Assembly: GCA_963775735.1 (NCBI GenBank) | Contig: CAVZKD010000007.1 | Span: 1,242,487-1,306,486 of the forward strand | Direction of reading: 5' to 3' | Source: an uncultured Actinomycetes bacterium | GTDB taxonomy: Bacteria > Actinomycetota > UBA4738 > HRBIN12 | Length of the DNA stretch: 64,000 bases | Part shown: positions 1 through 64,000 of the stretch, piece by piece | Layout of the letters: each line of letters begins with the position of its first letter | Numbering within the stretch: position 1 is the stretch's first letter | Notes under the pieces: generated by a model | What the model was told of the DNA's origin: nothing | The model's input: the letters and a program-made list of their open reading frames with translations, nothing else | Database searches by the model: none | Translations under genes and position numbers: made by a program

Positions 1-127
1 TTCGCGAACCCGCGGATCAGCCCGCCGATCGGGCGCTCGCGATCCGTCAGAGCGAGCGCGAGTCCCGGCGTGTCGAACGACGTCCAGTGGCGCTCGACGT
101 ACGCGTCGATCCGCTCGAGCGCGGAGC
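1..127 (-). CDS. N-terminal fragment of a beta-lactamase-family serine hydrolase (gene continues beyond window start)
   Basis: Minus-strand translation from GTG at 127: [37 protein letters not shown], typical N-terminus of class C beta-lactamase-like hydrolases. GTGA overlap with ndk stop. Confidence 0.4.
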
Positions 128-538
128 TCACGCCCGGTCGAAGAACAGCTTGAGCTCGCGCTCCGCCGACTCCGGCGAGTCGCTGCCGTGCACGAGGTTC
201 TCGGTGATCACGATCCCGAAGTCGCCCCGGATCGTCCCGGGGGGCGCCGTGGCCGGGTCCGTCGGACCCATGAGCGTTCGCCACACGTCGATCGCGTTCT
301 CGCCCTCGAGCCGCACGACCACGACGGGCCCGGACGTGATGAACTCGACGAGCTCACCGAAGAACGCCTTGTCACGATGTTCGCCGTAGTGCTCCTCGGC
401 GAGCGGGCGGTCGATCGTCAGCGTGCGCATCTCGGCGATCCGAAGCCCCTTGGCCTCGGCGCGGTGGAGCACCTCGCCCACGAGACCGCGGGCGACGCCG
501 TCCGGCTTGATGATGAGCAGCGTCGCTTCGACGGTCAC
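128..538 (-). CDS. ndk: nucleoside diphosphate kinase
   Basis: 136 aa, GTG start, C-terminal part of track ORF 128..4588: LLIIKPDGV...[16 protein letters not shown], near-identical to the NDK consensus. Starts 4 nt inside the folC 3' end. Confidence 0.95.
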
Positions 539-1827
539 GTTCCTGAGGCCTCCACGAGCGCCCGGCGGGCGTCGGCGACAGTGTACAGAGAGCCCGTCAC
601 CAGGATGAGGTCGCGTGCACCGGCATCCGCGCGAGCGGCGGCGATCGCCGCCAGGACGTCCGGGAAGGTCTGCACCGCAACGCCTTCGGACGCGATCGCG
701 GCCGCGACCTCGGCGGCGGGGCGCGCCCGAACGCTCCGGGTCGTCGCGGCGTACGCGGCGTCGGTGAGCGGCGCGAGCTCGGCCGTGATCCCGTGCAGGT
801 CCTTGTTGGAGAACACGGCGAGGACCAGGTGCAGCCGCTCCCAGGTGAACGCCTCGGGGAGCGCGGAGGCGAGCGCCTCGGCGGCGGCGGGGTTGTGCGC
901 GCCGTCGAGCACGATCAGCGGATGTCGCGCCACCACCTCGAGGCGCCCGGGGGCGCTCGCGCCGGCGAGGGCGACCCGCACCGCCTCCTCGTCGATCGCG
1001 CGTTCGAGGAGCGCCTCGAGCGCCACGACCGCGGCGCCGGCCGCGAGCGCCGCGTGTTCGCCGAAGAGCGGCAGGGTGAGTTCCTCGTACGTTCGGTGCA
1101 GGCCTCGAACGGCGAAGGCCTGGCCACCCAAGGCGGGGACGCGATCCTGCACCGCCCAGTCGCGCTCCTCCAACAGCAGCGTCGCGATCTGCTCCTCGCC
1201 GACGCGCTCGATGACCTCCAGCGCCTCGGGCACCTGCTCCCGGACGACCGCGACCTCGCCCTGCTTGATGATGCCTGCCTTCTCCCGAGCCACGGCGGGG
1301 ATCGTGGACCCGAGCTCCGGGTGGTCGAGCCCGACCGGCCCGACCACCGCCACGTCTCCCGCGACGAGGTTCGTCGCGTCCCACGTTCCCCCCATGCCCA
1401 CCTCGAAGACCGCCATGCCGACGGGTTTGTCCGCGAACCACAGGTACGCGAGCGCGGTCAGCGCCTCGAAGTACGTCACCGGCCCGACCCGCTCGTCGAC
1501 CAGGCGCAGGTACGGGAGCAGCCGCTCGTACTCGGCACCGAACTCCCCCTCGCGCATCGGTTCGCCGCAGACGACGAGCCGTTCGGTGACCGAGGACAGG
1601 TGGGGAGACGTGAACAGGCCGGTGGTGATCCCCTGCTCGCACGCGAGGGCCGCGGCGAGGCGGGCCGTCGTGGTCTTGCCGTTCGTCCCCGTGACGTGGA
1701 TCGTCGGGTACGTGCGCTGCGGGTCGTCGAGCATCGTCGCGAGCGCGCGGATGCGCTCGAGGTCGGGCTTCGGCATGTGCTCCGGCTGGCGGGCATCGAG
1801 CTCCGCGACGGCCTCCTCGAAGCGCAC
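535..1827 (-). CDS. folC: folylpolyglutamate synthase / dihydrofolate synthase
   Basis: Track ORF 535..1827 (430 aa): [15 protein letters not shown]-loop and Mur-ligase-family layout. GTG start 3 nt after the valS stop. Confidence 0.9.
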
Positions 1828-1830
1828 GGG

Positions 1831-4384
1831 CTACTCCGGAGGCGTCAGGTGGACCTCGACCGAGGGGTCGGCGCCCTCGACGAGCTCGGAGCTCGATCGA
1901 CGAGATCGTGCCGGCCTCCCGAAGATCGCGTTCGACTCCGCGCACCACCTTCAGGCGCTCCTCCGTGTCCCGGACCACCGCCCGCTCGACCGGCGTCCGG
2001 AGCGAACGCTTGGCCAGAGCCTTGGCCTTGCGGACCTCGCCGAGCACCCATGCGGCGACCTCGTACACGCTCGGGTCGCCACCGGCGGCTGCGAGGTCCA
2101 GCTCATGCGCCTCCGGCCACGTGGAACGGTGGATCGAACCGTCCCGCCACCAGGACCAGACCTCCTCGGTCACGTACGGGAGGAAGGGGGCGAACGACCG
2201 GAGCAACACCGACAGAGCAAGGCGGAGGGAGGCGATCGCCGACCCCGCGGCCTCGGGCCCGTGCGTCCCGTACGCCCGGCTCTTCACGAGCTCGAGGTAG
2301 TCGTCGGTGAAACCCCAGAAGAACCGCTCGATCGACTCGAGCGCTTTCGCGTGCTCGTAGTCCAGGAGTGCGCGCGTCCCCTCGTCCACGACGCCGGAGA
2401 GGCGAACGAGCATCGAGCGATCGAGCGGGTCGTCGACCTCGGCTTCCGGCGCGTCGAGCGAGAGCGCGAAGCGGGACGCGTTCAGGAGCTTGATCGCGAG
2501 CCGCCGGCCCACCTTGATCTGCTGCTCGTCGAAGGCCGCGTCGATCCCAAGCCGGGCGCTGGCTGCCCAGTACCGAACGGCATCGGCCCCGTGCTGCTCG
2601 AGGTGCGCCATCGGCGTCACGACGTTGCCCTTGGACTTCGACATCTTCTTGCGCTCGGGATCCAGGACGAAGCCGCTGATGGCCGCATCGGTCCACGGGA
2701 GCACACCGTGCTCGAGGTGCGACTTCAGCACCGTGTAGAACAACCACGTCCGGATGATCTCGTGCGCCTGCGGACGAAGGTCCATCGGGAAGACACGAGC
2801 GAACAGGTCCTCGTCCTCCACCCACCCGCCCGCGATCTGCGGCGTGAGCGAGGACGTCGCCCAGGTGTCCATGACGTCCGGATCGCCGACGAACCCACCG
2901 GGCCGGCCGCGCATGTCCTCCGAGAACCCGTCGGGGGCGTCGGACGACGGATCCACCGGCAGGCGAGCCTCGTCCGCGACGAGCGGGCGCTCGTGGTCGG
3001 CGACCCCATCGGCGTCGAGCGGGTACCAGACCGGGAACGGCACGCCGAAGAAACGCTGGCGGCTGATGCACCAGTCCCCGTTCAGGCCCTCCACCCACGA
3101 GGCGTACCGCGCCCCCATGTAGGCCGGGTGCCAACGCAGCTTACGCCCGCGCTCGAGCAGCTCCTGCCGGAACTCGATCGTCTTCGCGAACCACTGGCGG
3201 CTCGAGACCACCTCGAGGGGTCGCTCCCCTCGCTCGTAGAACTTCACGGCGTGGCGGACGGGCTTGGGCTCACCGACCAGGTGACCCGCCGTGACGAGGA
3301 GTTCGGAGATCCGCTTCCGAGCCCTCCGCGTGGGCAACCCCGCGAGCTCCGAGTGGGCGCGGATCGCCTCCTCGACCGTACCGGTGCCCCAACCGGGCTC
3401 TCCCCATCTCGACGGCGCGATCGTGCCGTCCCGCTGCACGACCACACGTGTCGGCAGCTTGAGCTCGCGCCACCACGTGACGTCGGTGAGGTCGCCGAAG
3501 GTGCAGATCATCGCCATGCCGGTGCCCTTGTCCGGTTCGGCAAGGTCATGGGCGAGGATCGGGGTCTCGGCGCCGAACAACGGGGTCACGGCCGTCCGGC
3601 CGACGAGGGACCGGTACCGGTCGTCCGCCGGGTTGACGACGAGGGCCACGCACGCGGGGATCAGCTCCGGGCGAGACGTCTCGATCTCGACGGAGCCGGC
3701 GCCCTCGGCCAGGTCGAACCGCACCCGGTGATAGGCACCATCGATCTCGCGATCCTCGATCTCGGCCTGCGCGAGGGCGGTCTGGAAGTCGACGTCCCAC
3801 ATCGTCGGGGCCTCGACCTGGTATGCGAGCCCCCCCTGCAGCAACCGGACGAACGCGCGTTGTGAGGCCCGCCGGGACCGTTCGTCGATCGTCGTGTACG
3901 TGTGCCTCCAGTCGACGGACAGGCCCGCTCTGCGGAAGACCTCCTCGAACGCCTTCTCGTCCTCGGCGGTGAGCCGCTGACAGAGCTCGATGAAGTTCGG
4001 GCGCGAGACCGCCACCAGGTCCGACTCCCGCCGGTCCAAGGCATCGAGGTCGAACGCCGGATCGAACGGGAGCGAGGGGTCACACCGGACGCCGAAGTAG
4101 TTCTGCACGCGGCGTTCGGTCGCCAGACCATTGTCGTCCCAGCCCATCGGGTAGAAGACCGTCTTGCCGCGCATGCGCCGGAACCGGGCGATGACGTCGG
4201 TGTGCGTGTACGAGAAGACGTGCCCGATGTGGAGGCTGCCGCTGGCGGTCGGAGGCGGCGTGTCGATCGCGAAGACGTCCTCCCGGGGTTTCGAACGATC
4301 GAACCGGTAGGTGCCAGCCGCCTCCCACCACTCGTCCCACTTGTCCTCGAGTCCGTCGAGGCTCGGCTTCTCGGGCACGTTCAT
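1831..4384 (-). CDS. valS: valyl-tRNA synthetase with an apparent +1 frameshift ~20 codons before the stop
   Basis: Real start is MNVPEKPSL at 4384 (residue 69 of track ORF). HIGH motif ([13 protein letters not shown]) and KMSKS ([10 protein letters not shown]) present. The expected C-terminus [18 protein letters not shown] is in another frame, ending at TAG 1833..1831; the frame switch is at ~1880-1890 in 'gagctccgagctc'. Confidence 0.9.
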
Positions 4385-4439
4385 CCGCCGGAGTCTACGA
4401 AACCTCCGCGTCTCGACCGGTCGTAGACTCGCCGCCGTG

Positions 4440-7400
4440 AAGCGTTGCGACGCCTGCGGAACCGCGAATCCGGACGGCGCTTGGTTCTGCGCCTCGTGCG
4501 GGTCGTCGCTGGTGCCCGCGTGTCCTGTCTGCGGCGCCGAGGTCCCAGCCGGGGCCCGGTTCTGCCCGGCGTGCGGGCATGCGATCACGGCGGCCGACGC
4601 CGTTCCGTCCGGCCAGGAACGCCGGTTGGTGACGATCCTGTTCTGCGACGTGACCGGCTCGACCGGCCTCGGCGAACGATTGGATCCGGAGCGGTTCCAG
4701 GAGCTGCTCGCGATCTACTTCGGCGCGATGCGCGAGGAGATCGAGGCCGAGGGAGGAACGGTCGAGAAGTTCATCGGGGACGCCGTGATGGCGGCCTTCG
4801 GGGTGCCGACCGCGCACGAGGACGATCCCTCGAGGGCGCTGCGAGCTGCGCTCCGCATGCGGGAACGCCTCACGCTCGTGAACGCGGAGATCGAGCCCCG
4901 CTTCGGCGTGACGCTGCAGGTCCGCACGGGCGTGAACACGGGCGAGGTCCTCGCACGGACGAGTCCGCAGCCCGGGGATCCGATGGTGACGGGTGATGCG
5001 GTGAACGTCGCGGCTCGCCTCGAGCAGTCGGCCGAGCCGGGCCAGATCGCGGTGGCGGAACGCACGGCTCGGGCGGCACGCGGTTTCCGGTTCCGCGAGC
5101 TCGGTGCGAAGGACCTGCGGGGCAAGAAGCAGGCCGTCCCGACGGTCATGCTCGAAGGGCGGACGTCGAAGCTCGCTGAACGAGGCGTGCCGGGACTGCG
5201 TGCTCCGATGGTCGGCCGCGACGCGGAACTCGAACTGCTCCGAAGCGTCTACCAGCGCTCCGTCGCCGAGGCCCGCCCGAACCTCGTGACGATCTACGGC
5301 GATCCCGGTGTCGGCAAGAGCCGGCTCGCGGCCGAGTTCGTCGCGTGGGCGGAGGAACAGGTGCCCGACCCGAGGATCCTCCGCGGCCGGTGTCTGCCCT
5401 ATGGCGACGGCGTCACGTACTGGCCCCTGGCCGAGATCCTGAAGGACCTCGCGCAGGTCCGTGACTCCGACCCACCGGGGACCGCCCTCGAGCGGATCCG
5501 CGCGTTGGGACACGAGCTCATCACGACCGAGATGGCGACGAACCCCGCGAAGGCCATCGCGGCGCTCGGTTTCTCGATCGGCGTCGTCGATCCGGACTTC
5601 GCGTTCAGAGATGCCGAGCCTCGAGAGGTGCGGCTGAAGATCCATGCCGCGTGGCGGTCGCTGCTCTCGGCTCTCGCGGCGCGCGAACCCGTGGTCGCCA
5701 TCATCGACGACATCCATTGGGCGGATCCGGCGTTGCTCGATCTGCTGGAGGAGCTCGCCGACCGGGTCCTCGGTCCGGTGGTGTTCCTGTGCCCCGCCAG
5801 ACCGCAGCTCACCGAGGGCCGGCCCGGCTGGGGTGGTGGGCGACGCAACGTCTCTTCGATCGCGCTCGATCCCCTCACCGGGGAAGAGTCGGATCGTCTG
5901 GTGGGCTCCCTCCTCGCGATCGACGATCTCCCCGCCTCGGTCCACGACGCGATCCTGCGGCGTGCCGAGGGGAACCCCTTCTTCATCGAGGAGATCATCC
6001 GGCACCTGATCGACGAGGGGCGCATCGTCCGAGAGGGAGCCCGCTGGCGTGCCGCGTCCGGCATCGACGACGTCGCGATCCCGGATACGGTCCAGGCGGT
6101 CCTCGCGGCTCGGATCGACCTGCTGGGCCCGATCGAGAAGCGCGCCCTCCAGCGCGCTGCCGTCGTCGGACGTGTGTTCTGGCCGGGGCCCGTCGGCCTG
6201 CTCCTGAACGGGGACCGCCAGCGTCTCCGAGAGACGCTTGACCGGCTGGAGGATCGCGAGCTCGTCCTTTCCCGGCTCTCGTCCTCGATCACAGGGGAAC
6301 AGGAGTTCATCTTCAAGCACATCCTGACCCGCGAGGTCGCCTACGAGAGCCTTCCCCGAAGGGAGCGGGCGGGGGCCCACGCGGCAGTTGCCGCGTGGAT
6401 CGAGGAGATCTCGGGCGAGCGCTCCCGTGAGTTCTCGGAGCTGCTCGCCTATCACTACCAGGAGGCCTACAGCGGCCGGCGAGACGACGCCGATCCCGAG
6501 TCAGAGGAACGGTTGCGAACGAAGGCCTTCGCCTCGCTCATGGACGCGTCAGAGGAAGCCCGCCGACGGTTCGCCCTCGCGAAGGCCGCGGCGATGGTCG
6601 AGCGGGCTCAGGCACTCGCACGCGAGCCACTCGAGCGCGCCCAGGCGCTCGAGCAGGTCGGCATGGTGGCTCTCAACGACTACCGGGGCGACCTCGCGTA
6701 CGCCTCGTTCGGGAAGGCCGCCGACCTGCGTGCCGAGCACGAGCCGGGCGACGGCAGGTCGATCGCTCGAGCGTGTGCACGAGCAGTGGAGATCCCGATG
6801 CGCTGGCCCGGTTCGATGAAGCACGTTCCGCCGGAGCTGGATGTTCGACGGCTGCTCGACCTCGGGTTCGCGAACTCCCCACAAGAGGACAACGAGGAGC
6901 ACGTACGACTCCTGCTCGCCGAGGGTTTCATCGCGTACGCGTTCGGGCATCGACGCCCGATCACCAGCGAGGAGTACGAGCGCGCGGAGGCGAGCGCACG
7001 ACGAGCCACCGAGATGGCCCTCCGGCTCGGACGTTCCGACCTCGCGTCGGCTGCCCTCGACAGCCTGGGAGCCACACAGATGCCGCGCGGACTCTACGGA
7101 CGCTCGCTTTCGGACGTATCGCCAACGTCTCGAGTTGGCAGAGACGATGGAGGACCCATGGGAGCTCGGCGATGTCCACGCGGTCGCGGCTTGGACCAAC
7201 GCCATGATCGGGAACTTCCCCGAAGCCATCCGGCTCGCGGAGCGCGGGGAGGAGCTCACCAGCGGGGAGCATGCAGGCATGGCGATCCACAACCTGTCCT
7301 GGCGTGCCTTCGCCGAGTTCTCGCTCGGAAACTGGGCCGTCGTGGTGGATGAGATCCTTCCCCGCGTCTTCGAGCTGCTGGGTGAGCGGAAGGACGATCC

Positions 7401-8031
7401 CCCGTACTTCACGGCCCACGCGTTCGGGTCGGCGGCCCTCGTCCACGACGCCCGCGGCGATCCCGCCGCGACCGAGCTCATCGCGCTGCTCCGGCGCCAC
7501 GCCGAGACGGCCGAAGGCGAGTGGCCCCGCCTGTCACTGATCTGGCTGGCGTGGGTCCTTGCTCGCCGGGGTGAGATCGACGGCGTGGACCCGCTGCTCG
7601 AGACGCTCGCGTCGGTCCCCTCCGGGATCACCCGGCCCCTGGAAGACCAGATCCGAGCCGAGATCATCGCCCTCCATCGACGGTGGGACGACGCACCCGA
7701 ATTCCTCGGGCGGTCACGCGGCTTCGCTCGGATGGCTGAGCTCATCGCCTTGCCGGTGCACCTGGACCGGCTCGAGGGCAGGACGGCGCTGGCGGCCGGA
7801 GATCTCGGTCCCGGTCTCGAGATCATGCGACGGGCTCGAGAAGGCTTCGAGGATCTCGGCGCCGCCTGGGAGCGAGCCCGGACGGAGCTCGATCTGGCCG
7901 AGGCGCTCACCGTTGCGGGCCGCGATGACGCGGCGCGGACGTACCTGCAAGCCGCGACCCCCGATCTCGAACGCGTGGGCGCCCGCATCGAGATCGAGCG
8001 CTCGCGAGACCTGCGGGGACGGCTGGGCTAA
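4440..8031 (+). CDS. large signalling protein: double zinc ribbon, class III adenylate/guanylate cyclase domain, AAA/NB-ARC-like ATPase and TPR-like C-terminus (frameshift near 7095-7110)
   Basis: GTG at 4440 (VKRCDACG...CASCG...CPVCG...CPACG zinc ribbons). [14 protein letters not shown]...[11 protein letters not shown] matches the cyclase homology domain. [11 protein letters not shown] is a Walker A. The C-terminal ~310 aa continue in track ORF 6841..8031 (helical-repeat region), frame +1 relative to 4311..7352. Confidence 0.75.
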
Positions 8032-8035
8032 CGGA

Positions 8036-8482
8036 TCAACCGCGGGCGAACTGCAGGATCGGCGTGCCGTCGGTGTCCGACATCGACATCGATCGCCCGT
8101 CGACCTCGAACGTCGCGACGGTCGCCAGCAGCTCGAGGTACCGGGCCTCGGCGCTCATCTGCGGTTCCGGGCACGCCATCTGCGTTCCGGCGATCGGACC
8201 GAGCGAGATCTCGTTCCCGGTGGCCTCGTAGCTCGTGTTGTAGTTGTTGCAGCCCGAGATGCCGCTCATCGTGGAGCCGTCGAACTCGGCGTTCACGCCC
8301 ACGTCCACGATCTCGGACTCCCCGGCGGCGTTGAGCATCTGCGTGAGGACCCAGGGATCGCCTTCGAGGTCCGCCGGGTCCTGCGCGCCCCCGTCGTCGT
8401 CACCGCCACAGGCCGACAGAACGACCGCGAGGACCAGGATCGGCGCGACCAGCCAGCTTCGACGGAATGGCCGCGCGCTCAC
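8036..8482 (-). CDS. lipoprotein with META/HslJ-like domain
   Basis: GTG start at 8482 overlapping the clpX stop (GTGA). Signal peptide plus lipobox [10 protein letters not shown]; [13 protein letters not shown]...[13 protein letters not shown] matches the HslJ/META domain. Confidence 0.6.
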
Positions 8483-9744
8483 GCCGAGCGTTCCTGGCGC
8501 TGACGCTTGGGGGTCTCCTTCACGGGCACGAGCGTGGGGTTCACCTTCGTCCGCACGACGTCGCCGTCGATCACGCATCGCGTCACGTCCTGCCGCGAGG
8601 GGAGCTCGTACATCGTGTTCAGCAGGACCTCCTCCATGATCGCGCGCAGGCCGCGGGCGCCCGTGGCGCGCAGGATCGCCTGATCCGCGATCGCATCGAG
8701 CGCGTCGTCGCTGAACTCGAGCTCAACGCCGTCGAACTCGAAGAACCGGCGGTACTGCTTCACGAGCGCGTTCTTCGGCTTGGTCAGGATGTCGACGAGC
8801 GCGGTCTTGTCGAGGTTGTGGACGTTGGTGATGACCGGGAGCCGTCCGACGAACTCGGGGATCAGCCCGTACTTCAACAGGTCCTCGGGCAGGACCTGGC
8901 CCAGGATCGCCCCGAGATCCTTCTCCTCGACCCGACGGACGTCCGCCCCGAACCCGATGCCGCGGCTCCCGATGCGGCTCTCGACGATCTTCTCCAGACC
9001 GGCGAACGCGCCGCCGCAGATGAACAGGACGTTCGTGGTGTCGATCTGGATGAACTCCTGGTGCGGGTGTTTGCGTCCTCCCTGCGGAGGGACGGAGGCC
9101 GTCGTGCCCTCGAGGATCTTCAGCAGCGCCTGCTGCACCCCCTCGCCGGACACGTCGCGCGTGATCGACGGGTTCTCCGACTTGCGGGCGATCTTGTCGA
9201 CCTCGTCGATGTAGATGATCCCGGTCTCGGCCTTCTTCACGTCGTAGTCGGCCGCCTGGATCAGCTTCAGCAGGATGTTCTCGACGTCCTCACCGACGTA
9301 GCCGGCCTCGGTGAGGGCGGTGGCGTCGGCGATCGCGAACGGGACGTTCAACATCCTGGCCAGGGTCTGCGCGAGGAGCGTCTTCCCGCACCCGGTGGGG
9401 CCGAGGATCATGATGTTCGACTTCTGGAGCTCGACCTCGGCGTCCTTCGCACCCACCTGGATCCGCTTGTAGTGGTTGTAGACCGCCACCGACAGGACCT
9501 TCTTCGCGGTCTCCTGGCCGATGACGTACTCGTCGAGGAACGCGTAGATCTCCTGCGGCTTCGGCAGCTCCTCGAGCTTGAGCTCGGAGCTCTCGGAGAG
9601 CTCCTCCTCGATGATCTCGTTGCAGAGATCGATGCACTCGTCGCAGATGTAGACACCCGGACCGGCGATGAGCTTCTTCACGTGCTTCTGCGACTTGCCG
9701 CAGAACGAGCACTTCAGCAGGTCCGAATCGCCGATCCTCGCCAT
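8479..9744 (-). CDS. clpX: ATP-dependent Clp protease ATP-binding subunit ClpX
   Basis: 421 aa. N-terminal zinc finger CSFCGKS...CDEC, Walker A GPTGCGKT, conserved ClpX motifs throughout. Confidence 0.95.
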
Positions 9745-9804
9745 GAGCCCCCGTGCCCCCTGAGCCCAGCGGCCGGGCGAACCCGGCCGTTCCGGACCCG
9801 AATC

Positions 9805-10434
9805 CTACGACGCGCCGGCGGCCGCCGCTGCGAGTTCGGGCCTGATCTTTCGGCTGGTGATGACCTCGTCTACGACGCCGTACTCGACGGCCTCATCGGC
9901 CGTGAGGATGTAGTCGCGGTCCGTGTCCTTCGCGACCTTCTCCAGCGGCTGGCCGGTGTGCTCGGCGATCAGCTCCTCGAGGAGCTTGCGGTACCGGGTG
10001 ATCTCCTTGGCCTGGATCTCGATGTCGACAGCCTGGCCCTGCGCGCCGCCGTGCGGCTGGTGCAGCAGGATCCGGGAGTGCGGCAGCGCGTAGCGCTTGC
10101 CCTTGGTCCCCGCCAGCACGAGCACGGCCGCCGCCGACGCCGCCTGACCCATGCAGATCGTGGACACGTCGGGCTTGATGTACTGCATCGTGTCGTAGAT
10201 CGCGAACAGGGACGTGATGTCGCCGCCGGGCGAGTTGACGTAGAGGTTGATGTCCTTCTCGGGGTCCTCCGACTCCAGGTGCAAGAGCTGCGCCATGATG
10301 AGGTTGCCCACGGCGTCGTCGATCGGCGTGCCGAGGAAGACGATCCGCTCCTTGAGCAGGCGCGAGTAGATGTCGAACGAGCGCTCGCCGCGGCTGGTCT
10401 GCTCGACGACGACCGGTACCAGGTAGTCCTTCAT
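9805..10434 (-). CDS. clpP: ATP-dependent Clp protease proteolytic subunit
   Basis: 209 aa. ERIVFLG...INSPGG...[12 protein letters not shown]...HQP catalytic-triad context. ATGA overlap with the tig stop. Only one clpP copy is adjacent. Confidence 0.95.
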
Positions 10435-11795
10435 GACGTCTCCTCCGTGGTTCCGTCGGTAGCCTGGTCGCCCTCGGCGGGCTCCTCGGGATCGCGCCGA
10501 CCGGCGTCCGAACGGATGTCTGCATGCTCGACGAGCACGTCGAGCGCCTTCGAGCGGATGATATCACCGGCCAGTGCGACGACCTGGCCGCTCCGATCGA
10601 GGCTCTTCGCGATCTCCTTCGGCTCCCGCCCGAGCGCGCCGGCGAGCGTCGAGATCTCCCGGGCGATCTCATCCGCGGAGACCTGGATGTCCTCCTGCCG
10701 GGCGATGGCCTCGAGGACGAGGTCGGCCTTGATCGCACGGATCGCATGGTCGCGAGCGTCGGCTCGGAACCGCAGCTCGTCGACCCCTTGGGCCTCGAGC
10801 AGCTGGTCGAGCGTCATGCCCACCTGCTCGGCGCGCTCCGTCGCGTGCGCCACCCGATGCTGGACCTCCTCGTCGACGAGTGTGTCGGGCAGCTCGACCT
10901 CGATCCCGTTGACGACCGTCTCGAGCACGCGGTCGCGGACGTCGGCATCGCTGACCCGCTCGCGATTGCTGCGCAGCTGTTCGCGGACGTCCGCCTTGAG
11001 TTCGTCGAGCGTGTCGAACTCCGAGGCCACCTTCGCGAACTCGTCGTCGACCTCGGGGAGCCTCTTGGCCTTCACCTCTTTCACGAGGACACGGAACGCA
11101 ACCTCGGCACCCGCCCGATCGCCCGCCGCAGGGCCGAGCGTGTCGTTGAACGCGAGGATCTCGCCCGCACGTTTGCCCTCGAGCTCCCCGTCGAGCGTGC
11201 TCCCGAACTCGCCGGAGCCGACCTCGTGGAGGAGGTCGGGTCGTGTGGCCTCGGGGATCTCCTCATCGTGCACGGTGCCCCGCAGGTCGATGACCACGTA
11301 ATCCCCCGTTCGGGCGGGTCTCGCGACGGTCTCGAGCTCCGCGAACCGCTCCCGGAGCGAGTCGAGGAACCGATCCACGTCCTCGTCGGTGATCTCGATC
11401 GGCGGCCGGTCGACCTCGACGCCCTTGTACTGGGATGCTTCGAGCTTCAGGCGTGGCCGGACCTCCACGACCGCCGTGAAGACGAGCGGCTTGCCCTCCT
11501 CGACGTCGCCCAGGTCGATCTCGGGATCGGCGATCGGCGCCAGGTCGTGCTCGCGGAGGGCCTCGCGGTAGTAGGTCGGAACGGAGTCCTCGAGGAACTC
11601 CCCGAGGACGACCTCTCGGCCGAACTGCGCATCGATCACCTGCCGGGGGACCTTGCCTTTACGGAACCCGGGGATCTTCACCTGCTGCGCGATCTTCCGG
11701 TACGCGCGGTCGAGATCCTTGCCGAACTCGTCCGGAGGGACCTCCACGGTGAGCTTCACCCGGTGCTTGTCGGTCGATTCGAACGTCGTCTGCAT
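10431..11795 (-). CDS. tig: trigger factor (ribosome-associated chaperone / PPIase)
   Basis: Real start [19 protein letters not shown] at 11795 (residue 65 of track ORF 10431..11987). Typical trigger-factor N-terminus, followed by the FKBP-type PPIase domain (GFRKGKVP). Confidence 0.9.
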
Positions 11796-11877
11796 CGGTT
11801 CCGAGCGTATCGGAAAGGGGCTTCCGGTATCGTGCGCGAAGATCGGCCGACGCCCCATCTCCGAGGATGGATCGAGC

Positions 11878-12636
11878 ATGTTCGAAGAGGATCTCGCGTT
11901 CGCGAACGAGCTGGCCGATCGTGCCGGCGAGATCGGACTCTCGTACTTCGGCGGTTCGTTCGAGGTGCGCCTGAAGCCCGACCGCACTCCCGTGACCGAG
12001 GCCGACCTCGCGATCGAATCGGCGATCCGCGAGGCCGTGACGGCGCGCTTCCCCGGGGACGGGGTGCTCGGCGAGGAGGGCGGGCTCGAGGGCAGCGGAC
12101 GACGCCGCTGGATCGTCGATCCGATCGACGGGACGAAGAACTTCGCCGACGGGGTGCAGATCTGGTCGAACCTGATCGCCCTGGCCGTCGACGACGAGCC
12201 GGTCGTGGGGGTGGTGAACCTGCCCGCCCTCGGCGAACGCTACGAGGCGGTGCGCGGGGGTGGCGCGCGGTTGAACGGCGAACCGATCCACGTCTCCCGG
12301 GCCGACCGGATCACGCGTTCGTTCGTCGTCTTCGCCGGGATGGAGGACTGGCTCGAGGGTCCGACGGGCGAAGCCGTCCAGCAGCTGGTTCGGGAGGCAC
12401 GCCGCAACCGGGGATTCGGCGATGCATGGGGGCACTGCCTCGTCGCGCGCGGTTCGGCGGACGTGATGCTCGAAGCGGAGCTGGCCACCTGGGACTTCGC
12501 CGCGCTCCAGGTCATCGTCCGCGAGGCCGGGGGGGCGATCAGCCAGTTCGACGGCTCGCCGCCGGTGCACGGTGGGACGGTGATGTCATCGAACGGGCTC
12601 CTGCATCAGGAGCTCGTGGCGCGGCTACGCGGGTAG
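11878..12636 (+). CDS. inositol monophosphatase family protein (histidinol-phosphatase HisN / SuhB-like)
   Basis: ATG 11878 with RBS-like gaggatgg upstream. EADLAIE...WIVDPIDGT...WDFAA are IMPase-family metal-binding motifs. Divergent from tig. Confidence 0.8.
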   Translation: MFEEDLAFANELADRAGEIGLSYFGGSFEVRLKPDRTPVTEADLAIESAIREAVTARFPGDGVLGEEGGLEGSGRRRWIVDPIDGTKNFADGVQIWSNLIALAVDDEPVVGVVNLPALGERYEAVRGGGARLNGEPIHVSRADRITRSFVVFAGMEDWLEGPTGEAVQQLVREARRNRGFGDAWGHCLVARGSADVMLEAELATWDFAALQVIVREAGGAISQFDGSPPVHGGTVMSSNGLLHQELVARLRG

Positions 12637-12654
12637 GACGAGGATGGAGGACGG

Positions 12655-13065
12655 TCAGGCTCGGGTGCGCCGCATCGCGGCGCGTGCGTCCACCATCGTC
12701 ACCTCGCGCTTCCGGTAGTTCCGCAGAGCGAACCGGTCACACGTCGTCTCCGCCGAGGTTCCCCGGCCGTGGTGACGGTGCAGGTACCAATGCATCCACT
12801 CGTGCAGGTAGAGGAAGCGCAGGACCTCGCGTGGCGTCCGGAAGGTCACGCCCTCGGTCAGCCAGATGAACCGCATCGAGCGGCCGGGCCGTCGCTTCGC
12901 GCCGTGAGCGACGATCTCGCCGAACGGGAAGAACGGCTCCGGGATCTGGAGGGTGATCGTCCGGGCATCGAAATCGGTCAACGCGGATAGATGCGGTCGA
13001 TCACGGTACCGCAAGGGCTTGACGAGGACCTCGAACCCGTCGGTCTCGGGCAGCCCGGCGAGCAT
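12655..13065 (-). CDS. putative zinc metallopeptidase (HExxH motif)
   Basis: ATG 13065 with GAAGG RBS 9 nt upstream. Contains LYLHEWMHWYLH (HExxH). Upstream part of track ORF 12655..13200 overlaps tRNA-Pro and was trimmed. Confidence 0.5.
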   Translation of the reverse strand: MLAGLPETDGFEVLVKPLRYRDRPHLSALTDFDARTITLQIPEPFFPFGEIVAHGAKRRPGRSMRFIWLTEGVTFRTPREVLRFLYLHEWMHWYLHRHHGRGTSAETTCDRFALRNYRKREVTMVDARAAMRRTRA

Positions 13066-13159
13066 CCGCGAAGCCTTCGCCGGCGAGAGTTCGGAGACGG
13101 TCGAGGTGAGGTGCACGGCAGCGAGCCTAGCGACGATCGGACGGGCCGCGGCCCCTCGG

Positions 13160-13234
13160 TCGGGATGGCCGGATTCGAACCGGCGACCTCGGCGTCCCAA
13201 ACGCCGCGCGCTAACCAGGCTGCGCTACATCCCG
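13160..13234 (-). tRNA. tRNA-Pro (anticodon TGG)
   Basis: Cloverleaf read by hand: acceptor CGGGATG/CATCCCG, D-arm GCGC-AGCCTGGTTA-GCGC, anticodon stem CGGCG/CGCCG with loop TTTGGGA, T-arm GCCGG-TTCGAAT-CCGGC, discriminator A. CCA not encoded. Confidence 0.8.
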
Positions 13235-13357
13235 CGCACCCCGATGCTACTGCCGGCACCCGGGCATCGCCTCAACGGAGGGACGCTCGTCGAGCATGCC
13301 CCGCGTGCGGCGGGCGCTGCCGTACCGCCGATGATCCGGATGACCTAGAGTTGCCGC

Positions 13358-13876
13358 GTGGCGCCGCTCATCCTCGAGGTGGTCGAGGGCCCGGACGCGG
13401 GTCGTCAGATCGAGCTCGCGAGCCCGATCGAGATCGGGAGAGACCCGAACGCTGGTCTCGTGATCGACGAGCCGCAGGTGTCTCGGTCACACGCCCGGCT
13501 CTCGCCGGTCGACGATGGTGTGGTGGTCGAGGACCTCCGCTCGACGAACGGCACCTTCGTGAACGGCAACGAGATCGTCTCGCCGACCCTCGTTCGGCCG
13601 GGAGACCAACTCCTCGTGGGCGTCTCGGTGCTGCTCCTTCGAAGCCCGCAGGAGGTTGCGGCTCGGCCCTCAGCGGTGCATGCGCTCCCCCCGGCGCTGG
13701 CGAGGCCCGCTCGTCCCCCCGACTACCTGCCGACGGGCGCCGAACGCGAGGCGCCGGTCGAGGAACTGGACGCGCTGCTCGACGTGCGGACCAAGGCCAA
13801 AGCACGGCTCGCGCCGCTCGCGATCTTCCTGCTCGTCGTGGTCGCGATCCTCGTCTACCTCGCGACCCGAGGCTGA
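13358..13876 (+). CDS. FHA-domain protein with C-terminal transmembrane anchor
   Basis: GTG 13358. IEIGRDPNAGLVIDEPQVSRSHARL...STNGTFVNG is an FHA signature. C-terminal hydrophobic LAPLAIFLLVVVAILVYLA. Confidence 0.75.
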   Translation: MAPLILEVVEGPDAGRQIELASPIEIGRDPNAGLVIDEPQVSRSHARLSPVDDGVVVEDLRSTNGTFVNGNEIVSPTLVRPGDQLLVGVSVLLLRSPQEVAARPSAVHALPPALARPARPPDYLPTGAEREAPVEELDALLDVRTKAKARLAPLAIFLLVVVAILVYLATRG

Positions 13877-13901
13877 ATCGGCCCTCGGAGCGCCGCGGCG
13901 C

Positions 13902-14465
13902 TCAGCGGACGGCGAAGTACACGATCAGTGCGATCGCGTCGGCGACGATGATCGCGATCGCGAGACCGGTCGCGAGCGAACTTCGCGTGGCCGGGCGACG
14001 CCGGACCGAGACCGACGCGAAGGATGGGGCGGGCATCGAAGCCGGTGCGGCGAGGACCGCTGATACCGGAGCGGGTGCGGGTGGTGCGGGTGCGGGTGGT
14101 GCGGCTGGCGCGGGTGCGGGAGGAGCGGGTGCGGGTGGTGCGGCTGGCGCGGGTGCGGGAGGAGCGGACACTGCGGCCGCTCGATCGGAGACGACCCGCA
14201 GGACCGTGGCGCCGACGCGGAGGGTGTCACCGGACGTGAGTTGCCGACGCCCCGTGATCCGCTGATCGTTCACCCAGGTACCGTTCGTCGAGCCGAGATC
14301 CTCGACCTCGATCGTATCGCCGACACGGCGGATCGCGGCGTGCCGCCGCGATACCTCCGCCTCGTCGATCTCGACGTCCGCCTCCGACCTCCCCACGATG
14401 AGCTCGCCGGTCACCTCGACCCGGCGACCTGCGAGCGATCCGGTTTCAGCGATCAGCCGATCCAT
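13902..14465 (-). CDS. FHA-domain protein with Pro/Ala-repeat linker and C-terminal transmembrane anchor
   Basis: ATG 14465 (MDRLIAETGSLAGRRVEV...GRSEADVEIDEAEVSRRHAAI...STNGTWVND FHA). PAPAPAAPPAPAPPAPAP repeated twice, then ATGLAIAIIVADAIALIVYFAV. Confidence 0.7.
   Translation of the reverse strand: MDRLIAETGSLAGRRVEVTGELIVGRSEADVEIDEAEVSRRHAAIRRVGDTIEVEDLGSTNGTWVNDQRITGRRQLTSGDTLRVGATVLRVVSDRAAAVSAPPAPAPAAPPAPAPPAPAPAAPPAPAPPAPAPVSAVLAAPASMPAPSFASVSVRRRPATRSSLATGLAIAIIVADAIALIVYFAVR
14066..14168. repeat. tandem ~39-nt repeat encoding the (APAAPPAPAPPAP)n linker of the FHA protein
   Basis: gcgggtgcgggtggtgcggctggcgcgggtgcgggaggagc occurs twice in tandem. Confidence 0.6.
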
Positions 14466-15366
14466 CCGAGGCCCTCCCCCCACTCGCTCCCGCAGCCGTC
14501 GCGAGCAGGTTGGCGTACGCGGTGGCGGTCGGTGGCCGGTCCTTGGGATCCTTCGCGAGCGCCTGGAGGAGCGCCCAGCCGAACCCGTCGTCCACATCGG
14601 GGCGGCGCTCGGCCGGATCGACCGGTGCCTCCTCGAGATGGGCCACCCCGACCTCGAACGCCGATCGACGTCCGAACGGCGGCTCGCTCGTGACCGACTC
14701 GTACACCAGGCAGCCGAGGGCGTAGATGTCGCTGGCCGGTGACGCCGGGTCACCGCGGATCAGCTCGGGGGCGAGGTAGTCGAGGGTCCCGAGGACCTGA
14801 CCCCCGGTCGTGAGCGCCGTGTAGCCTCGGCCCTTGGAGAGACCGAAGTCCGTGAGCGATGCGACGTCGTGCCGATCGATGAGCACGTTCGACGGCTTGA
14901 CGTCTCGATGGATGAGTCCGTGCGCGTGCAACGCATCCAGCCCCGAGGCAACCTCGGCCGTCCAACGACACACCGCAGGGATCGGCAGCGCACCGTCATC
15001 CCTGATCCGTTCGAGCAACGTCGCGCCGTCCACGTAGCGAGCGGCGATGTAGTGGACCCCGTCGACCTCGCCGGCGTCGAGGATGGGGACCAGATGCGGG
15101 TGGGTGACCTCCCGGGCCGCACGGCTCTCGTGTGAGAACCGGCGAACGCTCGTGACGTCGCGTGCCATCGCCGGCGAGAGGATCTTCAGGGCGCAGACCT
15201 CGCCGTCGTGCTCTCGTACGGCCTTGAAGACGACGCCCATCCCGCCTCGACCGAGCACCCCCTCCAGTCGGAACGGCCCGAGTCGGTCGCCGGCGCTCAG
15301 GACGACGTCCGATCGCGCCTGTTCGTGAACTCCCCCCCACATCGCAGGCGTAGGATAGGCGGCCAT
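14446..15366 (-). CDS. serine/threonine protein kinase (Hanks-type)
   Basis: GRGGMGVVFKA...ALK...HRDVKPSNVLI...DFGLS...APE kinase subdomains. Alternative start M9 at ~15342. Overlaps FHA gene start by ~20 nt. Confidence 0.85.
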   Translation of the reverse strand: MAAYPTPAMWGGVHEQARSDVVLSAGDRLGPFRLEGVLGRGGMGVVFKAVREHDGEVCALKILSPAMARDVTSVRRFSHESRAAREVTHPHLVPILDAGEVDGVHYIAARYVDGATLLERIRDDGALPIPAVCRWTAEVASGLDALHAHGLIHRDVKPSNVLIDRHDVASLTDFGLSKGRGYTALTTGGQVLGTLDYLAPELIRGDPASPASDIYALGCLVYESVTSEPPFGRRSAFEVGVAHLEEAPVDPAERRPDVDDGFGWALLQALAKDPKDRPPTATAYANLLATAAGASGGRASDGSADR

Positions 15367-18037
15367 GTCGAGCCGGGGCCAGCGGACCGCCCTCGGCTAC
15401 GCCATCCTCCTTTCGGTTGTCGGTGTGGTGATCGCCGTCGCCATCGTCGTGGGTTCTTCCCGCGAGCCCGCCAAAGGTGTGGCGGGTACCTATGTCGCCG
15501 AGCCGGCGTCCGCGTGCCTCGGCAGGACCTTCGCGCTCCAACAGTCAGGTCGATTCGTCGACGTCGTGCCCGTGTCGGAGGACGGACCCGAGACCGGCGG
15601 CTCGCTCACGCTCGACGGGGACCGTCTCGCGGGAGACGTGTCCTGCACCGACGGGCGAGCCGCGACGTTGAGCGCCTCGGTGGTCGGCGAACTCGAGCGC
15701 GACGAGGAAGGGGAGGTCGTGCGGGGGCCTTCCCTCGTAGGCGACGTCGGTGGACAGGAGCTCCGGGCGGGGTTCGTGCCCGAGGACGTGACCGAGGCGC
15801 TCACGTTCGCTCGGCGGGAGCCGGAGAACCTCCTCGGGCGCCTGATGTTGTCCATCGCGGTCGTCGTGATCCTCGCCCGCCTGCTCGGTGCCGCCGTCGC
15901 GCGTGTGGGGCAACCCCGCGTGATGGGCGAGGTCCTGGCGGGCATCCTGCTCGGTCCGACCTTCCTCGCTTCGGTCGCCCCCGAGCTTCAGCTCTATCTG
16001 TTCCCACCCGACATCGTGCACCTGCTGCGCGGGGCCGCCGACATCGGGCTGGTCTTCTACATGTTCCTCGTCGGCCTGGAGCTCGATCCGACGCTGCTCC
16101 ACGGGCGTGTCGAACAGGCCGCGTTCATCTCCCACGCGGGGATCGCCATCCCGATGGCGCTCGGGATCGCGATCGCGGTCCCGATCTACTCGGTCGTCGG
16201 ACCGAGCACCGACTTCGGACCGTTCGCCGTGTTCATCGGTGTCGCGATGTCGATCACGGCGTTCCCCGTGCTCGCGCGGATCCTGATCGAGCGGCGGATG
16301 CTCAAGGGCGAGGTCGGCTCGATGGCGATCGCCGCGGCCGCGATCGACGACGTCAGCGCCTGGGTGCTCCTGGCCCTTGCGATCGCCATCGCGGAGGCCG
16401 CTACGGTGGGCGGATCGTCCTCGGTGTTCCTCGAGCTGCTGCGGGTGCTCAGCCTCACGGCGATCTTCTGCGTCGTGCTCGGGACCGTCGGACGTCGCCT
16501 CCTCGCGCGGGTCTCGGTCGCCTACGACGAAGCCGGCCACGTCCCACCGGGATGGATCGCGGCCATCTTCCTCGGGATCCTGCTCTCGGCGTTCACCGCC
16601 GCCCAGATCGGCATCGCGGGGATCTTCGGGGCGTTCGTCATCGGCCTGATCATGCCGCGCAAGGCCGAACTCACACACGACGTCACCCGAAGGGTCGAGG
16701 ACTTCGTCGTCACGCTTCTCCTCCCGCTGTTCTTCGTCGTCGCCGGGCTCAATGTGCGGATCGACCAACTCAACAGACCCATCCTGTGGGTCATCACGCT
16801 CTTGCTCCTCGCGATCGCGATCATCTGCAAGTGGACCGGGGCGATGGGCGGCGCTCGGTTCACCGGCGTCCCGTTCCGACAGGCCGCAGCGCTTGGAGCG
16901 TTGATGAACACCAGGGGACTGACGGAGCTGATCGTGCTCACGATCGGGCTCTCGTTCGGCGTGATCACGCCGGCGATCTACACGATGCTGGTGATCATGG
17001 CTCTGGTGACGACCTTCATGACGGGCCCGCTGCTCAAGCTGATCGACCGAGACGGGAAGATGTCCGTCCCCGTCGAGGACGAGATCCGGGTCGTCGAACC
17101 CGCCCCTCCGTCGCGACCGGAAGCCCAACCGGAGCGCGCGATCCTCGTCTCGCCGCTCCACGCGAAGAACATGGACCCCCTGCTCGCGCTGGCGGTCCCG
17201 CTCGCGCGCTCCGAACCTGGCCGGGAAGTGATCCTAGTTCGCCCGCTCGAGCCGTCACGGATCATCACCGGACTCGCGCCGGAGGAACGCGAGCTCGCCC
17301 AGGCCGAGCAGGAGCTCGCGCTGCGACGAGCGCGACTCCAGTCGCAGGGCGTATGGGTCCGCACGGCGGCGTTCACGTCGCCGCTCCCGGGGCAGGATCT
17401 CGTCCGGATGTCCGACGAGCAGAACGTCGACATCGTCCTGTTGGACGGACGCCGGCCCCTGCTTCGGGAGGGTCCGCCCAGGGGTCCCGTCGGCATGGTG
17501 CTCGATCAGGCGGAGCCGGATGTCGCCGTGCTGGTCGAACGGGAAGCGGTCATCGACATCGGCCGGGATCGGCCGGTCATGGTTGCGTTCGGCGGAGGTG
17601 AGCACGACTGGTCGGCCCTCGAGCTCGGCGCCTGGATCGCGCTCGCCCGGGAGGCCCCCCTCGTGCTCCTCGGCAGCGAGGCCGACGTCGCGGAGGGCGG
17701 GCGCGACGCGAGCAGGCTGCTGGCGAATGCATCACTGGTCGTGCAGCAGTTGGTCGGGGTCTCGGCCACCTCTCAGCTGGTCCAGCCGGGGCGGGAGGGC
17801 ATCGTCAGCGCGGCGGCGAACGCCGGGTTGCTCGTCCTCGGCCTGTCCCGACGGTGGCGCCAGGAAGGCCTGGGTGAGGTGCGCGCGGAGATCGCGCGGA
17901 CGATCCCGGCCGCGACCGTCTTCATCCGTCGCGGGAGTCGCCCTGGAGCGCTCGCGCCACCCGACGACGTCACCAGGTTCACCTGGTCGCGGAGCGCGCA
18001 GCGGGCCGACGCCTCCTCCGCGGAGCCAGGGCCGTAG
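15365..18037 (+). CDS. cation:proton antiporter (CPA2/Kef-type) with N-terminal ~160-aa extension and C-terminal tandem USP-like regulatory domains
   Basis: 890 aa. Transporter core begins MLSIAVVVILARLLGAAVARVGQPRVMGEVLAGILLGP (about 15845). Has 12+ TM helices; C-terminal ~300 aa soluble. ATG 15365 shares the palindrome CATG with the divergent kinase start. Confidence 0.8.
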   Translation: MSSRGQRTALGYAILLSVVGVVIAVAIVVGSSREPAKGVAGTYVAEPASACLGRTFALQQSGRFVDVVPVSEDGPETGGSLTLDGDRLAGDVSCTDGRAATLSASVVGELERDEEGEVVRGPSLVGDVGGQELRAGFVPEDVTEALTFARREPENLLGRLMLSIAVVVILARLLGAAVARVGQPRVMGEVLAGILLGPTFLASVAPELQLYLFPPDIVHLLRGAADIGLVFYMFLVGLELDPTLLHGRVEQAAFISHAGIAIPMALGIAIAVPIYSVVGPSTDFGPFAVFIGVAMSITAFPVLARILIERRMLKGEVGSMAIAAAAIDDVSAWVLLALAIAIAEAATVGGSSSVFLELLRVLSLTAIFCVVLGTVGRRLLARVSVAYDEAGHVPPGWIAAIFLGILLSAFTAAQIGIAGIFGAFVIGLIMPRKAELTHDVTRRVEDFVVTLLLPLFFVVAGLNVRIDQLNRPILWVITLLLLAIAIICKWTGAMGGARFTGVPFRQAAALGALMNTRGLTELIVLTIGLSFGVITPAIYTMLVIMALVTTFMTGPLLKLIDRDGKMSVPVEDEIRVVEPAPPSRPEAQPERAILVSPLHAKNMDPLLALAVPLARSEPGREVILVRPLEPSRIITGLAPEERELAQAEQELALRRARLQSQGVWVRTAAFTSPLPGQDLVRMSDEQNVDIVLLDGRRPLLREGPPRGPVGMVLDQAEPDVAVLVEREAVIDIGRDRPVMVAFGGGEHDWSALELGAWIALAREAPLVLLGSEADVAEGGRDASRLLANASLVVQQLVGVSATSQLVQPGREGIVSAAANAGLLVLGLSRRWRQEGLGEVRAEIARTIPAATVFIRRGSRPGALAPPDDVTRFTWSRSAQRADASSAEPGP

Positions 18038-18099
18038 GGATCGCGGCCGAACGCTTCCGTTGCGCGACCGTCTCGGCTTGGGGCTAGACTCCGCAGCCG

Positions 18100-19450
18100 A
18101 TGGCGCGTCGCCGCCCCACGGGACTCGACGATCGCGGTCGTCGGCGACGGCTTCGGGTCGCTCATGGTCTACTCGACCGCCGTCTACCTCGGGTTCCGTC
18201 CCGATGAGCTGACGATCTACGGGACGAACGACCTGGCGGTCGGGACCTACCAGCAGTTCGCGTACAACCTCGGCCAGACGGTCTTGCGTTCGGAGTCCGA
18301 GTCACACTTCCTGCCGGCGGACTGGCCGACGTTCGCCCAGCTGGACGCGTGGGCGCGACGCGACCCGAGCTTCCTGTTCCGCTCGATCAAGCGGAAGTTC
18401 AATCCCGGAGTCCCGGACATCCTCGCCGAGGCGTCGGTGGTCCAGCAGCGCCTGCGATGGAACGGCCATCGGTACCCCGCGCGGGTCGGATGGCTGCAGC
18501 GGGAGCTCTCGCCGGTTCCCCATTTCCTGATCTACGACGAGGACGCCAACCTCATCGGCCGGGCCAAACACGTTATGCTCGCGGTGGGACATGGTCCGCT
18601 CTCGTTCCCCCCGGTCCTCGCGAAGGCGAAGGAGGACCCACGGCTCGACGATCGGATCGTCCAGGCCTACGAGTCGAAGGCGTACGCACCCGGAGGGAGG
18701 TACGTCGTCATCGGCGCCGGCATCGCCTCGGTGAACGAATGGGCGAACGCGCTCGACGCGGGCGCATCCGTCCTGTCCCTCCTCCGGAACCCGGCGCCCG
18801 ACGAGCAGGACCTGAACACCCCGCGGTGCCTGTTCGAGGCGCTCGGGATCGACATCTTCCAGGGACTGCCGCTCGATCGGCGCGTCGCGTTCCTCGGCAA
18901 GATCTTGAAGGGGACCACCCCGAAGCGGCGGAGCTGGATCCAGCGGGTCGAGAAGGGACGGTCCGAAGGCAGGTTCGCGGAGCTCATCGGAGAGATCGAC
19001 CAGGTCGAGGGCGGGCCGGCCGGGCTCCGGATCCACATCTCGAGTCGCCACGGGCCTGCCCCCGGAACGTTCGACGTCACGGGTTTAGTCGCCGGGACCG
19101 GCTTCAACAAGAGCATGCTCACGATCCCCATCCTCCGGCGGCTCGTCGAGCACTACGACCTGCCGGTCGACCGTGGCGTGATCCAGCTCCGGACCAACTG
19201 CGGCGTCCCCAGGCTCGACCTCGAGCGATCGAGGCTCTGCATGATGGGGATCTTCGCCAACACGATCATCCCGCACGGCGACACGATCGCCGGACTGAAG
19301 TACATCGCACGCAGGTTCGTCGCAGACTGTGCGCGCGCCGAGGGGTTGCGCCGGCGAGGCTTCGGATCTCGCCTGTCGATGCAACTCTCGCTCTCATCGG
19401 CGTCGGCCAAGGCGATCCGCCGGGCACGATCAGTGGAGCAGCTCGCCTAG
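18100..19450 (+). CDS. FAD/NAD(P)-binding oxidoreductase, N-hydroxylating / flavin-monooxygenase-like (probable frameshift in a C-run at ~18111-18118)
   Basis: Track ORF 18164..19450. In-frame upstream sequence encodes DSTIAVVGDGFGSLMVYSTAV (Rossmann 1) but has no start codon. Removing one C from ccgcccc joins ATG 18100 to it (MARRRPRDSTIAVVGDGFG). Second Rossmann YVVIGAGIASV; FDVTGLVAGTGF resembles the FATGY motif of SidA/IucD-like monooxygenases. Confidence 0.6.
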
Positions 19451-20029
19451 ATGTGCCCCACCGTGATCGGACGCTTGCAGACGCGGGTCGCGACGCTGAT
19501 CCTGCCGGCGATCCTCGCCACGATCTTGTCGTTGGTCTCGGGCAACCCCGGCTGGATCGTCACGATCGGGATCTACCTCGTCATGGGGACGATCCTCGAC
19601 CTGCTCCTGTACCCCTTCATCATCAAGTGGCAACCGCCGTGGCTCACGTTGGTGCTCGGCGTCGGGGAGTTCATCCTGCTGTACCTCCTCGTGCAGGTGC
19701 TCGAGCCTGGGGGCGGTGAGCCCGGGTTCGGCACGGTCGGCGCGATCGTCCTGTACTGGGTGAGCTGGTTGCTGGCGGTCAGCACGCGGATCGTCCTGTT
19801 CCCGCTCCTGTCGCTCAGTTGGATCGAGAACGGCGGCGAGTTCCGGGAGACCGGGTGGTCGATCCCCGCGGAGATGGAGCCGGTCCCGATCATCGCGGCC
19901 GTCGCTCCCGACCAGGCACAGGCCGGCCTCGTTCGCCAGCTCTCCACCGTCGGAACGATCCCGACCGAGGCCAAGCCGCCGCTGTCGGGGGTCCATCGAC
20001 GTCCGACGATACCGACGCCACCCGGCTGA
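19451..20029 (+). CDS. hypothetical membrane protein (4 predicted TM helices), translationally coupled to the upstream oxidoreductase
   Basis: ATG immediately follows TAG (tagATG). Hydrophobic segments [71 protein letters not shown]. Confidence 0.5.
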
Positions 20030-20085
20030 TCTCGCGCGGGCCGCTCCCGGCCTCGGTCGTCGGTCGGATCACGAGCGGTGTATAG

Positions 20086-20778
20086 ATGCTCTCGATGCCC
20101 CTCTCGACGGAACGCCGGGCCACGGACACGCAGCAGCGTGCGATCGAGCTCGTCGGCGTCACCCGCCTGTTCGGGGCCGCGCCCGCCGTGCTCCGGGTCG
20201 ACCTCTTGGTTCGGCGCGGCGAGGTGGTCGTGCTGCGAGGCCCGAACGGCGCCGGCAAGACCACGCTGCTTCGGATCGTCGCGACGTCCCTCTCCCCCAC
20301 GTACGGTGGCGGGACGGTCCTGGGCCACGACCTCACACGCGACCGAGATGCGATCCGCAGGGACACCGAATCGCTCTCGCACCGGACCCGTCTCTACGAG
20401 GACCTCACGGCGTCGGAGAACCTGGCCTTCTGGTGCCGGCTGCTAGGCCTCGGGCTCGGTCTACGTGGGATCGATGCCGCCTTGGAACGCGTGGGGCTGC
20501 TGGAGGTGAGCGGCGAGCGGATCCGAGGGTTCTCGCAGGGCATGCGGCAGCGACTCGCCCTCGCGCGAACCATCCTTCGAACGCCGCAGCTCCTCTTGCT
20601 CGACGAGCCGTACACGGGCCTGGACGGGGAGGCTCGCCAGACCGTCGACGACCTCATCCGCGAGATCCACCGCGACGGGCGGACCGCGGTGATCGCGACC
20701 CACCAGGCCGCTCCGCAGGGCGTGCCCTGCCGAGAGCTCCATCTCGACGGCGGGCGGATCGTTCGGGAGACCCCGTGA
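20086..20778 (+). CDS. ccmA: heme exporter ABC transporter ATP-binding protein CcmA
   Basis: GPNGAGKTTLLR Walker A, LSGGMRQRLALAR-like signature (FSQGMRQRLALAR), LLLDEP Walker B. Small CcmA-like size (230 aa). Confidence 0.85.
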   Translation: MLSMPLSTERRATDTQQRAIELVGVTRLFGAAPAVLRVDLLVRRGEVVVLRGPNGAGKTTLLRIVATSLSPTYGGGTVLGHDLTRDRDAIRRDTESLSHRTRLYEDLTASENLAFWCRLLGLGLGLRGIDAALERVGLLEVSGERIRGFSQGMRQRLALARTILRTPQLLLLDEPYTGLDGEARQTVDDLIREIHRDGRTAVIATHQAAPQGVPCRELHLDGGRIVRETP

Positions 20779-21446
20779 CGTTCCTGCGACAGGCGGCCGC
20801 GATCGCCGGCAAGGACCTGCGGATCGAGGTCCGCGGCCGTCATGCACTCGGGATGCTGCTGCCGTTCGCGGCGACGATGCTGGTGTCGTTCGGGTTCGCG
20901 TTCGGGCCGGGGCGCGAGATCCTCCAGCGAACGGCGCCGGGACTCCTGTGGATGGCACTCCTGTTCGCCAGCGTCGTCGCATCCCGCCGCGCGTACCAGA
21001 CGGAGGCCGAGGACGGCGCCCTCGAAGGCCTCCTGCTCGCGCCCGTGGACAAGGCCGCGGTGTACGCGGGGAAGCTGTCGGCGATCGCGCTCCAGCTCCT
21101 GGTCCTGGTCGTCCTCGTGTTGCTCCTCGTCGTGGTGCTGTTCGATCTGGCGCTCGCGGGTCCGCTCGTGTTGGGAGGTGCGTTCATCCTAGGGACGGTG
21201 GGACTGGCGGCCGTGGGAGGGTTGTTCGGTGTGGTGGCGGAGGCCGCACGCACCCGTGAGGCGGTGTTCCCGATGCTCGTGCTCCCCCTGACCGCACCGG
21301 TGCTGATCGCCGGCGTCCGCGCGACCGACCTGGCGGTGACCGGCGCGAGCGGCGACGCGCTGTCCTGGCTCGGGCTGCTGGTAGCGTTCGACGTCGTGTT
21401 CGTGTCGGTCGGCGTGCTCGTGTTCGGCGTACTGATGGAGGACTGA
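20775..21446 (+). CDS. ccmB: heme exporter protein CcmB
   Basis: GTG 20775 overlapping the ccmA stop (GTGA). 223 aa, 6 TM, FLRQAAAIAGKDLRIEVRGRHAL...typical CcmB N-terminus. Confidence 0.85.
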   Translation: MTFLRQAAAIAGKDLRIEVRGRHALGMLLPFAATMLVSFGFAFGPGREILQRTAPGLLWMALLFASVVASRRAYQTEAEDGALEGLLLAPVDKAAVYAGKLSAIALQLLVLVVLVLLLVVVLFDLALAGPLVLGGAFILGTVGLAAVGGLFGVVAEAARTREAVFPMLVLPLTAPVLIAGVRATDLAVTGASGDALSWLGLLVAFDVVFVSVGVLVFGVLMED

Positions 21447-22181
21447 GTGGACATCGCCGCTCGCGGATTCGGCAAGGTGGGATCGCGGAGCGGTGAGCGA
21501 TGGCTCGGCATCGCCGCGATCGTCGCACTGGCAACGAGCGCCGTGCTCTCGTTGGTCGTCGCGCCGCCCGACGCCGTGCAGGGCGATGTGCAGCGGCTGA
21601 TGTACATCCACGTGCCGGCAGCGTGGCTGGCGTATCTGGCGTTCTTCGTCGTGTTCGTGGCCAGCATCGCGTACCTGCGGACCGGCCGGATCCGGTGGGA
21701 TCGCCTCGCCGCCGCGTCCGCCGAGATCGGTGTGCTGTTCACCGCGCTCGCCATCACCCTCGGCGCCCTCTGGGGCAAGCCGGTCTGGGGAACGTGGTGG
21801 ACCTGGGATCCGCGGCTCACCACCACGGCGATGCTGCTCCTGATCTATCTCGTCTACCTGTCGGTGCGGCGGATCGCCGAGAGCCCGGCGCGCAGGGCAC
21901 GCTGGGCGGCCGTCATCGGCATCGTCGGGTTCGTCGACGTTCCGATCGTGCACCTCTCGGTCGTGTGGTGGAGATCACTGCATCAAGGCCCGACCCTGCT
22001 TCGGCTCGGCGGCCCGGAGATCCATGGCACGATGCTCCTCGCACTGCTGGTCGCCGTCGGGGCGTTCACGCTCGTGTACGCGTACCTGATGACGTTGCGC
22101 CTGCGGGTCGGCCGTCTCGAGGAGCGCGAGCTCCGCGAGGCGATGGCTCCTCGCGGATCGCATGAGGAGGTCGAGGCGTAG
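21447..22181 (+). CDS. ccmC: heme exporter protein CcmC
   Basis: 244 aa. Conserved WGxxWxWDPRL motif (WGTWWTWDPRLTTTAML). GTG start directly after the ccmB stop. Confidence 0.9.
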   Translation: MDIAARGFGKVGSRSGERWLGIAAIVALATSAVLSLVVAPPDAVQGDVQRLMYIHVPAAWLAYLAFFVVFVASIAYLRTGRIRWDRLAAASAEIGVLFTALAITLGALWGKPVWGTWWTWDPRLTTTAMLLLIYLVYLSVRRIAESPARRARWAAVIGIVGFVDVPIVHLSVVWWRSLHQGPTLLRLGGPEIHGTMLLALLVAVGAFTLVYAYLMTLRLRVGRLEERELREAMAPRGSHEEVEA

Positions 22182-22327
22182 TGGACGCCAACGCCGGCTA
22201 CGTGGTCGCTGGCTACCTCATCACCGCAGCGACCCTCGGCGGCTACACGTGGCGGCTCCTCGCCAGAGCTCGCGTCGCGCGCCGACCAGGTGCGGGAAGC
22301 GATCGCCGGCGCGATCCCGCCGGCTGA
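22181..22327 (+). CDS. ccmD: heme exporter protein CcmD (small single-TM protein)
   Basis: Not in ORF track (48 aa). GTG overlapping the ccmC stop. VDANAGYVVAGYLITAATLGGYTWRLLARAR is hydrophobic CcmD-like. Position between ccmC and the locus end is canonical. Confidence 0.5.
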   Translation: MDANAGYVVAGYLITAATLGGYTWRLLARARVARRPGAGSDRRRDPAG

Positions 22328-22333
22328 CCCGTC

Positions 22334-22353
22334 CGGGCGTCCACGACCGCCCG
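22334..22353. terminator. possible bidirectional hairpin between convergent ccmD and ccmI
   Basis: cgggcg-tccacgac-cgcccg inverted repeat (6-bp GC stem, 8-nt loop) lying between the two stop codons. No U-tract (expected in high-GC genomes). Confidence 0.25.
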
Positions 22354-22354
22354 C

Positions 22355-23287
22355 TCAGCCGGCCAACCCCTCCTCCGCTTCGGCGATCAGTTCCTCGGCG
22401 TTGCCGCGTTCCGCGCCGAACGGCGCGGCGTCGAGGTACCGCTCCAGGGCGGCGATCGCCGGCTCCGGGCGGTCGAGACCACGCAGCAGGATGAGGCCAC
22501 GGATGAACAGGGCCTCGGGGTAGCCGGGATCGGTCGAGAGCGACCGGTCGACCGAATCGAGCGCCTCGCGTGGACGCTCGGACAGGTACAGGATGATGCC
22601 GACGTGGGCGTGCGCCTCGGCGTCGTCCGGGTCGAGCTCCAGCGCCACCGCGTACTCGCCGAGCGACTCCTCGATCATCCCGGCGTCCAGGTAGCGATGC
22701 GCCAGGTCGAGCCGGGCGGCCAGGTCGTCGGGGTGATCCTCCACACGCTGCTCGAAGAAGGCGAGCGGGTCCTCCGCCGATGCGATCGGCGCCGCCGCCG
22801 GCTCCGATGCGGGGGCGGCGCCGCGCGCGAGTGTCGAGATCACGACCGCAAGCACGGTCCCGCCGATCAGCGTCGCGACGACCCAGGGCGGGACGCGGCG
22901 CGGTTCAGAGCGGTCGGTCCGTGGCGCGACGGTCCCGCCCTCGCGGGTTCCGACCTCGGGGCGTGCGTCGTCGTCCGCGAGAGACGTGTCGCCGTGTCCG
23001 GCCGGTGACCGCCGCAGCGCTCGCCGGTCGATCGCTCGGAGGACACGCGTGAGGCGCCCGTCGGTCTCCTCGCGGAGGCGCTCGTACTCGGCCTCGTCCA
23101 ACGCCCCCGACCCGCGCGCCTCCTCCAGGTCCGCGATCCCACGGAGCAGGGCGAGCCTGCGGTCGTCGAGCGGGTCCGTCGGCGGCTCGAGCGGTGCCGG
23201 TTCGTCGCGGAGGAACCCCACGAGGACACCGCCCGCGGCCACGGTCGCGAGCCCGGCCAGCGCGAACGATGCAGCGACCGGGTTCAT
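22355..23287 (-). CDS. ccmI: cytochrome c-type biogenesis protein CcmI/CycH-like (TM + TPR)
   Basis: Real start MNPVAASFALAGLATVAAG at 23287 (ATGA overlap with ccmH). Second TM; C-terminal TPR-like repeats (DLAHRYLDAGMIEESLGEYAVALELDPDDAEAH...). Confidence 0.7.
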   Translation of the reverse strand: MNPVAASFALAGLATVAAGGVLVGFLRDEPAPLEPPTDPLDDRRLALLRGIADLEEARGSGALDEAEYERLREETDGRLTRVLRAIDRRALRRSPAGHGDTSLADDDARPEVGTREGGTVAPRTDRSEPRRVPPWVVATLIGGTVLAVVISTLARGAAPASEPAAAPIASAEDPLAFFEQRVEDHPDDLAARLDLAHRYLDAGMIEESLGEYAVALELDPDDAEAHAHVGIILYLSERPREALDSVDRSLSTDPGYPEALFIRGLILLRGLDRPEPAIAALERYLDAAPFGAERGNAEELIAEAEEGLAG

Positions 23288-23763
23288 CCGGTCTCCTCGA
23301 GGCCGCCGAGCTCGCGCTCGATCCGAGCTCGCTCGCTCGACGTCACGGTCGAGCCGGCGGGGGTCGCGCGCCGCCGAACGAGGACGAGCCAGATCGCGAT
23401 CCCCGCGATCACGCCGACCACCGGGACGAGCCACGGCACGAGGTTCAACCCGCGTCGAGGAGGGGCGAGCAGGACCCACTCCCCGTATCGCTCGACGAAG
23501 TAGGCGCGCACCGCCTCCGGGGTTCGGCCGGCGAGGAGCTGGGTCTCGATCTCCGTCCGCATCTCCCCGGCGAGTCGTGACGGCGAGTCGGCTACCGACA
23601 GGTTCTGGCAGACGGGACATCGGAGCCCGGACGCGATCTCCCGCACACGATCGTCGATCGTCTGCGGCGCCGCGTCGTCGCCGGCAGCGAGGAGCGCCGC
23701 CAGCCCGACCACCACGACCGCCCCGCCGACGACCAGCCACCCTCGCGCTCGACCGCTCATCAC
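23284..23763 (-). CDS. ccmH: cytochrome c-type biogenesis protein CcmH (NrfF/CcmL-like)
   Basis: 159 aa. Signal/TM, LRCPVCQNLSVADS (CcmH CxxC motif), C-terminal TM. Confidence 0.85.
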   Translation of the reverse strand: MMSGRARGWLVVGGAVVVVGLAALLAAGDDAAPQTIDDRVREIASGLRCPVCQNLSVADSPSRLAGEMRTEIETQLLAGRTPEAVRAYFVERYGEWVLLAPPRRGLNLVPWLVPVVGVIAGIAIWLVLVRRRATPAGSTVTSSERARIERELGGLEETG

Positions 23764-24347
23764 GATGCCGCCGGGCGCAGCGCCTCGTCGATCTCGGTCG
23801 TGAGCCAGTCGTAGGTCACGGCGCCCGTCGTCTTGGCGGAGACCGTTCCATCCGGAGCGATCACGAAGGTCTCGGGGATGCCGTACACCCCGTACGCGAT
23901 CGCCGTCCGCGAGTCGGGGTCGGTCGCGAGCGGCCAGTCACCTCCAAGCTCGTCGCGGAACTCGAGCGCTCCCTCGGAGGAGTCCTCGAAGACCACCCCG
24001 ACGATCACCACGCCGCGCTCGCGGTATCGCCCCCACGCGGCCGTCAGCGCCGGGTGCTCCTCTCGGCACGGCACGCACCACGACGCCCAGAAGTTGAGGA
24101 CGACCACCTGACCGTCGAGGTCGGCGAGATCGATCGTCCCCTCGTCGTCGAGCCGCGGCAGCGAGAACTCGGGCGCGGCCTCCCCCTCGAGCTCGCTCGG
24201 TAGCTCGCGGGGATCGCGTCCGAGCCCGGACGCGAGCAGCAGTGCGAACAGCAGGAGCGGGACGAGGACGAACGCGACCGACCGCCAACGTGGGCGCTTC
24301 GATCTGCCCTCGGGTACCTCGACGCGCTCGTCGGTCTCGGTGCTCAC
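23760..24347 (-). CDS. ccmG: thiol:disulfide interchange protein CcmG/DsbE (TlpA-like thioredoxin)
   Basis: GTG 24347 overlapping the ccmF stop (GTGA). TM anchor then VVVLNFWASWCVPCREEHP thioredoxin CxxC; GVYGIPETFVI. Confidence 0.85.
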   Translation of the reverse strand: MSTETDERVEVPEGRSKRPRWRSVAFVLVPLLLFALLLASGLGRDPRELPSELEGEAAPEFSLPRLDDEGTIDLADLDGQVVVLNFWASWCVPCREEHPALTAAWGRYRERGVVIVGVVFEDSSEGALEFRDELGGDWPLATDPDSRTAIAYGVYGIPETFVIAPDGTVSAKTTGAVTYDWLTTEIDEALRPAAS

Positions 24348-26353
24348 ACCCGCACCTGCTCGCGCCGTTCGGCGACCGGCGGGAGCACCGGCCCGGGGCC
24401 TGGCCGGGGTCGCGCCGGCCACGCCGCGACGATCCCTCCGAGCACCATCACGGCGCCGCCCAACCACAACAACCCGATCCCCGGGCTCACGAAGAACCGG
24501 AACGACGCGCCGCCGTCCCCGTCCACCGAGACGAGCGACGCGTACAGGTCGACCATCCCGTTGAACGGCGTCCCGGTTCGGATCGACGGCGTCCCGATCG
24601 GCTCGGACGAGGCCGGGTAGAGGTTCAACGATGGATGCAGCCGCACGACCTCCTCGCCGGCTCGGAACACGGTCAGGTCGGCGACGACCACGCGACGATG
24701 CGGCTCCTCTCGCGCCGAGATGCCATCCAGGCGGAGCTCGAAGCCCTCGACCGACACGGTCTCTCCCCGCGCGAGCATCAGCTCCGCCGACCGGTCGGAG
24801 ATCGAGGCCCACGAGACCCCGACGACCGCAACGATGAGACCGAGGTGCACGACGAGTCCGCCGTAGAGGCGGTGGTTCCGCGCGACGGCGCCGCCGATCG
24901 CGCGAACCACGTCGAGCTCGTTCGCTCGCATCTGCGCCCGAACCCCGCGGACCATCTCCGCGAGCGTCGCCGTCGCGACGAAGGACGCAAGGCCGAAGAC
25001 CACGACCGCCGCGGTCCCCCGACCGGACGCGAGCAGCACCACCGCGGTCACCGCGGCGGCCCACGCCGGGACCTGGAGCCGCCGGATCACCGCCGACGCC
25101 GAGGCGGCTCTCCAGGGCAGCATCGGGCCGATCCCCATGAGGAACAACAGCAGCATCGCGACCGGGGCGGCGTTGCGGTTGAAGAACGGCGCGCCCACCG
25201 AGACCTTCTCGCCGGTGACGGCCTCGGCGAGCAGCGGGTAGATCGTTCCGACCAACACCGTGAAGGTGACGACCAGCAGCAGGATGTTGTTGCCGAGGAA
25301 GACGCTCTCGCGCGACAGCGGCGTGTCGAACGACGCCTCGGCGCGCAGGGCGTCTCGCCGCCACGCGATCAGCCCGAACCCGCCGAGCAGCACCACCGTC
25401 AGGAACGCGAGGTAGAGCGGCCCCACGATCGACTCGGCGAACGCGTGGACCGATGACAAGATGCTGCCCCGGGTGAGGAACGTGCCGAGCACCGTGAGGG
25501 CGAACGTCCCTACGATCAGGGAGAGGTTCCACACCTTCAACATCCCGCGCCGCTCCTGCACCATCACCGAGTGGAGGAACGCCGTCCCCGTGAGCCACGG
25601 CAGCAGCGCCACGTTCTCGACCGGGTCCCACGCCCAATACCCGCCCCATCCGAGGACGCTGTAGGACCAGAGCGCTCCGAGCAGGAGCCCGACCGTGAGG
25701 AACAGCCAGGCCGCGATCGTCCACCGCCGCGTCACGCGCACCCACGCGTCGCTCACCCGGCCGGTGGCGAGCGCCGCGATCGCGAATGCGAAGGGCACCG
25801 TGAAGCCGATGAACCCGAGGTACAGGAACGGCGGGTGCACGGCCATGAGCGGATGGTTCTGGAGCAACGGGAGCGGGCCCCGACCGTCCACCGCAGGCGT
25901 CGTGAGCGTCTCGAACGGTGTCGTCGGCCCCAGGACGAGCAGCAGGTAGAACGCGCACACGCCGAACATCACGGCGAGCGCCCACGGGAACGTCTGGGGA
26001 CGGCGCCGCCGGAACGCGAATGCCACGGCGGCCAGGTACCCGCCGAGGACGAGGTTCCACAGCAACAACGAACCCTCGTCCGCCGACCAGAGCGCCAGGA
26101 TCTTGAAGAAGGTCGGCGTCGCGCGGCTCGAGTTCGTCGCGACGTAGCGGAGGGAGAAGTCGTCGGCGAGCAACGCGGCGAGCATCGCGAGGTTGGCCAC
26201 GACGACGAGCGCGAACAGCGAGTAGGCGGCCGTCCGTGCGCTCTCGACCACGCGGGGGCGGCCGGACCGGACGCCGACGATCGCGGCCGTCGCCCCGTAG
26301 AACGCGAGCGCCAGGGCGAGCGCGAGGGACGCGGTTCCGACGAGCGCCGGCAT
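24344..26353 (-). CDS. ccmF: cytochrome c-type biogenesis heme lyase CcmF
   Basis: 669 aa polytopic membrane protein. WGGYWAWDPVEN (WWD domain) and CcmF-length layout. Confidence 0.95.
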   Translation of the reverse strand: MPALVGTASLALALALAFYGATAAIVGVRSGRPRVVESARTAAYSLFALVVVANLAMLAALLADDFSLRYVATNSSRATPTFFKILALWSADEGSLLLWNLVLGGYLAAVAFAFRRRRPQTFPWALAVMFGVCAFYLLLVLGPTTPFETLTTPAVDGRGPLPLLQNHPLMAVHPPFLYLGFIGFTVPFAFAIAALATGRVSDAWVRVTRRWTIAAWLFLTVGLLLGALWSYSVLGWGGYWAWDPVENVALLPWLTGTAFLHSVMVQERRGMLKVWNLSLIVGTFALTVLGTFLTRGSILSSVHAFAESIVGPLYLAFLTVVLLGGFGLIAWRRDALRAEASFDTPLSRESVFLGNNILLLVVTFTVLVGTIYPLLAEAVTGEKVSVGAPFFNRNAAPVAMLLLFLMGIGPMLPWRAASASAVIRRLQVPAWAAAVTAVVLLASGRGTAAVVVFGLASFVATATLAEMVRGVRAQMRANELDVVRAIGGAVARNHRLYGGLVVHLGLIVAVVGVSWASISDRSAELMLARGETVSVEGFELRLDGISAREEPHRRVVVADLTVFRAGEEVVRLHPSLNLYPASSEPIGTPSIRTGTPFNGMVDLYASLVSVDGDGGASFRFFVSPGIGLLWLGGAVMVLGGIVAAWPARPRPGPGPVLPPVAERREQVRV

Positions 26354-26760
26354 CAGCTCACCTCGACGGGTGACGGCGTGGCTCCGGGCGACGGCGGTCG
26401 GTACTCCTCGCCGTGCTTGACCAGCATCGTGTCCGAGTGGAAGGCACCATCCGAGCCGTAGGTTCCTTCGACGACGACCCCGATCCCCGTTCGGAACAGC
26501 GCCGGAGCCGCGCCCGCGTGCACGACCGTCATCCGGGTCGTCCCGTCGGTCACGACGAAGTCCACACCGCCGCTCGCATCGTGGACCGAGCCCGGGACGA
26601 CCTGGCCGCCCAGACGCAGCCGCTCACCGGGCGGCGGTTGCTGCTCGAGCAGCTCGGTGGGGGTGACGTAGTACACGAGGTTCCCCGACAGCGCCTGGGT
26701 TCCGACCCAGGCGAGGCTCCCCGCGATCAGCACGAGCAGGACGACGACGCGGACGCGCAC
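26353..26760 (-). CDS. ccmE: cytochrome c-type biogenesis heme chaperone CcmE
   Basis: 135 aa. N-terminal TM, NLVYYVTPTEL...RLGGQVVPGSV...MLVKHGEEY. The heme-binding His is in the LVKHGEEY region. Confidence 0.9.
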   Translation of the reverse strand: MRVRVVVLLVLIAGSLAWVGTQALSGNLVYYVTPTELLEQQPPPGERLRLGGQVVPGSVHDASGGVDFVVTDGTTRMTVVHAGAAPALFRTGIGVVVEGTYGSDGAFHSDTMLVKHGEEYRPPSPGATPSPVEVS

Positions 26761-26820
26761 GAGGAAAGCCTACGGGGCTCTCTCTCGTTCCGTCGAGGGA
26801 AGCGACCTGCGCGTCCTCCG

Positions 26821-27687
26821 CTACAGGTCGAGCTCGCCCCACCCGACGACGCGGACGCCGCCGCCGACCCGCACGCGCCACCCCTCCCCCTCGCGGGTGA
26901 CCTCGACGTGCAGCTCGCTCGGCCGTCCCACCTGCTCGCCCTGCCGGATCATCACCGTCCCGGGCATCCCGGCGAGGCCGTATTCTGCGAGGTACGCGCC
27001 GAGCGGTCCGGCCGCCGACCCCGTCGCGGGATCCTCCCCGCCGGCGCCGAACTCCGTCTCGAACATCCGGGCCGTCACACCTTCGTCGGTCATGGCGAAC
27101 AGGTACAGCTCCTCGGCGTCGGATGCGGCGACCGCCTCGCCGAGGGTCGTCGGGTCGCTGACGGCGCGTCGAAGCGTCTCGAGGTCGCGCACGGGAACGA
27201 TGGTCGGAGGCAACCCGGTCGAGACCGTGCGTATCGGGAGATCTGGGTGCAGGTCGTCCACGGTGAGCCCGATCGCGCGCGCGATGAGCTCACGATCGGC
27301 GAACTCCGCGCCGAACACCGGCGGGAGCTGTCGCATCCATGCCCAGTTCGACCCCGCGTCGACCTCGACCGGGATCTCGCCCGCCGCGACGGACTGGATC
27401 GCCGGAGACGCGACCCGCCCCTCGCTCACCATAACGAACGCGGTGCCGAGGGTCGGATGACCCGCGAACGGAAGCTCCTTGCCCGGTGTGAAGATCCGCA
27501 TCGCGTATCGGTCGCCGCCGGCCTGGGTGACGAACGTCGTCTCCGAGAACCCGAACTCCTTCGCGATCGCCTGCATGAGCTGCTCGTCGATGTCGCCGGG
27601 GTCCGGCACCACGCAGAGCTGGTTCCCGGCGAGCGGCCGCGGGGTGAACACGTCGACGATGCGGAACGGGATCGGCACGGTCGGCAC
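26821..27687 (-). CDS. PhzF-family phenazine-biosynthesis-like isomerase
   Basis: 288 aa. FRIVDVFT...GNQLCVV...FGFSETTFV...FTPGKELPFAGHPTLGTAFV: PhzF/DAP-epimerase-like fold signatures. Confidence 0.85.
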   Translation of the reverse strand: MPTVPIPFRIVDVFTPRPLAGNQLCVVPDPGDIDEQLMQAIAKEFGFSETTFVTQAGGDRYAMRIFTPGKELPFAGHPTLGTAFVMVSEGRVASPAIQSVAAGEIPVEVDAGSNWAWMRQLPPVFGAEFADRELIARAIGLTVDDLHPDLPIRTVSTGLPPTIVPVRDLETLRRAVSDPTTLGEAVAASDAEELYLFAMTDEGVTARMFETEFGAGGEDPATGSAAGPLGAYLAEYGLAGMPGTVMIRQGEQVGRPSELHVEVTREGEGWRVRVGGGVRVVGWGELDL

Positions 27688-27715
27688 TGTAGCGGCTCGT
27701 TGCTACCGTTGGTCG

Positions 27716-28384
27716 ATGGAGGAGCGGACCTACCGCGACGGGGCGCGGGCGATCGCCCCGATCGGCATCGCGGCCTTCGGGTTCGGCCTCTCGTTCGGGG
27801 TGCTCGCGCGGACGGCGGGCTTCGGCTGGCTCGCGCCGATCGTGATGTCCGCGACGACCTTCGCCGGTTCCGCACAGTTCGCGGCGGCCTCGATCCTCGG
27901 TGACGGGGGAACCGTGGCGGCCGCGGTGACGGCCGCGCTCCTGCTGAACGCTCGGTACGGACCGATCGCGGTGACGGTCGCGCCATACCTGCACGGATCG
28001 CGGCTGTCGAGGTTCCTGCACGCGCAGCTGATCGTGGACGAATCGTGGGTGATCGCCGCTCAGGGGGACGGACGGTACGACCGCCGCATGCTCGTGGGCG
28101 CCGGGCTCGTGCTGTTCGCGGCCTGGGTCGGTGGGACGGCGGTCGGATCGATCGCCGGCGAGGCGCTGGGCGATCCGACGGCGCTCGGGCTCGACGCCGC
28201 GTTCCCGGCGCTGTTCCTCGCGCTGCTCGTGCCGCAGGTTCGAGGGCCCGCGGTTCGGAGCCGGAAGCCGCTTGCCGCCGCACTGCTCGGGGCCGGGATC
28301 GCGCTCGTCTTGACGCCGATCACCCCGCCGGGCGTCCCGATCATCGCCGCCGGCGTCGTCTGCCTGCTCGGGCTGAAGCGATGA
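27716..28384 (+). CDS. azlC: AzlC-family branched-chain amino acid exporter subunit
   Basis: ATG 27716 (MEERTYRDGARAIAPIGIAAFGFGLSFG). 5-6 TM, AzlC-like. Confidence 0.8.
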   Translation: MEERTYRDGARAIAPIGIAAFGFGLSFGVLARTAGFGWLAPIVMSATTFAGSAQFAAASILGDGGTVAAAVTAALLLNARYGPIAVTVAPYLHGSRLSRFLHAQLIVDESWVIAAQGDGRYDRRMLVGAGLVLFAAWVGGTAVGSIAGEALGDPTALGLDAAFPALFLALLVPQVRGPAVRSRKPLAAALLGAGIALVLTPITPPGVPIIAAGVVCLLGLKR

Positions 28385-28689
28385 CCGAGGTCTGGCTCGT
28401 CGTCGGGCTCGTCGGAGCGGGAACCATGGTCATCAAGGCCACCGGGCCGGTGCTCCTTGGCGGCCGCCCGATCCCCGAGCGGTTGAACAGCGTCATCCAG
28501 CTCCTGGCCCCCGCGCTCCTCGGGGCGCTCGTCGCCGTCCAGACGTTCGGGAGCGGGCAGAGCCTGGTGCTGGACGAGCGCGTGATCGGCCTGGCCGCGG
28601 CTGGGATCGCCATCTGGCGCAAGGCGCCGCTGCTCCTCGTCCTCGTGATCGCGGCCTCCACGACCGCGCTGGCTCGCGCGCTGCTCTGA
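28381..28689 (+). CDS. azlD: AzlD-family small membrane protein
   Basis: ATGA overlap with azlC. 102 aa, MTEVWLVVGLVGAGTMVIKATGPVLLGG typical AzlD. Confidence 0.75.
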   Translation: MTEVWLVVGLVGAGTMVIKATGPVLLGGRPIPERLNSVIQLLAPALLGALVAVQTFGSGQSLVLDERVIGLAAAGIAIWRKAPLLLVLVIAASTTALARALL

Positions 28690-28716
28690 GCCCGGTTGTT
28701 AGGCTTGGCTCGTCCC

Positions 28717-28787
28717 GCGGGCGTAGCTCAATGGCAGAGCTCCAGCCTTCCAAGCTGGTGGTGCGGGTTCGATTCCCGTCGCCCGCT
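28717..28787 (+). tRNA. tRNA-Gly (anticodon TCC)
   Basis: GCGGGCG-TA-GCTC-AATGGCA-GAGC-T-CCAGC-CTTCCAA-GCTGG-TGGT-GCGGG-TTCGATT-CCCGT-CGCCCGC-T; CCA not encoded. Confidence 0.8.
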
Positions 28788-28882
28788 CCGCTGGTCAGAC
28801 CCCGTTTGCTGCTCCGCCTTCCGTACTCCCCATCCCATCGTGTCGCGTCGTTCCACGGGTCTTGCGCGGGACTGCCGCGGCG

Positions 28883-29383
28883 CTAGGTGACCTCGACCTC
28901 GCGGAGCCGGCCCGTTCGCACGTCGTAGACCCACCCGGAGACCTCAACGTCCTTCGGGAGGAACGGGTTCTCGCGGATCGCCTTCACGTCCTCCTTGAGA
29001 CTGTCCTCGACATCCGAGAACGGCATGAAGTCGATCGTTGCGGCGCTCGTTCCGGTCTCGGCTTGCAGCTTGCCCCAGATATCCTCGTTCGTGAACGTCA
29101 GCATCCCGCAGTCCGTGTGATGGATGATCATGAACTCTCGGGTGCCGAGCAGTTGCGACGACACGATCAGCGAGCGAAGCGCGTCATCGGAAGCGCGCCC
29201 TCCGGCGTTGCGGATGACGTGAGCATCGCCGATGTCGAGGCCCAGGAACCGCTCCGGGTGGAGTCGTGCGTCGATGCAGGTCACCACGGCAACCGGCTTG
29301 TTCGGGGGGAGCTGAGCCTCTCCCTTGTCGAAGCCCTCGGCGAACGAGTGGTTGGACTGGAGCAACTGGTCAACGCTTCGCAT
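28883..29383 (-). CDS. beta-class carbonic anhydrase
   Basis: 166 aa. VVTCIDARL...HTDCGM zinc-ligand motifs (Cys-Asp-Arg / His-x-x-Cys). Confidence 0.9.
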   Translation of the reverse strand: MRSVDQLLQSNHSFAEGFDKGEAQLPPNKPVAVVTCIDARLHPERFLGLDIGDAHVIRNAGGRASDDALRSLIVSSQLLGTREFMIIHHTDCGMLTFTNEDIWGKLQAETGTSAATIDFMPFSDVEDSLKEDVKAIRENPFLPKDVEVSGWVYDVRTGRLREVEVT

Positions 29384-29443
29384 GCGGGCTGCCTCCTCGC
29401 TCTCAAGGGATGGCCGGGATCCGAACCGCCCGGCGGTCGAACG

Positions 29444-29974
29444 CTAGCCGGACTTCTGTCCGGTCCGCAGATCCATCCAGTTGGTTTCGATCGACGCGTA
29501 CCGGGCCCACGCCGCTCCCCACCCCTCGTCGTTCCGCGGGAAGGTCTCGAGGGGCTGCTGTGGCGCGTTCCGATCCCAGATCCCGAAGTGATCCGGCGCG
29601 TACCCGAGGAGATAGCGCGAACCCGTGTGGGTGAACTCGATCCTCGCCGCGGCCACCGGTGGCTGCGCGGCCGGGGCTGCCCCGGGCTCGGTCACGGCCA
29701 CCGGAGCGGGTTCCGGGGTCGGTGACGGCTGTGGCTCGGGTTCGGGCGTCGGGGTCTGCTCGGAGGCCGGGATCGACGCGATCATCGTCGCCTGGGGTGG
29801 TGGGGAGTCCTCCGGCTCGGATACCGGCTCCTCGGCCATCTCGTGCATCTCGCCGACCTTCGCCGGTGGCGTCTCGGCGCCGGCGGGGACGTCGTCCACC
29901 AGCCAGGATCCGCACCACCGACACTTGATCGCGGCGTCCTTGATCTCCTCGGCACAGTACGGACACGTCTTCAT
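29444..29974 (-). CDS. zinc-ribbon domain protein with Pro-rich linker and conserved C-terminal domain (function unknown)
   Basis: MKTCPYCAEEIKDAAIKCRWCGSW zinc ribbon. PTPEPEPQPSPTPEPAPV low-complexity linker; globular C-terminus. Confidence 0.55.
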   Translation of the reverse strand: MKTCPYCAEEIKDAAIKCRWCGSWLVDDVPAGAETPPAKVGEMHEMAEEPVSEPEDSPPPQATMIASIPASEQTPTPEPEPQPSPTPEPAPVAVTEPGAAPAAQPPVAAARIEFTHTGSRYLLGYAPDHFGIWDRNAPQQPLETFPRNDEGWGAAWARYASIETNWMDLRTGQKSG

Positions 29975-30014
29975 CGGTTCGCTCCTCCTGGCTCTCGAGC
30001 ACGAACGAGCAAGC

Positions 30015-31271
30015 CTACTCCGCGGACGCTCGCCTCGTGGATCCGTCGCCCTTCACGACCTGGCCGCCCTTCATCACGAACGGCACGTCGGTCAGCAGAT
30101 CCACATCCGCCAGGGGGTCGCCCTCGACCGCGATCAGGTCGGCGAACGCACCGGCCTCGATCGCGCCGACGCGATCACGCCAACCCATCAGCTCCGCGGC
30201 GATCACGGTCGCAGCCTGGATCGCCTGCATGGGCGTCATCCCGAACTTCACCATGTACGCGAACTGCCGCGCGTTCATGCCGTGCGGATACGTCCCGCTG
30301 TCGGTGCCGAACGCGAGCTTCACGCCCGCCTCCACCGCCTTGGCGAAACCCTCGCGCTGGACGTCGGTCGTCTCCTCGAGCTTGCGCATCACCGACGGCG
30401 ACCAGCCCTCCCTCCGGCCCTGTTCGATCGCCCAGTCCCCCATCCAGATGTCCGCGACGAGATACGTCCCGTGCTCGGCCATCAGGGCGATCGCGCGGTC
30501 GTCCATGAGCGAGCCATGCTCGATCGATCGGACGCCGGCCCGAACGGCGCGCACGATCCCCTCCGTTCCGTGGGCGTGCGCCGCGACATGGGTCCCGTAG
30601 AGCTCGGACTCCTCGACCGCGGCACGGATCTCGTCCTCGCTGAACTCCGGTGCGGACGGCGTGGTCCCCTCCGTCAGGACCGCCCCGGTCGCGATGACCT
30701 TGATGAAGTCGGCGCCGCGGTGGAGGATCTCGCGAACGACGGTGCGGACCTCGTCGGCCGAGTTCGCGACGCCGAAGCGCAGCTCGCGCGGGACGACCGC
30801 ATCGATGTCCGGGGCGAGCCCGGTGATGTCCCCGCCACCGCTCGAGCTCGTGACGAAGGCGCCGGCGCACCGCATCCTCGGACCGAGGACGTCGCCGACC
30901 TCGATCGCATCACGGAGCGCCACGTCGACGAACGCTCGGAACGTGCCGACGTCTCGGACGGTGGTGAACCCCGCGAGGACCGTGTCGCGCGCGTTCCGGA
31001 CCCCCGAGAGGGCCTCCTGCGCGCCGGACCGTTGCACCAGACTCGCGTAGCCGTGCCCGCCGTCGATCTCGCCGATGAGATGCGCGTGACAATCGATCAG
31101 GCCCGGCAGCACGGTGTGATCCGACAGATCGATGTCGACCGGAGCTCCGTCGTCGACCTCGACCGCCTCGATCCGATCCTCACGGATGCTGATGACCCGG
31201 TCCTGCAACACCTCGCCGGCCACGACGTCGACGACCAGCCCCGCCCGGATCCGCACGCCGGGCTCCGTCAC
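30015..31271 (-). CDS. metal-dependent amidohydrolase (imidazolonepropionase / Xaa-Pro-dipeptidase-like family)
   Basis: GTG 31271 overlapping the ALDH stop (GTGA). LPGLIDCHAHL (HxH metal site), HAHGTEG, AFGTDSG. Confidence 0.85.
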   Translation of the reverse strand: MTEPGVRIRAGLVVDVVAGEVLQDRVISIREDRIEAVEVDDGAPVDIDLSDHTVLPGLIDCHAHLIGEIDGGHGYASLVQRSGAQEALSGVRNARDTVLAGFTTVRDVGTFRAFVDVALRDAIEVGDVLGPRMRCAGAFVTSSSGGGDITGLAPDIDAVVPRELRFGVANSADEVRTVVREILHRGADFIKVIATGAVLTEGTTPSAPEFSEDEIRAAVEESELYGTHVAAHAHGTEGIVRAVRAGVRSIEHGSLMDDRAIALMAEHGTYLVADIWMGDWAIEQGRREGWSPSVMRKLEETTDVQREGFAKAVEAGVKLAFGTDSGTYPHGMNARQFAYMVKFGMTPMQAIQAATVIAAELMGWRDRVGAIEAGAFADLIAVEGDPLADVDLLTDVPFVMKGGQVVKGDGSTRRASAE

Positions 31272-32828
31272 AGCTCCGGGAGACGGAACGACAGGTCGGC
31301 GGCGACGTCGACGACGTCCATCTGCGCCTTCTGCAGCCGGCCCGAGTAGTCCCAGTTCATCGCCTGCCACCGCGTGAACTGATCGAGCACCCACACACCC
31401 GACTGCCGCGCGCCATTGCCGCTCCGCCCGTTGCCGCCGAACGGCAGGTGCGCCTCGGCACCCGAGGTCGAGTTGTTCACGCTCACCATCCCGGCCGAGA
31501 CGCGCTCGCGGAACCGGAACACGTTCAGCGGATCCGTCGTGTAGATCGACGCGGACAGGCCGTACCCGTGCCCGTTGGCGAGCGCGACCGCCTCGTCGAA
31601 GTCCGCGAACGTCGACACACCGACGATCGGCCCGAAGGTCTCCTGCTTGTACAGGTCGTCGTCCGGGGTCACGCCGTCCACGATCGTCGGATGCACGTAG
31701 AGGCCCGCCTCCGGATCGCCGATGAACCCGGCCCGTGGGTTCGACGACGTGATCCGCCCGATGCCACTCGAACCGCGGAGCGCATGATGCGGCTGCACCC
31801 AGTCGAGCCAGCCGAGGAAGCGTTCGCAGAAGCGGGACGAGATCATCGGCCCGTACAGCACGTCCTCGAACGGGTCGCCGATCGGAGCCGCCTCCACCGC
31901 CGAGGCGAACCGGGAAAGGAACCCCTCGTGGACGCGCTCGTGCACGATCACCGTTCCGAGCGACGTGCACCGCTGGCCCGCCGTTCCGAACCCGCTGAAC
32001 AGCGCACCCTCGACGGCGAGGTCGAGGTCGGCGTCCGGCATCACGACGAGCGGGTTCTTGCCCCCGAGCTCGAGGCACGGCGTCTGCAGATGTCTGCCCG
32101 CAGAGCTCACCGATCCGTCGGCCGACGTCGCTCGATCCCGTGAAACCCACCTTGTCGACGAGCCCGGCGTCGAGCGCCTGCGTAAGGCCCGCGAACGTCG
32201 TCGGCCCGTCCGCGAGCACCATGCTGAACGCGCCCTCCGGCAGGCCGGCGCGCAGGAACAGCTGCGCCAGCGCCTCGGAGGTGGCTGGCGCGTACTCGGC
32301 CGGCTTCCATACGACGGTGTTGCCGCACAGGAGCGCCGGGACGAGGTACCACGAGGGCACGGCGACCGGGAAGTTGCCGGCGGTCACGATCGCGGCCACG
32401 CCGACCGGCACGCGGAACGTGAACAGCTGCTTGTCGGGAAGCTCGGAGGGGACGGTCATGCCGTAGAGCCTGCGTCCCTCCGAGGTGAAGAAGTTGCAGG
32501 TGTCGACGACCTCCTGGACGGATCCTCGCGACTCGGCGATCGGCTTGCCGATCTCGCGGGTCAGGGTGCGTGCAAGCGTTTCGGCGTTCGCCTCGACGAG
32601 CCGCCCGAGCTGCTGGATGACCCGGCCTCGGACGGGCGCCGGGACGTGTGCCCACGCGACCTGCGCGTTCCGCGCCGTCCGGCAGGCCTCCACGAAGGCG
32701 GCGGCATCGCCGAGCGACGCGGTCGCGATGTGCCGGTCGAGGTGCGCGGGGTCCGAGATCTCGAGCGTGCCGCCGGGCGCGTCCGTCGGTCCGGCGCCGA
32801 CGACGAGGGAAGACACCGTCCGGGTCAC
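31268..32828 (-). CDS. NAD(P)-dependent aldehyde dehydrogenase (apparent frameshift ~32090-32110)
   Basis: N-terminal half lies in the frame of track ORF 30015..33182 (VVWKPAEYAPATS...FTGSSDVGRRIGEL). C-terminal half is track ORF 31268..32110 (LELGGKNPLVV...catalytic Cys region QRCTS...EETFGPIV). GTG 32828 with AGGA upstream. Confidence 0.8.
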
Positions 32829-32879
32829 GGCGGCAATCCTACGTCGCCGGTTTGCCCATCGGGGCGCCCCCCTGCCACG

Positions 32880-33317
32880 ATGGCGGCGATGCCTGCCTCG
32901 CGCCGACCGAGGACGTACCTCCTTGCCCGCGTGCCGCTGTTCTCCGGCCTTTCGCGGGCGCAGCTCGGTCGCGTCGCCGCGCTCGCCGAACAGCGGACCT
33001 ATCTCGAGGGGCAGGAGATCGTGAAGGCGGGCGAGCCCGGCAAGGCCTTCTACGCGATCGTGAATGGGCGGGCGAAGGTCATGAAGGGCAACCGGACCGA
33101 GGCCGAACTCGGGCGCGGGGCGTTCTTCGGCGAGCTCGCGCTGCTCGACGGGGAGGCGAGGTCCCGCACGGTCGTCGCCCAATCGATCATCGAGGCGATC
33201 CGGATCGAGCGCCCGGCGTTCCGGCGCTTGCTCCAGAAGGAGCCGAAGCTCGCGATCGCGCTGCTCGAAGGGATGGCGCGACGCACCCGGAAGATCATGG
33301 ACGCGCCCGCCCTGTAG
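32880..33317 (+). CDS. cyclic-nucleotide-binding domain protein (stand-alone cNMP-binding, ~145 aa)
   Basis: VPLFSGLSRAQLGRVAALAEQRTYLEGQEIVKAGEPGKAFYAIVNGRAKV...FFGELALLDGEARSRTVVA matches the cNMP-binding domain consensus (FGELAL...R..TV.A). Confidence 0.75.
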   Translation: MAAMPASRRPRTYLLARVPLFSGLSRAQLGRVAALAEQRTYLEGQEIVKAGEPGKAFYAIVNGRAKVMKGNRTEAELGRGAFFGELALLDGEARSRTVVAQSIIEAIRIERPAFRRLLQKEPKLAIALLEGMARRTRKIMDAPAL

Positions 33318-33413
33318 TTCGCGTCCCCAACACGCTGTAGCCCGATCCTGCCTTCCGGCGCGTCGCGCAACGGGTCTAGTCTGGGCGTCCGTCCGGCCGG
33401 GGAAGGAGCGACG

Positions 33414-34070
33414 GTGAGCCTGAAGGACGTCTTCAAGGACGGCGGGAGGATGGACGATCCCGTCCGCGGGACCGCGCAGGTCGTCTCAGCCACGATGCAC
33501 CACGGGCGCGGGATCTACCAGATGTGCGAGATGCAGCTCGTCGTCCAGGCCGACGGGGTGCCGGCGACCGCCGTCGCGTTCGGAGGACTCGTCCATCGCG
33601 ACCGGTGGCCGTTCCCGGGGGCCGTGCTGCCCGTCACGGTCGACCGAGCCGATCCGCACTCCGTATCGATCGAGTGGGACGAGGTGGCGTCCTCCAAGGA
33701 TCGCTCTCGCGCCAGCGCCGAGAGCCTCGCCGCCATGATGCGCGGCGATACCTCGGCGACGCCGGTCGGCTCGCAGGGCGGCGCCGGCGTGCCGATGGTC
33801 GTGAACGTGTCGGGCGCGGATCTCGGTCAACTCTCGGAGGACCAGAAGGCGAAGCTCCGCATGTTCGGCATCGACCCGGACGCGGTGGCGGCACAGGCGG
33901 CGGCCGAAGCGCCGCCGGGTTCGGATCCGGGGGCCCACATCCCTCCCCCGCCGAAGGAGCAGGCCGACGACCGGCTCGACCTGTTGGAGCGACTCGTCAA
34001 GCTCTGGGAGCAGGGTGCGCTCACCGCCCAGGAGTTCGAGGCGCAGAAACGCCAGGTCCTGGGCGACTGA
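33414..34070 (+). CDS. hypothetical protein with C-terminal SHOCT domain
   Basis: GTG 33414 with ggaaggag RBS. C-terminal LERLVKLWEQGALTAQEFEAQKRQVLG matches the SHOCT (short C-terminal) motif. Confidence 0.6.
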   Translation: MSLKDVFKDGGRMDDPVRGTAQVVSATMHHGRGIYQMCEMQLVVQADGVPATAVAFGGLVHRDRWPFPGAVLPVTVDRADPHSVSIEWDEVASSKDRSRASAESLAAMMRGDTSATPVGSQGGAGVPMVVNVSGADLGQLSEDQKAKLRMFGIDPDAVAAQAAAEAPPGSDPGAHIPPPPKEQADDRLDLLERLVKLWEQGALTAQEFEAQKRQVLGD

Positions 34071-34098
34071 CGCCCGGACGCTCCCGCCCTTCCAACGA

Positions 34099-34392
34099 TC
34101 AGGCAAGCACGTCGAACGCCTGCTCCGCGAGGGCCGGCCATGCCCGAGCGCTCGCGACGGGGACGAGGACCCACGCCTTCATCGCTCGACCCGGCATCGG
34201 TTCGAACGGCCGCACCCCTGCTCGCTTCAACGCCTTCGCATGGTCGTCGGGATCGAGCTTGAACGTCATCGCATCGCCGAACGTTCCGGCGAAGACCTTG
34301 TCGCCCTTCTTCAGTACCGGCATCCCGAACATCTGCGATCGCTTCGCGCCCCGAGCGACGAACGTCTCGGCGAGCGCGTCGAACCGCTTCAT
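34099..34392 (-). CDS. small MmcQ/YjbR- or TfoX-N-like domain protein
   Basis: ATG 34392 (MKRFDALAETFVARGAKRSQMFGMPVLKKGDKVFAGTFGDAMTFKL): resembles the YjbR/MmcQ and TfoX N-terminal domain fold pattern. Confidence 0.45.
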   Translation of the reverse strand: MKRFDALAETFVARGAKRSQMFGMPVLKKGDKVFAGTFGDAMTFKLDPDDHAKALKRAGVRPFEPMPGRAMKAWVLVPVASARAWPALAEQAFDVLA

Positions 34393-34605
34393 GGTGCTCT
34401 CTCCGGGCTTCGGCATCTTCGGCGGGGTCGTCGATGGCGACACGAGCGGATGCTACTGGGGTCGCGAGTGCGCGGACGAGATCCTCGGCTCCTCGCTGGC
34501 CTCGGCCTCGGCGGCCACACCGCCGCCGATCGGCGGCGCGGCCGGATCCGCGTTCGGCACACGAACGTGAGCCGTCGCCCGCATCGCTCGCGTACCATCG
34601 TGCCA

Positions 34606-34680
34606 GCGCCGGTAGCTCAGTCCGGACAGAGCGGCTGCCTTCTAAGCAGCGGGTCGGAGGTTCGAGTCCTCCCCGGCGCA
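34606..34680 (+). tRNA. tRNA-Arg (anticodon TCT)
   Basis: GCGCCGG-TA-GCTC-AGTCCGGAC-AGAGC-G-GCTGC-CTTCTAA-GCAGC-GGGTC-GGAGG-TTCGAGT-CCTCC-CCGGCGC-A. Confidence 0.8.
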
Positions 34681-35594
34681 CGAGCGACGTGTCGTCATCC
34701 TGGGTCGGCGCGTGGACCGGGGATACACTCGGAAGCATGAGCGGGTTCGGCGGCATCGGAGGTGCGGAACACCACGGCGGCGTTCCGATCGCTGGGCAGG
34801 GGTCCTCGGCCGCACATGGCAAGTCGCACGAGTTGCGCGGCGATCTCGCTCGCAGGCGCCGGCCGCCTCGACGTCGTTGGTGGCAGTTCTGGCGTCGTCG
34901 CAACGACCGGTTCCCGGGATCCCAGCCCTAGCGCCGGAGAGGGCGAGATCACACACGGGCAGCCTCCACCTCCGCCACCCCCGAGTGCAGGCTCCATCGG
35001 GCTCGGCGTGTGACGGCGAGCCAGGTGACGCAAGCCTGAACCCCCGTCCCCCTGAGGGACAGCCGCGAGTCCTCAACAGCCCTTGACCATAGGTGGGCTG
35101 ACCGCCTTGATAAGGCCAGTGGTAGATGACGAGACGATGGCTGGTGCGATCTACCAGGTGTGCGGGCCGGAACTGCTACCCCACACCGAGCCGGTGGTTC
35201 CCCATACGACCATGCAGGATCGTTCATGCGCCCCGCGTCATCGTTGAACGGTGTTCGCGCACGATGCCAAGGAACGACGTTCAGACGGCTCAAAGCAACG
35301 GAAGCTGTTCGGCCTCATCCCGTTGTCCTTGCCCGACGACCTCGTTGAGTGCATGACCTGCGGCGCGAGATACCCGCGCGACCAAGGGCCGCCCTCGCGG
35401 GCGTGCGATCGCATCAGCGGCGAGTAACTCCGCACCAGGGTTGGCGGTCGGATTCCCGCAGTATGCCGACGAGCACCGGCCGGAGCGTCCGATCCTCCTT
35501 GTCGACGATGAGGAGCTCGGCGAACGGTGCGGGTCTCGGATCCTGCCGGCGCTGTCGAAGTCGGAAGCAGGAGGACGTGGAGCAACTCGGCACG

Positions 35595-35627
35595 AGGGCT
35601 GGGGCTGGGGCTGGGGCTGGGGCTGGG
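35595..35627. repeat. (GGGCTG)5 hexanucleotide microsatellite
   Basis: cgagggctggggctggggctggggctggggctgggcc, in a non-coding-looking lower-GC stretch downstream of tRNA-Arg. Confidence 0.7.
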
Positions 35628-35687
35628 CCTATGCCTTCAGGCGCTTCCGTAGCAGCGCCTCAGTTCTTCGTTCTCTACGACCGAATG

Positions 35688-36191
35688 CTACGCGGCGCGA
35701 ACGACGCGACTTTCAGGGGTGTCCAGCCCGGAACTCGTGATCGTCCGGACGAACTCGACCTCCCAGGTGAGATCCCCGGTCGTGCACAACTGCGCTTGCT
35801 CGTCGACCGTAAGCGCCGGTACAGCGATGCTCACCGTCCCCTCCCCGCGAAGCGGTCCAAGGCGTCCGTCGAAGTGAGCAGCCATGAACTGGTCCGCCTG
35901 GTCGTACGAGAACGCTCCCTCCGTGATCGGGACGCTCCTGGTGTTTCCGAAGTCCCAGCCGAACCCCCATTCCTGCGTCGTCGCGTCCTCGCAGGTAAGC
36001 GTGACACCGAGGAACATCAGCACAACGGACCGCCCTGCCTCGGTCTTGGCCACGCGGAACGTGATCCGTTGTCCTTGGGATGTTTCACCCTGATAGACGC
36101 GAACTCGGGTAGCGGCGTGTGCCGGGACTGCGGTGGTGAGGATGAGGGTGCCGATGAGGATCCCGATCGCGAGTGCTGAGCGCCTACGCAC
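35688..36191 (-). CDS. secreted hypothetical protein (signal peptide, no recognisable domain)
   Basis: GTG at ~36191 with GGGAGG RBS 7 nt upstream. VRRRSALAIGILIGTLILTTAVPAHA|A is a classic Sec signal with AxA site. ~140-aa mature Thr/Gly-rich protein. Confidence 0.5.
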   Translation of the reverse strand: MRRRSALAIGILIGTLILTTAVPAHAATRVRVYQGETSQGQRITFRVAKTEAGRSVVLMFLGVTLTCEDATTQEWGFGWDFGNTRSVPITEGAFSYDQADQFMAAHFDGRLGPLRGEGTVSIAVPALTVDEQAQLCTTGDLTWEVEFVRTITSSGLDTPESRVVRAA

Positions 36192-36443
36192 GTTCTTCGC
36201 CTCCCTGCACTGGTAGGCACGATGACCGGCCTGCTTTGAGCCTCGACGGAATCTGGACAAGGCGCAAGACCGGCGGTCCAGCCCGCCAGCTCGACGGTCT
36301 CATCGACCAGATCGTCGCCGCGCTGCACGGCGCTTGGGTTCTGCAAGACACTCGTCCAGCTGCTGTTTGGCGGATCGGCGACCCCGTACCCGCCCTGATC
36401 TGCAGACGGTCGCCTGAGCGGCTGGACTATGGGCCAGCCGAAC

Positions 36444-37358
36444 CTACCCGCATTGCGGCGGCGGTACGCACGGTGGCGGACCGCCAGGACCGCCAGGCGG
36501 AGAGGGAGAAGGTTCCGGCGATGGCTCTGGTGAGGGTTCCGGGGTGGGAGATGGCTCGGGTGAGGGTTCCGGGGTCGGGGATGGCTCGGGCGGGGGCGAC
36601 GGCTCGGGTGGAGGATCCGGGGGGGATGGCTCGGGCGGGGGCGACGGCTCGGGTGAAGGATCCGGGGATGGATCGGGCGTGGGCGAGGGTGAGGGCTCCG
36701 GAGTTGGCGCAGGACTGGGTGTGGGTGATGGGGCTGGAGAGGGCGAAGGCGATGGTGCCGGTGAGGTGCCTGGTGGGGGCGGCGGATCGGTCCCCGGCGG
36801 GGGAACGCTGCCGGGCGGCAGATCCCCTCCCACGAAGGCGAGGTCACCACTCAGGGGGAACAGCAGGATCGGCGTGGGGTCGCTCCCGCCCTTCCCGCTC
36901 GCCCGCGTTGGCCCGCCCTGGGCGCCTCCTACGGCGTCCGGGTCGATCCCGACGTAGGGCACACCGCTCTCGGTGACGTCCACCGTGAACGCTCCTCCGA
37001 GGAGCGAGGGGGTCCTGCTGCCCTGCGTCGCCGTGAAGACTCCGATCAGCGCCGCGAGGAACCCCCCGACGAATACCAGGCCGACGATCGCTCCCGCGGT
37101 CCGCCCCAGCCTCTGGCGGCTCGGGTGCAACGCTCGCTTCCAGACGAGGGGGGCCGCGGCCCGCACGTCGCGGATCCAGATCCGCGTGTCTAGGGCTCGA
37201 TGGCGCACGTACCGAAGCCTGGGCCGAACGTGTGGGACCCGGATCCTTGGGGGGGCCATCCGGTGGCCCAGGTAGCGCAGCCGATGCCGAAGGTGAGCCG
37301 TCCGTTGCCCGGCGCGCGTGCCGAGTCTCGCCAAGGGATTGGATCGGAAGGCGTCCAT
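36444..37358 (-). CDS. membrane-anchored protein with long Pro/Ser/Glu-rich tandem-repeat tail (uncertain)
   Basis: Arg-rich N-terminus, TM GAIVGLVFVGGFLAALIGVFTA, then ~100 aa of (PSPEPS/PSPAPS)n. Overlapping ORFs on the other strand and frame (36017..36850 -, 36173..36976 +) are produced by the same repeat, so strand/frame assignment is tentative. Confidence 0.4.
   Translation of the reverse strand: MDAFRSNPLARLGTRAGQRTAHLRHRLRYLGHRMAPPRIRVPHVRPRLRYVRHRALDTRIWIRDVRAAAPLVWKRALHPSRQRLGRTAGAIVGLVFVGGFLAALIGVFTATQGSRTPSLLGGAFTVDVTESGVPYVGIDPDAVGGAQGGPTRASGKGGSDPTPILLFPLSGDLAFVGGDLPPGSVPPPGTDPPPPPGTSPAPSPSPSPAPSPTPSPAPTPEPSPSPTPDPSPDPSPEPSPPPEPSPPDPPPEPSPPPEPSPTPEPSPEPSPTPEPSPEPSPEPSPSPPGGPGGPPPCVPPPQCG
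36490..36760. repeat. imperfect tandem repeat (~18-36 nt units, gggtgagggttccggggtcggggatggctcgggc...)
   Basis: Repeated ggctcgggtgrrggwtccgggg units visible on the + strand, encoding the PSPEPS tail on the - strand. Confidence 0.6.
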
Positions 37359-37689
37359 CCCGCCACCTACCTTCGGGCTGCTTCGGCGCTATCGGGAGCA
37401 GGGACTCTAAGCGTTCGGCCGTCCCCTCGTCACCATCCCGCGTTCGCCGGCGCCCCCGCGCTCGAGGTGCGTTCGGGGGCTTGAGAGTCGCGGTCTTCAG
37501 CTGCGTGGACCCGTGGCTCAGCGGTGATGTCGGGTCCCGCTGTGGCCAGCCTCGTAGAGCCTCTCAACGAGCAGCGGCGGCAGCGCCCGGTCCTCCTGCA
37601 TCCGATCAGGAGATCGACGAAGAGCCGTGTCGCGTTGTTGCCGTAGGCAGCGCCGTCTTCCGGGTCGGCACGACCTTGGCGGTTGCTCG

Positions 37690-39354
37690 CTACGTCGGCT
37701 GACGACCACCCCCGCCGGTTCGCGTCGGTTGATCGTCGGCCACTCCCCTCCCGGTCGGTTGACGGTTCCCATCACCGTGCTCGGGTGTCGTGGCGTTCAC
37801 GACCCCGAGAGGATGCGGCTGGGCGTAACGGTAGTCAGATGCGAGCGACTGCCCGGCCACCCTGCCGTTGAACATGTTGAGGACGCATCCGATGACGCGA
37901 GCACCGACCTGATCGAGTTGCTGCCGAGCGTAGGCGGCCTCGCTCCTGGTCGTCCTCTTGGCGCGCGCAACGAGCACGACGCCACCGACGACCGTGGAGA
38001 TCGAGAGTGCGTCGGAGGACTCCGCGACGGGTGGGCTGTCGACGATGACGAAGCCCGATCGCTCGCGCAGCTCGCCCATGACCCGCTTCATGGCTTCGGA
38101 CCCCAAGAGATCGGCAAACCCTGGTGACGGGGTCCCGCTCCCCAGGAAGGAGAGGTTGTCGCTCCAGGCCACCAGCGCATCGTCCAAGCTCGCCCGACCG
38201 TCCATCACCTCGACCAAGCCGGGAGCGTCCGAGACGCCGAAGTACCGGTGCAATCCGGGGTTGCGCAGGTCCGCAGAGACCGCGGCGACCGGCTGGCCCG
38301 CCTGAGCAAGCGCGAAGGCCAGGTTCGCGACTGTCACCGTCTTGCCTTCCCGTTTGGAGGGACTCGTGATCAGGATCGTCGTATCCGACTCCTGACCTGC
38401 TCGGAACATCAGGCTCGTTCGAAGCGTGCGGAAGGCCTCGGCCGCGCGCCCCTCGGGCAGTTCTGAGCCGACGAAGCGCTCCCGGCCGCGCCGTCCCAGC
38501 AACACGTGCGACTTCGGAACCACGGTGAGGACGGGCGCCCCCGAGACCGGCGCGAGATCGGCCGGGCTCCTGACGCGATCGTCGACCCGCTCGCGAACCG
38601 ACGCCACGCCAAGTCCCAGGATGAGCCCGATGAGGAGTCCGAATGCACCGTTGAGCAACACGTCGGGACTCGACGGGGAATCGGGGACGCTGGACTGTCG
38701 GATGATGTCCCCGGGATCGATGAGGATCGTGTTGAGCGGAGCGAGCTGACTTCGGAGGTTCGCGATGACGCTCGTGAGCTCCTGGAGTTGCGCCTGCTGT
38801 GCGACGGTCGGCTGGATCGAATCGCCGATGTCCGCCTCGAGCGCCGCCAACTCATCCACGGAAGTCGCGAGCTCGTCGAGCAGCGGCTGCCGGAGGCCCT
38901 CGATGTCCTGCGTCCGCTCCTCGGCCTTGTAGTCGATGTACGCGGTCGCCGCGACCCGAGCCCCCTCCTGGGCTCGTTGCGGGCTCTCGTCCGAGTAGCC
39001 GAACTCGAGGACCTGTGTGTCCACGATGGCGTTCACGTCGAGGTGATCGAGGAACCTCTGGACCGGAACCGGGGGAGACATCATGGCCCCCGCACGGGAT
39101 CCGACCACGGTCGACGTGGCGATGCGCTTCTCGGTCTCGAGCGTGACGGTCGGCGCGGTGAACACGTTCGAGGCGCTGTTGATCGGCTTGACGAGCACCT
39201 CTGCGCTGGAGCGGTAGACGGGCGTCTGCTGGAGCGACCACACCATCGTGGCGAGGAAGACCGCTCCCGCGATCCCCACGATCGCCCACTTCCGGTTCCG
39301 AAGGACTGCGACGTAGTCGCGAATGGGGACGAGAGATGCGTCTTCAGCACTCAT
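37690..39354 (-). CDS. polysaccharide co-polymerase / tyrosine autokinase (Wzc-like: Wzz domain + BY-kinase)
   Basis: ATG 39354 ([40 protein letters not shown]). Periplasmic coiled-coil region and second TM. Walker [10 protein letters not shown], Walker B VIVDSPP. BY-kinase layout. Confidence 0.85.
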
Positions 39355-39526
39355 GAGGGGTGGCTCCGATTCTAGCCGAGGCGGTATGTACGCGACCCGC
39401 TCGGTCGTCGTGGTCCGGCGAGCCTCTCGACCAACGCAGCCGAGGTTCAAGCACCGTCCGTTGGCCCAAGCCCTACCCCTTCGGTACGCTGGTGGAAACC
39501 CGGACGTCATCGAAGGTGTGTATCTC

Positions 39527-40558
39527 GTGAGCAGAGCCCTGGTCACCGGCATCACCGGGCAGGACGGCTCCTACCTGGCGGAACTGCTCCTCGCGAAGGG
39601 GTACGAGGTCCATGGGATCATCCGGCGAGCGTCGACGTTCAACACCCAGCGGATCGATCACCTGTACCAGGATCCGCACGATCGGGGTGTGTCGCTCTTC
39701 CTGCACTACGGAGACCTCACGGACGGATCGCAACTCGCTCGGCTGATCCGCAAGATCGAGCCCGACGAGATCTACAACCTGGCCGCGCAGAGCCACGTGC
39801 AGGTCTCGTTCGAGCAGCCCGAGTACACGGGCGATGTGATCGGGCTTGGGCGTCACGCGGTTGCTCGAGGCGATCCGGGAGACCGGCGTCCAGACGCGCC
39901 TGTATCAGGCGTCGTCGTCCGAGATGTTCGGCGACGCTCCCCCACCGCAATCGGAGGAGTCGTCTTCCGACCTCGGTCTCCATACGCGATCGCGAAGCTC
40001 TACGGACACTGGATGGTTCGGAACTACCGCGAGGCCTACGGGATGTACACCGTGTCGGGCATCCTGTTCAACCACGAGGGCGAGCGTCGAGGCAAGACGT
40101 TCGTCACTCGCAAGATCAGTCGGGCGGTCGCGCGCATCGCGCTCGGCACGCAGCGGAAGCTGTACCTGGGGAACATCGACGCGAAACGCGACTGGGGTCA
40201 CGCGAAAGATCACGTCGAAGCCATCTACCTGATGCTGCAGCAGGACACGCCGAAGGACTACGTCATCGGCACGGGCGAGGCTCACTCGGTGCGGGAGTTC
40301 TGCGAGCTCGCGTTCTCACACGTCGGGTTGGACTGGGAACGATTCGTGAAGGTCGACCCTCGCTATCTGCGTCCGACCGACGTGGACGAGCTGTGCGCCG
40401 ATCCGTCGCGGGCGATGGCGGACCTCGGCTGGAAACCCAAGGTCTCCTTCGAGGAGCTCGTGCGCGGCATGGTCGACGCCGACCTGGCGGCGGAACGCCT
40501 CGGTTCGATCGAGGGTGGGGCTCCCGCGTCATGGCTCACGGCGGGTCTCGATGGCTGA
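39527..40558 (+). CDS. gmd: GDP-mannose 4,6-dehydratase (two compensating 1-nt frameshifts at ~39845 and ~39965)
   Basis: GTG 39527 with gaagg [22 protein letters not shown]; HYGDLTD. Segment [37 protein letters not shown] (catalytic S/E region) is in track ORF 39846..40232, a different frame. Flanks [14 protein letters not shown] and [16 protein letters not shown] are in the main frame. Confidence 0.85.
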
Positions 40559-41507
40559 CCTGCGGGGCAAGCGTGTCTGGGTCGCGGGGCACCGCGGGTT
40601 GGTGGGCTCCGCCCTCGTCCGGCGGCTGGAGCGGGAACCGATCGACACGCTGATCACGGCGGGCTCCGATGAGGTCGATCTTCGCCGACAGAGCGAGACC
40701 GAGGCGTTCGTGGAGGCGACGAAGCCCGACGTCGTGATCGTCGCCGCCGCAGTGGTCGGGGGGATCCAGGCCAACCGGACGGCACAGGGCCGGTTCCTCT
40801 ACGACAACCTGATGATCTCGGCCAACGTCATCGAGGCTGCGCGTCGTTATGGCGTCGAGCAGCTGGTGGCCCTCGGCTCATCGTGCATCTACCCGCGCGA
40901 GGCGCCACAGCCGATGGCGGAGTCCTCGCTGCTCACGGGCCCCCTGGAACCGACGAACGAGGGGTATGCGATCGCGAAGATCGCCGCGCTCGAGATGACG
41001 AAGATGTATCGGCGTCAGTACGGCATGAACGCCATCTCCCTCATGCCGACCAACCTGTACGGGCCGGGCGACAACTTCGACCCGGAGACGTCACACGTCC
41101 TGGCATCCCTCCTGCGAAGGATCCACGAGGCCGACGTCTCCGGTGCCCCCACGGTCGAGGTGTGGGGCTCGGGTACCCCCCGACGTGAGTTCCTCCACGT
41201 CGACGATCTTGCCGACGCCACCGTCTTCGCGATCCAGCACTACGAGGGCGAGCAACACCTGAACGTCGGAACCGGGCAGGACATCTCGGTCCGAGACCTC
41301 GCCGCCCTGATCGCCGACGTGGTCGGATGGAGCGGGCGGTTCGTGTTCAACACCGCGATGCCGGACGGGACGCCCCGCAAGCTGCTCGATGTGAGCGCCC
41401 TTCGGCGACTGGGATGGCCCGGAGCTTCGATCGGACTGCATGCGGGCGTGCGAGCCACGTACGAATGGTTCCTCGCTCACGAGGCCGAGGCGATCGCCTC
41501 CCGGTAG
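40551..41507 (+). CDS. fcl: GDP-L-fucose synthase (GDP-4-keto-6-deoxy-D-mannose 3,5-epimerase/4-reductase)
   Basis: ATG 40551 overlaps the gmd 3' end by 8 nt. [15 protein letters not shown]; YAIAK catalytic YxxxK; CIYP. Confidence 0.9.
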
Positions 41508-42625
41508 GCCGACTCCAGGTGTTGGAGCCCACGTTCGGGCGAGTGGCGTTGCTCCCACAGTTCCCGCGCGGCCGACCCAAGCCGGATCGACTCGTCGTCG
41601 TCACCGAGCCGTTCCAGCGCCGACTGCCATCGCTCGATATCCCGCGGTGGGATCAGGAGTCCGGTCGTGTCGTGATGGACGGCCTCCTCGAGTGAGCCGA
41701 TCCTGCTGGCCAGCACCGGCACGCCGGCGGCGTAGGCCTCGATGATGCTGCGGGGAGACCCCTCGTACCACACGGACGGCAGCACCAGCGCGCGGGCATG
41801 TGCCAGCAGCGAGGGCACCTGCCGTTCGTCGACGGGACCGATGAACTCGACGTTGTCGGGCGCCGTGCGGCGAAGCTCGGCCGATCGCGGCCCGTCCCCC
41901 GCAACGACGAGCCGTCCGAACGACGGCTTCCATGCCGCCAGCAGCGTCGAGACCCCCTTCTCGGGCGAGAGTCGCCCCAGATACAGGAAGCGGTCGCCGG
42001 CGCCGGCGCGTAGTTGGATCGGCCACGAGAAGTTGGGCTTGACGAGTATCCGGCCGGCGGGGATGCGGCCCTCGACATGCTTGTTCCTGATGAACTGGCT
42101 GACGGCGAGGAAGCGTCGAACGCCGGAGAGGCTTCCGAGGGCGCGCTGCGCCTCCAATGAGATCGCCAGGGAGGCGCTTCCGAGCGCCGAACCCCGGTAG
42201 CAGCGGTAGCGGACGCCCCGCCACGGCGCGTGTCCAAGGCATTCCTCGCACACCTTGCCGTCGCGCAGGAACGTCGCGGGCAGACAGAGCAGGCGGTAGT
42301 TGTGCAGGGTCATCACGGTCGGGGCCTGGGCGGCGGCGACGCGAACGGCGGCCGGCGACAACATCGGGAAGAGGTTGTGGAGATGGACGACGTCGGGGTG
42401 ATCGGTCTCGATGAGCGCTCGGACCTTCGAGACGGCGCGTGCAGACCAGATGGCTTCCACCCCCGCGCGCACACGCGACCCGAGCCCTTCACCGTCCGGC
42501 GATGGGGACCACACACGCACGTCGTGGCCTCCACGCTCGAGCAGGCGCGCCTCGTCCTCGACGACTCGGTTCTCGCCGGAGGCAGATCCGGACAGGTACC
42601 TCGAGTGGAGGATCAGGACCCGCAC
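41477..42625 (-). CDS. glycosyltransferase family 4
   Basis: GTG ~42625 (alternative ATG ~42787). C-terminal GT4 EX7E-type motif region (SVWYEGSPRSIIEAYAAGVPVLASRIGSLEE). Converges on and overlaps the fcl 3' end. Confidence 0.8.
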   Translation of the reverse strand: MRVLILHSRYLSGSASGENRVVEDEARLLERGGHDVRVWSPSPDGEGLGSRVRAGVEAIWSARAVSKVRALIETDHPDVVHLHNLFPMLSPAAVRVAAAQAPTVMTLHNYRLLCLPATFLRDGKVCEECLGHAPWRGVRYRCYRGSALGSASLAISLEAQRALGSLSGVRRFLAVSQFIRNKHVEGRIPAGRILVKPNFSWPIQLRAGAGDRFLYLGRLSPEKGVSTLLAAWKPSFGRLVVAGDGPRSAELRRTAPDNVEFIGPVDERQVPSLLAHARALVLPSVWYEGSPRSIIEAYAAGVPVLASRIGSLEEAVHHDTTGLLIPPRDIERWQSALERLGDDDESIRLGSAARELWEQRHSPERGLQHLESAYREAIASAS

Positions 42626-43383
42626 GGTGGGGTGCTCGAAGACCGGGGTCGATCCGCGGGTCGTGTGAGCTCGTCGAACAGGACCCCCGCGACGAACCGG
42701 GGGTTGCCCAAGACGTACCTGCGCCACAGGCGTCGAGGATCCGTCTTCAGTCGGTACGCCCACTCGAGTCCGAGCCCGCTCACCCATCGGGGGGCCCTCG
42801 CGACGGATCCGGAGACGAAGTCGAAGGCCGCGCCCACGCAGAGGATCACGGGTGCGGCCCGCATCCGCTGCAACCGATCGGCGATCAGATCTTGCTTCGG
42901 CGTCCCGAGCCCCACCCATACCGCCTGCGCATCGACCGCGCGCATGCGGCCGACGACGGCTCGGAGCTCCTCATCCCCGAGGTCCCGGAACGGAGGTGAC
43001 TCCGCCCCCGCGATCGCGATCCCCGGCCGGGCGGACTCGAGCTTCGTACGCAGCGCGAGCAGCGTCTCGGGTGTTCCACCGAACAAGTAGTGGCGGAGCC
43101 CCCTCCCCAGGCCCCAGCCGGTCACGATGCGCATCGCATCGGAGCCCGTGAGACGCCCGGTCCTGGATCCGTGCAGCCGGCATACCAACGCCACCGAGGC
43201 TCCGTCCGGGAGGTTGAGACGCCCTCGGTTCAGGACCTCGCGATACGAGCGATCGCGACGCGCGAGGACGGTCGGGTGGGCGGGGATGAAATGCACCACG
43301 TGGCTCTGTCCACAGGCGAGGAAGTCCGACAGCGTGTCCAGCAGCTCGCGGTGATCGATCGGATCGATCCGGACGGTGTTCAC
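42613..43383 (-). CDS. WecB/TagA/CpsF-family glycosyltransferase
   Basis: GTG ~43383. LPDGASVAL...GTPETLL...VWVGLGTPKQD...GVGAAFDFVSG...LEWAYRL match the WecG/TagA family consensus. Confidence 0.8.
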   Translation of the reverse strand: MNTVRIDPIDHRELLDTLSDFLACGQSHVVHFIPAHPTVLARRDRSYREVLNRGRLNLPDGASVALVCRLHGSRTGRLTGSDAMRIVTGWGLGRGLRHYLFGGTPETLLALRTKLESARPGIAIAGAESPPFRDLGDEELRAVVGRMRAVDAQAVWVGLGTPKQDLIADRLQRMRAAPVILCVGAAFDFVSGSVARAPRWVSGLGLEWAYRLKTDPRRLWRRYVLGNPRFVAGVLFDELTRPADRPRSSSTPPCGS

Positions 43384-43591
43384 GACGGGTCGGTGCGGGA
43401 CCGGGTCACACGTGTGGCCGTCGGCCTCGCCCGGCTCGCCGGCATCGGTCACGATCCCTGTTCGCCGGTTCCTGCGCGTGTGTGCCCCCAACGACGGCCC
43501 TGGGTCCCGGAAACGCACGCTAACAGTCGACTCGGCATCCGGGCAACGGCCGGGACCTGTCGACGACGCGGTTCGTTGGGACCATGGCAGG

Positions 43592-44464
43592 ATGGCATCC
43601 TTCGAACGTCAGGGCGTGAGCGTCCTGACACCCTCGCGCGGGTACGCGCACTTCATCCGAGACGCCTTGTCGAGCGTCCAACTCCAGTCGCGTGTCTCCG
43701 TGGAGCACATCGTGCAGGACGGGGCGTCCACGGACGGCACCATCGCCGTCCTGGAGGAGTTCGGAGATCGCGTCCGATGGCGCTCCGAGCCGGATGGTGG
43801 GCAGTCGGACGCCTTGAACAGGGCCCTCTCGCACACGACCAAGGGATGGATCGCGTGGCTCAACGCGGACGAGTTCTACCTGCCGGACGGTCTCGCCGTG
43901 CTCGCCGAGGCCGCTGCGAGGACCGGTGCTGACGTCGTCTACGGTGATTGCGTCTTCGTGGACCAGGATGGACGCGTCACCCGCCTCCTCGCCGCCCACG
44001 ATTTCGACGCGACGGTGCTGGATCGCTACGGCTGCTTCATCAAGACCTGCGCCGCCTTGTTCCGCCGAAGCGCGTTGCCGGATCGCCCCTGGGACGAGCG
44101 CCTGCGGATGACCATGGACTGGGAGCTCTTCCTGCACCTGGCCGCTGCGGGCGCGCGATTCCATCACGTTCGCTATCCGGTCGGAGCGTTCCGCGCGCAC
44201 GCAGGCAGGGTGACGGCGGCGCGGGCGGGTATCGACGATGAATATGCCCTGCTGCGACAGGCGTACGCAGCCGGCGGGGGCGGCCGTTGGATCGGGGTGG
44301 GCCTCCATCGGCTGCACAAGCTGACGCAGGGCGCGTACCGCAGGGAATGGCGGGCTCGGAGATCGTCCGGCGCGGACCTCAGGTGGTTCCGGCCGGACGT
44401 GGGAGCAACGGCCTGGGAAGCGTTCCTCGAGCGATGCTACGGGCGAGCGGCGTCGATCCGCTGA
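43592..44464 (+). CDS. glycosyltransferase family 2
   Basis: ATG 43592 (MASFERQGVSVLTPSRGYAHFIRDALSSV). DGASTDGT and WLNADEF (DxD-type) motifs. Confidence 0.8.
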   Translation: MASFERQGVSVLTPSRGYAHFIRDALSSVQLQSRVSVEHIVQDGASTDGTIAVLEEFGDRVRWRSEPDGGQSDALNRALSHTTKGWIAWLNADEFYLPDGLAVLAEAAARTGADVVYGDCVFVDQDGRVTRLLAAHDFDATVLDRYGCFIKTCAALFRRSALPDRPWDERLRMTMDWELFLHLAAAGARFHHVRYPVGAFRAHAGRVTAARAGIDDEYALLRQAYAAGGGGRWIGVGLHRLHKLTQGAYRREWRARRSSGADLRWFRPDVGATAWEAFLERCYGRAASIR

Positions 44465-44538
44465 TGCGGCTCTCCTGAGTCCCCGGATCGACGCGACCCG
44501 TCGGATGTCGCCGCGAGGCGCGATCGATCGGCCCTCCG

Positions 44539-45531
44539 TCATGCACCGTCGGCGTCCGGCTCCGTCGGTGCGGCTTCCGTCGAGGTCCGCCCGCCCGATC
44601 CTCGACCTTGCCCCGCGGGGATCCTGGATGCGAGGCGGCGAACCCGGCGCAGCAGCTCTCGCGGGCCCCGCATCCAGCCGAACCAACCTTGCAGCTTCGC
44701 CCGCGCGATCGCCGCTGTATCGCTGTCGACGATCTCGAGTCGACCCCACGAGAACGGACTCGTCCGCGTATCGACCAGCTCGATCTCGGTGCTGAGACCA
44801 CAGGTCACACCCGCGCGCTTCGCGGCGTCGATCAGGGCCTCGTCGACGAACCCGGCTCGAACGCTCCCGAACGGGAAGGAGAAGCCCCGATCGCCCTTGC
44901 CGAGACGCCGGTTCAGCACCGACACGGACCGCCGGAGATCGCGGAAGAGATCGTCCGACCTGCGCTTGAAGTTCGCGTGCGAATGGGTGTGGGAACCGAA
45001 CTCCACGAGCCCCGAGGCTTCCATCTCCTTGATCTCGGTCCACGACAACGGACGCCACGCGTCTTCCGGCACCGCATCGCGGTAACACCGCCCCCAACGA
45101 TCGAACGGGAAGGGATCGGGGTCACCGATGAAGGCGGTGGTCAAGAACACCGTCGCCGGAACGCCGAGTTCCTTCAGCACGGGGAATGCATGGAGGTACA
45201 CGCTCGCGAAGCCATCATCGAACGTGACCGCGGCAACCCGCCCTGGGAGCGGGCTGCCATCCGACGCATGTGCGATGAGGTCTCGGAGTGGCCAGAAGCG
45301 ATACCCAGCGCGGATCAACCCCTCGAGCTGTTCGCGGAACCGTCCGGGTCCGACGTTCAGGCTCCGGCGCGGGGGTGCCCCGAACGACGGCGAAACCGAG
45401 TGGTAGAGGAGGATGCCCGCCCGCCCCCGAGCGTTCGACCCGAGCACGAAGGCGAGGACCAGAGCGATCCGGCCACCCACCCACTTGACGGCACTCGTCA
45501 GGGCCTCGGCGAGGCCAGCGGGGTCGTTCAT
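44539..45531 (-). CDS. polysaccharide deacetylase (NodB-homology domain)
   Basis: ATG ~45531 (alternative 45564). TM then VTFDDGF...HTHSH (NodB metal-binding D-D and H-H motifs). Confidence 0.8.
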   Translation of the reverse strand: MNDPAGLAEALTSAVKWVGGRIALVLAFVLGSNARGRAGILLYHSVSPSFGAPPRRSLNVGPGRFREQLEGLIRAGYRFWPLRDLIAHASDGSPLPGRVAAVTFDDGFASVYLHAFPVLKELGVPATVFLTTAFIGDPDPFPFDRWGRCYRDAVPEDAWRPLSWTEIKEMEASGLVEFGSHTHSHANFKRRSDDLFRDLRRSVSVLNRRLGKGDRGFSFPFGSVRAGFVDEALIDAAKRAGVTCGLSTEIELVDTRTSPFSWGRLEIVDSDTAAIARAKLQGWFGWMRGPRELLRRVRRLASRIPAGQGRGSGGRTSTEAAPTEPDADGA

Positions 45532-45710
45532 GGCGAAGGTGCGGCCGATGGGAGCACGACGCATATGTGGGGGGCAAACGCTGCCTTCGGATTCTCGCAG
45601 ACCCTCCCCCTTTCCGCTGAACGGCCTACCGCGGAGTCCGCAGGGCATGAGGGGATCCTCAGGCGTTAGCATCGGATGGGTCCGCATCGAATCCACCCCG
45701 ACGGAGGCGC

Positions 45711-47957
45711 ATGGACACCACACCCTCAACGGGGGCAACCACACTTCCCCTCGACGAAGCGCTGCCGATCCTCGAGCTGCTCGGTGAGCGCGTCGCCATC
45801 CTGCATCCGCCACGGGTCCGGGGCGGCACGATCGGAGGAGGCGATCTCGACTGTGCCGTCTCCAGCCTGGACGCGATGTGGCCACTTCGCCTCCCCGAGG
45901 GTTGGGCCCTCTGCCAGCGGCTGCACTACGACAGCACGGGTTGGTATTGGGTGCTGGATCGCCATGGGAACGTCCTTGCGGTCGACACGCTCGAGGACCC
46001 CCACGGCATCGGCCGGCACGGTTTCCCCTCGACGCTCGCGTTCGGTGATCCCCCCCATCTCGTGGCTCCGGCAACCGCCCGTGCGGCCTACCTGACCGCC
46101 AAGCGCCTCGACAAGGGCTCGAGGGCTCCCGCCCAATGGAGCCACATCGGACGGCTCGCGCAACAGGATCACCAGGACTATCGGATGGCCCTCGCCGAGG
46201 TGATCGGCCGCGACGTGTCCGATGCGGTTGCGCGGTACGCCGAGCAGGGCCTGCCTCCACCACCAGCGATCTGGCACCGCGCCCGTCGCGCGCAGATCGT
46301 GCGTCGGGTCCGAACCCCGACACGGGCCATCGAGCTCCTCGCACGGAGCAGCGGCCGGATCGCGGAACGAACGCTCCGACCGACGGGCCTGAGCGTCCTC
46401 ATCGTCGGTCCGGATGGGGCCGGGAAGTCCACGCTGGCCGGAGACCTTCCAGAGGTGTGCCGAGGGCTCTTCCGGCGCGTGTTGCGCCTCCACTGGCGCC
46501 CGGGGCTGCTGCCACGGCCGGGCTCCCTCGTCGCGCGACCCGGCGGTGCCGCGGATCCGTCACAGCCGCATGCACGTCCACCCCATGGGAGGGCCGTCTC
46601 GCTTGCCCTGCTCGCCTATTACTGGCTGGACTGGTTCGTCGGGGGATGGACCATGCTGCGCTTCGTACAGGCTCGGACCGGCCTCGTCGTGATCGAACGC
46701 GGATGGTGGGACGTGGCCGTGGACCCCGGCCGATACCGGCTGAACGTCGCGCCGGCCGCCGTGAACCTCCTCGGGAGGTTCCTGCCGAGCCCCGACCTGG
46801 CGATCGTGCTCGATGTCCCGGCCGCCGTGGCGGCCGAACGCAAAGGTGAGCTGCCGCCGACCGAGGTCGACCGGCAGACACGAGCTTGGCGCACGGCCTT
46901 GCCGAGCACCCTCAACTCGGTCCATCTGGACGCCTCGCGTCCTGCAGACGAATCGGCCGACGCGGCAAGGAACGAGATCGTGCGGGCGCTCTCGGCTCGC
47001 GCACATCGAAGGCTGGGAGCCGGCTGGATCCCTCTCCCGAGCCGCTCGAGCCCACGTTGGCTCTTCCCGCGCGGACCCCGCGACGCCGTCCGTGACAGCC
47101 TGCTGCTGTACCAACCCGTCACGGTTCGGGCGCGGATCGGTTGGGAGATGGCTCGCGTGCTCGGCTCGATCGGAGGGTTCCGGCTCCTGCCCCGGGGCGC
47201 GCCTCCAGGTCCGAACCTGCGGCGAGCGCTCGGCCCTCACCTGCCTCGTCACGCCTCGCTGGCGCTGGCCCGCGCCAACCACCCGGGGCGGTCGGTGGCG
47301 CTCGTGCGGGCGCCGGGCGCGATCCCGAAGATCATCAAGCTCGCCTCCGATGAGCGCGGGCGGAGCGCCCTCTCGAGAGAGGCGCGAGCATTGGAAACGA
47401 TCGCCCGGGACCTCCCCTCACCCTTGGTGGCCCCGATACTCCTCCACCACGAGCCGGGGATGCTGGTCGAGCGCGCCATCCGGTGGCAGCCCAGGACCCG
47501 CCCGTGGCTCATGCCCAAAGAGGTCGCGTTCGCCCTCGGTGCCTTCTTCGCCCGCGGAGCGAGCGAGCACCTGGGGGCGTTGACCGGCCCCGCGCACGGC
47601 GACTGCGCGCCCTGGAACCTCCTTCGATCGGGCGACGTCTGGGTGCTCGTCGACTGGGAGGACGCGCGAGAGCAGGCACCACCGTTCTTCGATCTCCTGC
47701 ATTTCCTGGTGCAGTCGCACGCGCTCCTGGGACGACCCTCCGGCGACGCGATCGTCGAGGGCGTGAAGGGACGCGGGTGGATCGCAGCACTCGTCCGTGC
47801 GTATGCCGCCGGCGCGGCCATCGACGCGAACGAGGCAGCGTCCCACCTCGTCGCCTACCTGGAGGAGAGCGGTGGCCCGCCTCCATCGAAGCAGACGGCC
47901 TCCGAACGCACCGCCGCGCGAGCCAGGGGGCGGCTCCTGTCGGCGTTGCAGCCGTGA
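45711..47957 (+). CDS. tri-domain protein: Pol-beta-like nucleotidyltransferase N-domain, central P-loop NTPase/kinase-like domain and C-terminal APH/choline-kinase-like phosphotransferase domain
   Basis: ATG 45711 with GGAGG RBS. RVRGGTIGGGDLDCAV = hG[GS]...DhD minimal-nucleotidyltransferase motif. LIVGPDGAGKSTLAGDL Walker A. HGDCAPWNLL...VLVDWEDA = HGDxxxxN...D Brenner/APH catalytic motifs. Confidence 0.6.
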   Translation: MDTTPSTGATTLPLDEALPILELLGERVAILHPPRVRGGTIGGGDLDCAVSSLDAMWPLRLPEGWALCQRLHYDSTGWYWVLDRHGNVLAVDTLEDPHGIGRHGFPSTLAFGDPPHLVAPATARAAYLTAKRLDKGSRAPAQWSHIGRLAQQDHQDYRMALAEVIGRDVSDAVARYAEQGLPPPPAIWHRARRAQIVRRVRTPTRAIELLARSSGRIAERTLRPTGLSVLIVGPDGAGKSTLAGDLPEVCRGLFRRVLRLHWRPGLLPRPGSLVARPGGAADPSQPHARPPHGRAVSLALLAYYWLDWFVGGWTMLRFVQARTGLVVIERGWWDVAVDPGRYRLNVAPAAVNLLGRFLPSPDLAIVLDVPAAVAAERKGELPPTEVDRQTRAWRTALPSTLNSVHLDASRPADESADAARNEIVRALSARAHRRLGAGWIPLPSRSSPRWLFPRGPRDAVRDSLLLYQPVTVRARIGWEMARVLGSIGGFRLLPRGAPPGPNLRRALGPHLPRHASLALARANHPGRSVALVRAPGAIPKIIKLASDERGRSALSREARALETIARDLPSPLVAPILLHHEPGMLVERAIRWQPRTRPWLMPKEVAFALGAFFARGASEHLGALTGPAHGDCAPWNLLRSGDVWVLVDWEDAREQAPPFFDLLHFLVQSHALLGRPSGDAIVEGVKGRGWIAALVRAYAAGAAIDANEAASHLVAYLEESGGPPPSKQTASERTAARARGRLLSALQP

Positions 47958-49183
47958 GCGATCGCCGGATCCTGGCCTTCGCGTACGCCTGCGAACCGGA
48001 GGGGGGGTCCGAACCCGGAGCCGGATGGGCGTGGTCGCGCATCCTGGCTGGTCTCGGCGAGACCTGGGTGGTGACGAGGGCGAACAACCGCACGGCTATC
48101 GAGGCGCGCCTGGAGTCGATCCCGGAGCGGGATCGACTCCATTTCGTCTACGTGGACCTCCCGTCGTGGGCTCGGTTCTGGAAGCGGGGGCATCGAGGGA
48201 TCCGTCTGTACTACATGCTGTGGCAGGCGGCGGCGCTCCGTTCCGCTCGCCGACTGCACGAACAACATCGATTCGATCTCGTCTGGCACCTCACCCTCGC
48301 CAACGCGTGGCTCGGTTCGGCCGCGTCATTGGTGGGACCGCCGTTCGTCTACGGTCCCGTCGGCGGAGGGATCGGCCTCCACTGGCGCCTGCTCCCCGCC
48401 CTCGGCGTTCGAGGAACCGCCTACGAGCTCGCGCGAACGGCGGCTCGTCTCGGCAGCCGGTACCTCAACCCGGTCGCGCGCCTGTCGTGGCGGCGATCTC
48501 GCTGCATCCTGGTCCAGAACCCCGAGACCCGCGATTGGCTCCCCGCACGCTACCGAGGCAGGGCACGCATCGTTCCGAACGTCGCCTTCGAGGACCCCGT
48601 GGCCACCGGGCACTCCCCGGGGCGACCTCTGCGGGACGCGCCGACCGCGATGTATGCGGGCCGGCTCCTCCCGCTGAAGGGCGTCGCCCTGGCGATCCGC
48701 GCCATGGTCTGGCTTCCCGGTTGGCGGCTGACGATCTGCGGGAGCGGCTGGGACGAGTCCCGGCTCCGTGAGATCGCCGAGCGATCGGGCGTGGGCGATC
48801 GCGTTCGGTTCCTCGGCCGCGTGTCTCGGACGGACGTCGTGCAACGCATGTCCGACCACACGGACGTGTTCTTGTTCCCGAGCCTCCACGACGAGGGCCC
48901 ATGGGCCGTCGCCGAGGCGCTCGCGTCCGGCCTGCCCGTTGTCTCCTTGGACACCGGGGGGCCGATCGTGCTCGGGAGCACCGGCGTGGAGATCGGGTGG
49001 CCGTCGGAGACGGTGCGGCGGCTGGCCGACGCGGTGATCCAGGCGGTCCCGCCGAACGATCCCCCGCGCTTCGATCTGGCGTCGCGGAGGGACGAGGTCA
49101 TCTCGGTCCTCGACGAGGCGGGCATCGACGTCGGGATCGGTTCGGATGTGGACGCGCCCCACGGGACATCCGCGTCGATCTGA
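47954..49183 (+). CDS. glycosyltransferase family 4
   Basis: GTG 47954 overlapping the upstream stop (GTGA). FPSLHDEGPWAVAEALASGLPVV = GT4 E..E motif region. Confidence 0.8.
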   Translation: MSDRRILAFAYACEPEGGSEPGAGWAWSRILAGLGETWVVTRANNRTAIEARLESIPERDRLHFVYVDLPSWARFWKRGHRGIRLYYMLWQAAALRSARRLHEQHRFDLVWHLTLANAWLGSAASLVGPPFVYGPVGGGIGLHWRLLPALGVRGTAYELARTAARLGSRYLNPVARLSWRRSRCILVQNPETRDWLPARYRGRARIVPNVAFEDPVATGHSPGRPLRDAPTAMYAGRLLPLKGVALAIRAMVWLPGWRLTICGSGWDESRLREIAERSGVGDRVRFLGRVSRTDVVQRMSDHTDVFLFPSLHDEGPWAVAEALASGLPVVSLDTGGPIVLGSTGVEIGWPSETVRRLADAVIQAVPPNDPPRFDLASRRDEVISVLDEAGIDVGIGSDVDAPHGTSASI

Positions 49184-49190
49184 CGGCCCG

Positions 49191-50483
49191 TCACGTCCTC
49201 GGCCAGAACAGGTCCAGCATCGCGCGCGGAGCGAAACGGGCCTGCGTCCAGATCCCGAGCCGTCGCTTCACGAACCACAGCAGCAGGAGCACCTGCACGA
49301 GGATCCCCACCGTGGTCGCGGCCGCCACACCGAGGACGCCGAACGGCCCAACCATCGCCAAGCCCGCGAGGGAGCTCACGGCGCCCGTGACGATGGTGAT
49401 GACCATCATCAGCTTCTGGTGTCCCGTCATCGTCAGCGCGTCCCCGCAGGGACCGACCAGCATGATGCTCAGGTACCCCACGCTCAGTACCGCCATCACG
49501 TCACTCGCCTGCCCGTAGGACGGCCCGTAGACGATGCTCAGGATGGAGCTCCCGAACGCCACGAAGAGCAGGAACAACGCGATGCTCGGCAGGCTCAGCC
49601 ATGCCGTGGCGATCCGCAAGGCCCGCTGCAGCTGGGGTCGGTCTCCCCGTTCGTGAAGCTCGGCGATGAGCGGCGGCACGACGGAATGCAGGACCAGCGC
49701 CGGGGCCGCGACCAACGCTGCCAGCCGGACGGCTGCACCGTAGAGGGCGACCTCGCGCTCGCCGAGGAACGCCCCGATGATCCAGACGTCCGTCCAGGTC
49801 GTGACCGCGAAGATCGCCAGCCCGGTCACCCCGATCGGCCACGTGAAGGAGAGCACCTCGCGGAGATCGAGTCGTGACCCCGGCTCGAGAGAGCCGATCC
49901 GGCGCCAGAGGAGGAGACCGGCGATCGTGAGGCTCGCGACGCTGGCCGCGACGGACAGGGCCAGCACGGGTTCCAGGGTGGCGTGCCCGACCGTGACCCA
50001 CATGACGAGCAGGACGATCGCGGTGAGCGAGCCGCTCGCGAGGCCCTCGAACAGGGTGGCAAGCCGGATGTCGTGCAGCCCTCGGAACACGCCGGAGACC
50101 ACGTTCTGGATCGTGAGGCTCACCACCCACGCGGCGATCAGCCACGAGACGCTCGCGAGCAGCGGCGATCCGAACACGTGCTCGGCGATCCAGGCGCCCG
50201 CGCCGGCCGCCAGGATCGCGCCCGCCGCCACGGCCCCGATGATGGACAACCGGAGGACGGCAACGATCGCCCCCCGCGCCCTGCCCGTGTCTCCCATGAC
50301 CAACGGCTTCGCGATCAGTGGGACCGCGGCCTGTCGAAGCCCCAGCTCGGCAGCCACGCTGGTCACGACCACCATGGAGGCGGCGAGGACGTAGGCCCCG
50401 AACGCGCTGGGGCTGAGGAGACGAGCCAGGAGCGCGCCGATGCCCACCGTCGCGACCGTCGAGACCACCTTGAGCGCGACCAC
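49191..50483 (-). CDS. oligosaccharide flippase (Wzx / MOP-superfamily, polysaccharide biosynthesis protein), start uncertain
   Basis: 12-TM protein. N-terminus ...LVAGSAWVVALKVVSTVATVGIGALLARLLSPSAFGAY fits the Wzx consensus. The only in-frame start near the expected N-terminus is GTG ~50483, and the conserved region begins ~10 codons upstream, so an indel near the G6 run at 50583-50588 may obscure the true start. Confidence 0.7.
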   Translation of the reverse strand: MVALKVVSTVATVGIGALLARLLSPSAFGAYVLAASMVVVTSVAAELGLRQAAVPLIAKPLVMGDTGRARGAIVAVLRLSIIGAVAAGAILAAGAGAWIAEHVFGSPLLASVSWLIAAWVVSLTIQNVVSGVFRGLHDIRLATLFEGLASGSLTAIVLLVMWVTVGHATLEPVLALSVAASVASLTIAGLLLWRRIGSLEPGSRLDLREVLSFTWPIGVTGLAIFAVTTWTDVWIIGAFLGEREVALYGAAVRLAALVAAPALVLHSVVPPLIAELHERGDRPQLQRALRIATAWLSLPSIALFLLFVAFGSSILSIVYGPSYGQASDVMAVLSVGYLSIMLVGPCGDALTMTGHQKLMMVITIVTGAVSSLAGLAMVGPFGVLGVAAATTVGILVQVLLLLWFVKRRLGIWTQARFAPRAMLDLFWPRT

Positions 50484-50560
50484 CCATGCGGAACCAGCGA
50501 CCAGACGCTGGCGAACCGAGTCCGAGAGGGTGGAGCTCGCTCGAGGAGAGATCTCGTCGG

Positions 50561-51898
50561 TCAGCCCGCGGCTCCCAACGATGGGGGGCGGGCCGCTCCG
50601 GCGCGGGACGGATCGCCGGTTCGAGCGTCGCTCAGACCCATCGTCATCATCACTCCGTACATGGCGAACAACGCTGCCGAGGTGCCGACGGTCTCGAGCA
50701 GGGAGTTGAAGGCCGCGACGACGAGCCAGGCGTTGAAGCCCACCAGCAGGACGCGCAGCAACGAAGCCTGAGCGCCGTTGCCGAGCATCCGCGCGTGGCG
50801 GATGTGCCGCAAGGTCCACAGGTTCGTGGCGACGGCCCAGGCCGCGAAGAGGGCAACTGCCAGAACGCCTCCGCCGAGGGCGAGGTTGAGGTAGTCCTGG
50901 TGGAGGGCGAGCCGAGTGGGCACACCTTCCAGCTCGATCGGGACGGTCATCTCTCCGGTGAACGCATGACCGACGAGCGGAGAGGCCCTGATCTGCTCGA
51001 TCCCCTGGGTCCACAGATCGAGCCGGGTGTCGACGTTACTCGTCTTCCCCACATCTCGGAAGTACGATTGCGCCAAGGAGACCGTCCCGCCCAGGTTCAA
51101 CAGGCCGACGGTCACCACCACCGCAGCCGCGAGTCCCACGACGTACGCCCGAGCCGGCGAGGCGTGGGGCCTCGTCACGAACAGGGTCACGGCTGCAACG
51201 ACCAGGACGAACACGTACGTGCCGGCCGGATACCTCGAGTAGATGTACACGGCCAGGACCGAGAGAACGAGGGTGCGAAGTGCCAGGCGACGCTCGATCG
51301 CTGCTGCGATGGCGATCGCGAGGAAGAACGCCTTCCAGTGGCCGAACGACTCGAAGGTCCACGAGTCGAACGCACCAGCACTCGCGAGGCCTTGGAGGAG
51401 GACGTAGAGCAGACCGATGTTCGAGAGGGACCGGAGCAGGCGGCCCGCCTCATCACGGGTCACCGGCTGGGTGGTCACCAGGTACGGAAGCCCGATGAGC
51501 ATCGGAAGGAAGATCGGGAAGGCCGAGGTATCCGTGTTCAAGAAGAGCCGGCCGTACATCGAACCGAGCAGACCGCACGCCGCGAGCGTCAACAACATCA
51601 GGTCCGTGCTCGCCGGCCGTCGGATCAGCGGTGACGGGCTGGTCGCGAACAGGGCCAGCGCGGTGGCGATGGGGATCCCGAGCAGCAGGTACCGGAGGCC
51701 GACGCCCGCCTGCAACGCCGACGCTCGCCCGAACGCGTCGATGATGTCGATGACCACGAGGAACAGGACCAGGAGCAGCGACCGCGAGAAGATGAACGAG
51801 TCGGTCTCGGAGGGCCACGGATGGTCGACCGCGAGCGGGATCGCCCGATCGCCACGCGCGACGATCACGTCGCCGCTCCCGCCGGAGATCCCGTGCAT
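50561..51898 (-). CDS. O-antigen ligase / polymerase-family membrane protein (Wzy-like)
   Basis: 445 aa, 10-12 TM, with a central large periplasmic loop (O-antigen ligase domain pattern). Confidence 0.7.
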   Translation of the reverse strand: MHGISGGSGDVIVARGDRAIPLAVDHPWPSETDSFIFSRSLLLVLFLVVIDIIDAFGRASALQAGVGLRYLLLGIPIATALALFATSPSPLIRRPASTDLMLLTLAACGLLGSMYGRLFLNTDTSAFPIFLPMLIGLPYLVTTQPVTRDEAGRLLRSLSNIGLLYVLLQGLASAGAFDSWTFESFGHWKAFFLAIAIAAAIERRLALRTLVLSVLAVYIYSRYPAGTYVFVLVVAAVTLFVTRPHASPARAYVVGLAAAVVVTVGLLNLGGTVSLAQSYFRDVGKTSNVDTRLDLWTQGIEQIRASPLVGHAFTGEMTVPIELEGVPTRLALHQDYLNLALGGGVLAVALFAAWAVATNLWTLRHIRHARMLGNGAQASLLRVLLVGFNAWLVVAAFNSLLETVGTSAALFAMYGVMMTMGLSDARTGDPSRAGAARPPSLGAAG

Positions 51899-51909
51899 CA
51901 GCTCGCCCG

Positions 51910-53418
51910 TCAGTACGCGCCTCGTCGTGAGAGGAGCGCCGGGACGGTCTTGGCGAGGATGAACAGGTCGAAGGACAAGGACCAGTTCTCGATGTAGAAG
52001 AGGTCACGCCGGATGCTCCTGTCGAACGACAGCTCGCTCCTGCCCTCGACCTGCCAGAGCCCGGTCACCCCGGGCGCGACTTCGAGTCGGGCGTGATGCC
52101 AATCGGCGTAGCGGCGGACCTCCCGCGGGAGCGGGGGTCGAGGACCGACAAGGCTCATGTCGCCCTTCAGGACGTTGATGAGCTGGGGAAGCTCGTCGAG
52201 GCTCCACCTGCGCAGCCACCGCCCGACCCGCGTGACCCTCGGATCGTCACGGATCTTGAACAGTGGCCCGTCGGCCTCGTTCCGATCGTGGAGATCGAGA
52301 AGCATCGCCTCTGCACCCTTGACCATCGTGCGGAACTTCAACAGGGTGAACGTTCGTCCTTGGCGCCCGACACGCACCTGGCGGAAGAAGATCGGCCCTC
52401 CCGAACTGACACCGATCGCGACGACGATCCCCACGGTCAGGGGGATCGTCACGACCAGAAGGATGGAAGCGAGCAGGAGGTCCATCGCGCGCTTGGCTGC
52501 CGCTTGGCCACCGGAGAGCGTCGCCGACCGCAGGGAGACGACGGTGAGGTCACGCAGCGGCTGCACGGTCAGCCGCGTGGGAAGGACGTACGGGAGGTTG
52601 GCCGACAACCTCAGCTCGATCCTTTCGAGCCGGGATGCCTTCGCGATCTGCGACATGACATCGGGGGTCACGGCCGATGAGGCGACGAAGACGCAGTCCA
52701 CGGCCAGGTCCTCGATGACACCGCGAAGGGCGTCGACGTCGCGGGCGGCCTCCGGTGGGACGCGCACGATCGACGCATCCGCTCGATGTCCCGCCGTTCC
52801 GTCACCGGTCGGCACGATGCCGACCGCTCGGAACCCGAGGCTCGGGCGCCGGAAGGCGCCCAGGAGCGTCATCGCCTCCTCGTTGGCTCCGACGACGAGC
52901 GTTCGGTACGCCAATCGACCATCGCTGCGCATGCGCCCCAGCACGCGGTGCCATCGCTGTCGGGACGCGAGACACAACACCGTGGCGAGGGCCCATGTGA
53001 GACCGAGCCAGAGGCGGGAGAACGGCAACTGCGACCAATAGCTGAACAAGGCGATGACGGCGGCGCCCACGCCCAGTGCGGCGATGAGGCGGCGGAACTC
53101 TTCCGCTGGGCTCATGTGTTGGATCGAGTAGAGACGGAAGGAACAGAAGACGCCGATCAATAGGACGATCGCGATGGCGATGTGGAGCCCGAGTGTCGTG
53201 GACACCCCACGGACGCCGAAACGCGCGAGGTAGGCGACGAACATCGCGACCACGAGTGACAGGCAGTCGGTCGCGGCCATCCAACGGGAGATCGTCCGGT
53301 AGCGGGGCAGGACGTCGGACCGCAGCTCGACCAGGTCGAACTCGGGCCCGGGGAGGCCCGCCCGCTGTGGCCTCGAGGTTGCGCCTTCGCTCATGCCCTC
53401 GTCCTGACTACGCGCCAT
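51910..53418 (-). CDS. undecaprenyl-phosphate hexose-1-phosphate transferase (WbaP/sugar transferase family, initiating enzyme)
   Basis: 502 aa. 4-5 N-terminal TM, C-terminal bacterial sugar-transferase domain (AMDLLLASILLVV...GPIFFRQVRVGRQGRTFTLLKFRTM...SLVGPRP). Confidence 0.85.
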   Translation of the reverse strand: MARSQDEGMSEGATSRPQRAGLPGPEFDLVELRSDVLPRYRTISRWMAATDCLSLVVAMFVAYLARFGVRGVSTTLGLHIAIAIVLLIGVFCSFRLYSIQHMSPAEEFRRLIAALGVGAAVIALFSYWSQLPFSRLWLGLTWALATVLCLASRQRWHRVLGRMRSDGRLAYRTLVVGANEEAMTLLGAFRRPSLGFRAVGIVPTGDGTAGHRADASIVRVPPEAARDVDALRGVIEDLAVDCVFVASSAVTPDVMSQIAKASRLERIELRLSANLPYVLPTRLTVQPLRDLTVVSLRSATLSGGQAAAKRAMDLLLASILLVVTIPLTVGIVVAIGVSSGGPIFFRQVRVGRQGRTFTLLKFRTMVKGAEAMLLDLHDRNEADGPLFKIRDDPRVTRVGRWLRRWSLDELPQLINVLKGDMSLVGPRPPLPREVRRYADWHHARLEVAPGVTGLWQVEGRSELSFDRSIRRDLFYIENWSLSFDLFILAKTVPALLSRRGAY

Positions 53419-53582
53419 CGGGGGGTGAGGCTTGCTATCAGGTTGAGCTGGCCACTCGATCTTGAACGCGCACCGCGCACTACGCTAGGCAACCGTCGCC
53501 CTGAACGTCAACCAGCCGCATCCCGAGATCGCTTGTCCGGGAGTCTTTCCCCAGCGCTTCCAGCCCCAACCATGCGCGGGCG

Positions 53583-54449
53583 ATGGGCCCCTGGGACCTC
53601 AAGCGCCGATCCCGTGAGGTCGAAACCCAGGATGTGAAGCTCTGTCCCCACTGTGAGGCCGAGCTCAGAGCCTCGGTCATCCGCTGTACGGCCTGCGGAC
53701 GCAGCCTGGTCGCCGGGCCCGAGGACACCACCGTCGGGGCCGTACAGCGCACGGCCGTGGGCGTCGGATCGCCCTCACCACCGCCCCAACACACGCCTCC
53801 CGCGACTCCTCACAGCCCATGGGCGGAACCAGCGGGATCGCGGCCGGGATCCTCGATGTCGGACCTCGCGACCCGCCGTTCACTTCCCGCGACCAGGCGG
53901 TCATGGGGTCCAGACCCCGCCATGTTGTGCGCGGGGATCGCGGGGGTGATCACCGGCGTCCTCGCCTACCTCGCCGTCGCGGATCGCTGGGTGCATCTGA
54001 CCGTCACGGTCGCTCCAACCGAGCTCGAGGAGGGTCAGATCCTGCAGCTCACGCTGCGGGCCGGTGTCGCAACGATCGGAACGATCGCCACCGTGCTCGC
54101 GATCGCGCTCGTCGCGTTCGGAGCCGTGTGGTTCTGCTTCGGTCTCCAGCGCGGGTGGACGATGCCCGGGATCACGAACCCGCTGTTCGCGATGCTCCTC
54201 ACGATCGCGGGGATTGCGGTGGCCTTCCTGTCCGCGATGGTCTGGTACGTCTGGGAGGAGGCGATGGTGCAACGGGCGCCGCGCGCCGGCCTATCGCCTC
54301 GCGCCATGCGCGAACTCCTGGATCAGCAGCCGAACCCCGGCATCGCGATCGAACGGCTCTCGGGTCTGGTCACGTTCGGGGGGATGATGGCGCTCGGCCT
54401 GGTCACGGCCTGCTTCGCCTGGTGGGCATACCGCCGGCGGGAGGGGTAA
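53583..54449 (+). CDS. zinc-ribbon membrane protein (hypothetical)
   Basis: CPHCEAEL...CTACG zinc ribbon, Pro-rich linker, then 4 TM helices. Start may be internal (GTG ~53637). Confidence 0.45.
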   Translation: MGPWDLKRRSREVETQDVKLCPHCEAELRASVIRCTACGRSLVAGPEDTTVGAVQRTAVGVGSPSPPPQHTPPATPHSPWAEPAGSRPGSSMSDLATRRSLPATRRSWGPDPAMLCAGIAGVITGVLAYLAVADRWVHLTVTVAPTELEEGQILQLTLRAGVATIGTIATVLAIALVAFGAVWFCFGLQRGWTMPGITNPLFAMLLTIAGIAVAFLSAMVWYVWEEAMVQRAPRAGLSPRAMRELLDQQPNPGIAIERLSGLVTFGGMMALGLVTACFAWWAYRRREG

Positions 54450-54455
54450 ACCCGC

Positions 54456-54722
54456 TCAAAGCTCGGGCCAGGACCTTCCGGTCCCCTTCACCAGATAGGC
54501 CTTCGCGTTGGGGTCGTACCCCCATCGGTACGGGAGGTCGACCTTCGTGCGGCACTTCGTGCAGATGAACGCCCGCCAGCGCTTGCTGACGGCCTGGACG
54601 AACGAGCAGCTCGTGCACAGGATGAAACCGACCTCCGCCGCGCACGTGAAGCAGTGGTACTCGTTGACATCGTCCGCCACCATCTGCGGTGTCAGGCACC
54701 AGGGACATGTGAGGTAGGCCAC
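54456..54722 (-). CDS. small double-zinc-ribbon protein (4x CxxC)
   Basis: 88 aa. CPWC...CFTC...CTSC...CTKC pairs. Good GC3 codon bias. Confidence 0.45.
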   Translation of the reverse strand: MAYLTCPWCLTPQMVADDVNEYHCFTCAAEVGFILCTSCSFVQAVSKRWRAFICTKCRTKVDLPYRWGYDPNAKAYLVKGTGRSWPEL

Positions 54723-54724
54723 GC

Positions 54725-55222
54725 CTAGCCGCCCGCCGAGGGGTCGGGCTCGGACAGGATCCTCGCGGCCTGCTCCTTGCGATGTTGCCGAACCGCGTCG
54801 GCCAGGTCCGGATGGGACCTGGCGAGGATCTGCGTCGCCAAGATCGCGGCGTTCACGGCACCGGCCTTCCCAACGGCCAGCACCCCGACGGGGATGCCCC
54901 CGGGCATCTGCACCATCGACAGCAGGGAGTCAAGACCGCCGAGCAGCTTCGACTCCATGGGCACGCCCAGCACGGGCAGCGTGGTCTGCGCCGCCACCAC
55001 CCCCGGCAGTGCGGCCGCCATCCCCGCGGCCGCGATGAAGACCTCGACACCTCGGGCCTCGCCGTCGGTGATCCACTCGGAGAGCTCGGCCGGCGTCCGA
55101 TGTGCCGAGAGCACGCGGGTCTCGAACGGAACGCCGAGGGCCTGCAGCTGCGTGGCGCAGTGCTGCATCGTCTCCCAGTCGGACGCCGACCCCATCACGA
55201 CGCCCACGAGTGGCTCGGTCAC
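54725..55222 (-). CDS. purE: N5-carboxyaminoimidazole ribonucleotide mutase
   Basis: GTG ~55222 with gaaggga RBS. VGVVMGSASDW...AHRTP...GVEVFIAAAGMAAALPGVVAAQTTLPVLGVP, canonical PurE. Confidence 0.85.
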   Translation of the reverse strand: MTEPLVGVVMGSASDWETMQHCATQLQALGVPFETRVLSAHRTPAELSEWITDGEARGVEVFIAAAGMAAALPGVVAAQTTLPVLGVPMESKLLGGLDSLLSMVQMPGGIPVGVLAVGKAGAVNAAILATQILARSHPDLADAVRQHRKEQAARILSEPDPSAGG

Positions 55223-55280
55223 TTCATCCCTTCGGCCGCTGAGCGTGGGAAGTGTAGTCGGGCAGGTCGCAGGCTTCGTG

Positions 55281-57182
55281 ATGCCCGATCCGGGGTGTAG
55301 AACAGGCTCCGTGAGTGTCATCGGCTCCGAGATCGCCGGCTACCGGATCGAGTCCGAGATCGGTCGCGGCGGCATGGGGGTGGTCTATCTCGCTACACAA
55401 ACCTTCCCCGAGCGCAAGGTTGCGTTGAAGCTGCTGTCCCCCGACCTCGCGGCCGATCCGGCGTTCCGGGAACGGTTCGTCCGCGAGTCCAACGCCGCCG
55501 CCTCCACCGAGCATCCGAACATCGTGCCGGTCTACGGCGCCGGCGAGGCGGACGGGCAGCTGTATCTCGCGATGCGCAACATCGATGGGACGGACCTCCG
55601 CACCCTTCTGGAGCGAGAGGGGCCGTTCGAACCCGAGCGGGCGGCTCGGATCTGTGCAGAGGTAGCCGAGGCGCTGGAGGCGGCACACGAGCGTGGGTTG
55701 GTCCACCGTGACGTCAAGCCCGGAAACGTGTTGCTGGACGCTCGGGAGCGAGCGTACCTGAGCGACTTCGGGCTGATCCGTCGGACACGCATCGACACCG
55801 GGATCACGAAGACCGGGCAGTTCATGGGCACGGTCGACTACGTGGCGCCCGAGCAGATCAAGGGCGGCGAGCTCGACGGACGGGCCGACGTCTACTCGCT
55901 CGGGTGCGTCCTGTACGAGTGCCTCGTCGGAGCACCGCCGTTCCGGCGGGACTCCGAGGTCGCCACGATGTACGCGCAGCTCGAGGAGCCCGTGCCGCCG
56001 CCCAGCTCGAAGCGACCCGGGGTTCCTCGCTCACTCGATCAGGTGGTCGCTCGAGCCACTGCGAAGCGGCCCGACGACCGGTTCGCGACCGCAGGCGGGA
56101 TGGCCGAGACGCTTCGGGGCGGGGCGCCGCGTTCGAACGGCGCATCGAAGGGACGCGCAGGGCGACGTACGCGATCGTGGATGGGTCTCCTCGCCGCGGC
56201 TCTGGTGGCGGGCGTCGCTGTGGTCGTTGCTCTCAACGTCGTGCGAGATGGCCGAACGGCCGACACGGCACCATCGTCGTCGCCCAGCCCCACCATCACA
56301 CCGATCCCCTTGAACTCCGTCGCGCAGCTGGACGTGGACTCGCGAGAGATCCTCCAGCTCAGCGAGGGACTCTCGGCGGCTTTCGGGAACGAGTTGCCGG
56401 AAGTCGACTTCGGTGAAGGAGGGGTCTGGGTCCTGCGAGGGCAGAACCTCACGCATCTCGACCCGCTCGACGCCTCGACGATCGGCACGATCACGATCGA
56501 CTTCGGCGGCGCCTCACTCGACGTCGGGCTCCGAACCGTGTGGGTCGGCGCACCACCCGGGGTCGTTCGGATCGATCCGATCGACGACCAGAACCTGCGT
56601 CCGGTCCGACTCCCCAACACCGGGATCTTCCTCGCGACCGAGGTGACGATCGGCGCGTCGAACGCGTGGGTGGTGCAGGAGAACGGCGAGCTCAGCAGGG
56701 TGGACGGTTCGACCGGAAGGATCATCGAGCGCGTCGACGTGGGCCCGTTCGCGACCGGCATCGCCTCCGGGTTCGAGAGCCTGTGGGTGATCGACGAACT
56801 CGAAGGGACCCTGACCCGCGTCGACGCCGGGGACATGGTCGTGGACGACCCCGTCCCGGTCACCGGCGATCTCGACGACATCGCGGCCGGAGCCGGCGCC
56901 GTCTGGCTTCTCGACTCCGAAGCCGGCGTCGTGACACCGTACGATCCACTCGCCGGTCAGTTGGACTCACCGATCCGCGTGGGTCTCGAGCCCTCCGACG
57001 TTACGGTCGGGCTGGACGCGGTGTGGGTCGCCAACCACGGCGACGGCACGATCTCCCGGATCGATCCGGTCACGAGGCAGGTGGAGACGATCACGATCGG
57101 GTCACCGGTCGCGGCGATCACGGTCGACGAGTCCACGAACAGCCTGTGGATCGTGATCGCCGAGAGGCCCAGCGAGGGTTAG
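55281..57182 (+). CDS. serine/threonine protein kinase with TM segment and C-terminal extracellular beta-propeller-like repeat domain
   Basis: IGRGGMGVVYLA...ALK...HRDVKPGNVLL...DFGL...APE. TM LLAAALVAGVAVVVAL. C-terminus has ~6 repeats of ...G..P..I....VWV.. (YVTN/NHL-like). Confidence 0.8.
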   Translation: MPDPGCRTGSVSVIGSEIAGYRIESEIGRGGMGVVYLATQTFPERKVALKLLSPDLAADPAFRERFVRESNAAASTEHPNIVPVYGAGEADGQLYLAMRNIDGTDLRTLLEREGPFEPERAARICAEVAEALEAAHERGLVHRDVKPGNVLLDARERAYLSDFGLIRRTRIDTGITKTGQFMGTVDYVAPEQIKGGELDGRADVYSLGCVLYECLVGAPPFRRDSEVATMYAQLEEPVPPPSSKRPGVPRSLDQVVARATAKRPDDRFATAGGMAETLRGGAPRSNGASKGRAGRRTRSWMGLLAAALVAGVAVVVALNVVRDGRTADTAPSSSPSPTITPIPLNSVAQLDVDSREILQLSEGLSAAFGNELPEVDFGEGGVWVLRGQNLTHLDPLDASTIGTITIDFGGASLDVGLRTVWVGAPPGVVRIDPIDDQNLRPVRLPNTGIFLATEVTIGASNAWVVQENGELSRVDGSTGRIIERVDVGPFATGIASGFESLWVIDELEGTLTRVDAGDMVVDDPVPVTGDLDDIAAGAGAVWLLDSEAGVVTPYDPLAGQLDSPIRVGLEPSDVTVGLDAVWVANHGDGTISRIDPVTRQVETITIGSPVAAITVDESTNSLWIVIAERPSEG

Positions 57183-58591
57183 GCTCCGCCCAGCCGCTCG
57201 CCGATCTCGGCGGCGACGTCCACGAGCGCGAGCACGTCCTCCTCGGTCGTTCGGAAGTTGACGAAGCACGGACGCAGCCAGACCTCGTCGTCGATCAGCG
57301 CGCTCGCGATCCAGAACCGCCCGTCCGCCTGGAGCGCGTCCGCGAGGTGCTGGTTGTGCGCGTTCACGTCCCCGACGCCATCCGGCACGTGCCGGAACGG
57401 CACGATCGAGAGCCTCGGCTCCCCGAGCGCCTCGAAGTCCCGTCGCGCCGCCACCGTCTCGTACAGGAGCGTCGCCTCGGCCAGGTTCTGAGCGATCGCC
57501 TGGCGGAACTCCGCGGCGCCGTGCGCCCGCATCGCGACCCAGAGCTTCAACGCTCGGAACGGGCGTGAATACTCGAAGGTGATGTCCACGGCGTGCAGCT
57601 CGTAGCGCTGGTGCGGGAGGTATCCCTGCTCGTGCCCGAACGACGCCACGAGGTCTTCCTGCCGGCGGACCAACACGATCCCACACGCCTTCGGCAGGTA
57701 CAGCCACTTGTGCGCGTCCACGGACACCGACTGCGCCCGCTCGAACCCGCGGAACAGCTCGGGCCGCACGGACGCGGCGGGCAGCCCGTACGCGCCGTCG
57801 ACGTGCAGCCAGACGCCGCGCTCCTCACAGACGTCGGCGACCTCGGCGAGCGGGTCGATCGCGCCGGTGAGCGTCGTCCCGGCGGTCGCGACGACCGCGA
57901 TCGGCGTGATGCCGTCCGCTCGATCGGTGTCGATCTCCCGCGCGAGCAGGTCCGGGCGCATCCCCCGTTCGGGGCCGAGCGGGATCGCGCGCAGGTTCCG
58001 CGAGCCGATCCCGAGCGTCTCGATCGCCCGCGTGATCGAGTAGTGGACCTCTTCCGAACAGTACACGGCCGTTCGGTGGCCCTCGAGCCCCTCGAACCGG
58101 CTCTTCGGCAGCGCGAACTCGCGCGCGGCGGCCAGCGCGCTCGTGTTCGAGACCGTCCCGCCACTCGTGAACGCACCTGCGCAGTCCGGCGGGTACCCGA
58201 TGAACTCGGCCGTCCACCGCACGGCCTGGTTCTCGATCTCGGTCGCGGCCTTCGCGTCGACCGCGAGGTTGATGTCGTAGGTGTGCGCGAGCAGGTCGGC
58301 GATCGTGCCGATCTCCAGCCCGCTCGAACCGATGAACGCGAAGTACCGCGGCCGCGGCTGCGCGATCGACTCATCGAGGATCCGGGCGGCGTCGTCCAGC
58401 GCCTCGTGGACCGAGACCGGCTCCTGCGGCAACCCGGCCCGCATGAGCGACCGCACCCGCTCGTCGAGCGCGGGCTCCTCCGGCCGGAACCGGTCGAACG
58501 AACGCCAGGCCTCGGTGACCAGCTTGACCGCGTGCTCGAGCGCCTCTTCTCGAGGAGCGTCCAACCGGAGCGGTCGCTCGGGATCGGTCAC
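57179..58591 (-). CDS. PLP-dependent amino-acid decarboxylase (group II)
   Basis: GTG ~58591. TSGGTVSNTSALAAAR...SVDAHKWLYLPKACG (PLP-lysine HK motif). Confidence 0.8.
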   Translation of the reverse strand: MTDPERPLRLDAPREEALEHAVKLVTEAWRSFDRFRPEEPALDERVRSLMRAGLPQEPVSVHEALDDAARILDESIAQPRPRYFAFIGSSGLEIGTIADLLAHTYDINLAVDAKAATEIENQAVRWTAEFIGYPPDCAGAFTSGGTVSNTSALAAAREFALPKSRFEGLEGHRTAVYCSEEVHYSITRAIETLGIGSRNLRAIPLGPERGMRPDLLAREIDTDRADGITPIAVVATAGTTLTGAIDPLAEVADVCEERGVWLHVDGAYGLPAASVRPELFRGFERAQSVSVDAHKWLYLPKACGIVLVRRQEDLVASFGHEQGYLPHQRYELHAVDITFEYSRPFRALKLWVAMRAHGAAEFRQAIAQNLAEATLLYETVAARRDFEALGEPRLSIVPFRHVPDGVGDVNAHNQHLADALQADGRFWIASALIDDEVWLRPCFVNFRTTEEDVLALVDVAAEIGERLGGA

Positions 58592-58611
58592 GGTCGGATG
58601 GTACCCGCGAC

Positions 58612-59136
58612 CTACGGTCGGAGCGGAGCGGCGGGGGGTCCGAAGACGAGTCCGTGCTCCTCGAGGAGACCGGGAACGCTCGCGAAGTCGAGCTCGAGCC
58701 CGTAGCGCGCGGCGATCGCCGCGATCAGCTCGCGATCCGGTGGTTCGGCAGGCGGTAGGTCGATGACCTCCTCGAAGTACCGTTCGAAGCCGGCCGGGGA
58801 GATCATCTCGAGGATCCGGGCCGGCTCGTCGCCTGCGTTCCAGAACGTGTGCCAATCGTCGCGCGGCTTCAAGAGCAGGTCGCCGGGTTCCCCGTAGAGG
58901 ATCTCGTCGCCGAGTCGGGCGCCGACACGGCCCTCCAGCACGAAGCTGTACTCGTCCTCCCGGCTGTGGCGATGGAGGGGAGCGGCGAGCGCCCGAGGCG
59001 GCATCGGGTGCTCGACCAGAGCGAACCCGCCTCCCGACCGCTCACCCGAGACCATGAAACGAACCCCGATCGCGCGCAGCTGTCCGGTCTTCCCGTCGTT
59101 CGGTCCCAGCACACGAGCCGCTTCTGCTGACATCAC
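58612..59136 (-). CDS. cupin-domain protein
   Basis: 174 aa. G(x)5HxH(x)3,4E(x)6G-like motif around HRHSREDEYSFVLEG and a second cupin motif. 20 nt upstream of the decarboxylase. Confidence 0.7.
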   Translation of the reverse strand: MMSAEAARVLGPNDGKTGQLRAIGVRFMVSGERSGGGFALVEHPMPPRALAAPLHRHSREDEYSFVLEGRVGARLGDEILYGEPGDLLLKPRDDWHTFWNAGDEPARILEMISPAGFERYFEEVIDLPPAEPPDRELIAAIAARYGLELDFASVPGLLEEHGLVFGPPAAPLRP

Positions 59137-59169
59137 ACATCCCTTCCCGATGGATCGATCCCGGGCGTT

Positions 59170-60300
59170 CTAGCCCCAGATCCGATCCGCGACCGTCGCC
59201 ACGAGGTCGAGCTTCCGCCACTGGGCGTCCTCGTCGATCTGGTTCCCGACCATGACGCTCGCGAACCCGCACTGCGGACTGATCGCCAGGCGTTCCATCC
59301 CGCCGACGTAGCCCGCCGCTTCCTCCATCTTGCGAACGAGGTCGTCCGCGTCCTCGAGTGCCGGGCTCTTCGTCGACACGATCCCCATCACCATGATCGA
59401 GCCGTCGCGCAGGTGCAGGACGGGCTCGAAGCCGCCGTCGCGACCGAGGTCGTCCCACTCGACGAGGAACACGTCGTACGGGAGCTCGCCGAAGACACGT
59501 TCCGCGACCGGTTCGAGCGAACCCTCGCACATCCACGACGATCGGTAGTTCCCCCGGCAGATGTGCAGCGCGACGGTCACGTCGTCTGGGATCCCCTCGA
59601 GCACCGCCGTGTCGGCGGCGATCGCGGCGTCGATCAGCGCGTCGATCGAGCGGCCGGTCGCTTGGAACCGCTCGATCCACGTCGGATCCACGAGGTAGGG
59701 ATACAGCGGGAAGTCGAACTGCACGTATCGCACACCTGCCGAGATCGCGTCGGCGACCAGACCTCGTTCGATCTCGATCGCGTGGGCGACGAACTCGTCG
59801 ATCGATCCGTACCCGTTCGCCACGGTGGTGAGCGGGTGACCGAAGATCGATGCGGCGGGGAAGGCGACCTTGAACGGATGACCGGTGGCGACCTCGGAGA
59901 GGAATCGGGACTCGCGCGCGGCGGGCGAGTCGACCGGCCGGAGGCGCTCGACGATCTCGTGGACGTTCAGCTCGACGGGCTCGTCGCGGTCGTTGCGGAA
60001 GGTGACGGTCTTGCCGGTCCGAACGCCCTCGACCGCGTCGTAGAACGAGTTCATGAACATCCACCTGCGGAACTCGCCGTCCGAGACGACGTCGAGGCCC
60101 ACGTCGATCTGCCTGCGGACCGCCTCTCGGATCGCGACGTCCTCGACCCGGGCGAGTTCGCTCCGGTCCTTGCTCCGTTCCTCCGCGAGCGCGGCCGAGT
60201 GTCCCTGCTCGTAGAACGTCTCGATCGCCGTGCGCAGCTTCGGCGGTCGTAGCAGCGACCCGACGACCTCTGCCCGAGCCGGGCGGCGAACGGAGGGCAT
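59170..60300 (-). CDS. cobalamin-independent methionine synthase (MetE C-terminal-like) family protein
   Basis: 376 aa. VGSLLRPPKL...DVVSDGE...IQFDFPLYPY...HICRGN match the MetE C-terminal domain / UROD-like fold. Confidence 0.8.
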   Translation of the reverse strand: MPSVRRPARAEVVGSLLRPPKLRTAIETFYEQGHSAALAEERSKDRSELARVEDVAIREAVRRQIDVGLDVVSDGEFRRWMFMNSFYDAVEGVRTGKTVTFRNDRDEPVELNVHEIVERLRPVDSPAARESRFLSEVATGHPFKVAFPAASIFGHPLTTVANGYGSIDEFVAHAIEIERGLVADAISAGVRYVQFDFPLYPYLVDPTWIERFQATGRSIDALIDAAIAADTAVLEGIPDDVTVALHICRGNYRSSWMCEGSLEPVAERVFGELPYDVFLVEWDDLGRDGGFEPVLHLRDGSIMVMGIVSTKSPALEDADDLVRKMEEAAGYVGGMERLAISPQCGFASVMVGNQIDEDAQWRKLDLVATVADRIWG

Positions 60301-60334
60301 GTCCGAAGACTAGTCGGGCTTGCTACCTTCGAGG

Positions 60335-60766
60335 GTGGTGGAGGAGAAGGTCTACGACAGCCCGAAGGCCTGGGTGCGACGCCACATCTCCGACTACGTG
60401 CGGACCGGCGGCGCGAAGGGACAGCGGTGGCACGGCGTTGACACGTTGCTGCTCACCACCCGCGGCAGACGGACGGGGAAGCTTCGCCGGACCGCGCTGA
60501 TCTATGGGCGTGACGGCGACCGCTACCTCGTCGTTGCGTCGCGCGGGGGCGCGGATCAGGACCCGAGCTGGTACCGCAACCTGGTCGCCGACCCCGTGGT
60601 TCGGGTGCAGGTGGGGCCGGAGACCTTCGCCGGGCGAGCCCGGCCCGCGACGGCGAAGGAGAAGCCGAAGCTCTGGAAGCGGATGGCCTCGATCTGGCCG
60701 GACTACGACAGCTACCAGGCCAAGACCGACCGCGACATCCCGGTCGTCATCATCGAGCGCGCCTGA
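60335..60766 (+). CDS. deazaflavin(F420)-dependent nitroreductase family protein (DUF385/PNPOx-like)
   Basis: LLTTRGRRTGKLRRTALIYGRDGDRYLVVASRGGADQDPSWYRNLVADPVVRVQVG is a near-canonical DUF385 core. Start GTG 60335/60338 (track TTG 60320). Confidence 0.75.
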   Translation: MVEEKVYDSPKAWVRRHISDYVRTGGAKGQRWHGVDTLLLTTRGRRTGKLRRTALIYGRDGDRYLVVASRGGADQDPSWYRNLVADPVVRVQVGPETFAGRARPATAKEKPKLWKRMASIWPDYDSYQAKTDRDIPVVIIERA

Positions 60767-60771
60767 GCTCT

Positions 60772-61950
60772 TCAGGCCGCATCCCAGCGCACCCAGGTCG
60801 AGTCGGGCGCCCGGAACTCCCAGCCGTTCAGCGTCGGCGGGCGGGCCGGGTCCAGCCGGAGGTTCGGCAGCCGGTCGAGCAGGATCTCGAGCGAGACTCG
60901 GGCGAGGTGCCGTCCGAACCACGCCCCGAGGCAGAAATGGTTGCCGAGCGCGAAGGCGAGATGCGCCCCCTCCTTGCGATGCACGTCGAAGCGGTCGGGG
61001 TCGCTGAACCGCCTCGGGTCGCGGTTCGCGCTCGACAGGACCGCGCCGAGCACCGCGCCCTTGGGGAGCTCCGTCCCGGCGAGCTCGGTCGGCGCCGCCG
61101 TCTGACGGGTCGCGGTCCCGACGGGTCCCGCCCAGCGAAGGGTCTCCTCGACCGCGGGCTTGATGAGCGACCGATCGGCCCGCACCAACTCGAGTTGCTC
61201 CGGGTTCGACCCGAGCGCGATCACCACGAGCGCGATCACGTCGCGCGGCTCCTGCAGGCCGCCCGACAGCATGAGCTTCGTGTTCGCCACGATCTCGTCC
61301 CGCGACATCCGCTCGCCGTCGGGCTCGTGGTGCAGCATCCAGGACAGGACGGAGCCGTCGGGCTCGCCGGCGAGGCGGTCCAAGACGCGTTCGATCACCT
61401 CGCCGAGCGCGGCGCTCGCCTCATCCGCGGGCGCCTGCTTCACGGGATCGCCCTCGAAGTTCGCGAGGCCGGGCATCAGCCCCTCGTTCCATCGGAGCAG
61501 GTCCTCCCAGGCGACCTCGTCGAGGCCGAGCATGAACCGGAGGGCCCGGACGGACATCGGATCGGCGAACTCCCGGAACAGGTCGCACACCCCTCGCGCC
61601 TCGAAGCCGTCGATCAGCTCATGCGCGAGCTTCGGGATCATGCCCTGGGTCCGCTCCTCGACATCGCGGGGGCGGAACGGCGGCTCCACGATGCGGCGGA
61701 TCCGGCGCTGGTCGGGTCCCTCGGATCCGAGCATGTTCCGGCCCATCGTGCGGTTCAGCGTCGAGGGGTCGGTGTCGGCCGTGAAGCGCTCCGGCTCGAG
61801 GCAGACCGTTCGAACGTCGTCGTAGCGGGTCACGAGCCACAGCTGGACCGCCGGGACCCACGACACGGGCTCCTCGTCACGTAGACGCGCGTAGAGCGGA
61901 TACGGATCGCGTTCGAGGTCCTCGAGCGTGATCGTCTCGCCGAACGTCAT
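60772..61950 (-). CDS. cytochrome P450
   Basis: ATG ~61950 (MTFGETITLEDL) overlapping the AhpD-like stop (ATGA). EETLRW (ExxR), FALGNHFCLGAWFG heme-binding Cys loop. Confidence 0.85.
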   Translation of the reverse strand: MTFGETITLEDLERDPYPLYARLRDEEPVSWVPAVQLWLVTRYDDVRTVCLEPERFTADTDPSTLNRTMGRNMLGSEGPDQRRIRRIVEPPFRPRDVEERTQGMIPKLAHELIDGFEARGVCDLFREFADPMSVRALRFMLGLDEVAWEDLLRWNEGLMPGLANFEGDPVKQAPADEASAALGEVIERVLDRLAGEPDGSVLSWMLHHEPDGERMSRDEIVANTKLMLSGGLQEPRDVIALVVIALGSNPEQLELVRADRSLIKPAVEETLRWAGPVGTATRQTAAPTELAGTELPKGAVLGAVLSSANRDPRRFSDPDRFDVHRKEGAHLAFALGNHFCLGAWFGRHLARVSLEILLDRLPNLRLDPARPPTLNGWEFRAPDSTWVRWDAA

Positions 61951-62535
61951 CCGTGCTTCCCCGCCTGCCAGCCGTGCGAACCGATCGTCCGCCGGGCGAA
62001 CGCCGACGGGATCTCTTCGAGATCGGTCGCCATCGTGTCGTTCCACCGGTTCAGGAACCCGAACAGGCCGATGACCGCAAGGAGCTCGACGATCTCGCCG
62101 TCGTCCCAGTGCTCGCGGAGGTCCTCGAAGTGCTCGGATGTCACCGCGTTCGGCACGATCGACGGCATCACGCGCGAAGCGCAGCGCGGCGCGCTCGGCG
62201 TCGTCGTACAGGGGCGAGCGCTCGAAGTCCCACACGTCGGCGATCTTCTGCTCGTTCACGCCGCGGAGCTTCGCGTCCACCGTCTCGTGCGCCTGGCAGT
62301 ATCGGCACCCGGCGGCGGTACTCGCGACGATCGCGACGAGCGGCTTCAGGCCGACCGGCACGGTGCCCGTTCGCCAGATCTGCGTGACGAGCTCGCTGAA
62401 CGCGCGCAGGATCTCGGGACGGCGGGCCATCGTGAACAGGCTGTTCGGGACGAACGACATCGTCTCGTCGTAGAGGCGCCAGAGCTCCTCGAGCTCCGGT
62501 TGGTCCTCCCGGCGGAGCGGCTGCATGTTGGCCAC
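61947..62535 (-). CDS. carboxymuconolactone decarboxylase / AhpD-like family protein (apparent frameshift ~62130-62175)
   Basis: N-part in the frame of track ORF 60772..62535 (GCRYCQAH CxxC...AERAALRFARDAV). C-part is track ORF 61947..62171 (SEHFEDLREHWDDGEIVELLAVIGLFGFLNRWND). Together ~195 aa, the normal family size. Confidence 0.65.
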
Positions 62536-62600
62536 GCCTGCGCGTCCCTTCGCCTCGAACGCGGATACGGCAGACTATGCCGCATCCTCTGGGAGGCGGG

Positions 62601-63404
62601 ATGCGTCGGCTCGAAGGCAAGGTGGCGATCGTCAGCGGCGGCGGGACCGGCATCGGTGCCGCCACCGCCCGGCTGTTCGCGCAGGAGGGGGCGAACGTCG
62701 TCGTCACCGGCCGTCGTCCCGAGCCACTCGAGGCCGTCGCATCCGAGACCGGCGGGCGGGCGGTGCCGGGCGACGTCACGGACCCGGGCCACGCGGAGGC
62801 CGCCGTCGAAGCGGCGCATGGGGCGTTCGGCGGTCTGGATGTCGTGGTCGCGAACGCCGGCGTCGGTTTCGGCGGGGCGGCCGCCGACGTCGACGACGAA
62901 CGCTGGCAGCGGACGATCGACGTGAACCTCACGGGAGCGTTCCGGCTCGCGCGAGCGGCGATCCCGGCGCTCCTGGAGCGCGGAGGCGGCTCGATCACGT
63001 TGGTCTCGAGCGTCTCCGGACTGGTCATCGGCACCGATTCCGCCGCGTACTCGGCGTCGAAGGCCGCGATGTTCGGCCTCGTCCGCTCGATCGCGGTGGA
63101 CTACGGCCCTCGCGGGATCCGAGCGAACGCGCTCTGCCCCGGCTGGGTGGTCACGCCGATGGCCGACGCGTCGATGGATCGGCTCGCCGAGCGTCGGGGG
63201 GTGACTCGGGAGGAGGCGTACCGGCTGGTGGCCGCCCACATCCCGCTCCGGCGGCCGGCGGCACCGGAGGAGATCGCGTCCTGCGCGCTGTTCCTCGCGA
63301 GCGACGAGTCCTCGAACGTGACCGGCACGATGCTCGTCTCGGACGGCGGCGGGACGGCGGTCGACGTGGGTGAGCTCGTGTTCGACGAAGAGGAGACGAG
63401 TTGA
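62601..63404 (+). CDS. SDR-family short-chain dehydrogenase/reductase
   Basis: ATG 62601 with gggagg RBS. VAIVSGGGTGIG (TGxxxGxG), NAG, YSASK (YxxxK). Confidence 0.85.
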   Translation: MRRLEGKVAIVSGGGTGIGAATARLFAQEGANVVVTGRRPEPLEAVASETGGRAVPGDVTDPGHAEAAVEAAHGAFGGLDVVVANAGVGFGGAAADVDDERWQRTIDVNLTGAFRLARAAIPALLERGGGSITLVSSVSGLVIGTDSAAYSASKAAMFGLVRSIAVDYGPRGIRANALCPGWVVTPMADASMDRLAERRGVTREEAYRLVAAHIPLRRPAAPEEIASCALFLASDESSNVTGTMLVSDGGGTAVDVGELVFDEEETS

Positions 63405-63423
63405 CCTTTGCCGACCGCGATCC

Positions 63424-64000
63424 TCAGGACACGAGCCGTGCCACGCGCTCCACGACGTCGCGACAGAAGGAGCCGATGAGCGCCGGGTCGTCGACGAACT
63501 GCGAGGGCTTGATGCAGATCGTCGTGCACCCGCGCTCGAGCTGACCCGGGATCGTGGCGAGCGCCTCGCCGAGGTCGGCGACGCTCGTCGCATCGGGGAA
63601 CCTGCCCCGCGTGCCGCCGACCATCTCGAGATCGGCCGGGTCGCGGCCCGCCGCCTCCATCGCCCCTCGCACGCGGACGAGATCCTCGTCGCTCGGCGCA
63701 CCGAGGGGGTTGAAGCCGCTCCCGTAGGCGACCAGCCGCCGGAGCAGCCGATCGTGCACGGTCTCCCCGCCGAACCACAGCGCTGGGCCCTCTGGCCGGA
63801 ACGGCTTCGGCTCCAGGGACACGTCCGAGAAGCGGTAGTGGCGGCCCTCGAAGGACGCCGGCGACCCGCGCCACAGGACCCGCCACGCCGCGAGATGCTC
63901 GTCGAGCAGCGCGCCTCGCGATCTCGAACGGGACGCCGAGCGCCTCGTACTCGTCGCGATGCCACGAGACCGTCGGCTGCACCACGAGCCGGCCCTCCGA
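63424..64000 (-). CDS. luciferase-like monooxygenase (LLM, F420-dependent class) oxidoreductase, partial, with apparent frameshift ~63825-63900
   Basis: C-terminal half is track ORF 63424..63822 (SLEPKPFRPEGPALWFGGETVH...). Upstream part (HRDEYEALGVPFE) is in the frame of track ORF 63101..63985. Gene runs off the window end. Confidence 0.6.
   Translation of the reverse strand, partial: RRAGSWCSRRSRGIATSTRRSASRSRSRGALLDEHLAAWRVLWRGSPASFEGRHYRFSDVSLEPKPFRPEGPALWFGGETVHDRLLRRLVAYGSGFNPLGAPSDEDLVRVRGAMEAAGRDPADLEMVGGTRGRFPDATSVADLGEALATIPGQLERGCTTICIKPSQFVDDPALIGSFCRDVVERVARLVS

Follow-up and report, generated by a model that had tools for sequence, protein, structure and literature searches.

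The DNA between positions 20086 and 26760 very probably codes for a canonical and functional pathway of System I cytochrome c maturation (Ccm). The host is an uncultured representative of the Actinomycetota with a high GC content, in which the ccm genes would have been inherited within the lineage and the ccmEFGHI block would have been inverted and supplied with its own promoter. In the window, that is, the whole analyzed stretch of 64,000 nucleotides, the nine ccm genes form a complete, intact, and translationally coupled set, and every catalytic motif checked in the Ccm proteins was conserved. Table 1 summarizes the corresponding features. The initial annotation had listed all nine components, and this was borne out by family assignments, motifs, and gene positions, with ccmD falling below the Pfam threshold. 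The ccm machinery itself is conventional and ordinary apart from what appears to be a clade-specific inversion into two facing halves.

Table 1. Features of the ccm region and its neighborhood, with positions counted from the first nucleotide of the window.
Feature	Position	Strand	Description
ccmA	20086..20778	+	230 aa; ATPase of haem-loading ABC complex; PF00005 ABC_tran, E=8e-28
ccmB	20775..21446	+	223 aa; permease subunit; PF03379 CcmB, E=6e-36
ccmC	21447..22181	+	244 aa; haem delivery to CcmE; TIGR01191, E=1e-51
ccmD	22181..22327	+	48 aa; single-pass membrane protein; assigned by position and conserved motif
hairpin	22319..22363		perfect 9-nt inverted repeat, GCCGGCTGA/TCAGCCGGC, at 22319-22327 and 22355-22363
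ccmI-like	22355..23287	-	310 aa; apocytochrome chaperone; two transmembrane segments, C-terminal TPR domain
ccmH	23284..23763	-	159 aa; thiol-redox component; PF03918, E=3e-31
ccmG (DsbE)	23760..24347	-	195 aa; membrane-anchored thioredoxin-like reductase; TIGR00385, E=1e-30
ccmF	24344..26353	-	669 aa; haem lyase; CcmF_C (PF16327), E=1e-66
ccmE	26353..26760	-	135 aa; haem chaperone, N-terminal membrane anchor; PF03100, E=8e-28
promoter-like motif	26767..26796	-	TCGACG (26796-26791), 18-nt spacer, TAGGCT (26772-26767)
phzF-family isomerase gene	26821..27687	-	PF02567, E=7e-54; neighbor, outside the system

The components of the haem-loading half were identified with different margins. CcmA scored 130.1 bits against TIGR01189 (ccmA), just under the cut-off of 131.6, and carries a Walker A motif (GPNGAGKT) at residue 52 and LLLLDEP at residue 169; the synteny of ccmA with ccmBC was seen in approximately 100 loci. 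In the case of CcmC, the score against TIGR01191 was 175 bits (cut-off 186), and the WWD motif, WGTWWTWDPRLT, lies at residues 114-125 with flanking histidines H55 and H169. The motif and both histidines were matched in the alignment to E. coli CcmC (7F02, E=9e-32). The sole Pfam match of ccmD was PF04995 (CcmD) with an E value of 0.035, which is below threshold. The gene is preceded by a GAGGAGG ribosome-binding sequence, and in approximately 55 of 66 loci from several phyla ccmC is followed by a small ORF whose product combines a transmembrane segment with the motif G[YF]V[IV]A[AG]Y and has a basic tail.

In the ccmEFGHI half, CcmE contains the H116-x3-Y120 motif (VKHGEEY), of which KHGEEY was aligned with KHDENY of E. 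coli CcmE (8CE8). The WWD motif of CcmF, WGGYWAWDPVEN, occupies residues 236-247, and the conserved histidines are H173, H261, H303, and H503, which we take, from published E. coli work, to be the periplasmic and transmembrane haem ligands. CcmF was aligned over its full length with Thermus thermophilus CcmF (6ZMQ, E=3e-127), with which it shares the WWD motif and each of the four histidine-containing motifs, although Thermus belongs to another phylum and the sequences are clearly diverged. CcmG has the motif WCVPC (C91 and C94), and its top PDB matches were the CcmG/DsbE/CycY structures 3KH7 and 1KNG (E ~1e-24), while CcmH has LRCPVCQ (C49 and C52), the CXXC of which was matched in the alignment to P. 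aeruginosa CcmH (2HL7). The TPR domain of the ccmI product is clear (TPR_16, E=3e-10) and its match to TIGR03142 (CcmI N-terminal) is weak (E=3e-4; 21 bits, cut-off 29.3); the place of the gene after ccmH is conserved across loci.

The cluster resembles System I of E. coli, Rhodobacter capsulatus, and Paracoccus in its nine components, with CcmD and CcmI as putative members, and in its catalytic motifs, namely, WWD and histidines in CcmC and CcmF, HxxxY in CcmE, CXXC in CcmH and CcmG, and the TPR domain in the CcmI-like protein. CcmH and CcmI are encoded by separate genes, as in Rhodobacter, whereas E. coli has a fusion. Unlike in these organisms, the ccm genes are divided between two convergent units, and the host is an actinobacterium, assumed to have a single membrane. 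System I*, which occurs in archaea and Desulfovibrio, has a CcmE with CxxxY and no CcmH. It has the CcmABCEF core in common with the window, but this variant was rejected because the window CcmE has His116 and CcmH is present. System II, which consists of ResB/CcsB and ResC/CcsA plus CcdA and ResA, operates in Mycobacterium, Corynebacterium, and Bacillus and carries out the same overall reaction as System I. It was rejected for the cluster because a ResB/CcsB-type protein was not found in the window (no match to PF05140 among approximately 60 window ORFs scanned) and the architecture is unambiguously Ccm. CcmC and CcmF gave weak matches to the CcsB model (E ~1e-11 and 1e-12) because both belong, with CcsA, to the WWD superfamily.

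The mechanism is carried over from the systems of E. coli, Rhodobacter, and Thermus, as every motif needed is conserved here. By analogy, CcmABCD would load haem from the WWD site of CcmC onto His116 of CcmE and would release holo-CcmE using ATP. The CxxCH cysteines of the apocytochrome would be kept reduced by CcmG and CcmH, and the apocytochrome would be presented by CcmI through its TPR domain. CcmF, together with CcmH, would then take the haem from CcmE and, outside the membrane, form both thioether bonds. None of the window ORFs of at least 80 aa contains CxxCH. A c-type cytochrome substrate was not found in the 64-kb window, nor was CcdA or DsbD as a supplier of reductant.

It was considered whether ccmEFGHI could be a specialized NrfEFG-like module serving one multihaem cytochrome rather than a general pathway. 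The NrfE and NrfF models do match CcmF and CcmH, and in four relatives a 7-kb pentahaem-cytochrome module lies between the two ccm halves, with the pentahaem cytochrome gene directly downstream of ccmI. However, both matches are below the cut-offs (TIGR03145, 412 bits vs. 927; TIGR03147, 57 bits vs. 159), upon which a dedicated NrfEFG lyase was rejected, and the generic CcmF/NrfE family model outscores the NrfE-specific models. Moreover, the cluster has a single CcmF/CcmH set, accompanied by ccmE, ccmG, and ccmABCD; each of the five haem sites in the relatives' cytochrome is a standard CxxCH; and the window keeps nine intact ccm genes although it has neither this module nor its cytochrome gene. 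The window was found to contain neither nrfA nor any CxxCH or CxxCK protein. A specialized module is thus very improbable, and a general System I pathway is the preferred reading.

The translational coupling described in the initial annotation was confirmed, as were the GTGA overlaps at the A/B and F/G junctions, the ATGA overlap at H/I, and TGATG at E/F. The G/H junction, previously given as ATGA, instead reads GTGATGA, which corresponds to a GTGA overlap if GTG is the start codon and to TGATG if ATG is the start codon. At B/C the genes abut with zero overlap (TGAGTG), and at C/D they overlap by 1 nt (TAGTG). Shine-Dalgarno sequences are present for ccmB, ccmC, ccmD, ccmF, and ccmI, whereas ccmE has none.

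The two halves face each other, the convergent ends of ccmD and ccmI being separated by a 27-nt spacer. The facing operons and the possible shared hairpin pointed out earlier are both real: the arms of the perfect inverted repeat contain the stop codons of ccmD and ccmI, the structure is GC-rich with an inner GC stem, and it folds with an energy of -38.7 kcal/mol (z=-2.3). No T-tract was found at this hairpin. In four relatives (L001, L085, L086, and L087) the hairpin is not kept, with z values from -1.1 to +1.3 and spacers of 7 to 65 nt. The hairpin is a possible bidirectional terminator lacking a T-tract.

Among approximately 150 other loci, the large majority have ccmABC on the same strand as ccmF, usually in the colinear order ABC(D)EFGH(I). 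This order was also found in sister Actinomycetota with 54-63% CcmF identity (L002, L006, L010, L089, and L101). More broadly, the ccm clusters of Acidimicrobiia and other Actinomycetota metagenome-assembled genomes (MAGs; CcmF identity 45-63%), which come from the window's phylum and match the window cluster in gene content, are single colinear operons. In the window's clade, by contrast, the EFGHI block is inverted and carries a promoter-like motif of its own. The convergent layout is confined to the clade with at least 70% CcmF identity (the window, L001, and L081-L087). The ancestral state would accordingly be a single colinear ccmABCDEFGHI operon, from which one inversion of the EFGHI segment in the window's clade would have produced the convergent arrangement. 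Judged from these gene orders, the layout appears to be a clade-specific inversion of a near-universal order, which is a new finding.

The inverted block is preceded by a promoter-like motif whose TAGGCT ends 6 nt before the GTG of ccmE. In seven aligned clade members, TCGAC and TANNNT are invariant while the spacer sequence is variable, and the motif is also present in L086-L088. TCGAC-N18-TANNNT-N6-start was found in all ten clade members with sequence upstream of ccmE (10/10), whichever gene precedes, and the sister lineages that have the colinear order lack it in front of ccmE. The 60-nt spacer between phzF and ccmE would therefore hold a promoter belonging to ccmEFGHI, which most likely drives its transcription. 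Because this conserved -35/-10-like motif lies 6 nt before the ccmE start, it implies an independent, leaderless ccmEFGHI transcript, for which both the start site and leaderless translation are predicted. The transcript would start at the ccmE GTG, and the remaining cistrons would be translationally coupled.

The phzF-family gene precedes ccmE by 60 nt in the same orientation, in agreement with the initial annotation. It is not a ccm partner, as the position upstream of ccmE is taken by azlC in L084 (77% CcmF identity) and by a methyltransferase gene in L085 (70%). As only the subclade with CcmF identities of 81% or more has phzF next to ccmE, this adjacency is very probably incidental, a by-product of the rearrangement. 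A functional link of phzF to ccmEFGHI with co-transcription would fit the common strand, the gap of only 60 nt, and the retention of the adjacency in eight clade members (the window, L001, L081-L083, and L086-L088). This is nevertheless very unlikely: phzF is missing from that position in L084 and L085 as well as in all loci outside the clade, the conserved promoter-like motif stands between the two genes, although some read-through may occur, and an inversion breakpoint accounts for the adjacency.

The source genome is actinobacterial according to the labels of its CcmF relatives and three lines of marker genes. All labeled relatives with at least 54% CcmF identity are Actinomycetota, Actinobacteria, or Actinomycetales, and the window encodes an F420H2-dependent quinone reductase, Ser/Thr kinase and FHA genes, and the gene order tig-clpP-clpX ... 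valS-folC-ndk. The earlier reading of an actinobacterial-type, high-GC genome was thus well founded. The same cannot be said of the view that a full System I set is taxonomically notable in such a host. Reviews assign System I only to Gram-negative bacteria, archaea, and plant mitochondria (PMC3601427). Among the best 80 species-representative matches, however, approximately 30 were Actinomycetota with full ccm clusters, most of them Acidimicrobiia, and in public annotation such proteins from "Actinomycetota bacterium" already carry the name CcmF. Among Actinomycetota MAGs, System I clusters are a common feature, both in Acidimicrobiia and in the window's uncultured clade.

The assignment made by those reviews would favor a recent import of the cluster from a Gram-negative donor into an actinobacterium otherwise using System II, as would the CcmF proteins of Gemmatimonadota, the best-scoring other phylum, which have 47-50% identity and score about as high as those of Acidimicrobiia (45-49%), and the weakly supported deep part of the CcmF tree. 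The composition of the genes argues against such an import, as the GC content of the ccm genes (0.70-0.73, compared with approximately 0.69 for the whole window) and their GC3 (0.87-0.94) are similar to those of the flanking housekeeping genes. No mobile-element genes were found adjoining the cluster, and the cluster and its flanks, including the Aldedh-amidohydrolase-(azlCD)-(phzF)-ccmE order, are syntenic across relatives with 70-93% CcmF identity. In a neighbor-joining CcmF tree with 100 bootstraps, sampled from the best 80 matches per scan, the window's clade grouped with other Actinomycetota MAGs with 100% bootstrap and with Gemmatimonadota in 0/100 replicates, and it was never nested inside another phylum. 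The lateral acquisition raised as a possibility in the initial annotation left no sign in any of these data, and a recent transfer is most unlikely given the unremarkable GC and GC3, the fully supported CcmF clade, and the conserved flanking synteny. Inheritance of the ccm genes within the lineage is the more probable course. The other option raised in the initial annotation, an early-branching lineage, is possible. As the deep part of the CcmF tree is weakly supported, an ancient transfer into the ancestor of the clade is possible.

The tree also bears on how old System I is in the phylum. The CcmF phylogeny placed the window's clade with Actinomycetota, while monophyly of all Actinomycetota was recovered in just 29/100 bootstraps. 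System I may have been ancestral in Actinomycetota, kept in deep or uncultured classes such as this clade and Acidimicrobiia, and have given way to System II in the class Actinomycetes, although we regard this as a tentative reading with less than even chances. It would agree with the two separate, well-supported actinobacterial CcmF clades, that of the window and an Acidimicrobiia-like one (100% bootstrap), each with full clusters, and the monophyly it predicts is not rejected at the frequency observed; however, such monophyly is not supported either under this sampling. With similar reserve, System I could be the ancestral and sole maturation pathway of several Actinomycetota classes other than Actinomycetes, including this soil clade and Acidimicrobiia. 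If so, the textbook assignment of System II to Gram-positives would reflect a later replacement in the class Actinomycetes, and the Actinomycetota would offer a natural comparison for why one maturation system displaces the other.

The nine-gene System I set described in the initial annotation was recovered in full at 20086-26760, and the families were assigned with Pfam and NCBIfam. ORF listing and translation placed four genes of the region on the plus strand and six on the minus strand. CcmB, CcmC, CcmE, CcmF, CcmG, CcmH, and the PhzF isomerase were matched with E-values of 1e-27 to 1e-130, and the assignments of ccmA, ccmD, and ccmI were weaker. In the case of ccmD, PF04995 was the sole Pfam match; despite this weak match, the 48-aa ORF was accepted as the predicted ccmD because, across many phyla, a small ORF of equal size was found 3' of ccmC in approximately 55 of 66 loci; it carries the motif G[YF]V[IV]A[AG]Y, a single transmembrane segment, and a basic tail. 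The translational coupling noted for the junctions held overall (ccmA/ccmB GTGA, ccmH/ccmI ATGA, ccmF/ccmG GTGA, and ccmE/ccmF TGATG) and needed small corrections, as ccmG/ccmH reads GTGATGA, ccmB and ccmC abut (TGAGTG), and ccmC and ccmD share one base (TAGTG).

Features of the window and of the ccm loci of relatives (L081-L084), with the basis of assignment
Feature	Coordinates	Strand	Basis or content
ccmA	20086-20778	+	ABC ATPase, 1.5 bits under TIGR01189 cut-off
ccmB	20775-21446	+	Pfam/NCBIfam
ccmC	21447-22181	+	Pfam/NCBIfam; E. coli 7F02 alignment
ccmD (predicted)	22181-22327	+	48 aa; PF04995 CcmD, E=0.035, below threshold
ccmI	22355-23287	-	clear TPR domain; weak match to CcmI N-terminal model
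ccmH	23284-23763	-	Pfam/NCBIfam; 2HL7 alignment
ccmG	23760-24347	-	DsbE family, Pfam/NCBIfam
ccmF	24344-26353	-	Pfam/NCBIfam; T. thermophilus 6ZMQ alignment
ccmE	26353-26760	-	Pfam/NCBIfam; E. coli 8CE8 alignment
phzF	26821-27687	-	PhzF isomerase, Pfam/NCBIfam
Promoter-like motif	TCGACG 26796-26791; TAGGCT 26772-26767	-	conservation
First gene upstream of ccmA	18164-19450	+	428 aa; Rossmann-like VVIGAGIAS motif
Second gene upstream of ccmA	19451-20029	+	192-aa multi-pass membrane protein
F420H2-dependent quinone reductase	60335-60766	+	PF04075, E=3e-49
Cyclase-domain protein	4311-7352	+	1013 aa; double zinc ribbon, adenylate/guanylate cyclase domain, AAA_16 (STAND-like) ATPase
Cell-surface polysaccharide cluster	39527-53394
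Three-gene module, L081	14102-21138	as ccmI
Three-gene module, L082	14060-20717	as ccmI
Three-gene module, L083	8637-15701	as ccmI
Three-gene module, L084	13986-21087	as ccmI

By sequence, the cluster is canonical System I, and all motifs needed by its mechanism are conserved in the predicted proteins. The WWD motif, H55, and H169 of CcmC were all aligned with E. coli 7F02, and in the alignment of CcmE with E. coli 8CE8, KH116GEEY120 stands opposite KHDENY. CcmF gave a full-length match to T. thermophilus 6ZMQ (E=3e-127), with the WWD motif, H173, H261, H303, and H503 conserved. The LRCPVCQ motif of CcmH was aligned to 2HL7, and CcmG carries WCVPC, its top structure matches being CcmG/DsbE/CycY. 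The cluster thus differs from the System I* variant, in which CcmE has Cys and CcmH is missing, and it was not considered an NrfEFG module because the NrfEFG-specific models scored far below their cut-offs. By analogy with model organisms, CcmABCD would load haem on CcmE, CcmG and CcmH would hold the CxxCH cysteines reduced, CcmI would present the apocytochrome, and CcmF with CcmH would make the thioether bonds. Within the 64-kb window, no CxxCH motif was found in ORFs of at least 80 aa, and no ResB, CcdA, or DsbD gene was found; therefore, the cytochrome substrates and the reductant supply would have to be encoded elsewhere. Among the CcmF homologues from a public protein search, P0095, P0101, P0102, P0104, and P0108 (normal CcmF length, 64-67% identity) have, besides the CcmF domains, a precomputed match to PF05140 (ResB, System II), which is probably weak and overlaps them.

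Directly upstream of ccmA, two genes abut with neither gap nor overlap. As neither gave a Pfam match and none of the 165 ccm loci retrieved contained a homologue, they were rejected as ccm partners. The polysaccharide cluster farther along the window is large and includes GDP-mannose dehydratase and epimerase, several GT1, GT2, and GT4 glycosyltransferases, a WecG-type transferase, a Wzx-like flippase, a Wzy-like polymerase, and a priming sugar transferase.

Reviews confine System I to plant mitochondria, archaea, and many of the Gram-negative bacteria (PMC3601427), and a 2022 review regards the distribution of the two systems as unexplained (PMC9145763); no discussion of System I in Actinomycetota was found in the literature searched. 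The taxonomic novelty claimed in the initial annotation was nevertheless overstated, as System I is common in Actinomycetota: approximately 30 of the best 80 species representatives are Actinomycetota with ccmABC(D)EFGH(I) clusters, and such proteins are already named CcmF in public annotation. When CcmF was scanned against one genome per GTDB species, the top match was a MAG named 'Actinomycetota bacterium' (L001, 83%), followed by three Actinomycetota MAGs (56-63%) and, below those, by Gemmatimonadota (43-50%) and many Acidimicrobiia (45-49%). The window itself encodes an F420H2-dependent quinone reductase, a marker of F420-using Actinomycetota, as well as Ser/Thr kinase and FHA genes, and its order tig-clpP-clpX ... 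valS-folC-ndk is that of Mycobacterium. In this stretch (128-4588 and 8479-11987, both minus strand), tig-clpP-clpX is followed downstream by valS, folC (535-1827), and ndk (128-538). No stop codon interrupts the valS frame across folC and into ndk, and a spurious ORF of 1486 aa results. A clpP1-clpP2 pair is typical of Actinomycetes; the window has a single clpP gene.

Lateral acquisition, which had also been suggested, found no support. The GC content of the window is uniformly high (0.66-0.73), and the ccm genes match their neighbours in GC (0.70-0.73) and GC3 (0.87-0.94). In a neighbour-joining CcmF tree of 83 sequences, the phyla mostly formed coherent groups; on bootstrapping, the window was placed together with L081, L001, L082, L010, L006, and L002 in 100/100 replicates, and the window clade with Gemmatimonadota in 0/100. 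Moreover, the flanks (aldehyde dehydrogenase, amidohydrolase, and azlCD) are syntenic in relatives with 70-93% CcmF identity. A recent transfer is therefore unlikely, and the results are most simply read as showing that the lineage has had the cluster for a long time. An Acidimicrobiia-like CcmF clade was recovered with 100% bootstrap, and monophyly of all Actinomycetota CcmF in 29/100 replicates. An ancient transfer into the lineage is possible. Less probable than not is a history in which Actinomycetota had System I ancestrally and System II took its place in the class Actinomycetes.

The layout of the cluster was surveyed by tblastn of the window Ccm proteins against the 165 loci. In almost every lineage, ccmABC lies on the ccmF strand, usually in the colinear order ABC(D)EFGH(I), as it does in the sister Actinomycetota L002, L006, L010, L089, and L101 (54-63% identity). 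The convergent order, ABCD facing IHGFE, was found only in the window clade, with at least 70% CcmF identity (window, L001, and L081-L087). One inversion of the EFGHI segment would explain this layout. As initially noted, phzF adjoins ccmE on the same strand. It is not a ccm partner: it occupies this position only in the subclade with at least 81% CcmF identity and is replaced by azlC in L084 (77%) and by a methyltransferase gene in L085 (70%). Whatever gene precedes ccmE, a promoter-like motif (TCGAC(G), 17-18 nt, TA(G/C)NNT, 6 nt, start codon) is present in all ten clade members with upstream sequence, and the bases between vary. It is missing upstream of ccmE in the colinear sister lineages. 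The motif was identified by conservation, as a scan with the E. coli consensus promoter gave no match in the region; for ccmA, no convincing conserved promoter was seen when the upstream sequences of the window, L001, and L085 were aligned. The ccmE gene starts with GTG (ATG in L085) and has no Shine-Dalgarno sequence, which ccmB, ccmC, ccmD, ccmF, and ccmI have. Leaderless mRNA is common in Actinomycetota. The motif is somewhat more likely than not a sigma-A-type promoter, newly arisen or recruited once the inversion had occurred, and would yield a leaderless ccmEFGHI mRNA. The adjacency of phzF and ccmE would then be an accident of the inversion breakpoint. Read-through transcription from phzF into ccmE is possible.

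The hairpin proposed between the facing operons is real in the window genome and is not conserved in its relatives. The stop codons of ccmD and ccmI are separated by 27 nt and lie inside a perfect 9-nt inverted repeat around this spacer, with a predicted fold of -38.7 kcal/mol (z=-2.3) and no T-tract. It could terminate both units. Relatives without an insert have spacers of 7-65 nt with no significant fold (z -1.1 to +1.3), and conservation of the hairpin was therefore rejected. In L081-L084, ccmI and ccmD are instead separated by approximately 7 kb, with three genes encoding a Pyr_redox oxidoreductase with three FHA domains, a cNMP-binding 4Fe-4S protein, and a membrane-anchored pentahaem cytochrome c of about 740-890 aa. 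Five CxxCH motifs were counted in the L081 and L082 cytochromes, and some copies gave faint MtrC/MtrF, C554, and C7 matches. This may be a regulated electron-transfer module of soil Actinomycetota. Of the nine clade members, four have it and five lack it: L001, L085, L086, L087, and the window (22327-22355), where a search for remnants gave just unrelated FHA and cNMP domain matches elsewhere. The window also encodes the cyclase-domain protein (4311-7352), with several cNMP-binding proteins encoded near it (32880-33317) and in relatives. The C-terminal tail of CcmD (22260-22327) reads …RRPGAGSDRRRDPAG in the window versus …RRAEAIAARRG in L081, L082, and L001, and ccmD and ccmI end in the identical nine bases GCCGGCTGA in inverted orientation, which may be a scar of loss of the module.

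The gene set is, as far as its sequence goes, textbook System I, and understanding of the pathway itself is unchanged. The lineage-specific inversion and the promoter-like element are a modest new detail. Public genomes show that System I is routine in parts of Actinomycetota, which corrects the rule given in reviews; therefore, a ccm cluster in a high-GC actinobacterium is no ground for annotating contamination or lateral transfer. The inversion, followed by a conserved promoter-like element for a leaderless transcript, would be a small case of a split operon regaining expression.

What the first reader, a model, noticed from the sequence alone, without database searches (positions are those of the whole stretch)
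45711..47957. Unusual tri-domain nucleotidyltransferase / P-loop / APH-like kinase protein inside the polysaccharide locus
A single 748-aa ORF combines three nucleotide-handling modules. Residues ~1-190 carry a Pol-beta-type minimal nucleotidyltransferase motif (GGGDLDCAV). The central domain has a Walker A (GPDGAGKST) P-loop NTPase/kinase. The C-terminal domain carries the APH/choline-kinase catalytic motifs (HGDCAPWNLL...VDWEDA). It sits between a deacetylase and a GT4, with an overlapping stop/start (GTGA) to the GT4. That placement suggests it decorates the polymer or its lipid-linked precursor, for example by phosphorylation plus nucleotidylation or phospho-head-group addition, analogous to LicA/LicC-type phosphocholine decoration but with different folds. 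I am not aware that this exact domain fusion is a described enzyme class. It is the strongest candidate in this window for a novel function.
Basis: partly seen in the sequence, partly recalled or inferred. Interest (0 to 1): 0.7.

Follow-up and report, generated by a model that had tools for sequence, protein, structure and literature searches.

The report
Three-enzyme fusion in conserved glycan cassette
This gene really encodes three nucleotide-using enzymes fused into one protein, and it belongs to an unstudied gene cassette, always paired with one particular glycosyltransferase, that recurs in sugar-polymer gene clusters from soil Actinomycetota to human-gut Bacteroidota.

Summary

No curated family or paper describes the architecture, and the N-domain has no Pfam or NCBIfam model. 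The protein is not a one-off. More than 200 full-length homologs exist, mostly in uncultured Actinomycetota. A split version (NTase-TMK core, orthologous GT4, APH-like kinase) occurs in other phyla, with more than 1000 clusters in gut Bacteroidota, usually named "thymidylate kinase" or "hypothetical". Fusions link the modules to the downstream GT4, a second GT4 and a cytoplasmic CE4 deacetylase.

My best reading is that the protein prepares the substrate of the dedicated GT4, most likely a nucleotide-activated donor. The chemistry is inferred, not shown.

The parts
45703..45707 (+). Shine-Dalgarno GGAGG of the tri-domain gene
   Evidence: Read directly from the sequence.
45711..47957 (+). Tri-domain ORF, 748 aa (NTase, TMK-like, APH-like)
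   Evidence: More than 232 homologs. AF2 pLDDT 92.2. No transmembrane segment.
45711..46355 (+). Domain 1 (aa 1-215): Pol-beta-superfamily nucleotidyltransferase core plus helical bundle. Key residues G43, D45, D47, D92, D96, and the basic helix A125-L128-K131-R132-K135.
46356..47018 (+). Domain 2 (aa 216-436): thymidylate-kinase-fold P-loop phosphotransferase. Walker A is G233-P-D235-G-x-G-K239-S/T. Other motifs: H261-W-R263-P-G, E329-R330-G, LID R377-K378-x-E380, and L-D407-A-S.
47019..47954 (+). Domain 3 (aa 437-748): family-specific N-terminal cap (RWxLPRGP, YQPVT) plus a choline-kinase/APH-type kinase. Key residues K543, E557, H629-G-D631, N636, D648-W-E650, D661, H664.
47954..49183 (+). 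GT4-B: dedicated partner glycosyltransferase (409 aa), translationally coupled through the GTGA overlap
   Evidence: Pfam Glycos_transf_1, 77 bits. Full-length orthologs next to the kinase genes in Actinomycetota (34-73% identity) and Bacteroidota (28-31% identity, E 1e-45 to 1e-50). Fused to the tri-domain protein in P0075.
44539..45648 (-). CE4 polysaccharide deacetylase, divergent neighbour. The start is uncertain: M at 45648 or at 45564.
   Evidence: PF01522, 76 bits. Nearest PDB relatives are PgaB/IcaB-type enzymes. No strong transmembrane segment. The same family is fused N-terminally to NTase-TMK-APH in P0252 and P0258.
43376..44464 (+). GT2, conserved with the cassette within Actinomycetota (start uncertain)
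   Evidence: PF00535. Orthologs at 49-70% identity in L001, L026, L028 and L029.
41477..42919 (-). GT4-A, a second conserved GT4 of the Actinomycetota module
   Evidence: Pfam. Orthologs in L001, L026, L031 and L029. Fused to TMK-APH in L007.
37690..53418 (.). Enclosing Wzx/Wzy-type glycan locus: Wzz/BY-kinase, Gmd, Fcl-like epimerase, GT4-A, GT2, CE4, tri-domain gene, GT4-B, Wzx, Wzy, Bac_transf priming transferase
   Evidence: Flanking genes are unrelated metabolism. GC is uniform at about 0.69.

Best explanation
The gene encodes a soluble cytoplasmic fusion of three enzymes, each predicted to be active. They are a MenT/ANT(2'')-like nucleotidyltransferase, a thymidylate-kinase-fold P-loop phosphotransferase and a choline-kinase/APH-type small-molecule kinase. 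It is the fused Actinomycetota form of a cassette conserved across phyla: [NTase-TMK-like core] + [APH-like kinase] + one dedicated GT4 (GT4-B, the next gene here).

The mechanism I commit to is an 'activate-and-transfer' unit that supplies GT4-B with its own substrate:
1. The APH-like kinase phosphorylates a sugar or sugar-like alcohol with ATP.
2. The NTase joins that phosphate to an NMP taken from an NTP, giving an NDP-linked donor.
3. The TMK-like domain carries out a second phosphoryl transfer onto a phosphate-bearing species, either an intermediate or the released nucleotide.
4. GT4-B installs the residue on the lipid-linked repeat unit. In Actinomycetota a cytoplasmic CE4 de-N-acetylase acts in the same pathway.

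What is shown: the folds, the conserved catalytic residues, the gene linkage and the fusions. What is inferred: every substrate, the order of steps and the product.
For: Folds.

Catalytic residues are invariant across 58 homologs. The NTase triad and the P-loop are invariant across at least 6 phyla and four architectures. TMK acceptor-site motifs are retained: the acidic P-loop residue D235, R-P-G, E-R, and the LID.

The NTase and TMK-like domains are always fused, while the APH module is separable. It is a separate gene in L031 and in L033/L034 (hhalign probability 93.9%). It is replaced by an ATP-grasp domain in P0253.

GT4-B is a specific ortholog found next to the kinase genes in nearly every locus and phylum examined. 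It is translationally coupled here and fused in P0075.

Against: No Pol-beta-type NTase is known to make NDP-sugars. The nearest structural relatives (MenT, ANT(2''), LnuA) nucleotidylate hydroxyl groups. One kinase would be enough to make a donor, so the role of the most conserved domain (TMK-like) remains the weakest step. CE4 enzymes normally act on glycans and not on monosaccharides, so the CE4 fusions fit direct glycan tailoring better. No substrate, product or activity was observed. One tri-domain locus (L027) is not an obvious GT-rich locus.
Confidence: 0.35

Rival explanations
1. Direct tailoring of the lipid-linked glycan. A GT adds an N-acetyl-hexosamine and the cytoplasmic CE4 removes the acetyl group. 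The APH-like and ANT-like domains then phosphorylate and/or nucleotidylate hydroxyls of the resulting amino-sugar, as APH and ANT enzymes do to aminoglycosides. This creates the modified acceptor that GT4-B extends.
For: CE4 is adjacent here and fused to NTase-TMK-APH in P0252 and P0258 with no transmembrane segment. The nearest structural relatives of the N- and C-domains include enzymes that modify sugar hydroxyls of amino-sugar oligomers (ANT(2''), LnuA, APHs). GT4-B's best solved relatives, sucrose-phosphate synthase and MshA, use phosphorylated acceptors (weak, mostly donor-domain similarity). GT4-A is fused to TMK-APH in L007.
Against: The cassette occurs in very different glycan loci and phyla, where a common acceptor structure is unlikely. 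CE4 is absent from the Bacteroidota loci. A TMK-type site built for a phosphomonoester acceptor has no obvious role on a nucleotidylated (diester) glycan.
Confidence: 0.3
2. Phospho-head-group addition in the manner of LicA/LicD. The APH-like domain makes X-phosphate. The NTase-fold domain acts like LicD/FKRP, transferring phospho-X from an NDP-X donor to the glycan and releasing NMP. The fused TMK-like domain rephosphorylates that NMP.
Confidence: 0.12
3. A regulatory or scaffolding protein. The nucleotide-binding domains sense or hydrolyse nucleotides to control GT4-B or polymer assembly, without chemically modifying a sugar.
For: High pTM (0.89) indicates one compact particle. It is tightly coupled to GT4-B. 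P-loop regulators of polysaccharide assembly exist, such as BY-kinases; one is encoded at 37690-39555.
Against: Full catalytic sets, and not only binding residues, are invariant in all three domains. These include the NTase third Asp, the APH catalytic Asp/Asn and the TMK E-R and LID residues.
Confidence: 0.08
4. Something ordinary or unrelated: a housekeeping thymidylate kinase, an aminoglycoside-resistance enzyme, a toxin-antitoxin NTase, or an anti-phage conflict system.
For: Sources name homologs 'thymidylate kinase' or 'phosphotransferase'. There are weak Pfam hits to GT4-conflict and TCAD9. MenT toxins are the top fold match.
Against: The dTMP-kinase equivalog model scores 10.6 bits against an 83 cutoff. 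PADLOC gives no hit for the window proteins. PHROGs gives only P-loop-level similarity. The context is consistently glycan assembly. No antitoxin-like partner is present.
Confidence: 0.02

Closest known systems
Thymidylate kinase (Tmk, PF02223)
   Different: It is embedded between two other enzymes. It has a conserved 30-residue His/Pro-rich insert (aa 261-296). The Arg that contacts thymine in E. coli Tmk aligns to an aromatic residue (low-identity alignment). It scores far below the dTMP-kinase equivalog cutoff. It is located in glycan loci and not in a nucleotide-metabolism context.
Choline kinase LicA / fructosamine-3-kinase / aminoglycoside phosphotransferases (APH family, PF01636)
   Different: It has a family-specific, roughly 80-residue N-terminal cap with invariant RW/PRGP/YQP motifs that is also present in the stand-alone Bacteroidota version. 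Its substrate is unknown. It is fused to two other enzymes.
MenT/AbiEii toxins and ANT(2'')/LnuA antibiotic nucleotidyltransferases
   Different: No detectable sequence similarity. It is always fused to a TMK-like kinase. The context is glycan assembly, not toxin-antitoxin or resistance.
Bifunctional sugar-activating enzymes HldE and Fkp (kinase + nucleotidyltransferase)
   Same: The logic is the same: kinase and NTase activities fused in one polypeptide and encoded with the glycosyltransferases that use the product (knowledge).
   Different: The folds are entirely different. HldE and Fkp use ribokinase/GHMP kinases and Rossmann-like or GT-A-like NTases. Here there are two kinases, not one.
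PAPS synthase and the Campylobacter MeOPN pathway (NTase + P-loop kinase making a 3'-phospho-nucleotide donor)
   Same: An NTase step is coupled to a P-loop kinase step to build an activated group donor for glycan decoration (knowledge).
   Different: The P-loop domain here is TMK-like, not APS-kinase-like. No sulfurylase or MobA-type NTase is present. Only one locus (L031) has a sulfotransferase.
LicA-LicC-LicD phosphocholine decoration
   Same: A LicA-like kinase fold and an NTase-superfamily domain within a glycan locus.

Membership tests
Pol-beta-superfamily nucleotidyltransferase | Alpha/beta NTase core fold | tested here: met
Pol-beta-superfamily nucleotidyltransferase | G[GS] followed by [DE]h[DE]h, plus a third carboxylate on the adjacent strand | tested here: met
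   G43, D45 and D47 are invariant or nearly so. D92 lies on strand 87-94. All are invariant in 13/13 cross-phylum sequences. The G-to-DxD spacing is shorter than the classical 9-13 residues.
Pol-beta-superfamily nucleotidyltransferase | Match to a curated sequence family (NTP_transf_2, AbiEii, NTP_transf_5 and similar) | tested here: not met
   No Pfam or NCBIfam hit at E <= 1 for the N-domain. No PDB sequence hit.
Pol-beta-superfamily nucleotidyltransferase | Nucleotidyl-transfer activity | not testable with these tools
   Requires a biochemical assay.
Thymidylate kinase (PF02223 / TIGR00041) | TMK fold with P-loop, DR[YH]-type motif and LID | tested here: met
Thymidylate kinase (PF02223 / TIGR00041) | Score above the curated family cutoff | tested here: not met
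   Window protein: PF02223 13.6-17.6 bits against a cutoff of 27; TIGR00041 10.6 against 83. Distant two-domain relatives pass PF02223 (38.9, 34.4 and 27.3 bits) but none pass the dTMP-kinase equivalog.
Thymidylate kinase (PF02223 / TIGR00041) | dTMP as substrate; housekeeping role | not testable with these tools
   The context argues against a housekeeping role. The thymine-contacting Arg is not conserved in the alignment (low confidence).
APH / choline-kinase family (PF01636) | Bilobal kinase fold with beta3 Lys, alphaC Glu, HxDxxxxN and a D-x-E metal site | tested here: met
APH / choline-kinase family (PF01636) | Score above the curated cutoff | tested here: inconclusive
   22.6 bits against 23.2 for the isolated domain. 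16 of 58 homologs hit at E <= 0.01, best 2.5e-8.
LicA/LicC/LicD phosphocholine system | LicC-type cytidylyltransferase and LicD-family (PF04991) transferase present | tested here: not met
Anti-phage defence / conflict systems | Match to a known defence-system protein model | tested here: not met
   PADLOC gives no hits for the tri-domain protein or GT4-B.
Conserved NTase-TMK + APH-like + GT4-B cassette (defined here) | NTase-TMK core, APH-like module and an orthologous GT4-B within a few kb or fused | tested here: met
   Window. L001, L029, L030, L031, L026/P0075, L033 and L034.

The most novel reading that the evidence does not exclude
The cassette performs glycan chemistry that has not been described. 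It would be a portable, self-contained route in which a Pol-beta-type nucleotidyltransferase, in place of the canonical Rossmann/GT-A pyrophosphorylase, acts with a thymidylate-kinase-like phosphotransferase and a choline-kinase-like kinase. Together they would build a new kind of activated donor, or a phospho-/nucleotidyl-glycan intermediate, for a dedicated GT4. It could also represent the ancestral physiological context from which ANT- and APH-type aminoglycoside-modifying enzymes were recruited.
Probability: 0.25. Interest if true: 0.85.

Novelty: new variant of a known kind. Interest (0 to 1): 0.62.

Why it matters
All three folds are familiar, but this combination, its obligate GT4 partner and its product are undescribed. 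The N-terminal domain has no curated family model.

The cassette is not a curiosity of one MAG. It is common in soil Actinomycetota. In split form it is present in more than a thousand protein clusters from gut Bacteroidota, including Segatella copri, where it is annotated as "thymidylate kinase" or "hypothetical".

Working out its product would add a step to the known repertoire of surface-glycan biosynthesis. It would correct a widespread mis-annotation. It might also reveal a non-canonical way to activate or phosphorylate sugars, relevant to capsule diversity, host-microbe recognition and glyco-engineering.

Tried and rejected
- Sequence-only searches of the whole protein against Pfam, NCBIfam and PDB gave only sub-threshold P-loop and APH hits, so profiles and structure prediction were needed.
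- The word-indexed search with the N-domain profile returned only 2 proteins, probably because low-complexity words flooded the candidates. The exhaustive HMMER search replaced it.
- Even that search under-counted the family. Cross-phylum N-domains were found only through the TMK-like domain and then by inspection.
- hhalign of the TMK-like domain against single-sequence E. coli Tmk aligned only the LID and C-terminus. MAFFT with intermediate sequences gave the motif correspondence.
- The context of the ATP-grasp variant P0253 was uninformative because the gene is at a contig edge.
- Five literature searches found nothing relevant.
- I initially assumed P0075 carried its GT4 at the C-terminus. 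One search shows it is N-terminal.
- The ORF at 42230-43090 (+) gave tblastn hits in many loci, but it is the antisense shadow of GT4-A and not a gene.
- Rejected readings: housekeeping Tmk, resistance enzyme, toxin-antitoxin and phage-defence system (and the context calls).
Full report
**Observation.** The ORF at 45711-47957 (+) is real. It starts at ATG, encodes 748 aa and has a GGAGG ribosome-binding site 4 nt upstream. The stop overlaps the GTG start of the next gene as GTGA. The upstream neighbour is a CE4 polysaccharide deacetylase on the opposite strand, and the downstream neighbour is a GT4. Many shadow ORFs exist in this roughly 69% GC sequence, but this one is a gene. It has more than 232 homologs of the same length at 45-82% identity. 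Across 58 of them, 51 columns are invariant. AlphaFold2 gives a model with mean pLDDT 92.2 and pTM 0.89.

**Anatomy.** Sequence searches alone were weak. Only sub-threshold P-loop, Thymidylate_kin and APH hits appeared, and nothing for the first 200 residues. Profiles and structure resolved all three parts.

  - GPDGAGKST to GLEGAGKTT, including the acidic residue inside the P-loop
  - HWRPG to TREPGG
  - ERG (ERY in P0222) to DRH
  - RKxEL to the RGEL LID
  - LDAS to IDAT

  All of these residues are invariant or nearly so.

None of the proteins has a transmembrane segment.

**Family and distribution.** An exhaustive HMMER search with the N-domain profile over 1.84 billion cluster representatives found only 254 hits. 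About 80 are strong, and most of those have the ~730-aa tri-domain architecture. Named sources are Actinomycetota MAGs. The weak tail revealed other architectures:

- NTase + TMK-like only (about 450 aa; P0222, P0229)
- CE4 deacetylase + NTase + TMK-like + APH-like (P0252, P0258; four domains, no transmembrane segment)
- NTase + TMK-like + ATP-grasp in place of APH (P0253)
- GT4-B + NTase + TMK-like + APH-like (P0075; a cluster of 81 sequences)
- GT4-A + TMK-like + APH-like (L007)

Following the TMK-like domain instead showed that the two-domain core is much more widespread than the N-domain profile could see. Proteins of about 440 aa occur in Bacteroides, Tannerella, Sulfurimonas, Akkermansiaceae, Rhodobacteraceae and Binataceae. 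All have a [GS]-D-x-D-[ILV] N-domain and the same GPDGxGK[ST] P-loop. In these proteins Pfam Thymidylate_kin passes its curated cutoff, but the N-domain still has no Pfam or NCBIfam model. A search from the Bacteroides member returned more than 1047 clusters, among them Segatella copri and Bacteroides sp. CAG:443 proteins named 'hypothetical protein' or 'thymidylate kinase'.

**Context.** The window locus (about 37.7-53.4 kb) is a complete Wzx/Wzy-type cluster. It contains Wzz/BY-kinase, GDP-mannose 4,6-dehydratase, an Fcl-like epimerase, GT4-A, GT2, CE4, the tri-domain gene, GT4-B, Wzx, Wzy and a Bac_transf priming transferase. It is flanked by unrelated metabolism genes.

Six of the seven tri-domain loci examined are glycan loci, of either Wzx/Wzy or ABC-transporter type. 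L027 is the exception.

The downstream GT4 is a specific ortholog group. It shows 34-73% full-length identity among Actinomycetota loci, whereas other GT4s in the same loci match only over about 100-160 aa at around 30%. It shows 28-31% full-length identity (E 1e-45 to 1e-50) to the GT4 that follows the core in Bacteroidota. A tblastn survey found a GT4-B homolog within 1-3 kb of the TMK-like gene in nearly all loci from eight or more lineages.

In L031 the cassette is split, in order, as [NTase-TMK] [APH] [GT4-B]. In L030 it is [CE4-NTase-TMK-APH] [CE4] [GT4-B]. In Bacteroidota the order is [core] [GT4-B] [370-aa unknown]. That unknown protein is a homolog of the window's entire C-terminal module: hhalign probability 93.9%, E 1.6e-7, 234 columns, with shared RWxxP, YQP, DxxPWN, DWE and DxxHxLxQ motifs, and a LicA hit at E 0.0076.

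The functional unit is therefore a cross-phylum cassette of NTase-TMK core + APH-like kinase + GT4-B. Actinomycetota fuse the first three modules and add CE4, GT2 and GT4-A.

**Mechanism.** The following points are shown:
- three folds with conserved catalytic residues
- obligate fusion of the NTase and TMK-like domains
- a separable and once-replaceable third ATP-dependent module
- an obligate, co-evolving, translationally coupled or fused GT4
- a cytoplasmic location, including for the CE4

Everything about substrates is inference.

I commit, at about 0.35, to an activate-and-transfer model. The APH-like kinase phosphorylates a sugar or sugar-like alcohol. The NTase converts that phosphate ester to an NDP-linked donor. 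The TMK-like domain performs a second phosphoryl transfer on a phosphate-bearing intermediate or on the released nucleotide. GT4-B then installs the residue.

The main arguments for this model are these:
- The cassette moves as a unit between otherwise unrelated glycan loci. That is how donor-synthesis-plus-cognate-GT cassettes behave.
- Kinase-NTase fusions (HldE, Fkp) are the established logic of sugar activation (knowledge).
- In every chemically sensible ordering, an NTase acting on a phosphomonoester yields exactly what a GT-B enzyme consumes.

Its weaknesses are also clear:
- Pol-beta NTases are not known to make NDP-sugars.
- One kinase would be enough.
- CE4 fusions point to a glycan substrate.

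**Comparison with known systems and novelty.** Each domain belongs to a known superfamily. However, the window protein fails the curated thresholds for dTMP kinase (10.6 against 83 bits) and Thymidylate_kin (at most 17.6 against 27). It is borderline for APH (22.6 against 23.2). The N-domain has no family model at all. It works most like bifunctional sugar-activating enzymes, or like NTase + P-loop-kinase donor factories such as PAPS synthase and the MeOPN pathway, but it shares no fold with them apart from the generic P-loop. No paper in the searchable library mentions the architecture.

I rate it a new variant of a known kind: a glycan-locus accessory enzyme built from known folds in an undescribed combination. 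There is about a 0.25 chance that it encodes new activation or decoration chemistry.

**Limits.** No activity, substrate or product was observed. Model coordinates could not be inspected, so the geometry between domains is unknown. The source organism was not identified. The context survey covers about 30 loci, not the whole family.

Noticed in passing
window 37690-39555 (-): A 621-aa ORF combines a Wzz chain-length-determinant domain with a CbiA/ParA-type P-loop domain. This is a BY-kinase-like co-polymerase at the edge of the glycan locus.
   Followed up: partly
window 54777-57182 (+): An 801-aa Hanks-type Ser/Thr protein kinase (Pkinase, 166 bits) lies just downstream of the priming transferase. 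It may or may not regulate the locus.
   Followed up: no
window 30015-33182 (-): One 1054-aa ORF carries both a partial aldehyde-dehydrogenase domain (aa 137-363) and a complete amidohydrolase domain (aa 689-1042). It could be a true fusion, or two genes merged by the mechanical ORF call.
   Followed up: no
window 60772-62535 (-): A 586-aa ORF has an N-terminal carboxymuconolactone-decarboxylase (CMD) domain and only the C-terminal third of a cytochrome P450. It may be a fusion, a truncated P450 or an over-extended ORF.
   Followed up: no
window 42230-43090 (+): This ORF gave tblastn hits in many related loci. It lies antisense to GT4-A (41477-42919, -), and its hits sit on the strand opposite the GT4-A orthologs. 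It is a high-GC shadow ORF, not a gene.
   Followed up: yes
L027 2503-5001 and 7981-10122: Two paralogous tri-domain genes lie in one locus. They are next to phosphosulfolactate synthase (ComA), 2-phosphosulfolactate phosphatase, Lar_N and several methyltransferases rather than GTs. This is the only tri-domain context found that is not an obvious GT-rich locus.
   Followed up: partly
L031 1749-2687 and 14361-15338: The split-cassette locus also encodes a sulfotransferase and an NTP_transf_5 (PF14907) uncharacterised nucleotidyltransferase. It is interrupted by two copies of an IS element with an rve integrase.
   Followed up: no
P0253 (871 aa; contig in JGI sample 3300047160): This variant replaces the APH-like module with an ATP-grasp domain after the NTase-TMK core. 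It suggests the third module only needs to be some ATP-dependent activating enzyme. Its genomic context was uninformative.
   Followed up: partly
L007 6792-9479: An Ilumatobacteraceae ORF fuses a GT4-A ortholog to TMK-like and APH-like domains with no recognisable DxD NTase motif, and GT4-B follows it. The NTase may be lost or too diverged to recognise in this lineage.
   Followed up: partly
window 13158-13234 (-), 28717-28789 (+), 34606-34681 (+): Three tRNA genes (Pro-TGG, Gly-TCC, Arg-TCT). The tRNA-Arg lies about 3 kb upstream of the glycan locus. There is no compositional sign of an island.
   Followed up: no
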